Assembly (NCBI GenBank): GCA_965603505.1
Contig: CBFDDG010000001.1
Span: 1-39,819, forward strand
Source of the DNA: an uncultured Phycisphaerae bacterium
GTDB taxonomy: Bacteria > Planctomycetota > Phycisphaerae > Sedimentisphaerales > Anaerobacaceae
Length of the DNA stretch: 39,819 bases
Reading direction: 5' to 3'
Both the position numbers and the translations under genes were made by a program. The notes beneath the pieces are model-generated. The model saw nothing but the letters and a program-made list of their open reading frames with translations. It did not search any database and was not told the DNA's origin. Below, in pieces: positions 1 to 39,819 of the stretch. Each line of letters starts with the position of its first letter. Positions within the stretch are counted from its first letter, which is position 1.

Positions 1-1196
1 AGCGGCTCTCTGCCCTGGAGCTTCCTCGCGGCGTTGATCCCGGCGAGGATGCCCTGCCCGGCTGCTTCCTCATAGCCGCTGGTACCGTTGATCTGCCCCG
101 CTAAGAACAGGCCGCTCACTCTCCTGGTCTCCAGGCTCGGCTGCAGTTGCACCGGAGGGCAATAGTCATATTCGATCGCGTACGCATAGTGAACGACACG
201 AGCGTTCTCCGTGCCCGGCATGAGCCGAAGCATCTGTTCCTGCACGTCGCGCGGCAGCGACGTGCTGATCCCATTGCAGTAGATCGTCGTCCGGGCCTCG
301 TCCTCAGGCTCCAGGAAGACCTGGTGCCGGTCCTTGTCCGCGAATCGAACGATCTTTGTCTCAATGCTCGGACAATACCGCGGCCCGACGGACTGGATCT
401 GTCCGGTGTACAGCGGCGCCCGGTCCAGGTTCTCACGAATGAGCTGATGAATCGACTCGTTCGTGTAGGTGATCCAGCACGGAGTCTGTGGGCGGTCGAT
501 GCGATCGGTCAGGAAAGAGAATGGATACGGCTCGGGATCGCCATGCTGGATCTCCAGCTTGTCCAGATGGACGGTAGCAGCGTCGAGGCGGACCGGTGTG
601 CCCGTCTTCAGTCGCTGCAGTTCCAGGCTGATCCGCATCAGGCTTTCCGACAGCTCGTTTGCCGCCGGCTCACCCAGTCGCCCGCCGGGAAACTGCTCGG
701 TGCCAATGTGCATCAGGCCGCGAAGAAAAGTCCCTGTCGTCAGGATGACCGCCGGCGCCGAAAAGACCGTGCCATCGCCGCATCGCACGCCGCAGACCCG
801 TTGGCCTTCCGTCAAGATCTCCGAAACCATCGCTTCAACAACAGTCAGATTCGGCGTCCCCGCCAGGCGGGCCCGCATGAAGTCCTGATACTTGTACTTG
901 TCCGCCTGGGCGCGCGGCGATTGCACGGCGGGCCCCTTCGAACGATTGAGCAGGCGAAATTGAATCCCGGTGGCGTCGATGGCCTGACCCATCAACCCGC
1001 CGAGGGCATCGACTTCGCGGGCCATCTGTCCCTTCCCCAGCCCCCCAATAGCCGGATTGCAGCTCATCTTCGCCATCGTGGCTTGGCTGAGCGTGATCAG
1101 GCAGGTTCGAGCGCCGATCCGGGCTGCGGCGTGAGCGGCCTCAATCCCCGCGTGCCCCGCCCCGATGACGATGCAGTCAAAGTCGTTTGTCTTCAT
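1..1196 (-). CDS. mnmG: tRNA uridine 5-carboxymethylaminomethyl modification enzyme MnmG/GidA (partial; C-terminus beyond left window edge)
   Basis: This minus-strand reading frame is open from the ATG at 1196-1194 to the window edge and is absent from the ORF track because it has no stop in the window. My translation starts [52 protein letters not shown]. That is the FAD-binding GxGxxG fold followed by the conserved CNPAIGG motif of MnmG. Confidence 0.93.
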
Positions 1197-1581
1197 CCGA
1201 GTAAGCCAAGGCGACGGCCGACGCAATCGCGAAACTGGCGGTGTGGGTAATGCTGATGCTTACGTGTTTGATCTTCATTCGTTCGGCAATCTCTTTCACG
1301 TCGCCCGACAGGGTGACTTCGGGCTGACCGGCGGGATTGTTCGTCACCTCAATATCCGTCCACGCGATTTTGCCCCGCCAGCCGGTGCCGACGAGCTTGA
1401 GGATCGCCTCCTTTGCGGCGAACCGACCGGCGTACGTCTCGGCCGAATTCTTGTGGGCCCGGGCATAAGCCTGCTCGGCGGGCGTGAAGACGCGATCGAC
1501 GAACCGCTCCCCGTGCCGCTCGATCATCTTCTCGATGCGAGGGAAGTCCACCAGGTCTATGCCGTGCGCAATGATCTCCAT
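1177..1581 (-). CDS. acpS: holo-[acyl-carrier-protein] synthase (4'-phosphopantetheinyl transferase AcpS)
   Basis: The track ORF is 1177..1614. From the ATG at 1581 the product reads [19 protein letters not shown]...FTPAEQAY...[14 protein letters not shown]...ISITHT, which matches the AcpS family pattern. The 1614 start is a GTG that overlaps the upstream stop, so the ATG at 1581 gives the canonical N-terminus. The 3' end overlaps the mnmG start by 20 nt. Confidence 0.85.
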
Positions 1582-1613
1582 CGCCTCATCCTGCAATAAG
1601 ATATCCCGGACCA

Positions 1614-2801
1614 CTATGGAGCGGGCGCCGGCTCATTCGCCAGGCGGTAGAGCCTTTCCAGGCAATAGTCCACGAATCCACTCGTATCCACCAGAGCCAC
1701 CTGCCGCGCGATCTCGGCCTCAAGCTCCCCGCGAGCCTCCTGCCAGCGCCTCTCCTGAATCGCCTTCCTGACCTCGCCCTGCACGTCGCTCAACGGCTGA
1801 TATCCGGCTTCCTGCTTCTCCTCCAGCTTCACGATGAAGAAGTGCCCGGGCGCCTCGATGGGACCGGCAATCTGGCCCGGCTCCATCTCCTGCGCCTTTT
1901 TGGCGAGTTCGTCGTACGGGCCAGCCAGAGCCTCCGGATCTCTCGGCCTCCATAGGCCGCCCATCTCGCGCCGGTGACCGTGTGAATACTGCTGCGCCAA
2001 CTCGCCGAAATCCTCGCCGGCCTCGATTCTTCGGCGCAGTTCTTCGGCCCGATCCCGCGCCTTGCGAACCGGGTCTTCGTTCGGATCGTCCAGCTCGATC
2101 TTGTCAGCCTGAAAATCGATGAGACGGAACTGCAGAACGCCTTCCTGTGCAAAACGCGCATCCTTGATCCGATCGTACTCCGCCAGCAGCTCGCGACGCG
2201 TGATCGGTTGGTCCGGCACGTAGCTCGATGAGACGACATACTGGATGAGCGCCTGTTTTTTCACCCATTCCTCATACGCGGCTCGGTTCATTCCCATCTT
2301 CTGAAGGGCCTCATCGGCCTGGGCCTCATTGCCCCCGTGGCGTTCGAGAACGAACCTGCGCCATTGCTGCTTGGCCACACTGTCCAGGCTCTCATCGCTT
2401 ACCTTGTCCCCGAGCTCTCGTCGGGCCTGCTTGTAGAGCACAACGCCTGCGATGCTGCCGTTGAGTCCCTGGAGCCTCTGCTGCACCTGCGGCCGGGCCA
2501 GTTCCATGAACTGCTCCTGCGTGGTCTGCTTGGCAAGCTCCATGAATTTCTCCCGCGCAAGCGGAGCAGCCATACTTTCCTCAGGCGTGGAGGCCATGAT
2601 ATCATCACACGTAATCGACTCCCCACTGACGGTCAACTGGTCCGGTCGGCTCGGTTTCGGTGCATACGTCAAACGTGCGATCTCCTCTTCCGTCAAAGTC
2701 GATTTCTTGTTCCCCTCACAGCCCACGCAGAGGACTACAAGAATCAGATGGCAGACCAGCAAACGGTTGACGCCCCACCCGGTGACGATTCGCCTTGCCA
2801 T
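1614..2801 (-). CDS. secreted/lipoprotein-like PpiC (parvulin)-type peptidyl-prolyl isomerase, SurA/PpiD-like chaperone
   Basis: The track ORF is 1614..2921. The C-terminal region DFGELAQQYSHGHRREMGGLWRPRDP...GPIEAPGHFFIVKLEE resembles a parvulin domain, preceded by a SurA-like helical region. The ATG at 2801 gives the signal-like N-terminus MARRIVTGWGVNRLLVCHLILVVLCVGC. The longer 2921 start would overlap the HD gene by 71 nt. Confidence 0.8.
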   Translation of the reverse strand: MARRIVTGWGVNRLLVCHLILVVLCVGCEGNKKSTLTEEEIARLTYAPKPSRPDQLTVSGESITCDDIMASTPEESMAAPLAREKFMELAKQTTQEQFMELARPQVQQRLQGLNGSIAGVVLYKQARRELGDKVSDESLDSVAKQQWRRFVLERHGGNEAQADEALQKMGMNRAAYEEWVKKQALIQYVVSSSYVPDQPITRRELLAEYDRIKDARFAQEGVLQFRLIDFQADKIELDDPNEDPVRKARDRAEELRRRIEAGEDFGELAQQYSHGHRREMGGLWRPRDPEALAGPYDELAKKAQEMEPGQIAGPIEAPGHFFIVKLEEKQEAGYQPLSDVQGEVRKAIQERRWQEARGELEAEIARQVALVDTSGFVDYCLERLYRLANEPAPAP

Positions 2802-2850
2802 GGCCTTCGTATGCTTCACGCGCACTCCTTTACACTTCTGAGAACCGACT

Positions 2851-3441
2851 TCACGCCTCACGCGCCGCTTCGCCTTTGAGCCCAATCTCTTCAGCCACTT
2901 CACGCATGCCCATGATGGCATCCTCGATCAGTTGGCCGAGCTCGGCCCCGAGCATCGCGGCCCCCTTTTGGATAACCTCGCGATTGACCCCCGCCGCAAA
3001 CGACTTCTCCTTCCATTTCTTCTTCACAGATTTGGGCCTCATATCGAGGACGCTCTTGCTGGGTCGAACCAGGGCTGTGGCGGCAATCAATCCCGTCAGC
3101 TCATCCATCGCATAGAGGGTCTTCTCCAGATCCGTCTGCGGCTCCACGTCGGTACAGATCCCCCAGCCGTGGGATAGCGCAGCGCGGATATACTCCGGCG
3201 GCCAATTCTGTGCCTGGAGAATCTGTTCGGTCTTATGGCAGTGCTCGTCCGGGAACTGCTCGTAGTCGAGGTCGTGGATCAGCCCGACAACGCCCCACTT
3301 GTCCTCATCCTCGCCCCGCTTGCGGGCGCAATACCGCATCACCCCCTCGACAGCCAGACCGTGCCTGATCAGGGCCTCATTGGCGTTGTACTGCTTCAGC
3401 AGCGCCAAGGCCTCTTCCCGCGTCGGTTTGTCTTGCGTCAT
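2851..3441 (-). CDS. HD-domain (HDIG-type) metal-dependent phosphohydrolase
   Basis: 196-aa ORF with the HD-superfamily signature H...HD...D: ...ALIRHGLAVEGVMRY...VVGLIHDLDYEQFPDEH... The start is an ATG at 3441. Confidence 0.8.
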   Translation of the reverse strand: MTQDKPTREEALALLKQYNANEALIRHGLAVEGVMRYCARKRGEDEDKWGVVGLIHDLDYEQFPDEHCHKTEQILQAQNWPPEYIRAALSHGWGICTDVEPQTDLEKTLYAMDELTGLIAATALVRPSKSVLDMRPKSVKKKWKEKSFAAGVNREVIQKGAAMLGAELGQLIEDAIMGMREVAEEIGLKGEAAREA

Positions 3442-3461
3442 CTCTCAAACCCTGCCCATTT

Positions 3462-3487
3462 GTAGGATGGGCGTCTGAGCCGCCCAT
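3462..3487 (+). repeat. REP-like element: GTAGG followed by a 7-bp stem hairpin (ATGGGCG-TCTGAGC-CGCCCAT)
   Basis: The sequence is gtaggatgggcgtctgagccgcccat, with stem 3467-3473 pairing with 3481-3487. An upstream GCCCAT (3454-3459) can pair with the same ATGGGC instead. The element lies 21 nt upstream of the HD gene start, on the other strand. Confidence 0.55.
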
Positions 3488-3618
3488 GCGGACACCATCG
3501 ATCTCGACTATAACAGCGCAGGTACTCTAACGACAAGACCGGCAGATTGCAATCGTGATTTGCCTGTGACCCCCTGAAGAGGCGCGGTCGGCATTCGGTG
3601 GCGGATTCGGGCCGCAGA

Positions 3619-3720
3619 GTAGGACGAGCGTCCCCGCTCGCCACTTTGTCGTGCGTCTTCGCACGACATTTCCGGCAATCCTGAGTCCTCAAGATAGACG
3701 AGCGGGGACGCTCGCCCTAC
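3619..3720. repeat. REPIN-like doublet: two inverted 24-nt GTAGG-hairpin units flanking an independent 8-bp hairpin
   Basis: Position 3619-3642 reads GTAGGACGAGCGTCCCCGCTCGCC. The reverse complement of 3697-3720 reads GTAGGGCGAGCGTCCCCGCTCGTC, matching at 22 of 24 positions. Each unit has an internal CGAGCG/CGCTCG stem. The spacer holds a perfect hairpin, GTCGTGCG-tctt-CGCACGAC (3648-3667). Confidence 0.6.
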
Positions 3721-3767
3721 AGAAGCCTCATGGATCAGTACCGTATTCGGACCACACGCCCTGAACG

Positions 3768-5030
3768 CTACGGCGATTTGAATGAAACCGATTTCGTTTG
3801 TTCGGACCGTTTCAGACTGACCACCGCTTCCTCGTCGCCGGCGATAACGCGGTGTTTGCCGTAGAATGCGCGGATCTCGCACCTGCCCCGGGCATCGGTT
3901 CGCCCGCGCCACGTCGTCCACCACTGCTTGAACACCAGGTCGCGGTAGGCCTCGGCGGCCGGTGTGGGCGTCCAGTCCCGGCGGTACAGGGCCGACACGG
4001 GAATCCAGTTCGCCCTCTCCCAGAATCCCCACATCAGGATGCCACGCACCGCCGGCTGCGAGAAGCAGATGCGATAGTAATCCACGAGGGCCCTGGCCTT
4101 GGCTCGTTCCTCCTCATCGGAAAGGCGCAGGCCGCGTTGGCTGCGGTACTTGGATCGCTGGCCGGGGAAGTTGAACTCGGTGATGCAGATGGGCAGATTG
4201 AATTCGGCAAGCCGGGCCAGCGCGTTCTGTAGGGCGACGGGGTCGAACGAATCCGCGTGCAGATGCCCCTGCACTCCGATGCCGCCGATAGGCACGCCCT
4301 GATCCAGGAACCGCCGGATATGGGCAACGTAGTCGTCCAGGCGCTTGCCGGTCAGAATGTCGTAATCATTCAGAAAGAGCACGGCGTTGGGATCTTCCTG
4401 CCGCACCCAGTTCGCCATGTCCCGCGTGATTTGGGGGCCCAGCCGCTCCTCGTAGTAGTTCGCGTGGAGCATCTCGTTGTTCAGATCGTATTCGGCGAAC
4501 CGGCCCCGGTAGCGGCGCCCCACGTCCAGTGCGCGGGCCCTGAGCGTCTCGCGCAGCGTGGCATCGTCCATGGCCTTCAGCCAGGGCTGAACGCGATTGG
4601 GAATCCCCCAGAATATGTTGTGCCCGCGGAGGGGAATGTCGTGCTCCTCGGTCCATTGGAGAATCGCATCGACGATAGAGTAGTCCACCTGCCCCTGACG
4701 CCGCTCCATGGAATGCCATTTGAGGGCATTCTCCGTCACGGCGGCATTGAAGTTCTCCAGGAAGACCTTCTTATACTGGGCCGCATCCTCGGCGTTCACC
4801 CGCCCGCCGAACATCTGGCTGGCGAGGGCGGCTCCAAACCAGAACTCGTGGCGCAGTTGCTCCACGCGAACCTCAACACCCGGCGCCGCCTCAACCACCA
4901 GCGTGCCCATGCGGACTCTGCGAATTGCCTCGTCCAAATCGGAGCCCTCCGCGCGTGACAAGCCAGGGTAACAGAAGCATACAATCACGACGAGAACGAC
5001 GCATCGGAAAATCCTGGCACTGGAATTCAT
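3768..5030 (-). CDS. secreted glycoside hydrolase family 10 (endo-1,4-beta-xylanase-like)
   Basis: 420-aa ORF with an N-terminal signal peptide (VVLVVIVCFCYPGLSRAEG). GH10 motifs are present: ENALKW, GHNIFWG, YDLNNEM (acid/base Glu) and ICITEFN (nucleophile Glu). Confidence 0.85.
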   Translation of the reverse strand: MNSSARIFRCVVLVVIVCFCYPGLSRAEGSDLDEAIRRVRMGTLVVEAAPGVEVRVEQLRHEFWFGAALASQMFGGRVNAEDAAQYKKVFLENFNAAVTENALKWHSMERRQGQVDYSIVDAILQWTEEHDIPLRGHNIFWGIPNRVQPWLKAMDDATLRETLRARALDVGRRYRGRFAEYDLNNEMLHANYYEERLGPQITRDMANWVRQEDPNAVLFLNDYDILTGKRLDDYVAHIRRFLDQGVPIGGIGVQGHLHADSFDPVALQNALARLAEFNLPICITEFNFPGQRSKYRSQRGLRLSDEEERAKARALVDYYRICFSQPAVRGILMWGFWERANWIPVSALYRRDWTPTPAAEAYRDLVFKQWWTTWRGRTDARGRCEIRAFYGKHRVIAGDEEAVVSLKRSEQTKSVSFKSP

Positions 5031-5044
5031 GGGGATTTGTCCTC

Positions 5045-6079
5045 CTAAGGTGTGGTGGATGCTTTCGCCTGTTCGTCGGCGACAAGGTCCAGGACGAGCA
5101 GGCCGCGGCCGACGCCGGCGGGGTCGCCGATGCGGGCGAATTGGAAAGCGATGAACTTGCCGTCATCGCTGACCACGGGGTTCGAGGCCTTGTAGCCGGG
5201 ATAATCGTTGAAATGCGTGAGACGCTCGGTGCCCCCAGAACCATCCAGAGCCAGCTTGTAGATGTCGTCGTACTGGCTGCCCTTGCGATTGTGCTTGTCG
5301 CACTCGACCAGCGTGTGCTTGCCGTCGGGGAAGATGCCTTCCGGCTCGTCATACTGGCCTGGTGCGTTGGAGCAGTTGGTGATCTTGCCCGTCTCAAGGT
5401 GCAGCCCCATGACCTCCGTGCCCTGATAGCGGTAGGCGCTGAAGATCAGCTCGTCTTCCTCGGGCGGCCGGAAGTTCTGCGTCTCCAGGCCGCAATCGAA
5501 GGGCAGGTCCTTCTGATCGAGGATCTTCTTCCTGCCTGTCAGCTTGGGCACGCCGGCCTCATCGACAATATCCGCCATGTAGAAGGCCCCGCCCTGTGTC
5601 CAGGCGATGTGCATATTCCGGCGAGAAACGGCCGGGCCCTCGGAGCACTTCTCGCCTAACGGCACGGGTGGGCCGGAGAGGTCCTTCTTGAGCACCCAGA
5701 GCTCGGCCTTCTTCTCGCTGCGGCTCGGCCACGGATCGTTCGCATCGAACGTCCGCGAGCCCGACAGCAGGATGTCCCCATTGCTCAGGTACAGTGCCCG
5801 AGTGTAACCCTCATGAAAGTATCGATGCGTCATCGGTCGGATGATCCCGGTCGCCAGCTCGACCTCGTACACGTCGCCGAACGTCTTTTCGATGAAGAGC
5901 AGGCGCTTGCCGTCGTGCGACCAGTCCGCCCGCTGCCCGAAGTGCGTCACCCGTCGGATATACGGCGGCAATTCGTCCAGCGGCGACTTGCCCTGCTCCG
6001 CCTGCGCGACGACCATACTCGCGCCGAGAACAAACAACGCCATCAACGCGGTCCTACGGCTTGCGAGTCCCGTGTGCAC
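5045..6079 (-). CDS. secreted TolB/PD40-like beta-propeller domain protein
   Basis: 344-aa ORF with a signal peptide (ALMALFVLGASMVVAQA). Repeated short strand motifs (WSHDGKRLLF, SNGDILLS, FPDGKHTLV, VSDDGKFIAF) are typical of PD40/WD40-like propeller blades. Its stop lies 14 nt upstream of the GH10 start. Confidence 0.55.
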   Translation of the reverse strand: MHTGLASRRTALMALFVLGASMVVAQAEQGKSPLDELPPYIRRVTHFGQRADWSHDGKRLLFIEKTFGDVYEVELATGIIRPMTHRYFHEGYTRALYLSNGDILLSGSRTFDANDPWPSRSEKKAELWVLKKDLSGPPVPLGEKCSEGPAVSRRNMHIAWTQGGAFYMADIVDEAGVPKLTGRKKILDQKDLPFDCGLETQNFRPPEEDELIFSAYRYQGTEVMGLHLETGKITNCSNAPGQYDEPEGIFPDGKHTLVECDKHNRKGSQYDDIYKLALDGSGGTERLTHFNDYPGYKASNPVVSDDGKFIAFQFARIGDPAGVGRGLLVLDLVADEQAKASTTP

Positions 6080-6127
6080 GACAACTCCCCTTTATGATGG
6101 GACCATAGCCAATCGCCGGCAACGAAC

Positions 6128-7258
6128 CTACTTATAGGTTCGCCCGAGGTAGTCGACAATGGCTCTCTTCACTTCCAGCGAATCGATCGCGCCGAGGTGG
6201 CGGTAGAGGATCTCGCCGCCCGGCTTGACCAACAGTGTGTACGGAATGGGCCCGGGCCATTTCGGGTCCACCGCCTCGATGAAAGCATAAACGTCCTGTC
6301 CGTCGTAGACGTAGTTGGTGAACGACGCCTGGTTCTTCGCCAGGAACGATTGCACCTGAGCGCGTGCCCCCGGTCCCTGGACGTTGACGCCGACCATCTC
6401 AAATTCGCGGCCGCGATACATGCGGTTGATCTCGACGAGTTCCGGGAACTCGGCCACGCACGGGCCGCAGTATGTGGCCCAAATGTTGATCAGGCGCAGC
6501 TTGTTCGAGTCGTTCTTGACCAGTTTCCGGGCGTCCTCGATGTTGAGCGTATGCAGCGTGATGGGCTCCTTGGCCCACTTCTCGAAAGCCTGCTTGACCG
6601 AGCCTCGCTTGTCGGACCATTTGATAGAGCAGCCAACGGTCTTGGTCTTCTCGACAGGCACCGCCTTACCGGCCAGCAGCGCCTCGATCGCGTTGCGGGT
6701 GTCGCGCGATTTGACCTGCTGCGGATCGCGCTCGTTGTCATCGATGCGGCCGACGTAGCGGAGCTTGCGCTCGGCGTCAAAGATGAACACGTGCGGCGTG
6801 GACATGGGGCCGTACGCCTTGGAGACCGCCTGCTTGTTGCCATCGTAGAGATACGGGAAAGTGAAGCCCTTGTCCCTGGCCCGGAGTTTCATGTCGCGGA
6901 ACGAGTCGCTCACGTCGGTGTACCCCAACTCATCGAGCCGGACCGCCTTTGGATCGTTCGGCGAGATCGCCAGCAGGACCACGCCCCGGTCCTTGAAGTC
7001 GACCGCCAGCTTCTGCATCCGCTCCTCGTAGGCCTGGGCCGTCGGGCAGTGGTTGCAGGTGAAGATGATGGCGAGCACCTTGGCCCTTCGATAATCGGCA
7101 AGGCGGTGCATCCTGCCGTCCACGCCCGGAAGGGCAAAATCCGGGGCCCTCGCCCCAATCTCCAGCGTCTTGATTTCCGTCGGCGCCGCAGTGGCGGCGA
7201 CCGCAAGAAACAAACCAGCAGCAACCACGATGACGGCTTTCAGGATCGATCTGTGCAT
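6128..7258 (-). CDS. secreted tandem thioredoxin-fold (TlpA/AhpC-TSA/redoxin-like) thiol-disulfide oxidoreductase
   Basis: 376-aa ORF with a signal peptide. There are two redoxin-like halves, the first with FTCNHCPTAQ (C-N-H-C) and the second with WATYCGPCVAEFPEL (C-G-P-C). Confidence 0.8.
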   Translation of the reverse strand: MHRSILKAVIVVAAGLFLAVAATAAPTEIKTLEIGARAPDFALPGVDGRMHRLADYRRAKVLAIIFTCNHCPTAQAYEERMQKLAVDFKDRGVVLLAISPNDPKAVRLDELGYTDVSDSFRDMKLRARDKGFTFPYLYDGNKQAVSKAYGPMSTPHVFIFDAERKLRYVGRIDDNERDPQQVKSRDTRNAIEALLAGKAVPVEKTKTVGCSIKWSDKRGSVKQAFEKWAKEPITLHTLNIEDARKLVKNDSNKLRLINIWATYCGPCVAEFPELVEINRMYRGREFEMVGVNVQGPGARAQVQSFLAKNQASFTNYVYDGQDVYAFIEAVDPKWPGPIPYTLLVKPGGEILYRHLGAIDSLEVKRAIVDYLGRTYK

Positions 7259-7334
7259 CCGTATTCTCCTACCAATCGAGTGACGTTACGTGTCCTCACT
7301 ATACGTCCCCACGGAGCAACAGTTTACGCGTTTT

Positions 7335-8804
7335 TCAGTCTTCCCGCCAGCCCGTGGCCTCAATCCGCCGGAATTCCGCCTGAACGTCGTCCCCCTCGTA
7401 GAACGACAGCCAGCCGCGGAGGCGAGCCTTCTGCCCCGGATCAAGGTCCGGGAACTTCGGGTCCGAGTGGAAGCAGGGGCAATCCGGGTTCGCCCAGGGA
7501 CGGTGGCAGCTTTCCCAGGCCGTGATGATCCAGCGTTTGCCATCCTCGGAGCGGCACGCGACGTAGGGATGGGTCAGCACCTTATTGTCATTCGTCAGGG
7601 CCGCAAACCCCTTTGCCATCTTGGGCATTACGCAAATCTGGACCCGCAGGTCCGAGAGCTTCTCGTTCGTTCCGTTGTGAAGCCACATCTCCATGTGTAC
7701 CGCCTCGCGATCCGCCACGGCCTTTGCACCGAACGCAATCCCGTTGGGCAAGGTCCGCTCGATGTCGAGGCTCCCATCCGGCCGGCGATTCCATTCGAAC
7801 TTGGGCAGGTCGATCCCCTGCTTCGTCCAGATCGCGTCGATGTGCGTATGCGCCAGGTACGTCAGCCCGAGATTCGACCAGATCGCCTCCGGCACATCGA
7901 CCACGACGTAGCTGTTCGGGTCCCACGGCGTGAACACGCTGAACTTCGTCTCCCGCTGCGGATCGATCGCCCCCTCCAAAAATCCAATCCGAGGATGCCG
8001 CCCACCCGGATACGGCAGAACCAGCAACGGCGCATTCGCCTCTCGTGGCGGCCGGCCGGCGCGATCGACGGCGCAGAGCCATCGGGCGTGGAGGACCGCC
8101 GAAGGCTTTAGCCCAGTGGCTGCCTGGACCTCGGCTTTGCTGAACTGGTGGTGCCAGATCATGTTCCGCAACCAGTACTCCATCTCTTCCGTCGTTTGTA
8201 TGCGCCGCGAGTCCGACGCAGGTGGCACCGCCAATTCAGTACCATCGAAGAACTGGCCTTGCCACCGCAATCTCTCGGTTTCCCCACGCCTCACGAACAG
8301 GGTCGTGCCGTCGACACGAAACACAGTGCAACGGCCATCCTCAAGGCGGCCTGTTGTAAGCGCTTCCGGCCCGCCGGATCCATTCCAACCGGCATCGCTC
8401 TCAAAAAGCAGCACAACATCTGGGGCACTCCACCGATCCGCAAGAGGATTCATCGCATAGCCCCATTCGTCCTTGTCCACCTTAGGGCAGTGAAAGGACT
8501 GCCTGAACTTCCCTGCACGCTTTCCGGTTCTCCTGGAATACTGATCGGCAAGTAAATCGCACCATTTGTCCGCCGGCGCAAACTCACCGTGTTCTCCGCC
8601 GTAGGTGAGCAGTTCGAGTCCAACTTGCTTGAGATTCGCCATGCACCCCACCCTTCCTTGACGAGGCCTCGGAGGAGGCGGACACATTGGGCGAAGGAGC
8701 ACAAGGAGGACCACTATCAACGCGAGGGCTGATGCCACGATGATTGTGGCGCTGGAAGATGACTGGTTGGCAGACGGCGTGTTTCGGTTGGATTCCTGGC
8801 TCAT
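7335..8804 (-). CDS. membrane-anchored DUF1559-like (pseudopilin-type, H-X9-DG-like) domain fused to a ~300-aa C-terminal domain of unknown function
   Basis: 489-aa ORF with a hydrophobic anchor (ATIIVASALALIVVLLVLL) followed by GCMANLKQVGLELLTYGG..FAP, the DUF1559 hallmark. YAMNP...PDVVLLFESDAGWNGSGGPE...CTVFRVDGTTLFVRR is homologous to the C-terminus of the 12337..13305 product. Its ATG (8804-8802) overlaps the mfd TGA (8803-8801) as ATGA. Confidence 0.65.
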   Translation of the reverse strand: MSQESNRNTPSANQSSSSATIIVASALALIVVLLVLLRPMCPPPPRPRQGRVGCMANLKQVGLELLTYGGEHGEFAPADKWCDLLADQYSRRTGKRAGKFRQSFHCPKVDKDEWGYAMNPLADRWSAPDVVLLFESDAGWNGSGGPEALTTGRLEDGRCTVFRVDGTTLFVRRGETERLRWQGQFFDGTELAVPPASDSRRIQTTEEMEYWLRNMIWHHQFSKAEVQAATGLKPSAVLHARWLCAVDRAGRPPREANAPLLVLPYPGGRHPRIGFLEGAIDPQRETKFSVFTPWDPNSYVVVDVPEAIWSNLGLTYLAHTHIDAIWTKQGIDLPKFEWNRRPDGSLDIERTLPNGIAFGAKAVADREAVHMEMWLHNGTNEKLSDLRVQICVMPKMAKGFAALTNDNKVLTHPYVACRSEDGKRWIITAWESCHRPWANPDCPCFHSDPKFPDLDPGQKARLRGWLSFYEGDDVQAEFRRIEATGWRED

Positions 8805-11800
8805 GTGGGGTCCTCCCTCAAGGCTTTGCGCAGAACGGTGATTAGCGTTCGGGGTTCGAAGTAGTTTTCGCCGAGGCGGAGGCGGACGGTTTGGGGATCG
8901 GGGATGTGGACTCCGCCTCGGATGTTGGCGAAGAGCGCGTTCACTCTTGTGGCGAGGGCATCTTGCCCTTGTGCTTTTCCCTCAAGAGACTGAAGCAAGG
9001 GCGGGACGCCCTCGCCACGCTGCCTGAAGGAGAAGACCAGGTCGCCAACCCTGCCGGGGGCGGGCGGCGAGGCGATGATGCTTCGGATGTCGTGCCTGGC
9101 GGCGGCGATTCGCACCTCGCCGATGTCCAGGAGCAGCCTCACCTCGTCCGGCAGCGGGCCGTAGACGTCGGCTAACTCGGCCTTGATCTGCTCCAGGTCG
9201 GCCGGCGCTCGGGACACGGCGATCTTGCGGTAGGTGTCCATGCGGTGGCGATCGATGGGGATGTAGTTCTTCGGGATGTACGTGGCGAAGCCCAGATCGA
9301 TGTTCACGGCGGGAATCGCCTCGACCTTTTCGTTCCTCATCTCGTGGACGGCGTTGGCCAACATCTCGCAATACATCTGATAGCCGACCAACTGGATGTG
9401 CCCGGACTGCTCGGGGCCGAGGATGTTGCCGGCCCCGCGGATCTCCAGGTCGCGCAGGGCGATGCGGAAACCCGCGCCGAGATGCGAGTATTCCTCGATG
9501 GCCTTGAGCCGCTTGGCGGCGACCGGCGAGACGGGCCGCGTGTTGGGCATCAGCATGTAGGCATAAGCCCGGTGCTTGTACCGCCCCACCCGGCCGCGAA
9601 GCTGGTGCATCTCGGCCAGGCCGAAACGGTCGGCGTCGTTGATGAAGATCGTGTTCGCGTTGGGGATGTCGAGGCCCGACTCAATAATCGTCGTGCACAC
9701 CAGCACGTCCGTCGCGCCGAGGACGAAATTGATCATGGCGTCCTCGAGCTCGCGCTTACCCATCTGGCCGTGCGCGATGCCGATCTTGGCGTCCTTGACC
9801 AGCTTCTGGATTTCCCAGGCCTTTTTCGCAATCGACTGGACACGGTTGTGCAGGAAGAAGACCTGGCCCTGGCGGTTCAGCTCACGGTAGATCGCCTTGC
9901 GGATCAGATCCGGGTTGTAGGTCGTGACGCTGGTCACGATGCTGCGCCGGTCCAGCGGCGGGGTCGCTAACGAGCTGATATCGCGCAGGCCCAGCAGCGC
10001 CATGTGCAGCGTGCGCGGGATCGGCGTGGCGGTCATCGTCAGGATGTCCACGTTGACGCGCATGCGCTTGAGCCGCTCCTTGTGCTCGACGCCGAACCGC
10101 TGCTCCTCGTCGATGATGAGCAGGCCCAGGTCCTTGAAGGCGACGTCGCCGCTGAGCAGCCGGTGCGTGCCGATGAGAACGTCCACCTTCCCTGCCCTGG
10201 CTCGTGTAATGATGTCCCTGGCCTGCCGGCCCGTCTTGAAGCGGTTGAGCACCTCGACCACCACGGGGAAATCGGCGAAGCGATCCCGGAAGGTCCGCTC
10301 GTGCTGGACGGACAGGACCGTCGTGGGAACGAGCACGGCGACCTGTCGGCCGTTCTCAACCGTCTTGAACGCCGCCCGCATGGCCAGCTCCGTTTTGCCG
10401 TAGCCGACGTCGCCGCAGAGCAGCCGGTCCATCGCGACGGCTTCCTGCATATCTGCCTTGATCTCACGAATGGCATTGATCTGGTCGGGCGTCTCCTGAT
10501 AGGGGAACGACTCCTCGAACTCCATCTGCCAATTCGAATCCTCCTCGCAGGTGATGCCACCCACCGCTTGCCGTTTCGCCTGGACGTTCAGCAGCTCGGC
10601 CGCCAGGTCGCGGACGCACCGGGCGACCTTGTCCTTCTGCTTCTGCCAGCGCTTCGAGCCGACCTTGCTGAGCGTCGGCCGCTTGGGGCTCGTGCCGATG
10701 TATTTCTGCACGAGCGCGATATTCTGGACCGCCACCTGGATCTTGACGCGGTCGGCGTATTCGATCGTGAGGTACTCGGCTTTGCCCCCCTTCTCTTCGA
10801 TGGTCTCGGTGCCGAGGAATTTGCCGATGCCGTATGAAGCGTGCACGACATACTCACCGGCCTGGAGATCGGCCAGCGTATCCACGGGCATCGTCGCGCG
10901 GGCGGGCCGCTCCCGCCGGCGAAGAGCGTACTGTCCGAACAGCTCGTGATGGCTGACGATGATCGTCTTGAGCGATTCGACGACGAATCCCTGGTGGATG
11001 TAGCCCAGCGGGAGCCGGAAATTGTGGGGCACGTCGCCGCTGATCTCCTTGACGATCTCGGTGACCCGCTGAGTCTCCGCAGGGCTCTCGCAGTACAGAA
11101 AGACGCTGTTATGGTCCTTCGCACGCCCGATCAGCTCTTCGAGGGCGGCCTTATGCCCGGCCCAGAGCGAGGTGGCCTTGCGCTCGAACTGCTGAATGCT
11201 CCTGACGTCGAGCTTGTGCCACCCACCGGGCTGGTCGGCAGCGAACCGGCAGACGTGCAACTGCATGAACCGGGCCGCCGCACTGTAAATGTCCGCCCAC
11301 GGGTAGAGTCGGTCCGCCCCGCCGACCCGAGCGAGGAAGACCTTCGCCACCTCTTCCACTTCCCCCGGCTCCTCGAAGACCACGATCGTCTCGGCCGGGA
11401 GTATGTTCGAGAAGAGCTCTCGCTGCTCGACGACCGTTGCGGAGGCGGCGGCGACAATGACGATGCTCTCGATCTCCTGCGTCGAGCGCTGCGTGTCGAG
11501 GTCGATCTCACGGATGCTCTCGACCGTATCGCCGAAAAACTCAATGCGGATCGCCTTCGATCTGTCCGCAGATGAATCGTTGTCGCCGGCGCTGCGCAGC
11601 ACTGTGCCGCTGGTCAGAGGCGCGTAGATGTCGATGATTCCGCCGCGACGGGCGAACTGGCCCGGCAGATCCACCGCGTCGACCCGCTCGAAGTTGTTCC
11701 CGACGAGCCACTCGATCACGCTCTGGGGGTCTACAGTCTCCTCAAGGCGTAGCGCGAGCGCACTCTCGCGCAACGCCGAAGGCTTCGGAACGGGCTGACA

Positions 11801-12172
11801 CAGCGCCTGCACGGGTGCCGCAATCACAAAATCTTTCGGCCGGCCGCCCTCGGGCCCGGACAGCAGCGAGACGATGCGAAGCCTTTCAGCCCGCGTTTCA
11901 TCCGTCGCATCGGCCAGTTCCTCCTCGCCCTCCCAGGCGGGCAGCAATTCCACTCGCTCGGCCCCGAAGGTCTTGAGATCGTCGAAGGCGCGATCTGCAT
12001 CGTCGATATGGGGACAAATGTGGAGAATGGGGCGATGGAGCGTCTTGGCAATGTGGGCGGTCAGCAGGCGCGCAAAGGATCCCCACGTCCCTTCGACTTT
12101 CACCGGCCCTTTCGCCGTGTCGCCGAGTCGGGAAATCACCTGCGCGACCGTCTTATCCTGTCCCAAATCCAT
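8801..12172 (-). CDS. mfd: transcription-repair coupling factor Mfd
   Basis: The track ORF is 8801..12346. It shows the CarD-like region (AGEYVVHASYGIGKF), superfamily-2 helicase motifs (LLCGDVGYGKTE, LIIDEEQRFGV, TATPIPRTL, QLRGRVGR) and a TRG/C-terminal domain. The 12346 start is a TTG overlapping the upstream gene. The ATG at 12172 (MDLGQDK...) gives an N-terminal length like E. coli Mfd, and a TATAGT -10-like hexamer sits at 12194-12199. Confidence 0.95.
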   Translation of the reverse strand: MDLGQDKTVAQVISRLGDTAKGPVKVEGTWGSFARLLTAHIAKTLHRPILHICPHIDDADRAFDDLKTFGAERVELLPAWEGEEELADATDETRAERLRIVSLLSGPEGGRPKDFVIAAPVQALCQPVPKPSALRESALALRLEETVDPQSVIEWLVGNNFERVDAVDLPGQFARRGGIIDIYAPLTSGTVLRSAGDNDSSADRSKAIRIEFFGDTVESIREIDLDTQRSTQEIESIVIVAAASATVVEQRELFSNILPAETIVVFEEPGEVEEVAKVFLARVGGADRLYPWADIYSAAARFMQLHVCRFAADQPGGWHKLDVRSIQQFERKATSLWAGHKAALEELIGRAKDHNSVFLYCESPAETQRVTEIVKEISGDVPHNFRLPLGYIHQGFVVESLKTIIVSHHELFGQYALRRRERPARATMPVDTLADLQAGEYVVHASYGIGKFLGTETIEEKGGKAEYLTIEYADRVKIQVAVQNIALVQKYIGTSPKRPTLSKVGSKRWQKQKDKVARCVRDLAAELLNVQAKRQAVGGITCEEDSNWQMEFEESFPYQETPDQINAIREIKADMQEAVAMDRLLCGDVGYGKTELAMRAAFKTVENGRQVAVLVPTTVLSVQHERTFRDRFADFPVVVEVLNRFKTGRQARDIITRARAGKVDVLIGTHRLLSGDVAFKDLGLLIIDEEQRFGVEHKERLKRMRVNVDILTMTATPIPRTLHMALLGLRDISSLATPPLDRRSIVTSVTTYNPDLIRKAIYRELNRQGQVFFLHNRVQSIAKKAWEIQKLVKDAKIGIAHGQMGKRELEDAMINFVLGATDVLVCTTIIESGLDIPNANTIFINDADRFGLAEMHQLRGRVGRYKHRAYAYMLMPNTRPVSPVAAKRLKAIEEYSHLGAGFRIALRDLEIRGAGNILGPEQSGHIQLVGYQMYCEMLANAVHEMRNEKVEAIPAVNIDLGFATYIPKNYIPIDRHRMDTYRKIAVSRAPADLEQIKAELADVYGPLPDEVRLLLDIGEVRIAAARHDIRSIIASPPAPGRVGDLVFSFRQRGEGVPPLLQSLEGKAQGQDALATRVNALFANIRGGVHIPDPQTVRLRLGENYFEPRTLITVLRKALREDPT

Positions 12173-12336
12173 AGGACCTTGTGCCACGATCACACTATAC
12201 GCTATCAACTCATTGTTCGCACGGGATTTTGACGGACCGATCGAATGTGAAACGCGCCGGCCGCCCCGGATGTCGACAGAGCGACGCACTGTGCAGGATG
12301 GCTTGCTCCCGGTCGCCGAGAGGGCCGGTCGGAAAG

Positions 12337-13305
12337 CTACTCCCAACGGAGCTGCTTCAGATCCTCCTCGGTACGGATGAACTTAACGCTCCCGTCGTTG
12401 AAGAGAACGCAACCGCCTCTTGGGTCGTGGTTGTCGAAGGTGAAGAGTTCCGGCCCGCCGTGTTGGTTCCAGCCCGCCTTCGTCTCAAACAGCAGCACGG
12501 TATCCGGCGGCGAATTCGGCTCGCAATTCGGATTCATGGCGTAGTGGCATCTACCTTCTCGAATGGCAGAACACACAAACGCCCACTTTATGTCATTCTC
12601 TGGGAGATGCCCGGCACGCATGAAACGCTCGATCGCATCGCACCATTGGGAGGGCGTCGGATAAGTACCCCCGCGGTCTGCCAGATGGCGCATCCGCCAG
12701 CGTAGAGACTGGAGTGTGTGTGCACAGAATACCCGATACTCAAAAGGCCGGACTTGAGGTCTTCGTTTGTCCAGACAGAACATGAAGCGATCGTTGCGGA
12801 ATATGCGGTATACGGGGCCATCCTTGAGCCTCAAGTCCGTGTACCAGACTGCAAATGAGACCTTGGGCTTGTAGCCAACGTAGCCAGTGACTACGACGTA
12901 CTCCGCTGCCCGAATCGGCTTGGGATCCAGCCCAAGATACTCTGAAGACGCCGCCTCCTCGGCGAGTATTCTGATGTCGTTAGGATCGACGAGCACGATG
13001 GATTTCAAAGAACCAATGTACTGCTCTTCTTCGGCATTCAGGAGAGTCCTTGCCATCGCACTCCCGAAGAATCGCTGCAATATGGATGGTCGATACTGAA
13101 TCTCGATGCGTGTGCAATTCGTGAGATCGGGCGGCGGATGCTTGTAATCCCTTGGAAAGAGAAGCCGCCACGGGTGACGAAGGCCGCGAAGGAATATTGG
13201 TGCAACGCAAACACACACCAGGAGCACTACGATTGCCGAGACATAGACCGCTTCACACCGTCCAGTTGGATGTGAACTTGATGCCATAGTCACTTTCCCA
13301 TACAC
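12337..13305 (-). CDS. membrane-anchored protein with C-terminal DUF1559-like (H-X9-DG-like) domain
   Basis: 322-aa ORF with a TM anchor (VYVSAIVVLLVCVCVAPIFL). The C-terminus CHYAMNPNCEPNSPPDTVLLFETKAGWNQHGGPE...GGCVLFNDGSVKFIRTEEDLKQLRWE is paralogous to aa ~105-182 of the 7335..8804 product. The 13305 start is a GTG, and an ATG alternative lies at 13287. Confidence 0.6.
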   Translation of the reverse strand: MYGKVTMASSSHPTGRCEAVYVSAIVVLLVCVCVAPIFLRGLRHPWRLLFPRDYKHPPPDLTNCTRIEIQYRPSILQRFFGSAMARTLLNAEEEQYIGSLKSIVLVDPNDIRILAEEAASSEYLGLDPKPIRAAEYVVVTGYVGYKPKVSFAVWYTDLRLKDGPVYRIFRNDRFMFCLDKRRPQVRPFEYRVFCAHTLQSLRWRMRHLADRGGTYPTPSQWCDAIERFMRAGHLPENDIKWAFVCSAIREGRCHYAMNPNCEPNSPPDTVLLFETKAGWNQHGGPELFTFDNHDPRGGCVLFNDGSVKFIRTEEDLKQLRWE

Positions 13306-13406
13306 TGGGCGAAATCAACGAGCAGGATGCCGGGCTTACGCTTGTGCAAGCACACCTTTTCCACAAGCTGCAACAGGCCCACGAAAGTGTATCTCTGGCC
13401 TCTGTC

Positions 13407-14531
13407 TTATGCGCGGTTCTGCTTGCTCATGCCGAGGAGGCGGGCGGCGATCTCGGCGGCGGCGGCGGGACGGGCGACCTGCTCGCACGCCTCGGACATC
13501 GGACGCCGTTTCTCATCATCCGTCATCAGCTCCTGCAGCTCCTCCCAGAGCCATTCGGCGCGGTCGTTCGGGTCGGGAACGTCGTCGACGATCACGGCGG
13601 CGCCCACCTCGACGAGCTTAGCGGCGTTGAGATACTGGTGCCTGTCCTTGTGATGCGGGTACGGCATGCAGATACTCGGGACGCCCGCGGCCGCGTACTC
13701 GGCCACGCTGACGGCCCCGCTTCGCCCCACCACCAGATCGGCCGCCGCGAGCAGGTCCGGCATGTGATCGTAATAGCCCAGCACTTTGTGACTGATGCGA
13801 GCCCCTTCATATCCGTTCTGCACGGCCCTGTAGTTCGCCAGGCCCGTCAAGTGCACGATCTGCCAACTGTCGGTGAACCGATCGAGTTTCGGCAGCAGTC
13901 GGAAGACGGCGTCATTGATGCTCGCCGAGCCGCTGGACGCCCCCGTGATCAGCAGGACGTTCTTGCTCGCATTCAGGCCAAGCTCCTCTGTGGCCTTGTC
14001 CGCGTCCGGATTCAGGAATCCGCTGCGCAGGGGACAGCCGACGGCATTCACCACCGCCCGGCCGCGCGAGAGGTGCTCTCTGCTCTCCTCGAACTGCACG
14101 AAGATTTCGTCCGCCCAGCGAGCACTGAGCCGGTTCGCCCGGCCGGGGATAAGGTCCACGTTGAGCAGCACCACCGGGGCCCCCAGCCTGTGTCCCGCTC
14201 GACAGACCGGCGCCGCCACGAACCCCCCCGCGCCGACCACCACCGGGTTGACGCTTTCGGCCATCACTCGCCTGGCCGTTTGGTAGCTCTGCTGAAAGGT
14301 GCGACAGAATCGAAGGAATTTGACCGGTTGCGCGGACAGGCCGCAAGCCGGCAGCGGTGTCCGTGCGAAGTGAGTCTTGTCGAACACCCGCTCGTCGACC
14401 GCTCTGGTGCTGTGGAAGAAGTGAACGCCGGCATCCGGCTGCCGGGCCAACAACTGCTCGGCGACGGCCAGAAGCGGATAGATGTGCCCGCCCGTGCCGC
14501 CGCCGGCCAGGAAGAACGACACATTGATCAC
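13407..14531 (-). CDS. murG: UDP-N-acetylglucosamine--N-acetylmuramyl-(pentapeptide) pyrophosphoryl-undecaprenol N-acetylglucosamine transferase MurG
   Basis: 374-aa ORF whose N-terminal FFLAGGGTGGHIYPLLAVAEQL is the MurG G-loop. It has the GT28 architecture. The start is a GTG at 14531 with a GGAGG (14538-14542) 6 nt upstream. Confidence 0.93.
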   Translation of the reverse strand: MINVSFFLAGGGTGGHIYPLLAVAEQLLARQPDAGVHFFHSTRAVDERVFDKTHFARTPLPACGLSAQPVKFLRFCRTFQQSYQTARRVMAESVNPVVVGAGGFVAAPVCRAGHRLGAPVVLLNVDLIPGRANRLSARWADEIFVQFEESREHLSRGRAVVNAVGCPLRSGFLNPDADKATEELGLNASKNVLLITGASSGSASINDAVFRLLPKLDRFTDSWQIVHLTGLANYRAVQNGYEGARISHKVLGYYDHMPDLLAAADLVVGRSGAVSVAEYAAAGVPSICMPYPHHKDRHQYLNAAKLVEVGAAVIVDDVPDPNDRAEWLWEELQELMTDDEKRRPMSEACEQVARPAAAAEIAARLLGMSKQNRA

Positions 14532-14635
14532 TCTCGACCTCCTTGTCTATCCCTTCCGTGGATACGGCGCACAATCCCTGCCTGTGAACCACCACGGCTA
14601 TCCTACTCGCTGGAGACCCGATCTGTATACTGTTT

Positions 14636-17600
14636 TCATTCGATGGCCGAGGCCAGTTTCGGCGGTACACTGCCGTCTTCCGGTGGAACATTCGTCAAGG
14701 TAAACCGCTGTACGTCGCGGCGCCACTCCCGGGCCAGGAGCGTCAGATCCGCTGCGCCCGTATGCCCGTCGCGGTTCAGGTCTGTTTCGCACCTCAGACC
14801 GGGCCGCATCCAGACCGTCGTCATGTGCCCTAGGTCCAGCCAATCCACCATGCCATCGTTGTTCATGTCCGCGAGCAGCGTCCAGCCGGATGGCGCCAGG
14901 CTCGCTTCGGCCGTGCCGCCATAGGCCCCTACATTGATCCGCGGGTTCACCGCCGCCGCATGGTCCGGATCGTCCGGCACAGTCACAGGCTCATCGCCCA
15001 GCGGCCAGCCCGGATTGCCCGCATCAATACAGGGGCTCGTCACGGCATCATACGTCCAGCGATTGAGGAGGCGGTCCCACCGCCAGGCTCGGCTCTTGAG
15101 ATGAAAGTCCCCGCCGTCGGCGTCGACGAACAAGGGATCGCGGCCGAAGTTGCCGTACCCGCCCAGCGCCCCGCTCCAGTCCTGCACACAGCAGTACCGG
15201 ATATCAACGCCGCCATTCGCAACGATCTGGGCCGGCTCGACTTGCTCGGCGCTGTCGCTATCCGTATTGCCCCAGAGAATGCAGTTGTCAAGCCGCACGT
15301 CGCTGCCTCCGGCGTTCCAGATGCCGCCGGAAGACCGCTCGGCGTGATTGCCGCTGATCGTACAGTTGGCCAGCACGACCTCGGAGGCGGAGTCCGTTAT
15401 CGCCCCGCCGGAGCCGTTTGCGACGTTGCCGCTGAAAATGCAGTTGACGAAGGTGGCCTCGCCGCCGTCTTTGTTGCCCACCGCACCGCCGTTGCCCTTC
15501 GCCCGGTTCCCGGTGAACACGCACCGTTCAAACGTTGGGCGGCTGTCGTCCCAGTTGCCGACGGCGCCGCCGCTGTCATCACTGGAGTTGCCGCTGAAGG
15601 TGCAACCGGCGACGCGGGGGCTGCTTCCGTCGAAATTGCCAAGGCCGCCGGCGCTGTACCATGCCGAGTTGCCAAGGAAGGTGCAATCGCTCATGGCCGG
15701 ACTGCTGCCGTGTCGGTTGGCCATGCCTCCGCCCCGACCGGACAAGCGGGACGACGCACACGAGTTCTCCTGAAACGTGCAATTGATGATGGTCGGCCTG
15801 CTCCCGTAGCAGTTGCACAATCCGCCGCCGTACTGATCGGCAGAGTTCTTGATGAAGATGCAGTTTCTGATCGTCGGACTGCTGCCCACGCAGCGAATGC
15901 CGCCGCCATAGTCCGCGTTGCCGCCATCGGTGATCGTGAAGCCATCGAGAACGCTCGCCGCGGTCTCACCGCTGTGGAAATGAAAGGCCCGTCCCCGCCC
16001 CTGGCAATCGATGATGCACGACGCCGGCCCGTTCTCGCTGCGCACCGTGACCGCCTTGCCGGAGAAGTCGATTTCCAGGTTGCCCTCGCCCGAATACGTG
16101 CCGTCGGCGACCCAGATCGTGTCCCCGTCCCCGGCATCATCGATGGCCGCCTGAAGTGCAGGATACACCTCGGGCACACGAAAGCCCTTGAAGCTGCCCT
16201 GGGCGACAAACGAGTAGCCTTGGCCCCCATCATCCGCGATCGTTTCGTTACCCGCCGCATCGGTGAGCGCCACGACAAAGCAATATCGCGTCTGAGGGAC
16301 CAGACGGCGCAGCTCAATCCTGTGCCGGTCGCTCAAGTCGGAACCTTTCTCGATCAGATCGTAGGGGCCGCCGCATGTTGTGCCATATCGAATCCGGGCG
16401 ATGGTTGGCTCGTCGGTCACCAGTTCAATGGTCGCTCCCGCCCGGCGGATCTCGATCTTCAGATCGGACACCGCCGGTGGCTCGTAGTCAGCGGGCGCAA
16501 TCGCCTGCCGCCATCGATCCCCCTGACCCAAGCCATCATCGCCATCCACGTAGCGGGCGTAAATGTTCTCGCTGTGTTGCACCTGCAAAGTGCCATCATC
16601 AAGCTCGACCGCCGCTGATGTGCTCGCAATCATGCCCCTGAAAACACCGAGCGCGACTTGGGTCTCCGTCAAGATCAGCGTCTCGAGATCCCCCCCGTCG
16701 CTCTCCATCAGCACCCCCTGGTGACCGGTGCCCCTCAGGTCCCAGTCGGCCAGAAGAACGCCGATGTCGGCGCCTTCGGCGTAGTCACCCCGATCCAAGC
16801 GAATTGCCCCCTCCGACGGGATAGCCGCACGCAAAGCCTTGTATAGGTTCAGCCGGCCATTTGAGGCGCAGATGCCCGGCGTAATGGGATCGGCCATCGA
16901 TAGCAGCATCTGCTCCAGTTCGTCGCTCGTGAGCAATGGGTTTGCTGAAAGCAGCAGCGCACACGCTCCGGAAACATGTGGAGCAGCCATCGATGTGCCT
17001 GACGTTCTCCCGGTGAATTCGTCCTGGTCGCCGCCTGCGGATTCCATCGCCGGCCGAATCGACAGGATGTTGCGTCCCGGCGCCGCGATATCCACCCAGT
17101 CGCCGTAGTTCGAGAGGTACCACCGCCGGTCGTTCGACTCCGTCGCCGCAACGGCGAAAACCGACGAGTAAGCCGCCGGGTAGAATGGAGTGTCGGAATC
17201 CTCGTTGCCCGCTGCGGCCACCACGATCACGCCTTCGCGATGGGCGTATTCGATGGCTTCCTTGATCGCCTCTGAGGGATCCTCGCCGCCCCAACTCCCC
17301 GAGATGATATCGGCACCGTTCGCCACAGCGTAGTAGATCGCCGGGACGGCATCCGCAGCGCTGCCGTCGCCGTCCGATCCAAGGATCTTCAGCGCCATGA
17401 TGCGGGCTGTCCAGCATACGCCCGTCACGTCGAGGCCATTGTCTCCCGCCGCCGCGATGATGCCTGCGCATTTGGTTCCATGGCCGTGATCGTCCACCGG
17501 ATCGCTGTTGTTGTAGGCGAAATTATATCCGTGGATATCATCGACGTAGCCATTGCTATCATCATCCACCTCAGGCTCGCCGTTCCATTCCGCCTCGTTG

Positions 17601-18274
17601 ACCCAAAGGTTGCCCTGAAGATCTCTGTGATGGTGGTCGACGCCCGTATCGATGACGGCGACGACCACGTCATTGACACCCCGGCACGTTTCCCATGCCT
17701 CAGCGGCTTGGATCTTGTTGAGCGCCCACTGCTCCGCATACAGCGGGTCGTTGGGCGTAGCACAGATCGCGATGGTCGGATTCCGTTCAGCATACTCCAC
17801 GTCCGGGCAACTTCGATACGCTGCAAGCGCCTCCTCCAGAGTCTGCCCGGCTTCAAGATCCAGCCTTACCCGGTAGATCCTGCCGAGATCCGGCGCCCTG
17901 CGGGTCCCTAATAAGCGCTTCTGGCGCAACAGATATCTCTGTCTCCGCATCCGGCGCAGTTCATCGCGCGCTCGCACCGTCTCCAGCCTTGCCTGCTGCC
18001 GGTCGAAATCCCTCAGCAGCGGCGTGATCTCCCGCACGCGGTAACGATCCTGGAGAATCCGTAAACCATGGCCTGCGAGCAATTCGTCGTTTTTGGACAG
18101 CTCTGCGAGACGGCCGCTACAGTCCACCACCGACGAGCGGAACTTCACGATGATCTCATGTGGGGCGGAACGGCCGTGCCCGAAGCGCTGCGCACCTGCC
18201 GACGGAGCGCCCGCCAACGCGACAGAGACAACAGCCGCGAAAAGACACGCTTTAATCGTATCGCCCTTTCTCAA
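14636..18274 (-). CDS. secreted multidomain subtilisin-like serine protease (S8) with parallel beta-helix repeats and C-terminal dockerin-like module
   Basis: 1212-aa ORF with a signal peptide (ACLFAAVVSVALAGAPSAGAQ). The S8 catalytic triad contexts are VAVIDTGVD, HGHGTKCAG and GTSMAAPHVSGA. About 9-10 repeats of the type GG(G/A)..N.....P....C.F..N.A fit a right-handed beta-helix. The C-terminal DMNNDGMVDWLDL...DLNRDGHTGAADLTLL fits a dockerin-type Ca-binding pair. The start is a TTG. Confidence 0.9.
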   Translation of the reverse strand: MRKGDTIKACLFAAVVSVALAGAPSAGAQRFGHGRSAPHEIIVKFRSSVVDCSGRLAELSKNDELLAGHGLRILQDRYRVREITPLLRDFDRQQARLETVRARDELRRMRRQRYLLRQKRLLGTRRAPDLGRIYRVRLDLEAGQTLEEALAAYRSCPDVEYAERNPTIAICATPNDPLYAEQWALNKIQAAEAWETCRGVNDVVVAVIDTGVDHHHRDLQGNLWVNEAEWNGEPEVDDDSNGYVDDIHGYNFAYNNSDPVDDHGHGTKCAGIIAAAGDNGLDVTGVCWTARIMALKILGSDGDGSAADAVPAIYYAVANGADIISGSWGGEDPSEAIKEAIEYAHREGVIVVAAAGNEDSDTPFYPAAYSSVFAVAATESNDRRWYLSNYGDWVDIAAPGRNILSIRPAMESAGGDQDEFTGRTSGTSMAAPHVSGACALLLSANPLLTSDELEQMLLSMADPITPGICASNGRLNLYKALRAAIPSEGAIRLDRGDYAEGADIGVLLADWDLRGTGHQGVLMESDGGDLETLILTETQVALGVFRGMIASTSAAVELDDGTLQVQHSENIYARYVDGDDGLGQGDRWRQAIAPADYEPPAVSDLKIEIRRAGATIELVTDEPTIARIRYGTTCGGPYDLIEKGSDLSDRHRIELRRLVPQTRYCFVVALTDAAGNETIADDGGQGYSFVAQGSFKGFRVPEVYPALQAAIDDAGDGDTIWVADGTYSGEGNLEIDFSGKAVTVRSENGPASCIIDCQGRGRAFHFHSGETAASVLDGFTITDGGNADYGGGIRCVGSSPTIRNCIFIKNSADQYGGGLCNCYGSRPTIINCTFQENSCASSRLSGRGGGMANRHGSSPAMSDCTFLGNSAWYSAGGLGNFDGSSPRVAGCTFSGNSSDDSGGAVGNWDDSRPTFERCVFTGNRAKGNGGAVGNKDGGEATFVNCIFSGNVANGSGGAITDSASEVVLANCTISGNHAERSSGGIWNAGGSDVRLDNCILWGNTDSDSAEQVEPAQIVANGGVDIRYCCVQDWSGALGGYGNFGRDPLFVDADGGDFHLKSRAWRWDRLLNRWTYDAVTSPCIDAGNPGWPLGDEPVTVPDDPDHAAAVNPRINVGAYGGTAEASLAPSGWTLLADMNNDGMVDWLDLGHMTTVWMRPGLRCETDLNRDGHTGAADLTLLAREWRRDVQRFTLTNVPPEDGSVPPKLASAIE

Positions 18275-18341
18275 AAGCTACGCTACAACCCCCATACCCT
18301 CACCTACCCGCGGGCGCAGTCACAGACCCGCACCATGCCCT

Positions 18342-18350
18342 ATTGTAGCA
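18342..18350 (-). promoter_or_regulatory. candidate extended -10 promoter element (TGcTACAAT) upstream of the S8 protease gene
   Basis: The minus strand reads ttttttGCTACAATaggg. It lies about 65 nt upstream of the protease start at 18274 and downstream of the ftsW stop. No good -35 hexamer is present. Confidence 0.3.
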
Positions 18351-18429
18351 AAAAGGGGTGGAAAAATCACGCGCAAAGCCCGCAAGGGACAATCGCGAGG
18401 AGGTACTCGAGGTCCGATATTCTCTAAGT

Positions 18430-19617
18430 TTAGTCAGTACCGACGGTTAGAGGGAGACTGCCCGGCGGTGTCCGCGCGGCGATGCTCAGCAGGACCCCCA
18501 CCGCCAAAGAGGAAAGCAACATGCTGGTTCCACCGGCGCTGAGGAACGGCAGCGGAATGCCTTTTGTGGGCAGCACAACGGTCACGACGCCGATATTGAG
18601 GGCGGCCTGGGTCGCGATGGTCAGCACGATCCCCGCCGCCAGCAGCCGGCCGAACCGGTCCGGGCACCGCAGCACGACCGCTAACCCCAGAAGAACAAAG
18701 AGGATAAAGAACACGAGAATTCCGACCGTTCCAATCAGACCCAGTTCTTCGCCTACGATGGCGAAAATGAAATCGGTCGTATCCTCCGGCAGATGGCCGT
18801 ACTTGCAGACGCCACGTCCGAGTCCCTTGCCCCAAAGACCGCCGGACCCGATGGCAATCAGCGACTGGTTGGCTTGGTACGCCACCGATTCGCTCCAGCG
18901 GTCAGGGTCCAGAAACGCGGCCAGACGGACCAGGCGGTGGGGCGAGTGGAATAGAGCGGCTACAAACCCCGCTATGCCAAAGGGCAACAGCGTCAGCACG
19001 TGCCACCATTTGACCCCGGCAATGATCAGCATCACAAAGCTGACCAGCGCGATGAACGCAGCCGTTCCGAAGTCTTCAATCACGACCAGTCCGCACACAA
19101 GCCCAATCAGCACGCACACCGGCAGAAACCGCTTCCAGTATAACCGTATCTCCGGCCCAGCCTTGGCACACGTTCCGGCCAGGAAGAAGACCATCATCCA
19201 CTTCGCCAGTTCGGAAGGCTGAAAGCTGATGCTGACCGGGCCGAGCGGGATGCGAAGCCAGCGCCGGGCTTGGTGGATCTCCGTGCCGAGCGAGGGAACG
19301 AGTACGACGATAAGCAGTAGGACAGCAAGGATTAACAGCCATACCGTCGGGCACTTGTACCAACGCGAGCGAAAGCTCCAAACCCGGTAGTCCGGCGTCG
19401 ACGCCGCAAATAGCAGCACGACCGCAATCGGGAAGAACATGATCTGGCGCAGGCCCGGGAAGTCGTAGAAACGCCGCAAGTCGAACTCATGCCCGAGATT
19501 CGCACCGGCGGAAAAGACCATCACCGCTCCGGTTGCCATCAGGAATAGAATGACTGTGGCAATCGCGTCGGCCAGCCGGCTCCGCATTTCATTCATAACA
19601 TCTTTTGCGGCAAGCAT
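18430..19617 (-). CDS. ftsW: SEDS-family peptidoglycan glycosyltransferase (FtsW/RodA/SpoVE); context with murG suggests FtsW
   Basis: 395-aa polytopic membrane ORF with family motifs: ...RRWLRIPLGPVSISFQPSELAKW..., SLIAIGSGGLWGKGLG, HLPEDTTDFIFAIVGEELGLIG and GIPLPFLSAGGTS. Confidence 0.88.
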   Translation of the reverse strand: MLAAKDVMNEMRSRLADAIATVILFLMATGAVMVFSAGANLGHEFDLRRFYDFPGLRQIMFFPIAVVLLFAASTPDYRVWSFRSRWYKCPTVWLLILAVLLLIVVLVPSLGTEIHQARRWLRIPLGPVSISFQPSELAKWMMVFFLAGTCAKAGPEIRLYWKRFLPVCVLIGLVCGLVVIEDFGTAAFIALVSFVMLIIAGVKWWHVLTLLPFGIAGFVAALFHSPHRLVRLAAFLDPDRWSESVAYQANQSLIAIGSGGLWGKGLGRGVCKYGHLPEDTTDFIFAIVGEELGLIGTVGILVFFILFVLLGLAVVLRCPDRFGRLLAAGIVLTIATQAALNIGVVTVVLPTKGIPLPFLSAGGTSMLLSSLAVGVLLSIAARTPPGSLPLTVGTD

Positions 19618-20103
19618 TTATCTTAAGACGTTACCCTCGGCAGGGTCCGGAAACGCTGTCCCTGTCTTATCTTTTCGGCAAATCTGCATTTTCCTCTGCA
19701 AAAATAGTCAACGCGGCACGGGCTGTACCGCCGCACCGTGTAGAAGGCAAGAACTGGGAGCACGACAGTGAGTTGGTGAACGGTTGGAAGCTGGTATACG
19801 AACCCTGGTAGCGCGGCAATCGACCCGTCGAGAAGGCTCATTGAGGAGTGGGGCATGCCTGTAGCAAGGGTCGTGAAGAAGCATGGTTTGTACACCCGGC
19901 CAATGGGATAGAAGGTGGAAGCTCATGAGGTTCTGGTAGCGTGAGTGACACGTGCCCAGGCTACGATGCGACCCCAGAGAGGACATGGATTGAAAGGCCC
20001 TCTTCCAAGTTCTTGCTGTGAGTTCTGTTCGTTGCAGTCTGATGTTTGGTTTATCGTCGCTCTCTCCCACGGCACGTCCGTACTATGTGCGGACGTGACA
20101 GGG

Positions 20104-20166
20104 CCTGCCGCTCGCGTCGCGGCCGGCCAGGACCAGCAGGAATGCTGCCGACCGCGACGCACTTTT
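20104..20166 (+). repeat. hairpin + T-tract module, copy 1 (CCTGCC-N4-GCGTCGCGG ... CCGCGACGC-acTTTT)
   Basis: Stem 20114-20122 pairs with 20152-20160 (9 bp) and extends by 4 more bp after one mismatch. CCTGCC sits at 20104-20109 and TTTT at 20163-20166. Confidence 0.55.
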
Positions 20167-20215
20167 GAGAGCTGAGCTTAACTACGGCTGATCCAGGCGA
20201 TCACGGATGATCTGG

Positions 20216-20278
20216 CCTGCCCTTTGCGTCGCGGCCCACACAGGCCTACACGGACGTTCCTGCCGCGACGCTTTTTTT
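20216..20278 (+). repeat. hairpin + T-tract module, copy 2 (intrinsic-terminator-like on + strand)
   Basis: CCTGCC is at 20216-20221. Stem GCGTCGCGGC (20226-20235) pairs with GCCGCGACGC (20262-20271), 10 bp around a 26-nt loop. It is followed directly by TTTTTTT (20272-20278). Confidence 0.6.
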
Positions 20279-20352
20279 GTTTTCCTGCTTCTCGCCGGCG
20301 CAAGGCCATGCCCCGGCGACGGGCAAACGTCGTCACACGGCGACCCTACATA

Positions 20353-20418
20353 CCTGCCTCTTGCGTCGCGGCCTATTCCGCCCAACATCCAACCGCCCCG
20401 GCCGCGACGCTGCTTTTT
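20353..20418 (+). repeat. hairpin + T-tract module, copy 3
   Basis: CCTGCC is at 20353-20358. Stem GCGTCGCGGCC (20363-20373) pairs with GGCCGCGACGC (20400-20410), 11 bp around a 26-nt loop. It is followed by tgcTTTTT (to 20418). Confidence 0.55.
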
Positions 20419-20596
20419 CATCGCGCCGAAGCACCAACACCTCGCCTCGGATACTCTCGGCCGGCCCATGGCGTTCCCGTCGTTGACATGGCAGGTCATG
20501 CAGGCCCGGCATCGGAAACCGCAATGGGCAATCACATGTCTCAGACGGCCCTCCGCTCGACACGACAGACTGCGAGAGGCTCAGGCGCAGTCGGGA

Positions 20597-22759
20597 CTAC
20601 TCGACCTCCCCCGTCACAGGCGCATATTCATAGGCGCCCATGTCGGCGGCGACACCACACGGACGCGGATGGCCGTCGCGGTCGGTCTCGGGGGCCTGGG
20701 TCGTGTCGGCTGTATCGATGGCCGGCGAGCCGCGGAGAAGGTGAACATCAAGGGTGTCGAGATCGGCGAACAACGGGTCGGCATCGATGTTGCCTTCGCC
20801 CCAGGTGACGGTGGAATGCTGGCCGGAGACGGAGATGCCGTCGCGGCCGCCCTCGATGTCGCTGTACAACACCGTAATATGGGAGCCGCGGTCAGCGATC
20901 TCCGTGTTCGAGCTGTCGGCGAGAGCGATCGGCGTGCTGCAGTCCCAGATGATGCAGTTGACGACGGTGGCGATCCCGCCGCCGGGATTGAGTCGGTACG
21001 GCGGACCCCAGCGGCCGAGATCGAACAGCCGCAGCCCGCGCCCGCAGCCGACGATCGTGTTGTTGATCAGCGTCGCCGTGCTCGAGTTCTCGATCGCGAT
21101 GCCGCCGTTGGCACAGTCGATCACCACATTGTTGATTAGAATCGGCGAGCCTTCATCACGCAGGACGATCCCGTGGTCGTCGGTACCGGCGATGAGGTTG
21201 CCCACGATGACGGGCGAGCAGCGGGTCGGGTTGATCGCATCGTCATGGTCCGGGTCGAGGAAGATGTTGTTCCGGATCAGCGGCGGCGGCGTGCTCTCGC
21301 CCCAGAGATCGACGTCGTCGTTGTCCCCGCGCTTGCCGGTGAAGAAGCAGTCCTCAACCAGGACATGCGAGAAACGCGTGTGGACGCCCTGCCCGATGCC
21401 AAGGAAGTCGCAGCCGGAGATGCGAGCGGTCGCCTCGCCCGGATAGTTCGGGTCGTCGGAGATGATCGCGATGGCATCGCCCTCCGCGCCGTGGCTGTCG
21501 TCCGGGAGCCTCTGGAAGGTGCAGTTGTTGACATCGATATGGCAAGCGAGGACCACCACGGCCTCATGGTAATCTCTCGGCCCGGGCTCGTAGTAGTCCT
21601 GGTGGGCCCCCTCGCTGTCGGCGTACTCGATGACGCAATGATTCAGCCGGCTTTCGACCGCCTTGACAAACAGGATCTGCTTCCACGTCGCGGCGTTGCC
21701 ATAATGGGTGAAGCGGATCGGCTGCTGGTCCGTCCCGTCCGCCAGGAGTTGCCCCTCGACGACGATGGAGACATCGTTCTTCATCAGGACAACCGTCCCC
21801 GGTTCGACCTTGAGGACTCTTTCAGCCGGAACCGTCAAGGTATCCTCGACAAGATACGCCCCCGACAAGGTGAGATCCTCCGTCAGCTCGCCGGAGATGT
21901 GATTCGCCTCCGACACGTAGACAATCTCCATCGAGCCGGCATCCACTTCGTTGGCATCGGCATCAAGGGCCCGTGCAGTGACCGTGTTCAGGCCGGGAAG
22001 GAGCGTGATATCCGCCTGCCAGGTGCCGTCGTTCGCATCGAAGTCTGTTGACAGCTCCCCGATCATTACGGCCGCCGTGCCGGCGGCATCGGTCCGACCG
22101 GTGAGCGCCACCGTTTCCGTCGTCACGATGTACGTATCGCCGGTTCGGACGGTGTCGGGAGCGGTTCGAAGGGCCGGAATCAGGGAAAAGTCACTGCTGG
22201 TGAGCGAAATGTTGTGGCCTTCGATCGCGAGGAGGTTGCCGCCCTCCTTGAGCAGGTCTCCCGCACGCCCCAGGATGATAATCTCCGGTGTCCCGGCCTC
22301 GTGGGAGGCGGCGGTCGTCGTGTGCGTGGCGGGGCCCGCGGGCATGGATCGCCGAGCGACCTCCCGGCTGTTCAGATAGGCGATGAACCCGTCATCATAA
22401 TCGATTGCCAGCTCCAATACGGCCTCGGGCGCCACGGAGGCAACGGAGAACTCCTTCCGGATGTAGACCGTGAGGTAGCTGCCCCGCATATCGTCAAGAA
22501 TGGTGGCGTCGTCGTCGTCCCCAAAACCGAAACCGGCCGGCCCGGTCTCCCAAGCGGAGTCATCGAAACCGATCTCCTTCCAGGCATCGTCCGGCACGCT
22601 GGCCGGTGCCGTACCCCGGTAGAACCTCCATGCCTCACCCGGTGAGACGAAATCCGCACCCTCGGACCCGAGATGCAGGGTCATCGCACTGACGCCGCCA
22701 CAGACGGCTATGAGCACGACGACAACAGTGAACAAGAATCTGCCACAAGACCGTTTCAT
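20597..22759 (-). CDS. secreted right-handed parallel beta-helix repeat protein with N-terminal jelly-roll/sugar-binding-like domain
   Basis: The track ORF is 20597..22798 and starts at a TTG. The ATG at 22759 (MKRSCGRFLFTVVVVLIAVCGGVSA, a signal peptide) has a GGAGG at 22767-22771, 7 nt upstream. The N-terminal FDDSAWETGPAGFG motif is followed by beta-helix-type repeats (NNTIVGCG, VVNCIIWDC, ...), and the protein ends with DMGAYEY. Confidence 0.8.
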   Translation of the reverse strand: MKRSCGRFLFTVVVVLIAVCGGVSAMTLHLGSEGADFVSPGEAWRFYRGTAPASVPDDAWKEIGFDDSAWETGPAGFGFGDDDDATILDDMRGSYLTVYIRKEFSVASVAPEAVLELAIDYDDGFIAYLNSREVARRSMPAGPATHTTTAASHEAGTPEIIILGRAGDLLKEGGNLLAIEGHNISLTSSDFSLIPALRTAPDTVRTGDTYIVTTETVALTGRTDAAGTAAVMIGELSTDFDANDGTWQADITLLPGLNTVTARALDADANEVDAGSMEIVYVSEANHISGELTEDLTLSGAYLVEDTLTVPAERVLKVEPGTVVLMKNDVSIVVEGQLLADGTDQQPIRFTHYGNAATWKQILFVKAVESRLNHCVIEYADSEGAHQDYYEPGPRDYHEAVVVLACHIDVNNCTFQRLPDDSHGAEGDAIAIISDDPNYPGEATARISGCDFLGIGQGVHTRFSHVLVEDCFFTGKRGDNDDVDLWGESTPPPLIRNNIFLDPDHDDAINPTRCSPVIVGNLIAGTDDHGIVLRDEGSPILINNVVIDCANGGIAIENSSTATLINNTIVGCGRGLRLFDLGRWGPPYRLNPGGGIATVVNCIIWDCSTPIALADSSNTEIADRGSHITVLYSDIEGGRDGISVSGQHSTVTWGEGNIDADPLFADLDTLDVHLLRGSPAIDTADTTQAPETDRDGHPRPCGVAADMGAYEYAPVTGEVE

Positions 22760-22806
22760 GGAAGATCCTCCGTAGACCCGGATTAATGTTACAGGCAATC
22801 GTCGTT

Positions 22807-22812
22807 ATTATA
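22807..22812 (-). promoter_or_regulatory. candidate -10 hexamer (TATAAT) for the beta-helix protein gene
   Basis: The minus strand reads ggTATAATaacg, a perfect consensus hexamer about 48 nt upstream of the ATG at 22759. No convincing -35 hexamer is present. Confidence 0.3.
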
Positions 22813-22905
22813 CCACAGCCCCCGGGGAAATGCCGCCAGAAAAACCGCGAGCACCCCATGGATCCGGCAAGTCTTGACGATCGCGTCGCGAAGGAATGAA
22901 GGACG

Positions 22906-23316
22906 TCAGCAGGCCGCCACGTCCTGGAACCGGGCGCCGAAGTGCGTCCCACCTTCGAGAACGGTGTGAATCGCCGCGATCAGCTCGTCGAAGTCACAAT
23001 CCTTCAACAAGTAGGCGCGGGCCCCGGCTTTGTACATCTCCCGGGCGTACCGCCGGGACGTATGCATGGACAGTCCGATGATTCTGATATCGGGATTCTC
23101 ACTGTGGATTTGCCGGGTGGCCTCGATGCCGTTGAGCCCGGGCATGCTGATATCCATGATGACGACATCGGGGGCCAGTTCCCGCGCGAGTTCCAGCGCT
23201 TCGTAGCCGGCTTTCGCCTGGCCCACAACCTCCATACCCTCCTGCTCCTGAAGGAACCTGCTCAGACCCTGAAGCACGATCGTGTGGTCGTCCGCCACAA
23301 GGATGCGAATACTCAT
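22906..23316 (-). CDS. stand-alone response-regulator receiver (REC) domain, NarL/FixJ-like, no output domain
   Basis: The track ORF is 22906..23364. From the ATG at 23316 the product reads MSIRILVADDHTIVLQGL...PDVVIMDISMPGLNG...IIGLSMH...AYLLKD. This gives the acidic pocket DD, the phospho-acceptor D in VIMDISMP, and the conserved S and K. AAGGAGGT lies at 23326-23333 upstream. The protein stops about 15 aa after the REC domain and has no LuxR-type HTH. Confidence 0.85.
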   Translation of the reverse strand: MSIRILVADDHTIVLQGLSRFLQEQEGMEVVGQAKAGYEALELARELAPDVVIMDISMPGLNGIEATRQIHSENPDIRIIGLSMHTSRRYAREMYKAGARAYLLKDCDFDELIAAIHTVLEGGTHFGARFQDVAAC

Positions 23317-23422
23317 CGGACTCAGACCTCCTTGTCTGCTCTTGAGTTCCTCAATCCGGCTCATCGCCGAAGCCCGGAGGCACTATTTGCGTCCCTTCCG
23401 TGCTCCGGTCCTCGACGAGTCA

Positions 23423-23451
23423 AGCGTAAGACGCCCTCCCCTGCGCGTCAA
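23423..23451 (-). promoter_or_regulatory. candidate sigma70-like promoter (TTGACG-17-TACGCT) upstream of the receiver gene
   Basis: On the minus strand, TTGACG is at 23451-23446, followed by a 17-nt spacer and TACGCT at 23428-23423. This is about 100 nt upstream of the ATG at 23316. Confidence 0.25.
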
Positions 23452-23747
23452 GCCCTCCCACATGGGGAAAATCCTTAAGCCGCTCTCACCCATATTCCCT
23501 GTTGACGATACAGGCATCGCCCCGTATTCCACGGCATTCTACCTGCCTTGGTTTCCCATTTTCGGCGAGATCTCCCTGCTGTCAATCAACAATTCCCACG
23601 ACACGACGTTGATTTATCGCCTCGAATTGATGGCAGGACGAGAAGAGAGTCAGCATGCCCCATGCATGCCCGAGACCCCAGGCTGCGTGCCCTCAGGCGT
23701 AAGCCATACATGATCCCGATGCACGTCACAAATAGAGACATCCGCCG

Positions 23748-24617
23748 CTACATGTTGGGATCATTTCCACTCGCGTTGGGGTCGGCATCCGGATCAGGGG
23801 CATCCTGCCCTATCGACAGTGCGAGGACCGGCGCTCGCTCGAAAGCGCCCGAAGTGTATAGATCGACACCCCCTGCGTACAGGTACGAGGCAACGGCGAT
23901 GAGTTTGCCACAGGCGTCCAAGTCACCGGAGTCAATCGCTTCTTGCCTCTCGTCGAGACATGGACACTCCCAGACGCCCCGCCCATCACACCGCCTATTA
24001 TCACATCCAGCAATAATGCCGTCACCGCGACATTTCGGACAGTCTATAGAGTTGTCCGAGGTCGGGGGGCGATTTCCACGAGATTCCGAGCGTCTCACCC
24101 TGCCGTAGCCGCCACAGTAGGGGCAGACCATTATACCCAGGCCCCGACAGGTGTCACAGCAAACGAACCCGGTGTTGTCACAATCTCGACAACTGGGCGA
24201 CCGTCCCTTGGCTCGGCACTCCCTCCAGATTCGGCTGGGCATATTCGCGTCCCCGACAACCATCTCCGCCAGTTCCCGGACGTACGCAGACCTTGCCGGC
24301 TCCCGGAGCAGCTTGGCGGCTGCTTCAAATTGGCCCTTCACGCACTGGTCCAAGCCTCTGACAAGCTTATCGAGCAAGTCGCGATGCTCTTCCCTCACCT
24401 GGTTTCTGCGATTCTTCAACTCCAGGATTTTCCCTGTGTTGTTAGGATGCAGGCAATTGGGGTCGCTCAGAATCTCGTTAGCCAGAGCCTCGAACTTCTC
24501 AAGAAGATTTGGGTCCGAAGCAGTCGTGGATGGCCCACCCAGAAGGCGGGTTAAGCACACGACGACCAAAAGGCAAAACAGGCGATTCCTATTTGCGATT
24601 GATTCGTAGGCTCTCAA
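23748..24617 (-). CDS. signal-anchored protein with DnaJ-type cysteine-rich zinc-finger (CxxCxGxG) repeats
   Basis: 289-aa ORF starting at a TTG, with a GGAGG (24626-24630) 8 nt upstream. It has an N-terminal hydrophobic anchor (LFCLLVVVCLTRLLGG). Repeats at aa 143-220 are CRDCDNTG, CDTCRGLG, CPYCGGYG, CPKCRGDG and CDNRRCDGRG. Confidence 0.7.
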   Translation of the reverse strand: MRAYESIANRNRLFCLLVVVCLTRLLGGPSTTASDPNLLEKFEALANEILSDPNCLHPNNTGKILELKNRRNQVREEHRDLLDKLVRGLDQCVKGQFEAAAKLLREPARSAYVRELAEMVVGDANMPSRIWRECRAKGRSPSCRDCDNTGFVCCDTCRGLGIMVCPYCGGYGRVRRSESRGNRPPTSDNSIDCPKCRGDGIIAGCDNRRCDGRGVWECPCLDERQEAIDSGDLDACGKLIAVASYLYAGGVDLYTSGAFERAPVLALSIGQDAPDPDADPNASGNDPNM

Positions 24618-24638
24618 TGCATCTACCTCCCCGGCGAG

Positions 24639-26969
24639 TTAGGGGACAGAACTCGCCAAATGCAGTTCCAAAAACCTGTCCCAAAGCACGAAGCAATAGT
24701 AGCTGCTTTCTCGAAACTGCTCCATCACGCTCCCGGCATCGCGTACGGCCTCAGTCCGTTCGTGCAGAATGTCCTGGACTTCCGTTTGCACGGTGCCCCC
24801 CGTGAAGGAGTGACGAATAAGAAGACCAAGAAGATCTGTAATAACATCCATCTCGACCACGATCTCCTGCAGAATCGTGACAGAAGCACTCCTGCGGATC
24901 TCTCCCTGTCGCACGGCTGCGCTGGCCTCGATATCGTTCGGGCTCTTCTTCAGGATTCGTGCCCTCAACCTCTCCCGCACATCATTTTGCAAGGACAAGA
25001 GCAGGTCCCCTGTGACCGTGCCTGGCTCCGTCAACTCGATCTTTGGCGAACCCCGGAGTCTTTCTAAGAAAGCCTCCAAATCGTTCACCTCATCCTGGGC
25101 AAGCACCGCCCCCATCTGTTTCGCAAAGTACCCCACCACGGCCAGGAGCTTGACGAAGTCCGGATCGGGTTGCCACGAGGGGGTGGGGGTGGGGGTAATC
25201 CTCTGGGGCGAGCGAGAACGTGATCGTCTTGTTCGCCCCGGCGATCCGCCCCAACTCGGAACATGGTCTTCCCACCACTCGGCGCACTCTTTGCGTTCCC
25301 AGCCATCACTCGTCGGCGTCAGCCTCCCTCGGTCCTCCACGCGGCCCATCCGCTTACTGATGAGAGCCTGTACGATCAAGTAGGCCGTGATCGGACCGCT
25401 CTCTTCGATCATCTTGATGAGCTTTTCGGGAATATCAGGATCATGCATTTGGGTGAGCGCGTGGACAAAACGTGCCGCCTGCTTCGTCTGTGTGACCCTT
25501 CCACGCATGCCAGCCGAGATTCTTACTGTACTAAGTCTATTGAGCAATTCCTGCGCCGCCTCCGGGGTATCCAACTCGACGAGCTCGATGATGCTGAAAT
25601 CCGAGGGCTTCTTCGATTCTTCTTCCGGATTCATGCCCTGGACGTTCACCGTCCAATCTCCGAGGTTGACGTTCGCCGTCAACGTGGTCCGCCGTTCCGT
25701 GGGCGTGAGTGTGAGCGCCGACTCAAACTGAGCATCGGATGGAGGAGATTCTGCCAGAAACTGAATGGCCCGGACGCAGCAAAGGGACATCGTAAACGCC
25801 ACATCCGCGAGGATCTCCTCGTGCATGAACGTCCGAGTAAAGCTCGCTTTCAGCTCGGTCGGCCTGACGACTGGGACTGGGACATTGGGCTCGTTCGGCT
25901 CCGGGCTTTTCGCCATCTGTGGCCCGCCAGGCTGAATGTCACCTTGTGGGGCGTCGTTCGGCTCCGGCGCGGCCTCTCTCGGACCGGAAGCCTCGGCCTG
26001 GATACTGGACCGGTCGTCTAGTGGCGGTGTCACCGCCACAGGCGGTCTGGAACGCCCATAAAACAGCCAAACCAGAAGGACAAAGAACCCGATCGCAACA
26101 ACAGGAATCGCCACCATTGCGATCCTCCGCAGTGAGCCAAGTCCTGATACCACAGTGAGATCTTCATCCGAGGCCGGGACATCCGACCAGGATTCATCCG
26201 GTGAGGGCCCGGCCAACAGAGCAGACTCCGGCTCCTCGATGGGCTCTGCCAATTTGTAGGGCCCCGAATCGTCGCCCTCTTGGGGCTCAGATGGCGCGGA
26301 TCCCCCTCTCTTCTCGAGGATGCGGTCAAAGATCTTGCCTGCTTGGGAGGTGGAGATGCCGAGCGTATGAGCCATCCCCATGGTCCACTCTTTGGCGTCT
26401 GCGGTTGCCACATGCCCCCGGATGGCAAGATCCACGAATTTGGCGAAGTACTTGATGACTTCCTCCGAGGGTCTCGATGTGGGCTTGGCCGGTGCAGGAA
26501 TCTTATCCAGGAATTCCTCCACCTCTCTGTCCTTCACTCCGAGCTCACGGAGAGCGGCTGCGAGAAGTGGGCGGTTGGCATCGCTCAAGGTCTTGTCCGG
26601 GTTGAGGTGCTTGTCGACTTCCTCACGAATCCTCTGCACCAGTGTACGACGGGCCTTCTCTTTCTTCTCCTGACGTTTCTGCGCCTCGGCTTTCTGCTCC
26701 AGGTGCTGGTCATACTTCCTCTTCCTGGCGGGATCGCGCAGCACGGCCGCCGCATGATCCAGCTTGTGCCTCTCGAAGCGCAGAATCATGGGGATGAATT
26801 CGGGACTGGGAATGCTCTGTCTCAGCCGAATTCTCTGCTGGTTGCGGTGCTCGTCGACGAGCTCGGGAGTGCAGGACTCTGGATCGATGTCGAGCAACTG
26901 GTAGTAGGTCGGCTTGATCGCGTCGTCCGGAACACCCAACGCCCTATAGAAAAACGTCCACTCAATCAT
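24639..26969 (-). CDS. membrane protein with N-terminal J-like domain lacking HPD, central TM helix, Pro-rich spacer and ~400-aa extracytoplasmic domain
   Basis: 776-aa ORF starting at an ATG. Residues 21-90 read TYYQLLDIDPESCTPELV...RLRQSIPSPE...AAAVLRDPARKRKYDQHL, which follows the J-domain helix pattern (YY.LL...  ...VL.DP.KR..YD), but the HPD position reads QSIPS. The TM helix is IAMVAIPVVAIGFFVLLVWLFYG (aa 283-305). Residues 308-370 are Pro-rich (PEPNDAPQ...SPEPNEPNVPVPVV). Confidence 0.65.
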   Translation of the reverse strand: MIEWTFFYRALGVPDDAIKPTYYQLLDIDPESCTPELVDEHRNQQRIRLRQSIPSPEFIPMILRFERHKLDHAAAVLRDPARKRKYDQHLEQKAEAQKRQEKKEKARRTLVQRIREEVDKHLNPDKTLSDANRPLLAAALRELGVKDREVEEFLDKIPAPAKPTSRPSEEVIKYFAKFVDLAIRGHVATADAKEWTMGMAHTLGISTSQAGKIFDRILEKRGGSAPSEPQEGDDSGPYKLAEPIEEPESALLAGPSPDESWSDVPASDEDLTVVSGLGSLRRIAMVAIPVVAIGFFVLLVWLFYGRSRPPVAVTPPLDDRSSIQAEASGPREAAPEPNDAPQGDIQPGGPQMAKSPEPNEPNVPVPVVRPTELKASFTRTFMHEEILADVAFTMSLCCVRAIQFLAESPPSDAQFESALTLTPTERRTTLTANVNLGDWTVNVQGMNPEEESKKPSDFSIIELVELDTPEAAQELLNRLSTVRISAGMRGRVTQTKQAARFVHALTQMHDPDIPEKLIKMIEESGPITAYLIVQALISKRMGRVEDRGRLTPTSDGWERKECAEWWEDHVPSWGGSPGRTRRSRSRSPQRITPTPTPSWQPDPDFVKLLAVVGYFAKQMGAVLAQDEVNDLEAFLERLRGSPKIELTEPGTVTGDLLLSLQNDVRERLRARILKKSPNDIEASAAVRQGEIRRSASVTILQEIVVEMDVITDLLGLLIRHSFTGGTVQTEVQDILHERTEAVRDAGSVMEQFRESSYYCFVLWDRFLELHLASSVP

Positions 26970-26984
26970 GCTTTTGTCCTGGAA

Positions 26985-29432
26985 TCATGAGCCCCCACTC
27001 GGATTCGCTTTCGAGCATTCGTTCTCAAGGGCCTCGAACTTCGAGGTCCACTGCCCAAGGTCCATCCCTTCAGACTCTAATCGAAAATAGGCCATGCGCT
27101 TGCCCGCCTCTTCGCTCTGTCCCATCCGAAGCTGGCACAGAATGCAATGGTAGCTGGCCTCCAGCCATCCCGGCGTCCTCGTCCCCATTCGCGCATACAA
27201 GGTCTGCCACCAGAGCAGAGCCATGTCATACTTGCCACTGTGCTCGTGGGCCATGGCCAGGCCGCGTATGGCCGTCCCGGCGTGTTCGGGCGAATTGTCT
27301 ATGACGTGAGTATAGGACTTAGCCGCCTCTTCATAACGTCCGAGTCGCACCAACGTGTCCGCCAGGTGAAGACGAAGGACGGCATTTCGCTTGCTCTGAC
27401 CGGCCTGACCCAACAACGACTCGAATACCCTGGCTATCTGCCGGTTGATGCGCTCGGCCTCTGCGTTCTCGCCCCGCCCCGCCAAGTCGGTGGCCTGTTC
27501 TTCGAGCTCGCCGACAATCCTGAGACATGCCTCGGCTACGTGTTTCGCGGCCATTTGCTCCGGCGAGAGCGAGGCAATCAGCGTCACGACAGTATCCACG
27601 TCCCCTGCCCGGATCTTGGCCTCAAGGCGCAGAGCCAGCAACTGGCCCTCGCCATCTGTGATCTGCGGAATTCCTCGGATCGCATCAAGAAGCCGTATGG
27701 CGAGATTTGGGTGCGGCGGGTCGAGCTTCAGCAACTGCGCCGCCACGGCGGCCGTGAGACTCGTGATGTTCGTGGTTGATGGGGCCCCCTCCTCGGACAG
27801 ACTGGCTGCAGCGCCATCAGCAAAGCGTATCAAGGCGGCGGCACTTTCCGCCAGCCATTCCCTCTTGCGGCCGCTCCCGGACGCTCGTATATTCATGGCC
27901 TGCTTGCAGAGAACGCCGGCTAAGTAGTATTGGGCCACACAATAAGTTGGAGAATCCGAAGAGATGGTGCGCAGGATCTTCTCCGCATCACGGAGCCGTC
28001 CCTTTCCGATCAATACTTCCGCTGCGCGGCGTCGCGCCTCCGGCACATCGGCAACGGCAGGGAACTGCTTCTCTGCAAAACCCAGATTCTCAAGCAGTTG
28101 CGATACCGTGATCGGCGGATCGGAACCGAGAGCATTGAGCCCGCAGCGAACCGCCCTGCTGCATACCTCCTCAGCGCGTGGGTCCCCGGCGTACTGCTTG
28201 AGAAACTCGATGGCTGCCACGTGTGCATCTCGCCAGCGGTTCAGGTTCCAGAGCGCGGCGAACCTGACGTATTGAAGTTCTGCACGTGTATCCTCTGCGA
28301 TTGCTGCATCGGGTGGGGCTTTCAACCCGGCTTCCGCTTCAGCGACCGCTGCCTCATAGTCCTTGGCCGCAAAGGATTCCCTCGCTTTGTGCAGGTGCCC
28401 TACACCGGTGCTCAGCTTGGAGCCGCCCAACGCTCTGGCAAGTCTGCTGCGCCACGGCTCGCCGGCGGCACGCACGAGTTCGCACGCCCTCGTGAAAGAA
28501 GCGGGTGTGGACTCCCGACCCTGTCCCTGGTCAAGACTCGCCGTGATGTCCGCCACGCTGACGGCCCACGCAATCGCCATATCGAGTTCCGCGTCGTCAA
28601 GCGACTCCTTCTCGCCGAGGTTGCCGAAGTACTCAGAAGCGAAGCGATCCGCACCAAACGGGTCCGACGCTGCCAGACTCGCACGGATGCGGAGCCGTGT
28701 GATCTGCTTGTACAGGTGTGCCGGTATGCCCTGCCTCTTGACCCTATCTGAATCCAGCTTCGAAATCAGCCGGTTGAAGTCATCGTACGCACCCATGCGG
28801 TACAAACAGAGCCCATGTCCATAGAATGCCTCCGCGACCGTAGGATGAGCACGATAGCCCTGCGATGTCAGATCGTGGAATTTCTCGGCCGCGCCCTTCA
28901 GGAATTCGCGTCTGTCGGATGAGCTGTCCGTGGCAATGGCCAGGTAGTATTGAGTCCACGCCATCTCATAACGGACCCTGCCCATGTTGATGTTGAGCGT
29001 TCGGTACTCCGGGTTATTCTTACGTTGCCGATTGTTGAGATTCTCCGCCATCCTCTGAGCCTGCGCATCCCACCGGCTGTACAGTCCGTCATAGCGGCTC
29101 AGGAGTCCCTGGAGTATTCTGTACGCATCATGCCGCCAGGCGGTCTGCTGTCTGTCTTTCTGCCAGAATTTCAGGCAGATCGCCGCCCGCTCCCGGTCGA
29201 TTCGTCCCCCCAGGAAGTGACGTTCATTCTCATCCATGGTCTGCTGTCTCTGCAGAAGACGCTGGGCCCGATCGATTCTCTCATCCGCGTCGGCCTTCTT
29301 CAGCGCCATCTGCGCCTCAGACAGGAGGTTCTCGATCTCCTCCTGTATGGTCGCTCCAAAAGCCCCTTGGCCCACAGCGAGCGCCAGCAGCACGCAGATA
29401 GACAGGTTCAGCGACCGGACAGCAGACTTCAT
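26985..29432 (-). CDS. large secreted tetratricopeptide-repeat (TPR) protein
   Basis: The track ORF is 26985..29486. The ATG at 29432 gives a classic signal peptide (MKSAVRSLNLSICVLLALAVGQGAFG) and overlaps the upstream exbD stop as ATGA (29429-29432). The whole protein is helical-repeat rich, with A/L/Y/W spacing typical of TPR (for example YHCILCQLRMGQSEEA and GRYEEAAKSYTHVI). Confidence 0.8.
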   Translation of the reverse strand: MKSAVRSLNLSICVLLALAVGQGAFGATIQEEIENLLSEAQMALKKADADERIDRAQRLLQRQQTMDENERHFLGGRIDRERAAICLKFWQKDRQQTAWRHDAYRILQGLLSRYDGLYSRWDAQAQRMAENLNNRQRKNNPEYRTLNINMGRVRYEMAWTQYYLAIATDSSSDRREFLKGAAEKFHDLTSQGYRAHPTVAEAFYGHGLCLYRMGAYDDFNRLISKLDSDRVKRQGIPAHLYKQITRLRIRASLAASDPFGADRFASEYFGNLGEKESLDDAELDMAIAWAVSVADITASLDQGQGRESTPASFTRACELVRAAGEPWRSRLARALGGSKLSTGVGHLHKARESFAAKDYEAAVAEAEAGLKAPPDAAIAEDTRAELQYVRFAALWNLNRWRDAHVAAIEFLKQYAGDPRAEEVCSRAVRCGLNALGSDPPITVSQLLENLGFAEKQFPAVADVPEARRRAAEVLIGKGRLRDAEKILRTISSDSPTYCVAQYYLAGVLCKQAMNIRASGSGRKREWLAESAAALIRFADGAAASLSEEGAPSTTNITSLTAAVAAQLLKLDPPHPNLAIRLLDAIRGIPQITDGEGQLLALRLEAKIRAGDVDTVVTLIASLSPEQMAAKHVAEACLRIVGELEEQATDLAGRGENAEAERINRQIARVFESLLGQAGQSKRNAVLRLHLADTLVRLGRYEEAAKSYTHVIDNSPEHAGTAIRGLAMAHEHSGKYDMALLWWQTLYARMGTRTPGWLEASYHCILCQLRMGQSEEAGKRMAYFRLESEGMDLGQWTSKFEALENECSKANPSGGS

Positions 29433-29860
29433 GGTTTGACCTCTCTCGGCGAAAAGGCGACACGCCGCATCCCGGCGCGATGACATACGTCCAGCGCCGC
29501 GACCATGTAACGGAAGGGAACCCCGGCCTGCCCTTCAATAACCACCGGCCGGTCCTCCAACGCCGCCCTTCTCTGCAATTCCGCCTCGAGCGACGGGAAG
29601 TCCGCGATCCGTTTCTCATCGCACGTGATCAGCACACCGGCCGTGACGCCAAGAAGCCTGATTCGCACCGGTCGTTCCGGTACTGCCCCTTGTCCGGTGC
29701 CCGTCCCCAAACGCGACAGTTGACTCGATATGTCATTTTCCGGTTGATTGAGAGACGACGTGCACATGAAGAAGATGAGCAGGAGGAACACCACATCCAC
29801 CATGGATGCCATGTTCAATTGCGGAACCGCCAGAACGCTTTTCTGTCTTGTCAGTCGCAT
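29429..29860 (-). CDS. exbD: biopolymer transport protein ExbD/TolR family (second copy)
   Basis: 143-aa ORF. The N-terminal NMASMVDVVFLLLIFFM is the single TM helix carrying the conserved Asp. The periplasmic domain ...VRIRLLG...VLITCDEK...VVIEGQAGVPFRYMVAALDVC fits the family. Confidence 0.85.
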   Translation of the reverse strand: MRLTRQKSVLAVPQLNMASMVDVVFLLLIFFMCTSSLNQPENDISSQLSRLGTGTGQGAVPERPVRIRLLGVTAGVLITCDEKRIADFPSLEAELQRRAALEDRPVVIEGQAGVPFRYMVAALDVCHRAGMRRVAFSPREVKP

Positions 29861-29872
29861 AACGCCCGGTCC

Positions 29873-30310
29873 TCAGAGATCAGATGGCTTCTGCCCCGGC
29901 TCAATCACCGCCACATCAACCTGACCAATGCCACAGTCCGTACAGACGTTCATCAGCTCGCGGATCTTCTCCCACGATGCCTCCCGATCCCCGCGGATCA
30001 ATATGGATATAGGTCCTGAGTCCTCACGACCGGTCTCATCCACGAGAAGCTGGCGAATCGAAGTGAGCGAGTGTGTCTGCCCGGCGATTGCGACCCGACC
30101 GTCCCTGTGAACATTCACAATCAGGCGGCCGCCCGCCAACGGATCGGCCTTCTTGCCTTCCTGGGCCTCCGGCAGCTCCAACGGTTCGACCTGGATCCGC
30201 GCAATGTGGGATACGGTCAAAAAGAAGATAATCAGCAGGAATACGACATCGATCAAAGGCGCGATGTTGATCTCACATCCATACTCGCGTTTGGCCTTGT
30301 GTAACTGCAC
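29873..30310 (-). CDS. exbD: biopolymer transport protein ExbD/TolR family (first copy)
   Basis: 145-aa ORF starting at a GTG. INIAPLIDVVFLLIIFFL is the TM helix with the conserved Asp. LIVNVHRDGRVAIAGQ...ILIRGDREASWEKIRELMNVC fits the family. Confidence 0.85.
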   Translation of the reverse strand: MQLHKAKREYGCEINIAPLIDVVFLLIIFFLTVSHIARIQVEPLELPEAQEGKKADPLAGGRLIVNVHRDGRVAIAGQTHSLTSIRQLLVDETGREDSGPISILIRGDREASWEKIRELMNVCTDCGIGQVDVAVIEPGQKPSDL

Positions 30311-30336
30311 GATGTTCCTTTCGTTGGCGCGCCCGC

Positions 30337-31101
30337 CTACACGGCCTTGCGGAATCGACCCATCAATTTCTCCACGACCGTCTCCGCCTCGGCCACCAGG
30401 CTATCAATCCGCCGACGGAAGAAGGCCACAAAGAACATCGTCGGGATCGCGACAATCAGCCCCAGGCACGTGGTCACCAGGGCTTCCGAGATCCCTCCGG
30501 CCAATTGCGACGGTCTGGCCGCTCCTTCAGTCTGTGCAATCTCGTTGAATGACCTGATCATCCCGGTGACGGTCCCCAGCAGCCCAAGCATCGGCGAAGT
30601 CGACGCAATGAACGCAAGGTACTCCAGCTTGCGGTGCAGCTTGGAGATCTCGCGCTCACTGACCTCCTGCATCGCATTCTGCATATCGTAGAAGCCGAAC
30701 ATGGCGCCGACCTGGCCCAACCCGGCCCCGACGACCGCGGCAAGGAAGGAGTCATTCTCCGCACAGGCCTGCCGGGCTTCCACGTACTTCTTGCCCTCGA
30801 TATGCTGACCGAGCTCGTGCGCCAGATCGCCCGGAACGATCCGGTTCCGGCGAACAAGCAGAAAGTTCTGCACGATCAGTGCGACCGCCACGAGAGACAC
30901 CAGGATGATCAGGTAGCCGATGATTCCACCTTTGGCAATGGTGCTCCAGAGAGAGATCGACTGTGGCTCGGCGGTCACAGCGGGCTCCAGCTCCGACGGC
31001 TGCGCAATGGCGCCGCACGTCCAGAGTCCCCAGAACACAAGCAGTACGATCAGGATTGCCAGCCACCTGCCAACCACACGCACGTTCGATCTGTCAAGCA
31101 T
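30337..31101 (-). CDS. exbB: MotA/TolQ/ExbB proton-channel family protein
   Basis: 254-aa ORF with an N-terminal signal-like segment. The core is ...LAFIASTSPMLGLLGTVTGMIRSF...GGISEALVTTCLGLIVAIPTMFFVAFF, the conserved TM2/TM3 of ExbB/TolQ. Confidence 0.88.
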   Translation of the reverse strand: MLDRSNVRVVGRWLAILIVLLVFWGLWTCGAIAQPSELEPAVTAEPQSISLWSTIAKGGIIGYLIILVSLVAVALIVQNFLLVRRNRIVPGDLAHELGQHIEGKKYVEARQACAENDSFLAAVVGAGLGQVGAMFGFYDMQNAMQEVSEREISKLHRKLEYLAFIASTSPMLGLLGTVTGMIRSFNEIAQTEGAARPSQLAGGISEALVTTCLGLIVAIPTMFFVAFFRRRIDSLVAEAETVVEKLMGRFRKAV

Positions 31102-31163
31102 TGTCCCGACTCCACACTGAAACTGTTTGGCGTCCGATCCGTGCCGGAGGCTGCTACGCAGTG

Positions 31164-32387
31164 CTACGGCCTGGATAACTGGGTACAGAATCTATAGCTT
31201 CCATCGTTCTCTCTGGCGATCCTCTTGAGTACGAACTCGCCTCGGTTGTCGTGAAAAGCGATCGTATTGACAGCGGTTTGGAGCACGTCCCTGGCCTTGG
31301 GATTCGCCTGGCGTATCGCCCCACACACTTCGTCGTCGGAGATAAAGGTACGCGGGCTTGCGGTGAATACGCCGTCGGTAAGCAGGTAAATCACGTCGGG
31401 CCTAAGCGAAAGGGCTTTTCGCAGCGCCGGGATGGGATTGGTCCATCCCGTCGGTTGAATTCTGTCTTGAGCCCACGCCAAGAAACGGTCCTTGTTGCCC
31501 GGCGTTGCCGTCACCGACCCGCTGGCTTCCATAGGGGTTGCGTCTGTACTGTAGAAAATGATGTAGAATTTCTGGTTCGGCGTCAGCCGACGAACTGACT
31601 CCTGCAACTCCCACTTGGCATCGTCTAATCGACCGTCCTGACTCATGCTCTCTGAACGGTCGATCACGTACACAACCGCCTCGCCTGTATCCGAGATGCC
31701 GCCGAACAACAATCCGTCCCCTGACCCGGCGCTACCGCCAGGCAGAAACACATCCATGCCCGAGCCAATTGCACCGCCCCCGCCGGAAGGCACGTCAATG
31801 ATTATGGGCTCGGAGCCTCCAGACGGCTCCCCACCACCCAAATCGGCGATTGGATCGTACGAAGCGAGTTCCGCTGAGTCGGGGAGCGAGGGTTCATAGG
31901 AGGGCAGATCCGGGGCCTCGAGGCTCGTGTCGCTGAATTCGATCGTGTCCACGTCTTCCAGCAGTAATCCGGCTTCCCGGGCGTGACTGCCCGAACCCAA
32001 CCCGGGCCACCATGTGATCCCCGTGAAACCAATCAGAAGCACGGCATGGATCAGGACGGATGAGCCCCATCCTACCATGGAAGAGACCCAGTCCATCCGC
32101 TTGGGCTCCCCCGTCGGCATCTCCGCGGCATCCACCAACACCAGAGGATTACGACAGTTCGGACAAGAGACGGTCTTGCCGGAATGTTGAGCTTTGAATC
32201 GGATCTTCCGTCCGCATCCGGGGCAAAGGCAAATGGCGCGGGCTTCCCCATCCCCGTTGGGTGTCACATGGGGACCGCGACCGGATTTCATGTCCTGGGC
32301 ACACACGATCCGCGCTCTCTTTCTCCCCCCGAGAACCGGAACAACAACTCCTGTGGCGGCCGGATGTGCTACTTCCGACCACGTCAA
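31164..32387 (-). CDS. zinc-ribbon / TonB-like SxxxH signal-anchor / von Willebrand factor A (VWA) domain protein
   Basis: 407-aa ORF. The 32387 start is a TTG, and an ATG alternative at 32291 gives MKSGRG... A CxxC...CxxC ribbon (CPGCGRKIRF...CPNCRNP) spans 32154-32231. The TM helix at 32007-32090 contains SVLIH. A Gly/Asp/Pro-rich linker follows. The VWA domain has a DxSxS MIDAS motif (VVYVIDRSESMS) and later LLTDG. Confidence 0.75.
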   Translation of the reverse strand: MTWSEVAHPAATGVVVPVLGGRKRARIVCAQDMKSGRGPHVTPNGDGEARAICLCPGCGRKIRFKAQHSGKTVSCPNCRNPLVLVDAAEMPTGEPKRMDWVSSMVGWGSSVLIHAVLLIGFTGITWWPGLGSGSHAREAGLLLEDVDTIEFSDTSLEAPDLPSYEPSLPDSAELASYDPIADLGGGEPSGGSEPIIIDVPSGGGGAIGSGMDVFLPGGSAGSGDGLLFGGISDTGEAVVYVIDRSESMSQDGRLDDAKWELQESVRRLTPNQKFYIIFYSTDATPMEASGSVTATPGNKDRFLAWAQDRIQPTGWTNPIPALRKALSLRPDVIYLLTDGVFTASPRTFISDDEVCGAIRQANPKARDVLQTAVNTIAFHDNRGEFVLKRIARENDGSYRFCTQLSRP

Positions 32388-32586
32388 AGTATTCGACCGA
32401 TTTGCCTCACACCGGTTCCCCAGAAACCGCCATGCAGGGACATGTCAACGTTTGCCGCGCGCAAGCCCCTTCCACAGCGACTCCCGAGGGTGCAGAATTG
32501 GCAGTGTCTCTTGTGATCCAAGAAGAGCTGCCACAAACCTTCTGAACGCCCGTTGCAGGACCCGAAACCGTTTCTGCCACAGATTT

Positions 32587-32615
32587 AGGATACTAACGCC
32601 AACTCCCGGTGTCAA
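32587..32615 (-). promoter_or_regulatory. candidate sigma70-like promoter (TTGACA-17-TATCCT) heading the VWA-exbB-exbD operon
   Basis: On the minus strand, TTGACA is at 32615-32610, followed by a 17-nt spacer and TATCCT at 32592-32587. The -35 hexamer is one arm of the palindrome TGTCAA-ggcca-TTGACA (32610-32626). Confidence 0.35.
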
Positions 32616-32755
32616 GGCCATTGACATCATTCTCACACAGTGCCCGATATTGAATGAATGGCACCGTGACGTGAGGGCACGCGAACGTGAAAAGCGACCT
32701 GCAGGTTGCATGCCCGAAACTCCCGATAAGGGCGGGTTTCCGGCTCGGCTGCAGT

Positions 32756-33811
32756 TCAGATCCTCCGCCCGCTGCCTGCGAGTTGCTCGGCGACTCGCGA
32801 GTAGACCTCGTCCAGCGTGATGTGTTCGATGGCGTGCGCGGGGTCGCGGCTCTTGATGGCGAGGCCTCGGCTCGATGCATCCCGCGCGACAACACACTCC
32901 GGGCGACCGTAGGGACCGACCCGGAACGGATTCGACCAACTGAACATCATGACGAGCGGTCGGCCAAGGGCAGCGGCGATGTGGCCGGGCCCCGTGTCGT
33001 TGCACACCACGAGACTTGCGCGTCGAAGCACCTCCGTCAACTCCGACAGCGAGGTCCGGCCGGCAAGATTCGCGATGGGATGCCGCGCCAGGCTTTGTAT
33101 CCGCTCGATCATCGCGCCTTCGGACTTGCTGCCGGTGGCTGCGACGGCCAAGCCGTGCTCCGAGGCAAGGCGGTCGGCCAGCGAGGCGAATCGATCGGCG
33201 GGCCAGCATTTGCTGACCTGGGCCGAGCCCGGGACAATCACAGCGTAACGCTCAACACCGACGTTGTGATGGGTCAACAGGTCGCGTGCCGCGACGGCGG
33301 CTTCAGGCCTCTCAGGCAAAACGAATTCCACGCTGAGATCGGATGCGCCGATCGTGTCGACGAGCTTGAGATAGTAGTCGACGACATGGACCCACTCCAT
33401 CCGCGCCGGAATCGTTTTCGTGTAAAAATGGTGAGCGAACTCGCGGCCCCAAACCGGCCCGACGCGGTGCTTGCAGCCGGAAAGCCACGCCAGCGAGGCC
33501 GTGCGGAAGAGCCCTTGCAGGTCGATCACGGCATCGAACCGGTCGTGACGCAGCCGAGAGATCAAAGACAGCAGTTCGCGAAATGCGGCCGGATGACGCC
33601 ATGCCTTGCCAAGGAACTTGCGATCGAAGAGGATGATTTCATCGAGGTGCGGGTGGCCCTCGATCAACGACGCAAAGGCCGGACGGATCAGCCAGCTTAT
33701 CCGCGCCTGCGGAAGACTCCTGCGCAGCGCCGACAACGCCGGCAGCGCCAGCACGATATCGCCCAACGAACTGGGCTTGATCAGCAGGATGTTCTGGTAC
33801 GCGTTCGACAT
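32756..33811 (-). CDS. glycosyltransferase family 9 (ADP-heptose:LPS heptosyltransferase-like)
   Basis: 351-aa ORF starting at an ATG. The N-terminal ILLIKPSSLGDIVLALPALSALRR...ISWLIRP and the C-terminal ...VCNDTGPGHIAAALGRPLVMMF are GT9 hallmarks. Confidence 0.88.
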   Translation of the reverse strand: MSNAYQNILLIKPSSLGDIVLALPALSALRRSLPQARISWLIRPAFASLIEGHPHLDEIILFDRKFLGKAWRHPAAFRELLSLISRLRHDRFDAVIDLQGLFRTASLAWLSGCKHRVGPVWGREFAHHFYTKTIPARMEWVHVVDYYLKLVDTIGASDLSVEFVLPERPEAAVAARDLLTHHNVGVERYAVIVPGSAQVSKCWPADRFASLADRLASEHGLAVAATGSKSEGAMIERIQSLARHPIANLAGRTSLSELTEVLRRASLVVCNDTGPGHIAAALGRPLVMMFSWSNPFRVGPYGRPECVVARDASSRGLAIKSRDPAHAIEHITLDEVYSRVAEQLAGSGRRI

Positions 33812-34207
33812 AAGCGCCGGATTCTATGCGATAGCCGATGCAGAGGCAACGAGCGTCTTGATGTGGGCGATCGGATCGGGCGATTGAGAGCCAGTTCAGA
33901 ACTTGCGGGGCCAGGATGACCGGCAACAGAGCGAGAATCCGAACCGCCGAGGAGGAATTGCCGGTCGGGGTGCGTCGAAAGGGTGCCAAAATGTTGCGGC
34001 TTCAGCGGATTGGCGTGTCTGGGGGCCTTTCTGGCAGGCGTATGGGCCGTGCTGGTGACCAGATGTGTTGAAATCGAGGCCCCTATTGTGGTATTATTAA
34101 CCCTGTGGCGTGCAGGAGTACCGATTATGACGTTAAACGGCAAATCCCCGTTCATTATCAAAAACCATGTCGTCGGGGCGTGGATTCTCACTTTAAGGAG
34201 GACTAAC

Positions 34208-35980
34208 ATGTCTGGAAAACCGCTTCTGTTTCTGGCGGCGATCGCGGTCCTCGCCCTGGCCGGATTGGCTAACGCGATAGCGATCCCCAATCCCGGCTTC
34301 GAGGGCGAAAACACGGCGTGGGCAATGTCCGACACCGGGTCTGACGCAGGCTTTTCACAGGTCCTGGCTGACACCTTGCCGGCGGGAGCCGGAGCGATGG
34401 TGCAGGTGGCGGACCCGATCCTGGTCTGGTCGGACGAGTTTGACGCGGACGGGTTGCCGGACGCGTCGAAGTGGATGTATGACGTGGGCGGCGATGGTTG
34501 GGGCAACAACGAGGAACAGTTCTACACGGAAGCCCGGTTGGAGAACGCCCGTGTTGAGAGCGGCCTTCGTGTTGAGAACGGCGTTCGTGTTAAGAGCGGC
34601 GTTTTGATCATTGAGGCGCACAAGGAGCAGTGGCTGGCGAATCCGGTCTTCCAGAGTTACAACGACTACACCTCCGCGCGTCTGGTTTCGAAGGGAAGTG
34701 GTGACTGGCTGTACGGGCGCATTGAAGTCCGTGCGAAGCTGCCGGCCGGCCGGGGAACCTGGCCGGCCATCTGGATGCTTCCAACGGGCGACGCTTATGG
34801 TCGCTGGCCGCGCAGCGGGGAAATCGACATCATGGAGCATGTGGGGTACGACATGGGCCAGGTCCATGGGAGCCTGCATTCGTTGGCCCACAACTGGACG
34901 ACCGGGACCCAGCCAACCGGCTCGACGGTCCTCGCGGATGTGGATACCGCATTTCACGATTATGCCATCGAGTGGAGCCCGGGGTGCATGAGCTTTCTCA
35001 TCGACGGAAGCGAGTACTTTTCAGCGACCAACCCGGGGACAGACTGGGAGGAATGGCCCTATGATCAGCCCTTCTACCTGATCCTGAATCTCGCCGTGGG
35101 TGGTTTCTGGGGTGGGCAACAGGGGATCGATCCCAACATCTGGCCTCAGCGCATGGAAGTGGATTATGTCCGGGTATATGACCTTGGCGATTCCGTCATG
35201 GTGAACACGGACGGCGACGAGCTTCCCAATGCGACAGACCCGGATGATGACAATGACGGATTGACCGACGCGGAAGAACACGGATTCGGGACGAACCTCC
35301 TGGTAACGGACACAGATGGAGACGGTTACAGCGACTTTGAGGAAGTCGAGGCGGGCAGCAGTCCCTTATCGAGTGGCTCCATCCCGGGTGGCGGTAAGAG
35401 GCTTCTGGTCAACGCCGATTTTCTTCTCGGCGAGGATCCTTGGATCATCCATACCAATAAATTGAACACCGACGGCAACTGGAGCGGTATGGCCGGATCC
35501 TGGGGCGGTGCGTACGCAGTCTCGGATTATGTCAGCAGCCCCGGGGGAGGGGATATCATTTTCTCCAACTATATCGAGCCGGAGGTTCCCAACGCCGAGC
35601 ACTTGCTCTACCAGGAATGGCAGACGGCGACCCTGGGCCTTGCCCCGGGGGATGTCATCCGGTTCCGTGGAGTCGCCTCCAGCACCGCTTCAACTGAAGG
35701 CTTTGTGACGGAGGCCTTTATCCGGGTGCTGGACCGTTCCTTCCAGATGCTCCCCGACTCGGTCGGGGTGGCGATCGGCCCGGAGACAGCCGCCTTTGAA
35801 TTGGAGACCACCCTTGAGGAGGGGACCATCAATGTCGTCCAGGCGGGTGTCCTGATCAAGGGTTCCACCTCGCAGACCGCAACGATCACATTTACAGGCC
35901 TCGAGGTCACGCTCAACGAGGAAACCACACTTCATGTAGACGACGACAGTCTGAGCGACCCCGGCCCCATGACCCCTTAA
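34208..35980 (+). CDS. secreted glycoside hydrolase family 16 (laminarinase/beta-glucanase-like) with thrombospondin type-3-like Ca-binding repeats and C-terminal beta-sandwich domain
   Basis: The track ORF is 33983..35980. The ATG at 34208 has AAGGAGG (34195-34201) 6 nt upstream and gives the signal peptide MSGKPLLFLAAIAVLALAGLANA. GH16 motifs are LVWSDEFD, WPAIWMLP and the catalytic EIDIME. D-rich repeats DPDDDNDGLTDAEE and DTDGDGYSDFEE are also present. Confidence 0.88.
   Translation: MSGKPLLFLAAIAVLALAGLANAIAIPNPGFEGENTAWAMSDTGSDAGFSQVLADTLPAGAGAMVQVADPILVWSDEFDADGLPDASKWMYDVGGDGWGNNEEQFYTEARLENARVESGLRVENGVRVKSGVLIIEAHKEQWLANPVFQSYNDYTSARLVSKGSGDWLYGRIEVRAKLPAGRGTWPAIWMLPTGDAYGRWPRSGEIDIMEHVGYDMGQVHGSLHSLAHNWTTGTQPTGSTVLADVDTAFHDYAIEWSPGCMSFLIDGSEYFSATNPGTDWEEWPYDQPFYLILNLAVGGFWGGQQGIDPNIWPQRMEVDYVRVYDLGDSVMVNTDGDELPNATDPDDDNDGLTDAEEHGFGTNLLVTDTDGDGYSDFEEVEAGSSPLSSGSIPGGGKRLLVNADFLLGEDPWIIHTNKLNTDGNWSGMAGSWGGAYAVSDYVSSPGGGDIIFSNYIEPEVPNAEHLLYQEWQTATLGLAPGDVIRFRGVASSTASTEGFVTEAFIRVLDRSFQMLPDSVGVAIGPETAAFELETTLEEGTINVVQAGVLIKGSTSQTATITFTGLEVTLNEETTLHVDDDSLSDPGPMTP
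34550..34603 (+). repeat. in-frame tandem repeat, 3 x 18 nt, inside the GH16 catalytic domain
   Basis: The three units are cgtgttgagagcggcctt, cgtgttgagaacggcgtt and cgtgttaagagcggcgtt. They encode RVESGL, RVENGV and RVKSGV. A partial fourth copy (ttggagaacgcc) lies just upstream. Confidence 0.8.
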
Positions 35981-36144
35981 CCGAATAATACGGGACGTCT
36001 TGATCTGCCGATCGATGATGACCCGGACGGGCAGGTGGAACGCTGGGACCCCAAGACAGGGTTATGTAAAGGTGTCTAAGTACCGAGACGCGCGGGTTAT
36101 CTGATATGATATAACTCGGACGACACGAAAAGGAGTGACTGGGC

Positions 36145-36621
36145 ATGCAGACGAAGGAGCGGTACGTTTACGAGTGGCCGCGACCGATGGTGACCGTGGA
36201 TTCGGCGGTCTTCGCGTTCTTCGACGGCCAACCGAAGCTATTGCTGATTCAGCGCAAGAACGAGCCTTACAGGGATTGCTGGGCGCTGCCCGGGGGATTC
36301 GTTGAGATGGATGAAGACCTACCGGAGGCGGCGGCCCGGGAACTCGCGGAGGAGACCGGACTGACAAATGTCCCTCTGGAGCAACTGCGCGCGTTCGGCC
36401 GGCCCGGCCGCGATCCGCGGGGCCGGACCATCACGGTCGTCTATTTCGGGATCGCCGAAAGGGACCGGGACCGGATCCGAGCGGCCGATGACGCCGCCCA
36501 TGTGCAGTGGTGCGGTATCGACAACCTGCCGGCAATGGCCTTTGACCACGACGAGATCGCACACCAGGCCATCGAGAGACTGAAGCAAACGGACGCCTAT
36601 CGAAAGCATGCACGCACATAG
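36145..36621 (+). CDS. NUDIX hydrolase (ADP-ribose pyrophosphatase-like)
   Basis: 158-aa ORF containing the Nudix box GGFVEMDEDLPEAAARELAEETGL (GX5EX7REUXEEXGU). AAGGAG lies upstream of the ATG. Confidence 0.88.
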   Translation: MQTKERYVYEWPRPMVTVDSAVFAFFDGQPKLLLIQRKNEPYRDCWALPGGFVEMDEDLPEAAARELAEETGLTNVPLEQLRAFGRPGRDPRGRTITVVYFGIAERDRDRIRAADDAAHVQWCGIDNLPAMAFDHDEIAHQAIERLKQTDAYRKHART

Positions 36622-36670
36622 AATGTCCCTCGCACACCCTGCAACCGCCCATGGCGCGCGTCGATGGACG

Positions 36671-38611
36671 TCAGCCGGCCCAGGAGCTGGATTCCCTCAC
36701 CTCGTGGTTGAAGGTCTTCAACTGCCTGTCAATGGCGCTGAGGGCCCAATCGATGTAGTGAAGCTTGTGGACCGGACGAAAATGGCGCTCGTTCAGAAGC
36801 CCGCGTCGGACCGCATCCACAAATCGCGAGATCGTTCGGCTGCCGATCTCCGTCGGATGTACCGCCCACTCCTTCAAATGCTGATATTGACGGGCGAGGT
36901 GAGGATCGCGCTGCATCTGCTCGGCCGTGAGATATTCGCCCGGGTTGTAGGCCAACTGCAACCCCTTCAGGCACAGGATCAGCGGCTCGTAGTTGACGCG
37001 TTTCTGCAGGCGGATGAACTTGTACTGCTGCACGTGTGTCGTGGCCTGCACGGGCGGCTTGTCGGCGATCTCCCCGCCACCGGCTCCCATGTACCAGTTC
37101 CGCCGGCTGGTTCGGGCAAAGACGAACTCTTCGCCGTACGTGTATTGCGTGATCTCATCCTGTCCGATGCGGGAGATCCACATGCCCCCAGGCTTTCGCA
37201 CCGGCCCCCCACCGAGGGCCAGCAGGCACTTGACGAACCCCAGTGGCAGAGTGCGCTGTCGGCCAATCTGATTCTTGCGCAACTGAAAGGACAGATGCAG
37301 GCTGTGCGGACCGATCTGGTAGAAGGCTACCAACTCGTTGATGAGTTGACCCAGGAGCCAGGGGTCAGCGGTCGCCGGCCGGGAGAGCTCACCCGCAATG
37401 CTGAGCCGGCCTGGGGCGATCTCGAAGAATCCGAGTCGGCGAGGCCGGTCCGTGTAGCCGCTGTGGTCGTCGACATAGCCGCCGAGTTTCCAGCACAGAA
37501 CGTCCAGGCGGAAATCATAAAAGTACTTGAATCCATTGTAGATGGCGTCGAAGGCCTGGGTCGCGCTTCGCTTCGGCTCGACCGCAGCGGCCCCCACGTT
37601 GCTCAACTCCAATTCACATCCGAGGGGCATCAGCCCGGGCTGCAGGTTGGACCGAATACGGGTGAGGTGGGCCTCGGCCACTCTCGAATCGAAGATGCTC
37701 TTGGAGGCTCGCACCGCGTACTTGACGTAGTTGATCAGGTCGTTTTGCTTGCAGGGCATGGTGTCAAGGCCCTTCTGGATGAGCGGCCCAACGACATCCC
37801 GGTTGGTGTTGATCATCTGCAGGGAGGCCAGCAGGCTGACCGAGCGAGTGAAGTACCGCTCGCTGGTCCGCATGTGCTCCAGTTCGAAACGGAAGCGATT
37901 CTGCATCCGTTCCTCGAACTGGTTCAGCAGGACCTGCCGGATCACCAGGGCCAGGTAATTCCGCAGATACGGCTGGGCTTCGGCGTCGTTGCACAGATGC
38001 CTGATGCTGGGCCGAGGCCGGTCCAGTTCATGTTCGAGGTAGTAGTCGCTGACCGCGTCACGCTGGTAATGGCTCATGATGAGGTCCCGCTCCGTGGTGG
38101 CCAGCAGCTCACGCTCCGCTTGGCGTTCCATCTCGGCGTCGACGGTTCGTTCCCCGGGACGGGTGTGCTTCTTCAGGAATCGGTCGATTCGCTTGCGCAG
38201 CCACAGCTCATGAATGAGGTTGACGTGGAAGCGATCGCCGAAGTGCTTTCGCATGGATTCGGCCGTGACGAGATACGCCTGCGCCTCCACCGCGCCGTGG
38301 GCGGTACGGACCCGAACGGTTTCCCTCTGGTACCGTTTGCCCTCGTAGCGGTCGATCTCGGCCATGGCGGCGGGCGCCACGTCGTGGATGACAAGCCCCT
38401 CGATCCTCGATGCCTGGGCGGGGACCGCGTAGAAGTAGACGTTGTCGGGACTTACCCGGCGGTGACGGGGCAGGAACGCCGGCTCGGCAAAGAGGGTCTT
38501 ATCGTCAATCCTGGAGGGTCTGCGTGTAAAGGCGAGGCCGCTGACCGACTGGAAAATCCTGCTGTCCCGTAGTGACCCGTAGATGAAGAGGTTCGCTTTC
38601 TGGTTCTGCAT
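36671..38611 (-). CDS. gamma-glutamylcyclotransferase (GGCT/AIG2)-like N-terminal domain fused to a ~520-aa domain of unknown function
   Basis: 646-aa ORF. The N-terminal LFIYGSLRDSRIF...IEGLVIH...EIDRYEGKRYQRETVRV...AQAYL follows the GGCT/AIG2-like pattern (YGSL ... Y/E ... AxxY). I recognise no family in the rest. Its amino-acid composition is far more protein-like than that of the fully overlapping plus-strand ORF 36608..38572. Confidence 0.7.
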   Translation of the reverse strand: MQNQKANLFIYGSLRDSRIFQSVSGLAFTRRPSRIDDKTLFAEPAFLPRHRRVSPDNVYFYAVPAQASRIEGLVIHDVAPAAMAEIDRYEGKRYQRETVRVRTAHGAVEAQAYLVTAESMRKHFGDRFHVNLIHELWLRKRIDRFLKKHTRPGERTVDAEMERQAERELLATTERDLIMSHYQRDAVSDYYLEHELDRPRPSIRHLCNDAEAQPYLRNYLALVIRQVLLNQFEERMQNRFRFELEHMRTSERYFTRSVSLLASLQMINTNRDVVGPLIQKGLDTMPCKQNDLINYVKYAVRASKSIFDSRVAEAHLTRIRSNLQPGLMPLGCELELSNVGAAAVEPKRSATQAFDAIYNGFKYFYDFRLDVLCWKLGGYVDDHSGYTDRPRRLGFFEIAPGRLSIAGELSRPATADPWLLGQLINELVAFYQIGPHSLHLSFQLRKNQIGRQRTLPLGFVKCLLALGGGPVRKPGGMWISRIGQDEITQYTYGEEFVFARTSRRNWYMGAGGGEIADKPPVQATTHVQQYKFIRLQKRVNYEPLILCLKGLQLAYNPGEYLTAEQMQRDPHLARQYQHLKEWAVHPTEIGSRTISRFVDAVRRGLLNERHFRPVHKLHYIDWALSAIDRQLKTFNHEVRESSSWAG

Positions 38612-38650
38612 AGCCGCTCTGTTGTGCGGACAGCCCCCACCAAGAGAATG

Positions 38651-39394
38651 TCACGAGTCGGCCCGGATGCGCCGCCGGAGCTTCAGGAGTTCCTTGAACG
38701 CGCGAAGCACGACCCGCACGTTGGCGCCCGTCTGCCGGCCGGCCGTCCGCGGATAATGGTGCACTCCTCTCTGTGTAATCGTATACCCTTGCCTGGCGGC
38801 ACGGGCCAGAATCTCCGTGTCGATCAAGGCCCCCGTACTCTCCATCTTGATATTGTCAAAAACCACTCTCTTATAGAGCTTGAACGCACAGTCAATATCG
38901 CGCAGGCTCAGCGAGAACACGAGCCCGGCGACCCTGGTCCAGAGCCACCCGCTGATCTTACGGGCGGCGTTGTCCTGCCGGTTCACGCGATAGCAACTGA
39001 TGATATCATATTCCCGAATCAAAGGCAAGAGCGGGGGCAGTTCGGCCAGATCGAACTGTCCATCGCCATCCGTATAGAAGACGAGTTCCTTCGTGGCCGC
39101 CCGAAAGCCGGACTGGAGAGCCGCACCGTAGCCGAGGTTGTGCGGATGATGGATGACCCGTACCCGTTTGTGCTCCGCAGCGATCCGCTCGGCGATTCGA
39201 CCGGTATCATCGGAGCTACCGTCATTCACAATAATGACTTCGTAATCCGCTCCCAGGCCCTCCATGACCTGGATCGCCTGCTTCGCCACCCGCTCTACGT
39301 TGCCCTGCTCGTTATAGCAGGGGAAAAAGACGCTGATGGAGACGAGGGGCTTCGCACCGGCCTGCAGGTCCTGCGGACCCTCGGGCTCAACCAT
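38651..39394 (-). CDS. glycosyltransferase family 2 (polyprenol-phosphate sugar transferase-like, soluble type)
   Basis: 247-aa ORF with the GT2/GT-A signature: ISVFFPCYNEQGNV...YEVIIVNDGSSDDTGRI...HPHNLGYGAALQSGF...FYTDGDGQFD (DxD). Confidence 0.88.
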   Translation of the reverse strand: MVEPEGPQDLQAGAKPLVSISVFFPCYNEQGNVERVAKQAIQVMEGLGADYEVIIVNDGSSDDTGRIAERIAAEHKRVRVIHHPHNLGYGAALQSGFRAATKELVFYTDGDGQFDLAELPPLLPLIREYDIISCYRVNRQDNAARKISGWLWTRVAGLVFSLSLRDIDCAFKLYKRVVFDNIKMESTGALIDTEILARAARQGYTITQRGVHHYPRTAGRQTGANVRVVLRAFKELLKLRRRIRADS

Positions 39395-39397
39395 GGC

Positions 39398-39819
39398 TCA
39401 CCACCTTTTCGTCAGGGAAATCCCGTTCCGCTCGGCCTCGTAACGCTTGATCCGCCGGCGGTGCGCCTCGGCCGACTTCGCGTCGCCGTTCGCCCGGGCC
39501 ACCTGCTCCAGCCGGATCAGAGCGAGGCGCGCCGCCTCCAGGCGCAGATTGTAACCGTCCTCGTCGGCGTAGACAGCCTTGTTTTCCTCAAAATCCAGCA
39601 CGTACCGTCCACACACTTCATCGACGCGTGGCCGAAGCTCGGCGAACTGTGCCGCAATCAGCAGCATCTCCAGTACGGGCGCGGGGGAGGGCTGGATGTT
39701 GAAGGCGTCAATGACCAATTCGAGACCGTTCTTCTTCCGGGCCGGATCCACAAACAGCAGAAGGTTGTGACCGAGGGCCAGATTGGCCGAATGCTCGTCC
39801 GGATACGTGAGCTTGCCCG
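39398..39819 (-). CDS. hypothetical protein (partial; N-terminus beyond right window edge)
   Basis: The track ORF 39398..39751 begins at an internal GTG. The same frame stays open to the window edge (GKLTYPDEHSANLALGHNLLLFVDPARKKNGLELVIDAFN...). Its stop lies 3 nt before the GT2 start. The segment GHNLLLF....IDAFN is faintly reminiscent of transglutaminase-like/SirB1-type proteins, but that is not secure. Confidence 0.5.
   Translation of the reverse strand, partial: GKLTYPDEHSANLALGHNLLLFVDPARKKNGLELVIDAFNIQPSPAPVLEMLLIAAQFAELRPRVDEVCGRYVLDFEENKAVYADEDGYNLRLEAARLALIRLEQVARANGDAKSAEAHRRRIKRYEAERNGISLTKRW

Follow-up and report, generated by a model that had tools for sequence, protein, structure and literature searches.

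Clusters of the order exbB-exbD-exbD-tonB-TPR are common, and ExbB/ExbD sets without an adjacent tonB also occur. Closer to the locus considered here is a class of inner-membrane tethered "vWA force transducers", proposed computationally from the seed organism Tichowtungia aerotolerans (Kiritimatiellota), with Planctomycetes among the taxa listed (Mol Biol Evol 2025;42:msaf138; PMC12204202). In a transducer of this class a transmembrane (TM) helix, bearing a TonB/TolA SHLS-type motif with its essential His, is joined by a linker to a vWA domain. The vWA gene adjoins a TPR gene, tolQ and two heterologous tolR genes, and in an AF3 model the helix docks on the outer face of the motor pentamer, its histidine occupying the site used by TonB/TolA. 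The study notes that deletion phenotypes are so far unreported for the class, and its authors name gliding as a possible function. A second point of comparison is the Agl-Glt focal-adhesion gliding machinery of Myxococcus xanthus (PMC11761067; PMC9946355), which combines an AglR5 pentamer and an AglQ/AglS heterodimer with the bitopic proteins GltG and GltJ (the latter with an N-terminal zinc-ribbon domain; PMC9946355), the TPR proteins GltC, GltD and GltE, and the VWA adhesin CglB, within a set of at least 17 proteins that includes outer-membrane barrels (PMC11761067).

The window, i.e. the whole stretch of DNA analysed (39,819 nt from an uncultured Phycisphaerae bacterium; contig CBFDDG010000001.1 of GenBank assembly GCA_965603505.1), holds seven tightly packed minus-strand ORFs, g1 to g7 (Table 1), with 62, 26, 12, -4, 15 and 21 nt between consecutive genes, the negative value being an ATGA at 29429-29432 in which the g4 stop overlaps the g5 start by 4 nt. 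This is the layout given in the original prediction, which proved right on all coordinates and spacings, on the overlap and on the presence of gaps at both ends, but not on the sizes of those gaps (368 and 383 nt, as against 369 and 384 claimed). Neither does the upstream gap hold the best sigma-70-like promoter candidate, as had been claimed: the site at 32615-32587 matches the consensus at 10/12 positions, a higher-scoring 11/12 match sits within g7, and the four such matches observed in the region are no excess over the 3.0 expected from shuffled sequence.

Table 1. Coordinates of the operon, its domains and its neighbours within the window.
Feature	Position	Strand	Evidence or remark
g1, vWA-type force transducer	31164..32387	-	Pfam VWA_3/VWA_2/VWA, TM motif, MIDAS
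g1 cytoplasmic Zn ribbon	32154-32231	-	
g1 TM helix, S-x3-H-x6-F-x3-T	32007-32078	-	motif conserved in homologues
g1 strand-like "motor box" candidate, EAGLLLED	31953-31976	-	
g1 VWA domain	~31679 to gene end	-	Pfam
g1 MIDAS	DxSxS 31644-31679, T 31434-31451, D 31371-31385	-	
g2, ExbB/TolQ-type stator subunit, 254 aa	30337..31101	-	MotA_ExbB
g3, ExbD/TolR paralogue 1, 145 aa	29873..30310	-	ExbD 8.9e-21 (Pfam); TM Asp D21 at 30248-30250
g4, ExbD/TolR paralogue 2, 143 aa	29429..29860	-	ExbD 8.1e-20 (Pfam); TM Asp D22 at 29795-29797
g5, secreted TPR-type protein, ~815 aa	26985..29432	-	TPR_2, TPR_19, TPR_12
g6, bitopic inner-membrane protein, 776 aa	24639..26969	-	AF2 model, family profiles
g6 cytoplasmic HPD-less J-like domain	26685-26969	-	
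g6 further cytoplasmic helices	down to 26139	-	
g6 TM helix	26058-26138	-	
g6 Pro-rich disordered linker	25875-26057	-	15 Pro in 65 residues
g6 periplasmic all-alpha HEAT-like domain	24642-25874	-	
g7, secreted protein, 289 aa	23748..24617	-	DnaJ_CXXCXGXG below cut-off, AF2, Foldseek
g7 signal or anchor helix	24534-24581	-	then helical domain
g7 DnaJ/BSD2-type cysteine-rich domain	23958-24191	-	
g7 C-terminal conserved motif, YL..GG[IV]DLY..A..P	23829-23885	-	
Sigma-70-like consensus match, TTGACA-17-TATCCT	32587-32615	-	upstream gap; candidate promoter only
GT9 heptosyltransferase	32756-33811		neighbour, separated from operon by 368 nt
Response-regulator gene	22906-23364		neighbour, separated from operon by 383 nt

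The seven-gene operon is real and conserved in Planctomycetota, and not a chance arrangement. Fifteen non-redundant loci, with identities as low as ~23%, share the identical order; their sources are Phycisphaerae, Sedimentisphaerales and Pirellulales-labelled MAGs and metagenomes. Across loci g5, g6 and g7 are co-inherited with the motor genes, g6 and g7 always co-occur, and g3 and g4 form separate orthologous groups in every locus. Comparison of the flanks between loci gave no recurrent gene family and no conserved outer-membrane component, barrel or lipoprotein gene, nor do the seven genes themselves encode such a component. One locus (L012) lacks exbB, and the unit is therefore not strictly invariant.

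In g1 the original prediction had seen a TonB-type SxxxH anchor paired with a VWA/MIDAS domain; both elements are genuine and conserved in homologues. In the window the TM helix reads S-VLI-H-x6-F-x3-T, and S-x3-H is present in all 12 homologues where the motif was located; L009 shows the complete S/H/L/S pattern. Some 10-20 residues past the helix lies a conserved segment of alternating hydrophobic residues (EAGLLLED, EVGIVTDD and similar), which appears strand-like, and then an acidic, Gly-containing linker of ~90-100 residues. The Pfam scan of a 360-aa product, read from 32246, places VWA hits over residues 190-353, with VWA_3 at 2.6e-9 and 37.8 bits (cut-off 27) and VWA_2 and VWA likewise above their gathering cut-offs, and the DxSxS/T/D residues of the MIDAS are conserved throughout a 15-sequence family alignment. 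The longest ORF encodes 407 aa from TTG 32387, but the start is uncertain between this codon, GTG 32306 and ATG 32291; as distant homologues keep the Zn ribbon, the true start has to precede it, and is likely to be GTG 32306 or ATG 32291. The ribbon itself is optional across the family, being carried by many members and missing in four loci (L007 and L009-L011).

This architecture corresponds to that of the vWA force transducers: an N-terminal TM helix with a Ser/His motif is followed by a short, apparently strand-like segment, by a linker of ~100 residues that is probably disordered, and by a VWA fold at the C-terminus where a TonB/TolA domain might be expected. The gene adjoins a TPR gene, a single tolQ/exbB and two distinct copies of tolR/exbD. 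An HMM of the g1 family also aligns with transducer 2 of Tichowtungia over a stretch that begins at the TM helix and reaches midway into the VWA domain (51 bits, E=6.4e-18, in a one-sequence search with the sequence transcribed from the supplement of PMC12204202). There are differences as well. The vWA gene lies downstream of TPR-tolQ-tolR-tolR in the published system, whereas here it comes first and the TPR gene follows the motor; many g1 members carry a cytoplasmic Zn ribbon; and Tichowtungia has two vWA transducers, with FILDANKLM at the MIDAS DxSxS, whilst the present locus has one, with its MIDAS intact. With the MIDAS serines missing in the Tichowtungia homologue, ligand binding that depends on a metal may not extend to the whole class. 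The central inference of the original prediction, a Ton/Tol-type motor with a VWA head, thus stands, but its view that no such system had been described fails for the core, since that core was published in PMC12204202 and g1 is homologous to its seed. What the published core does not include are g6 and g7, which are mentioned neither in the text of PMC12204202 nor in two of its supplementary files, and which are conserved further partners.

For the stator and the TPR protein, as for the VWA domain, Pfam bears out the predicted assignments. The product of g2, which begins with a signal-like segment, matches MotA_ExbB at 3.2e-32, has ExbB and TolQ structures as nearly equal matches in the PDB (7e-12 vs 7e-11), and belongs to a family in which the ExbB channel motifs GTVTGM and ISEALxTT are conserved; its best NCBIfam match is TolQ. 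The predicted retention of the TM aspartate in both ExbD copies (LIDVVF, MVDVVF) is confirmed, and the residue is invariant among 17-18 homologues. In g5 we found a signal peptide without a lipobox, a feature shared by the family in so far as N-terminal signal peptides occur across it, and the Pfam scans of 10 homologues returned TPR matches only, or none.

The operon thus shares with canonical Ton an ExbB/ExbD stator with its essential Asp, an S-x3-H-anchored transducer, a flexible periplasmic spacer and a TPR gene, but differs in having no TonB_C domain, the head of the transducer being a VWA/MIDAS domain. In the seven products, encoded in the one window of the genome available, there was no match at E<=1 to TonB_C (PF03544) or, in Pfam and NCBIfam, to the TolA, TolB and Pal families; TonB_C was also absent at E<=0.01 from 33 g6 homologues and at E<=0.001 from 10 g5 homologues, and Pfam scans of 20 larger ORFs elsewhere in the window gave no TonB-dependent receptor family. 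The g6 model is all-alpha, and that of g7 is made up of helices and a cysteine-rich domain. The original prediction therefore withstands two tests it had set for itself: no TonB_C or TolA domain is found in any product, and the VWA, J-like and zinc-finger genes stay syntenic with exbB-exbD-exbD in distant relatives.

No Pfam match was obtained for g6 itself, and within its family (153 representatives among 1.84 billion proteins) HEAT_2 was detected in 8/33 members and DnaJ in 2/33. Its AF2 model is all-alpha (pLDDT 81.9), with a periplasmic domain for which no PDB fold match reached E<0.2. The N-terminal profile matches PDB J domains, as in DnaJ/Hsp40, with a best E of 8e-4 and an alignment that covers helices I and III/IV, but the position of the HPD tripeptide is taken by a conserved LRQNIPGPQF. 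The protein has no signal peptide and carries a group of Arg residues N-terminal to its TM helix, which indicates an N-in, C-out topology. That helix carries no conserved Ser or His (the S/H motor-binding motif) in the family comparison, and the suggestion that g6 is a second TonB-like transducer is therefore not supported. In g7, the Cys and Gly columns of the cysteine-rich domain are invariant in the family, the match to PF00684 (DnaJ_CXXCXGXG) has E=0.0019 and 18.9 bits (cut-off 32.7), and the AF2 model (pLDDT 74) consists of helices and a zinc-finger-like domain nearest in fold to those of plant BSD2 and DnaJ, which make up the best five Foldseek matches (probability up to 1.0, all E>=0.1). 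Profiles and fold matches thus lend weak but consistent support to the predicted J-like and DnaJ-type zinc-finger identities. The two modules nevertheless depart from DnaJ/Hsp40 in scoring under the Pfam family cut-offs, in being separated by the inner membrane and in having no evident Hsp70 partner; with no HPD in the J-like domain, the suggested coupling of the motor to a chaperone function is conjecture. Fusion of g7 to the C-terminus of g6 has occurred repeatedly (L010, L019, L030, L039 and ~8-9 database representatives), and both must therefore act in the same compartment.

Taken as a whole, we read the operon as a Planctomycetota version of the vWA force-transducer system, which would use the proton-motive force (PMF) for mechanical work on a periplasmic complex of its own products and not for TonB-type opening of outer-membrane transporters; we put the probability of this reading at roughly 0.7.

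Could the operon instead stand in for Tol-Pal in envelope tethering or division, with the VWA head capturing a peptidoglycan- or outer-membrane-associated partner and pulling the outer membrane inward? Planctomycetes had no pal in an earlier survey (PMC12204202 supplement), the best NCBIfam scores of g2-g4 are to TolQ and TolR models, g5 is weakly similar to YbgF/CpoB, and an FtsW/RodA gene lies ~4 kb downstream in the window. Yet the TolQ, TolR and YbgF scores all fall far under their equivalog cut-offs, the FtsW/RodA neighbourhood is confined to close relatives, and the locus, unlike Tol-Pal, offers no TolA domain III and no identified TolB or Pal analogue, which makes such a replacement unlikely.

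If the operon encoded a counterpart of Agl-Glt for surface adhesion or gliding, a TolQ-like pentamer with two different TolR-like subunits would drive bitopic proteins that connect a platform in the cytoplasm, by way of TPR proteins in the periplasm, to a VWA adhesin. This would account for the two ExbD paralogues, the g1 Zn ribbon, the cytoplasmic domain of g6, the TPR protein and the VWA domain, and it agrees with the mention of gliding in PMC12204202. However, the resemblance is confined to the heteromeric stator (a TolR-like pair within a TolQ-like pentamer) and a general layout in which bitopic inner-membrane proteins extend an N-domain into the cytoplasm (a zinc ribbon in the case of GltJ), TPR proteins occupy the periplasm and a VWA serves as gripping element. 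In Agl-Glt the heads of GltG and GltJ are TonB-CTD-like, and Pfam scans found no such domain in the products here; CglB is an outer-membrane lipoprotein within a GltABH/K-CglB platform, whereas the VWA of g1 is held to the inner membrane by only ~100 residues, and therefore not at the cell surface, and no outer-membrane barrel or lipoprotein gene is conserved beside the cluster. With the Zn ribbon absent from several lineages too, we regard this analogy as distinctly improbable.

That the stator is an ordinary Ton or Tol one serving a true TonB or TolA encoded elsewhere, with the VWA, TPR, g6 and g7 genes as unrelated neighbours, is very unlikely: the existence of ExbB/ExbD sets without tonB, the weak TolQ, TolR and YbgF-like matches and the view of a single window leave room for it, but those four genes hold their order with the motor in distant lineages whilst the flanks vary without a recurrent family, g1 has S-x3-H in the 12 homologues mentioned, g4 and g5 overlap, and TolB and Pal are missing from the seven products.

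How, then, might a vWA force transducer of this kind work? By analogy with known Ton/Tol structures, g2 and the two different subunits g3 and g4 would form a proton-driven stator in the inner membrane, probably at 5:1:1, that engages the TonB/TolA-like TM helix of g1 via its conserved Ser/His face. Driven by the passage of protons, the motor would then be able to pull on the ~100-residue acidic linker and load the periplasmic VWA head, which keeps a complete metal-ion-dependent adhesion site and whose target is therefore presumably an acidic residue on a partner. We posit that g5 to g7 form the periplasmic and membrane assembly on which this force acts: g5 would be a secreted TPR scaffold; g6 would span the inner membrane, with its HPD-less J-like domain in the cytoplasm and its HEAT-like alpha domain in the periplasm; and g7, as a secreted DnaJ/BSD2-type cysteine-rich protein, may work with the periplasmic end of g6, to which it is fused in some species. 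For the cell, such a machine could serve to tether the envelope, in uptake, in adhesion to surfaces or in the remodelling of proteins.

As judged from its sequence, the first of the seven minus-strand operon genes (g1 to g7) encodes a TonB/TolA-style transducer with a VWA head. The g1 product matches VWA_3, VWA_2 and VWA in Pfam, each above cut-off, and an alignment of 15 family members conserves the transmembrane (TM) helix pattern GW..S...H......[FL]...[TS]W, with S-x3-H itself located in 12 homologues; TonB and TolA bind their motors through S-x3-H-x6-L-x3-S (PMC12204202). A short alternating hydrophobic segment (EAGLLLED, EVGIVTDD) lies 10-20 residues after the helix and would fit the "motor box" of that study, and the linker is acidic/Gly-rich and about 90-100 residues long. 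The VWA domain opens at a conserved SFFGLEA.G..FVYVVD.SGSM and carries the full triad (DxSxS, T, D) of the metal-ion-dependent adhesion site (MIDAS). The original prediction of a TonB-type SxxxH anchor and a VWA/MIDAS head on g1 is thereby borne out, as both the TM motif and the MIDAS are kept across the aligned family. On the cytoplasmic side, ahead of the helix, the window and about half of the lineages have a CxxC...CPxC zinc ribbon, which is absent from L007 and L009-L011 (L numbers denote homologous loci in other genomes or metagenomes).

To our knowledge, TonB and TolA were long the sole known routes by which proton energy of the inner membrane reaches the outer envelope. In 2025 a third class of transducers, with a VWA head and without a known target, was proposed on genome evidence alone; its function is described there as unknown, with no deletion phenotypes reported (PMC12204202). 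These vWA proteins, reported in Proteobacteria, Planctomycetes, Verrucomicrobia, Bacteroidetes and Rhodothermaeota, combine an SHLS-bearing TM helix, a disordered linker that contains the motor box and a C-terminal vWA domain; in AF3 models their TM His falls on the TonB/TolA site of the motor (PMC12204202). Our g1-family HMM matched "transducer 2" of Tichowtungia aerotolerans, transcribed from the supplement of that paper, from the TM helix to midway through the VWA domain (E=6.4e-18, in a search against this one sequence), which on sequence grounds places g1 in the published family. The two systems differ in gene order and in the number of transducers (two in Tichowtungia, one here); moreover, the MIDAS is intact in this operon whereas Tichowtungia reads FILDANKLM, and many g1 members have the optional zinc ribbon. 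Our literature search returned no further paper describing the class. The main inference of the original prediction is therefore correct and independently reproduces the 2025 computational proposal, but the combination can no longer be called undescribed: its core had already been proposed, and what is new is the fixed seven-gene Planctomycetota form with its g6/g7 pair, which PMC12204202 does not cover.

The g2 product matches MotA_ExbB (3e-32, Pfam), keeps the GTVTGM and ISEALxTT channel motifs and is equally near to ExbB and TolQ structures in the PDB; its best NCBIfam equivalog model is TolQ, far under that model's cut-off. The products of g3 and g4 match ExbD (about 1e-20 each, Pfam) and form separate orthologous groups, in both of which the TM aspartate is invariant. 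PADLOC gave the operon no defence-system assignment, and a Zorya-like anti-phage system was rejected, since ExbB is no more than marginally similar to ZorA and the other products gave no match. The g5 product shows several TPR families near residues 650-750; in its relatives the signal peptide looks cleavable and lacks a lipobox, and Pfam gives TPR-type matches only. No TonB_C or TolA family was detected in the seven products at E<=1, nor in 33 relatives of g6 and 10 of g5, and the models of g6 (entirely helical) and g7 (helices and a small cysteine-rich domain) agree with the predicted lack of such a head.

Conservation of the unit was assessed in 40 loci, gathered by an ExbB scan of species-representative genomes, a metagenome scan with a g6 alignment and look-ups of database g6 relatives, and annotated with local HMMs for the seven proteins on six-frame ORFs. 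Word-indexed protein searches with g6, g5 and a 33-sequence g6 alignment returned close relatives only; an exhaustive profile search and contig pattern scans took their place. The complete set, g1 to g7 in unchanged order, occurs in 15 non-redundant places: the window, L005, L009, L010, L011, L018, L019, L025, L026, L032, L034, L035 and L038, and, spread over contig pairs, L027/L028 and L006/L039. Nine further loci are cut by contig ends and agree in order. The expected synteny of the VWA, J-like and zinc-finger genes with exbBD thus holds at identities to the window down to 23-30% for g5-g7 and about 57-70% for ExbB, in loci whose record titles name Phycisphaerae, Sedimentisphaerales (class Phycisphaerae) and Pirellulales (class Planctomycetia) MAGs. 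No flanking gene family, including any outer-membrane partner, recurred in at least three loci; since the flanking genes differ between loci, the seven genes form a self-contained unit. Exceptions are L012, which has no exbB, and three stand-alone g6 paralogues (L016, L021, L036).

Several of these loci have peculiarities of their own. At L008:2164-7081, a close ExbB relative (70% identity) sits between an enolase-superfamily gene and secA, with the other six genes absent. JGI contig Ga0272442_10000424 carries two paralogous cluster copies about 10 kb apart: L034, which is complete, and L013/L022 (with more flank in L012, from another sample), which has no exbB between the VWA gene and the first exbD and may borrow ExbB from the L034 copy. 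On the opposite strand at L012:14320-23489, genes for peptidase M14, TPR, Sortilin-Vps10-like, DUF4159 and VWA/GATase1-like proteins adjoin the cluster copy; this set resembles Bat/aerotolerance-type VWA clusters and is not kept at other loci. Downstream of the g6-g7 fusion gene in L039 (8872-14082), a run of YukD (ubiquitin-like), ThiF (E1-like), JAB, FHA, Prok-RING and UQ_con (E2-like) genes has the look of a bacterial cluster for ubiquitin-like conjugation; a link with the motor is improbable.

In the window, the seven packed ORFs (23748-32387, minus strand) show exactly the predicted internal spacings of 62, 26, 12, -4, 15 and 21 nt. Both flanking gaps are present, at 368 and 383 nt where 369 and 384 had been claimed. 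The upstream gap had also been said to hold the best promoter candidate of the window; the site (32615-32587, 10/12 consensus) is real, but such matches are equally frequent in shuffled sequence and an 11/12 match inside g7 scores higher. The latter (24130-24157, minus strand, GTGACA-16-TATAAT), the top sigma-70-like match of the scanned region, may be a chance match or an internal promoter that serves the downstream response-regulator gene. An Rfam scan of the whole window, gaps included, returned no family. The subtilase, FtsW/RodA, NosD-like and GH16 neighbours are common only to the closest relatives, L001 and L005. The long ORFs 36608-38572 (plus) and 36671-38611 (minus) lie almost wholly over one another; only the minus-strand one has a Pfam match (GGACT, gamma-glutamyl cyclotransferase-like, N-terminal), so its plus-strand counterpart is likely to be spurious.

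Operon neighbours in the window (nucleotide positions) and regions of the predicted g6 model (residues)
Feature	Position	Remark
Subtilase with beta-helix and dockerin domains	14636-18274	large secreted neighbour
FtsW/RodA gene	18430-19617	window neighbour
Beta-helix/NosD-like protein	20597-22798	large secreted neighbour
Response-regulator gene	22906-23364	383-nt gap downstream of operon
GT9 heptosyltransferase gene	32756-33811	368-nt gap to operon
GH16 protein with TSP3 repeats	33983-35980	large secreted neighbour
g6 cytoplasmic helical region	residues 1-220	predicted model
g6 TM helix	residues 278-304	predicted model
g6 disordered linker	residues 305-365	predicted model
g6 periplasmic all-alpha domain	residues 370-776	predicted model

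The g6 protein has no Pfam match, and its public relatives are annotated only as "hypothetical protein"; an exhaustive profile search of 1.84 billion proteins yielded just 153 representatives, nearly all full-length ones with a single TM helix at about residue 250-415. Its model is entirely helical (mean pLDDT 81.9), its linker is Pro-rich (15 Pro in 65 residues), and no PDB fold matched the periplasmic domain better than E=0.2; in Pfam, HEAT_2 appears in 8 of 33 relatives and DnaJ in 2. Since g6 lacks an N-terminal signal and carries an Arg cluster ahead of its TM helix, we take its topology to be N-in, C-out. Residues 1-125, used as a profile, match almost exclusively J domains in the PDB (best E 8e-4), with helices I and III/IV aligned. 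The predicted J-like character is thus weakly supported, but the HPD is replaced by a conserved LRQNIPGPQF, and this domain should not activate Hsp70. The TM helix has no conserved Ser or His, so g6 does not serve as the second, TonB-like transducer that had been suggested. A hidden TonB or TolA in g6 was likewise rejected, given the confident all-alpha model without a PDB fold match, the lack of TonB_C in 33 members and the TM helix without the Ser/His motif. A subgroup of 1100-1165 aa (database relatives P0017, P0031, P0034 and similar; L012, L024-L026, L033, L034) has its extra length between the J-like region and the periplasmic domain. In these proteins the HMM matches the 185-304 region in part a second time, as would be expected if the cytoplasmic helical segment had been duplicated internally.

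The g7 protein has a signal-like helix at its N-terminus and a helical domain; its CxxCxGxG-type motifs are invariant, and its C-terminal YL..GG[IV]DLY..A..P motif is nearly so. Its DnaJ_CXXCXGXG match lies under the Pfam cut-off (E=0.0019). In the model, built with natural g6-g7 fusion proteins as alignment (pLDDT 74), the top five fold matches include BSD2 (6ekb; probability 1.0, TM-score 0.69 on the target), the DnaJ cysteine-rich domain (1exk) and the DNAJA3 zinc finger, all at E>=0.1 because the domain is small. The predicted DnaJ-type zinc finger is thus a candidate with modest support from motifs and fold. Single-ORF g6-g7 fusions occur in L010, L019, L030, L039 and about 8-9 database representatives, and in L040 a g7-like gene comes after even the g6 relative that is the most distant of those examined. 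From this pairing we infer that g7 and the g6 C-terminal domain share a compartment, presumably the periplasm, and it argues that g6 and g7 work together.

With the motor genes intact, the g1 anchor motif and MIDAS conserved, the seven genes co-inherited and g6/g7 fused in several lineages, a working scheme can be drawn. By analogy with Ton/Tol structures and the 2025 models, g2(5):g3:g4 would be a proton-driven stator with the g1 helix docked on its periphery; the motor would pull the g1 linker and load the VWA head, whose metal site would grip an acidic residue on a partner. Synteny suggests that this partner lies within a periplasmic assembly of g5, g6 and g7, where the nearly invariant Asp of the g7 GG[IV]DLY motif is a candidate MIDAS ligand, and that g6 may form its connection with the cytoplasm. 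Possible outputs of the operon are periplasmic protein remodelling, tethering of the Tol-Pal kind, and gliding or adhesion (compare the Myxococcus gliding machinery Agl-Glt).

The periplasm is without ATP, and in the cytoplasm it is Hsp70 that supplies mechanical work. Perhaps, and we would give this roughly one chance in ten, the operon encodes a PMF-powered periplasmic protein-handling machine, in which a TolQR-type motor acts through the MIDAS-bearing VWA head to do Hsp70-like work. Holding the clients or assemblies would fall to the BSD2/DnaJ-type g7, together with the TPR scaffold g5 and the HEAT-like domain that g6 has in the periplasm, and the cytoplasmic J-like domain of g6 might report on or gate the process from inside.

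In Planctomycetota, then, the VWA-transducer class comes as a fixed seven-gene unit, and with it come three candidate partners that are co-inherited: a TPR protein, a J-like/HEAT-like protein that spans the membrane, and a cysteine-rich secreted protein of the DnaJ/BSD2 type. The question of what the VWA head pulls on thereby becomes a short, testable partner list, which bears on the envelope biology of a phylum in which an earlier survey, as cited in the supplement of PMC12204202, found no pal gene.

Follow-up and report, generated by a model that had tools for sequence, protein, structure and literature searches.

The gene at 31164..32291 on the minus strand of the window, a 39,819-nt stretch of DNA from an uncultured Phycisphaerae bacterium, is predicted to encode an inner-membrane-anchored periplasmic force transducer that follows the plan of TonB and TolA and carries a different working end, a reading to which a probability of roughly 70% can be attached. 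Its product combines a Ser-x3-His transmembrane (TM) anchor, a disordered acidic linker, and a C-terminal VWA head with a complete MIDAS motif. The protein is a further member of the “vWA force transducers”, which it resembles in the features described for that computational class by Williams-Jones et al. (2025; Mol Biol Evol 42:msaf138; PMC12204202). Because the class was published in 2025, the protein is an added example rather than a new class. Relative to the main text of PMC12204202, the new element is a cytoplasmic zinc ribbon, present in many members. The window also contributes a clean and complete six-gene example of a vWA force transducer cluster.

To our knowledge, TonB and TolA were long the sole known means by which the proton-motive energy of the inner membrane reaches the outer one. 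A head of a third type, one that grips its partners by a metal ion and not by the pairing of beta strands, would widen the repertoire of the 5:2 motors. The family in question is large (5473 cluster representatives at E<=1e-30) and conserved across the Planctomycetota, where pal went undetected (supplement of PMC12204202).

Gene and domain architecture

An open reading frame at 31164..32387 on the minus strand, reported in an earlier note on this DNA, is present in the translated window and runs for 407 codons from a TTG. The likely product, judging from the sequence, is 375 aa in length and begins at ATG 32291 (MKSGRG...) rather than at the TTG; this start is backed by homologues, two of which (P0003 and P0006) begin at the aligned position. 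Residues are numbered below from one start or the other, such that S110/H114 of the 407 numbering are S78/H82 of the 375 numbering. VWA is the sole Pfam domain family in the protein, and motor genes lie directly downstream. A full-length structure prediction had also been proposed, and the AF2 model of the single chain runs from the ribbon through the helix and a disordered stretch to the VWA domain. The features of the gene and its cluster are as follows.

31164..32291, minus strand: VWA force-transducer-like gene, 375 aa from ATG 32291 (ORF list, translation, Pfam VWA_3 3.4e-9)
32139..32240, minus strand: N-terminal C4 zinc ribbon, predicted cytoplasmic, with Cys ligands C55, C58, C75, and C78 (407 numbering) at nt 32154-32225
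32007..32090, minus strand: single TM helix with Ser-x3-His, the Ser codon at 32058-32060 and the His codon at 32046-32048 (sequence and AF2)
31680..32006, minus strand: disordered acidic Gly/Ser/Pro-rich linker of 109 aa, predicted periplasmic (composition, AF2)
31188..31679, minus strand: C-terminal VWA domain with complete MIDAS (D-x-S-x-S at nt 31647-31661, the conserved Thr/Ser, and the TD of LLTDG)
30337..31101, minus strand: ExbB/TolQ-type motor subunit (Pfam MotA_ExbB 3.2e-32; best NCBIfam match tolQ, below cutoff)
29873..30310, minus strand: ExbD/TolR paralogue 1, TM Asp in IAPLIDVVF (Pfam ExbD 8.9e-21)
29429..29860, minus strand: ExbD/TolR paralogue 2, TM Asp in MASMVDVVF (Pfam ExbD 8.1e-20)
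26985..29432, minus strand: large secreted TPR protein of ~815 aa (Pfam TPR; signal-peptide-like sequence)
24639..26969, minus strand: 776-aa protein, unmatched in Pfam, with a single TM segment; it begins 15 nt past the TPR gene

The Ser-x3-His anchor

The TM segment, WVSSMVGWGSSVLIHAVLLIGFTGITWW, occupies aa 100-127 (407 numbering; nt 32007-32090), precisely where it had been placed, and translation confirms S110 and H114 within SVLIH. The AF2 helix spans residues 67-94 (375 numbering), and Asp is absent from it. For comparison, the anchor of E. coli K-12 TonB was checked on NC_000913.3 and does read LLSVCIHGAVVAGLL. TonB (b1252) thus shares with the window protein a type II single-pass anchor carrying S-x3-H (LLSVCIHGAVV against GSSVLIHAVLL), and E. 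coli TolA (b0739) carries the same Ser/His anchor motif, IIISAVLHVILF.

The earlier proposal depended in part on homologues keeping SxxxH, and they do. In an alignment of 26 homologues at 24-77% identity (A1), S78 and H82 are invariant, on par with the MIDAS residues D211, S215, T305, and D306. The motif occurs in 125 of the best 144 of the 5473 family representatives and in 65 of 76 genome loci; stricter automatic SxxxH detectors undercounted it and were replaced for the locus counts. Among hydrophobic segments of other ORFs in related loci, an S...H pair at this spacing was present in only 22 of 1232 (1.8%), as opposed to 87 of 102 family ORFs (85%). This frequency, ~50 times background, indicates that the motif is not a product of chance. 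Within the four-position SHLS motif, Ser and His alone are conserved; the L and S positions, which are F and T in the window protein, vary across the family (His+7 is G, L, or M and His+11 is V, T, or A).

When the family TM profile is aligned with the E. coli TonB and TolA anchors, Ser and His fall in register. The same alignments score low, at 6.4 bits (rank 19) for TonB and 5.1 bits (rank 30) for TolA among 1137 segments, neither of which is significant, and a profile of the family TM region (A2) returned zero matches to PDB chains at E<=10. Homology to the TonB/TolA anchors is therefore not demonstrated by sequence, and a profile method cannot establish it for an anchor of 25 residues; the likeness is one of motif-level similarity only. 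The earlier description of the protein as a TonB analogue is supported by the Ser/His anchor and the motor linkage. Since the Ser/His motif is common to both proteins, however, “TolA analogue” would describe it just as well.

The VWA head and the linker

The VWA domain possesses the intact MIDAS that had been claimed for it, with DRSES at aa 243-247 (nt 31647-31661). Pfam VWA_3, VWA_2, and VWA match over aa 237-400 (407 numbering), the AF2 model has pLDDT >90 in the domain, and Foldseek matches it to solved VWA domains with E down to 6.5e-13, the BatB structures 3ibs and 4jdu among them. TonB_C (PF03544) is absent, and the C-terminal half is matched by VWA alone in Pfam, NCBIfam, and the fold search. 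The protein differs from TonB in having a VWA/MIDAS head in place of TonB_C, and consequently has no route to TonB-box beta-strand pairing.

Between anchor and head lies a linker (aa 128-236) that is acidic and Gly/Pro-rich, in keeping with its first description: 21% Gly, 14% Ser, 10% Asp, 9% Pro, and 8% Glu, with a net charge of about -19. AF2 gives pLDDT <50 over residues 99-194, and the median linker in the family is 110 aa long. A flexible linker that would span the periplasm is a further point in common with TonB, as is genetic association with ExbB/ExbD, although the TonB linker is built of Pro-Glu/Pro-Lys and that of the window protein is acidic and Gly/Ser-rich. In TolA the linker is helical, which the AF2 model does not predict here. 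At His+23..+29 the family profile is hydrophobic (V/I-V/I-V/I-P-D-A), and most members have an “IIIPDA”-type strand there, a candidate for the predicted beta-strand “motor box” that the published vWA force transducers carry soon after the TMH. The subfamily of the window protein does not have “IIIPDA”, and the protein itself has a short hydrophobic GLLLED nearby, where AF2 predicts no strand for the isolated chain.

A conserved motor cluster and its Tol-like features

The genes form a tight cluster in the order VWA, exbB, exbD, exbD, secreted TPR protein, and 776-aa membrane protein. The VWA gene comes first and stands immediately 5' of exbB, as noted previously, with exbB beginning 62 nt downstream on the same strand; both ExbD paralogues retain their TM Asp. 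The likely start of the TPR gene is MKSAVRS at 29432, overlapping the exbD2 stop as ATGA, within a maximal ORF that extends to 29486, and its orthologue in one relative (L087) encodes 813 aa and has a 4-nt overlap. An orthologue of the 776-aa gene occupies the same position in L087 and L088, and this gene is probably the last conserved one of the operon in close relatives. In 77%-identical relatives, the six-gene order is identical.

Linkage to exbB/exbD, on which the earlier note had also staked its claim, extends to distant homologues. It was found in six of seven that were picked by hand, P0007 being the exception, and in 48 of 60 evaluable Planctomycetota loci (GTDB species) exbB lies within 4 kb; it is downstream on the same strand in 41, and two exbD genes are present in 36. 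Restricted to evaluable loci that bear SxxxH, exbB is more than 4 kb away or absent in 11 of 54. Annotation was inspected for six linked loci, and in each of them the gene after exbD2 encodes a large TPR protein. Searching the ORFs of 86 loci by phmmer with the 833-aa TPR and 776-aa proteins returned no orthologues; the TPR partner is recognised by position, size, and weak TPR matches only, and the 776-aa gene in close relatives only.

Which of the two classical systems the cluster resembles bears on the foremost alternative, namely a Tol-like system for envelope maintenance rather than Ton-like import. The transducer would then be the TolA part of a TolQR-like motor, and the TPR protein would be CpoB-like or act as a scaffold when the outer membrane is tethered or constricted, in a phylum without Pal. 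This alternative concerns the output of the machine and not its coupling, and it seems possible, if somewhat doubtful. The window's motor genes do score slightly better as TolQ/TolR: in NCBIfam, ExbB matches tolQ best (1.7e-26 versus 6.3e-17 for exbB) and both ExbD proteins match tolR best, and the TPR protein has a weak YbgF/CpoB match (2.2e-5), all of these below curated cutoffs. Additionally, the Ser/His motif is shared with TolA, a TPR gene belongs to the conserved core just as cpoB belongs to tol-pal, and pal was not found in Planctomycetes (supplement of PMC12204202). On the other hand, TolA domain III, tolB, pal, and ybgC were not found in the cluster or in the other large ORFs of the window, the TPR protein is 3-4 times the length of CpoB and matches it through generic TPR repeats only, and there are two exbD/tolR paralogues where the Tol system has one. 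Because the scores reach no equivalog cutoff, the motor is not assignable to either the Tol or the Ton system.

Relation to the published vWA families

The prototypes of the vWA force transducers are in Tichowtungia aerotolerans, and no deletion phenotype or function had been reported for the class when it was described. The same paper reached the same conclusion of motor coupling for the class, and in its AF3 models the conserved His sits where TonB and TolA bind the motor (PMC12204202). Like the published proteins, the window protein has one TMH in which the Ser and His of SHLS are conserved, a disordered domain II (~100 residues in the class, 109 aa here), and a C-terminal vWA fold, and its gene neighbours likewise include a tolQ-like gene, a pair of dissimilar tolR-like genes, and a TPR gene that is uncharacterised. 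The class is reported from Planctomycetes and other PVC phyla, and tandem transducer pairs occur both in the published set and in the related loci of this analysis. One difference is that the published text puts the vWA genes downstream of TPR, tolQ, and tolR, whereas the order here is VWA, exbB, exbD, exbD, TPR. Another is that “zinc” has 0 occurrences in the main text of PMC12204202, from which the ribbon and cyclase modules are absent.

A second vWA family of the same study, TPH-vWA, also consists of membrane-tethered vWA proteins encoded beside a TolQ-like gene (PMC12204202). In its members Ser/His is absent, the pore helix is ExbD-like and contains an Asp, and no tolR/exbD lies next to the gene, while the window protein has Ser/His, has no TM Asp, and is encoded next to two exbD genes. 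Membership in this TolQ-only family is ruled out by the Asp-free TM segment and the two adjoining exbD genes.

The zinc ribbon, topology, and the remaining alternatives

The N-terminal tail of 66 residues that carries the zinc ribbon has no counterpart in TonB. Both the ribbon and its lower coordinate, 32154, stand as first described; the spacing given at the time, CxxC-N19-CxxC, does not, for the motif reads CPGC-x16-CPNC (C55-x2-C58-x16-C75-x2-C78), and the upper coordinate given as 32231 belongs to an extra Cys53, the ligands lying at nt 32154-32225. AF2 places four short beta strands in the ribbon at residues 18-51, with pLDDT of about 86-93. P0003 and P0006 retain the ribbon, and five further sequences of A1 (P0018, P0019, P0025, P0028, and P0033) have a CxxC...CxxC equivalent to it. 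Across the family, an N-side ribbon occurs in about a third of the members. Two relatives (P0016 and P0116) have a class III nucleotide cyclase domain in its place, and most members have no cytoplasmic domain, the residues before Ser numbering 61 in the median and 9 at minimum.

These N-terminal modules also bear on topology, since some homologues have a zinc ribbon or a nucleotide cyclase domain N-terminal to the helix, which would place the VWA domain in the periplasm. The net charge of the window protein (+5 in the N-terminal tail, -19 in the linker) points the same way. In the immediate TM flanks of 155 family members, K+R averages 1.89 versus 1.44, with more on the N side in 68, fewer in 55, and equal numbers in 32, a positive-inside bias that is weak. 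Because this bias is not decisive, the topology argument rests on the N-terminal domains. The sequence data thus favour a cytoplasmic N-terminus and a periplasmic VWA domain, the side of the membrane on which the earlier proposal depended, and the ribbon is a possible regulatory handle.

For a cytoplasmic ribbon on a motor-coupled protein, the parallels considered are GltJ/GltG of the Myxococcus xanthus Agl-Glt gliding machinery and ZitP of Caulobacter. In GltJ, part of a machinery driven by a TolQR-type motor, the ribbon precedes one TM segment and a domain outside the cytoplasm, and the periplasmic head is TonB_C-like rather than VWA. The GltJ ribbon of M. xanthus is likewise N-terminal, cytoplasmic, and of the C4 type (C5, C8, C28, and C31), and it regulates focal-adhesion turnover through MglB (PMC11135422). 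By analogy, the window cluster might encode a machine for surface adhesion or gliding with a TolQR-like motor, a ribbon regulated from inside, and adhesion by the VWA head as its output; a gliding-related role has been suggested for the vWA force transducers (PMC12204202), and the MIDAS of the VWA head is intact. Nevertheless, this is decidedly unlikely. GltJ has a GYF domain and a cytoplasmic region of 377 residues, and neither GYF nor MglA/MglB-type GTPase domains were found by Pfam among the window's large ORFs. The ribbon has no detectable sequence similarity to that of GltJ or to any solved zinc ribbon: Pfam gave many ribbon families, all sub-threshold (best LysW-like, 0.0097), and a PDB sequence search matched neither GltJ nor ZitP. 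Moreover, two thirds of the family members have no ribbon, and an inner-membrane tether of only about 110 residues means that the VWA domain would be periplasmic and not surface-exposed.

Bacterial VWA domains anchored in the membrane are also found in BatA and BatB of the Bacteroides aerotolerance operon, which raises the alternative of a passive periplasmic scaffold of this type that merely shares an operon with the motor, its Ser and His being kept for oligomerisation or folding, for example. The BatB structures among the Foldseek matches, the non-significant similarity of the anchor to TonB and TolA, and the lack of an adjacent motor at about 20% of family loci and at P0007 are all compatible with such a scaffold. 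In Bat operons, however, the VWA proteins are accompanied by a MoxR ATPase and DUF58 rather than by ExbB/ExbD. Neither a MoxR-type AAA ATPase nor DUF58 occurs among the window's large ORFs or the annotated related loci, the linkage being to exbB and two exbD genes, and a BatA/BatB identity was rejected on this operon context. An invariant TM His four residues past an invariant Ser, which is the TonB/TolA motif at ~50 times background, also speaks against passivity, and TonB paralogues without exbBD linkage are common in other bacteria. The scaffold is accordingly quite improbable.

Finally, zinc-binding anti-sigma factors combine a cytoplasmic zinc module, a single TM segment, and a periplasmic domain. 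A membrane-spanning signalling protein of this kind, an anti-sigma-like factor or a sensor with the periplasmic VWA domain as ligand detector and the ribbon as relay, would suit the cyclase that replaces the ribbon in P0016 and P0116 and the response regulator gene ~1.3 kb beyond the cluster (22906-23364), but it is highly improbable, as no adjacent ECF sigma gene was found in the window, the ribbon is CxxC...CxxC, unlike ZAS domains with their HxxxCxxC (zf-HC2 does not appear among the matches listed), most members have no cytoplasmic domain, and the motor linkage and the Ser/His motif would go unexplained; the anti-sigma-factor version was rejected because the sigma gene and the ZAS motif are both absent.

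A putative mechanism and a modular anchor

As a force transducer on the TonB/TolA plan, the protein may work in the following way. Its TM helix would dock on the outside of the ExbB pentamer through its Ser/His face, as in TonB and TolA, with a heteromeric ExbD1/ExbD2 pair in the pore carrying the essential Asp. Proton flow through the motor would pull on the linker, and the VWA head would grip a partner, the MIDAS metal coordinating an acidic residue of that partner, and pass force or movement on to it. Candidates for this partner are the TPR protein encoded in the same cluster and a protein of the outer membrane. On the cytoplasmic side, the zinc ribbon would probably offer a handle by which a cytoplasmic protein localises or gates the transducer.

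The heads seen on Ser-x3-His anchors comprise VWA, a squalene-cyclase-like alpha/alpha toroid, and unassigned beta domains. It is tempting to regard the Planctomycetota anchor as a modular adaptor by which a variety of periplasmic heads connect to ExbBD-type motors. The optional ribbon and cyclase modules would make two-way devices of these proteins, in which cytoplasmic partners gate or position the force or the load on the head is reported inward, for example by a cyclic nucleotide. Such devices could power an outer-membrane process specific to the phylum, for instance the uptake of macromolecules, in place of TonB/TolA machinery. This wider proposal is tentative and, taken as a whole, rather unlikely. 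A literature search on Planctomycetes, TonB-dependent transport, and crateriform structures returned nothing. Motor-linked homologues are present in two named strains, Planctomicrobium sp. SH664 (L033) and Thalassoglobus neptunius KOR42 (L035), which would allow the force-transducer hypothesis to be tested directly if these strains are genetically tractable.

Assignment to the vWA force transducers

The window protein belongs to the newly described class of vWA force transducers, defined by Williams-Jones et al. (2025, Mol Biol Evol msaf138; PMC12204202), and the testable defining features of the class are present in it, apart from an uncertain motor box. In its members, a transmembrane helix (TMH) with the four-position, motor-binding SHLS motif is followed by a disordered domain II, ~100 residues long and containing a motor box, and the chain ends in a vWA domain; they occur in Planctomycetes, Verrucomicrobia, and other phyla, and in AF3 models their conserved His sits at the motor site used by TonB and TolA (PMC12204202). 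The class is recent and computational only in its basis, with no function known and no phenotype reported (PMC12204202). A member in the window is unsurprising after the 2025 paper (PMC12204202), and what is added here are quantitative conservation and linkage figures for Planctomycetota, together with the cytoplasmic modules described below.

Three other families were compared. TonB is defined by its TonB_C domain, which the window protein lacks, and the TolA system by domain III together with tolB and pal, which are absent from the protein and its cluster. Likewise, the “trans-pore helix” vWA family is marked by a TM Asp and the lack of exbD, and neither feature holds for the window protein. 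Its working is therefore taken to be TonB/TolA-like with membership in neither family, and the earlier note's interpretation, a TonB analogue with a VWA head, is supported in this form. The scan of large window ORFs revealed neither tolB, pal, nor TonB_C, and no MoxR/DUF58 domain.

Architecture of the window protein

Translation confirms the earlier observation, with two details corrected. The ORF at 31164-32387 (reverse strand) is real; the ATG at 32291 is favored as its start because the homologues P0003 and P0006 have their starts at the corresponding point of the alignment, giving a 375-aa protein with the motif at S78/H82. In maximal-ORF numbering, the hydrophobic segment WVSSMVGWGSSVLIHAVLLIGFTGITWW (nt 32007-32090) carries Ser110-x3-His114. 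The zinc ribbon upstream of the helix stands, as CPGC and CPNC at nt 32154-32225, with a spacer of 16 residues, not 19. The linker following the helix, described as acidic and Gly/Pro-rich, comprises 109 residues (21% Gly, 14% Ser, 10% Asp, 9% Pro, 8% Glu), and DRSES at nt 31647-31661 marks the beginning of the Pfam VWA domain (VWA_3, 3.4e-9, aa 237-400 of the maximal ORF). An AlphaFold2 model built on 26 homologues contains the following parts:

Residues 18-51: small four-strand ribbon (pLDDT about 86-93)
Residues 67-94: one long helix
Residues 99-194: disordered stretch (pLDDT below 50)
Residues 205-370: confident alpha/beta domain (pLDDT above 90)

This last domain matches solved VWA domains at Foldseek E-values down to 6.5e-13, including those of ITIH1, calcium-channel alpha2-delta, anthrax toxin receptors, and Bacteroides BatB.

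The gene cluster

The VWA gene is the first of a tightly packed, same-strand cluster, set out here with its neighbors:

32756-33811 (reverse strand): GT9 heptosyltransferase-family gene (1.4e-45), 464 nt upstream of the VWA gene, same strand
31164-32291 (reverse strand): VWA gene
ExbB/TolQ gene (PF01618, 3.2e-32), after a 62-nt gap
First ExbD gene, 26 nt after the ExbB/TolQ gene
Second ExbD gene, 12 nt after the first
Large TPR protein gene, about 815 aa from MKSAVRS at 29432, with an ATGA start/stop overlap with the second ExbD gene
24639-26969 (reverse strand): 776-aa single-TM protein gene, 15 nt after the TPR gene
23748-24617 (reverse strand): 289-aa ORF, 21 nt after the 776-aa gene
22906-23364: response regulator gene, next after the 289-aa ORF

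Both ExbD paralogues keep the TM-helix Asp (IAPLIDVVF, MASMVDVVF). The motor genes score somewhat better as TolQ/TolR than as ExbB/ExbD (NCBIfam), with all scores far below the curated cutoffs, and the motor is therefore not assignable to either system. The TPR protein has a signal-peptide-like N-terminus. The 776-aa protein, which is without a family match, has a J-domain-like N-terminus lacking the HPD motif (YYQLLDIDPESCTPELVDEHRNQ...VLRDPARKRKYDQHL), a single TM segment at around residue 300, and a C-terminal region of about 460 aa; conservation of its gene at this place in the cluster is confined to close relatives (loci L087 and L088). The 289-aa ORF, with no match in Pfam, may be a seventh operon gene; its start is signal-peptide-like, and it contains several Cys-rich CxxCxGxG-like repeats of the DnaJ type (CRDCDNTGFVCCDTCRGLGIMVCPYCGGYG..CPKCRGDG).

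The remaining window has a diderm, planctomycete-like context (GT9 heptosyltransferase, RodA/FtsW, Mfd, glycoside hydrolases, beta-helix proteins). The GT9 gene, which L087 and L088 have at the corresponding place, is a hint that the outer membrane contains LPS; the interval between it and the VWA gene is likely the promoter region.

Anchor conservation and linkage to the motor genes

When 1.84 billion cluster representatives were searched with a profile, 5473 proteins matched at E<=1e-30. Among 26 aligned homologues (24-77% identity) just ten columns are invariant, and these include the TM Ser and His of the SxxxH motif, whose conservation had been proposed as a check on the TonB-analogue claim, and four MIDAS-region positions: D211 and S215 (DxSxS), and T305 and D306 (LLTDG). 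An S-x3-H beginning a hydrophobic helix is found in 125 of 144 new top profile matches and, in a set of 80 independent loci taken from genomes of GTDB species (labeled Planctomycetota in nearly every case), in 65 of the 76 that include the N-terminus, relative to 1.8% of hydrophobic segments in all other ORFs of the same loci. The family logo reads P(-8) W/F(-7) x x S(-4) x x x H(0) x G(+2), conservation among the four SHLS positions being limited to Ser and His. Three loci (L018, L024, L036) lie on MAG contigs labeled Anaerolineales or Actinomycetes, all other matches being Planctomycetota; these labels probably reflect mis-binning, not true occurrence in monoderm lineages.

The family TM profile aligns verified E. 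coli TonB (6.4 bits) and TolA (5.1 bits) with Ser and His in register, placing them 19th and 30th among 1137 hydrophobic segments; it matched no PDB chain and no other ORF in the window. Support from sequence for homology of the anchor to that of TonB/TolA is weak.

Linkage to exbB/exbD, likewise expected of homologues, is borne out: 48 of 60 loci with sufficient flanking DNA have an ExbB homologue within 4 kb, downstream and on the same strand in 41, and two ExbD genes are present in 36. Of seven distant homologues chosen by hand, six adjoin exbB-exbD-exbD, which is followed in five of these six by a TPR gene of 900-1100 aa, and the six-gene order is unchanged in relatives at 77% identity. 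Orphans without a nearby exbB are a minority of SxxxH members: 11 of 54 evaluable SxxxH loci and the homologue P0007. Phycisphaerae-type loci often have two tandem VWA transducer genes, and between the VWA gene(s) and exbB they encode an additional secreted protein of ~350 aa, helical and weakly TPR-like (L003 9043-10119; L004 9138-10187; L006 1346-2485); the window cluster has neither.

Topology and cytoplasmic modules

The VWA domain is probably periplasmic, as first proposed, the test being favorable but not closed. Modules on the N side and, in the window protein, the charges of the N-terminal tail (net +5) and linker (net -19) favor this placement, but across the family the residues directly flanking the TM show a weak charge bias. 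In the homologues P0016 and P0116, the SxxxH TM helix, linker, and VWA domain are fused to an N-terminal class III adenylate/guanylate cyclase catalytic domain (PF00211, above cutoff at 1e-8); the cyclase must face the cytoplasm, so the VWA side is favored as periplasmic. The gene for P0016 (L005 8001-9758) comes immediately before exbB-exbD-exbD-TPR and itself follows a second VWA transducer gene.

A cytoplasmic C4 zinc ribbon is present in about one-third of the top members (51 of 144 matches have it on the N side), the window protein included, and a cyclase domain in a few. These modules, added here, are a fresh lead beyond the 2025 paper, whose main text contains “zinc” 0 times (PMC12204202). 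The nearest precedent is GltJ of the Myxococcus gliding machinery, in which an N-terminal zinc ribbon regulates complex turnover (PMC11135422). No sequence similarity between the two ribbons is detectable.

Proposed mechanism

The features of the window protein fit the TonB/TolA plan: an invariant Ser/His face on a single TM helix, a flexible ~110-residue linker, a globular head whose metal site is intact, and an accompanying motor that has two ExbD paralogues. The TM helix would dock onto the outside of the ExbB pentamer, and proton flow via the ExbD pair would drive the motor to pull the linker. The VWA head would use its MIDAS to coordinate an acidic residue of a partner and so hold on to it. 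Candidate partners are the secreted TPR protein from the same cluster or some component of the outer membrane. Outputs could be Ton-like (import), Tol-like (envelope maintenance), or adhesion-related, a choice beyond sequence alone.

An ExbD-binding “motor box” has been described for TonB and TolA (PMC12204202). In most family members a conserved hydrophobic strand, xEQ(I/V)(I/V)(I/V)P(D/S)A (e.g., xEQIIIPDA), lies at His+23..+29; it resembles ISVTMVTPAD after the TM of E. coli TonB and is plausibly the motor box equivalent. The window subfamily (P0001, P0003, P0005, P0006) has WWPGLGSGSHAREAGLLLED in its place, with just GLLLED at that position, and the feature is therefore uncertain there.

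The anchor on other heads

A very similar S-x3-H anchor, with a Gly-rich or acidic linker, is also found in related loci on proteins with other, non-VWA C-terminal regions, which suggests that the anchor is a reusable module in Planctomycetota:

L075 3064-4797: squalene-hopene-cyclase-like head (PF13243, 7.8e-10), about 1.1 kb after exbB-exbD-exbD
L035 15533-16531: non-VWA anchor protein, overlapping the end of an exbD-like gene
L071 3680-4735: non-VWA anchor protein, just upstream of a VWA transducer gene
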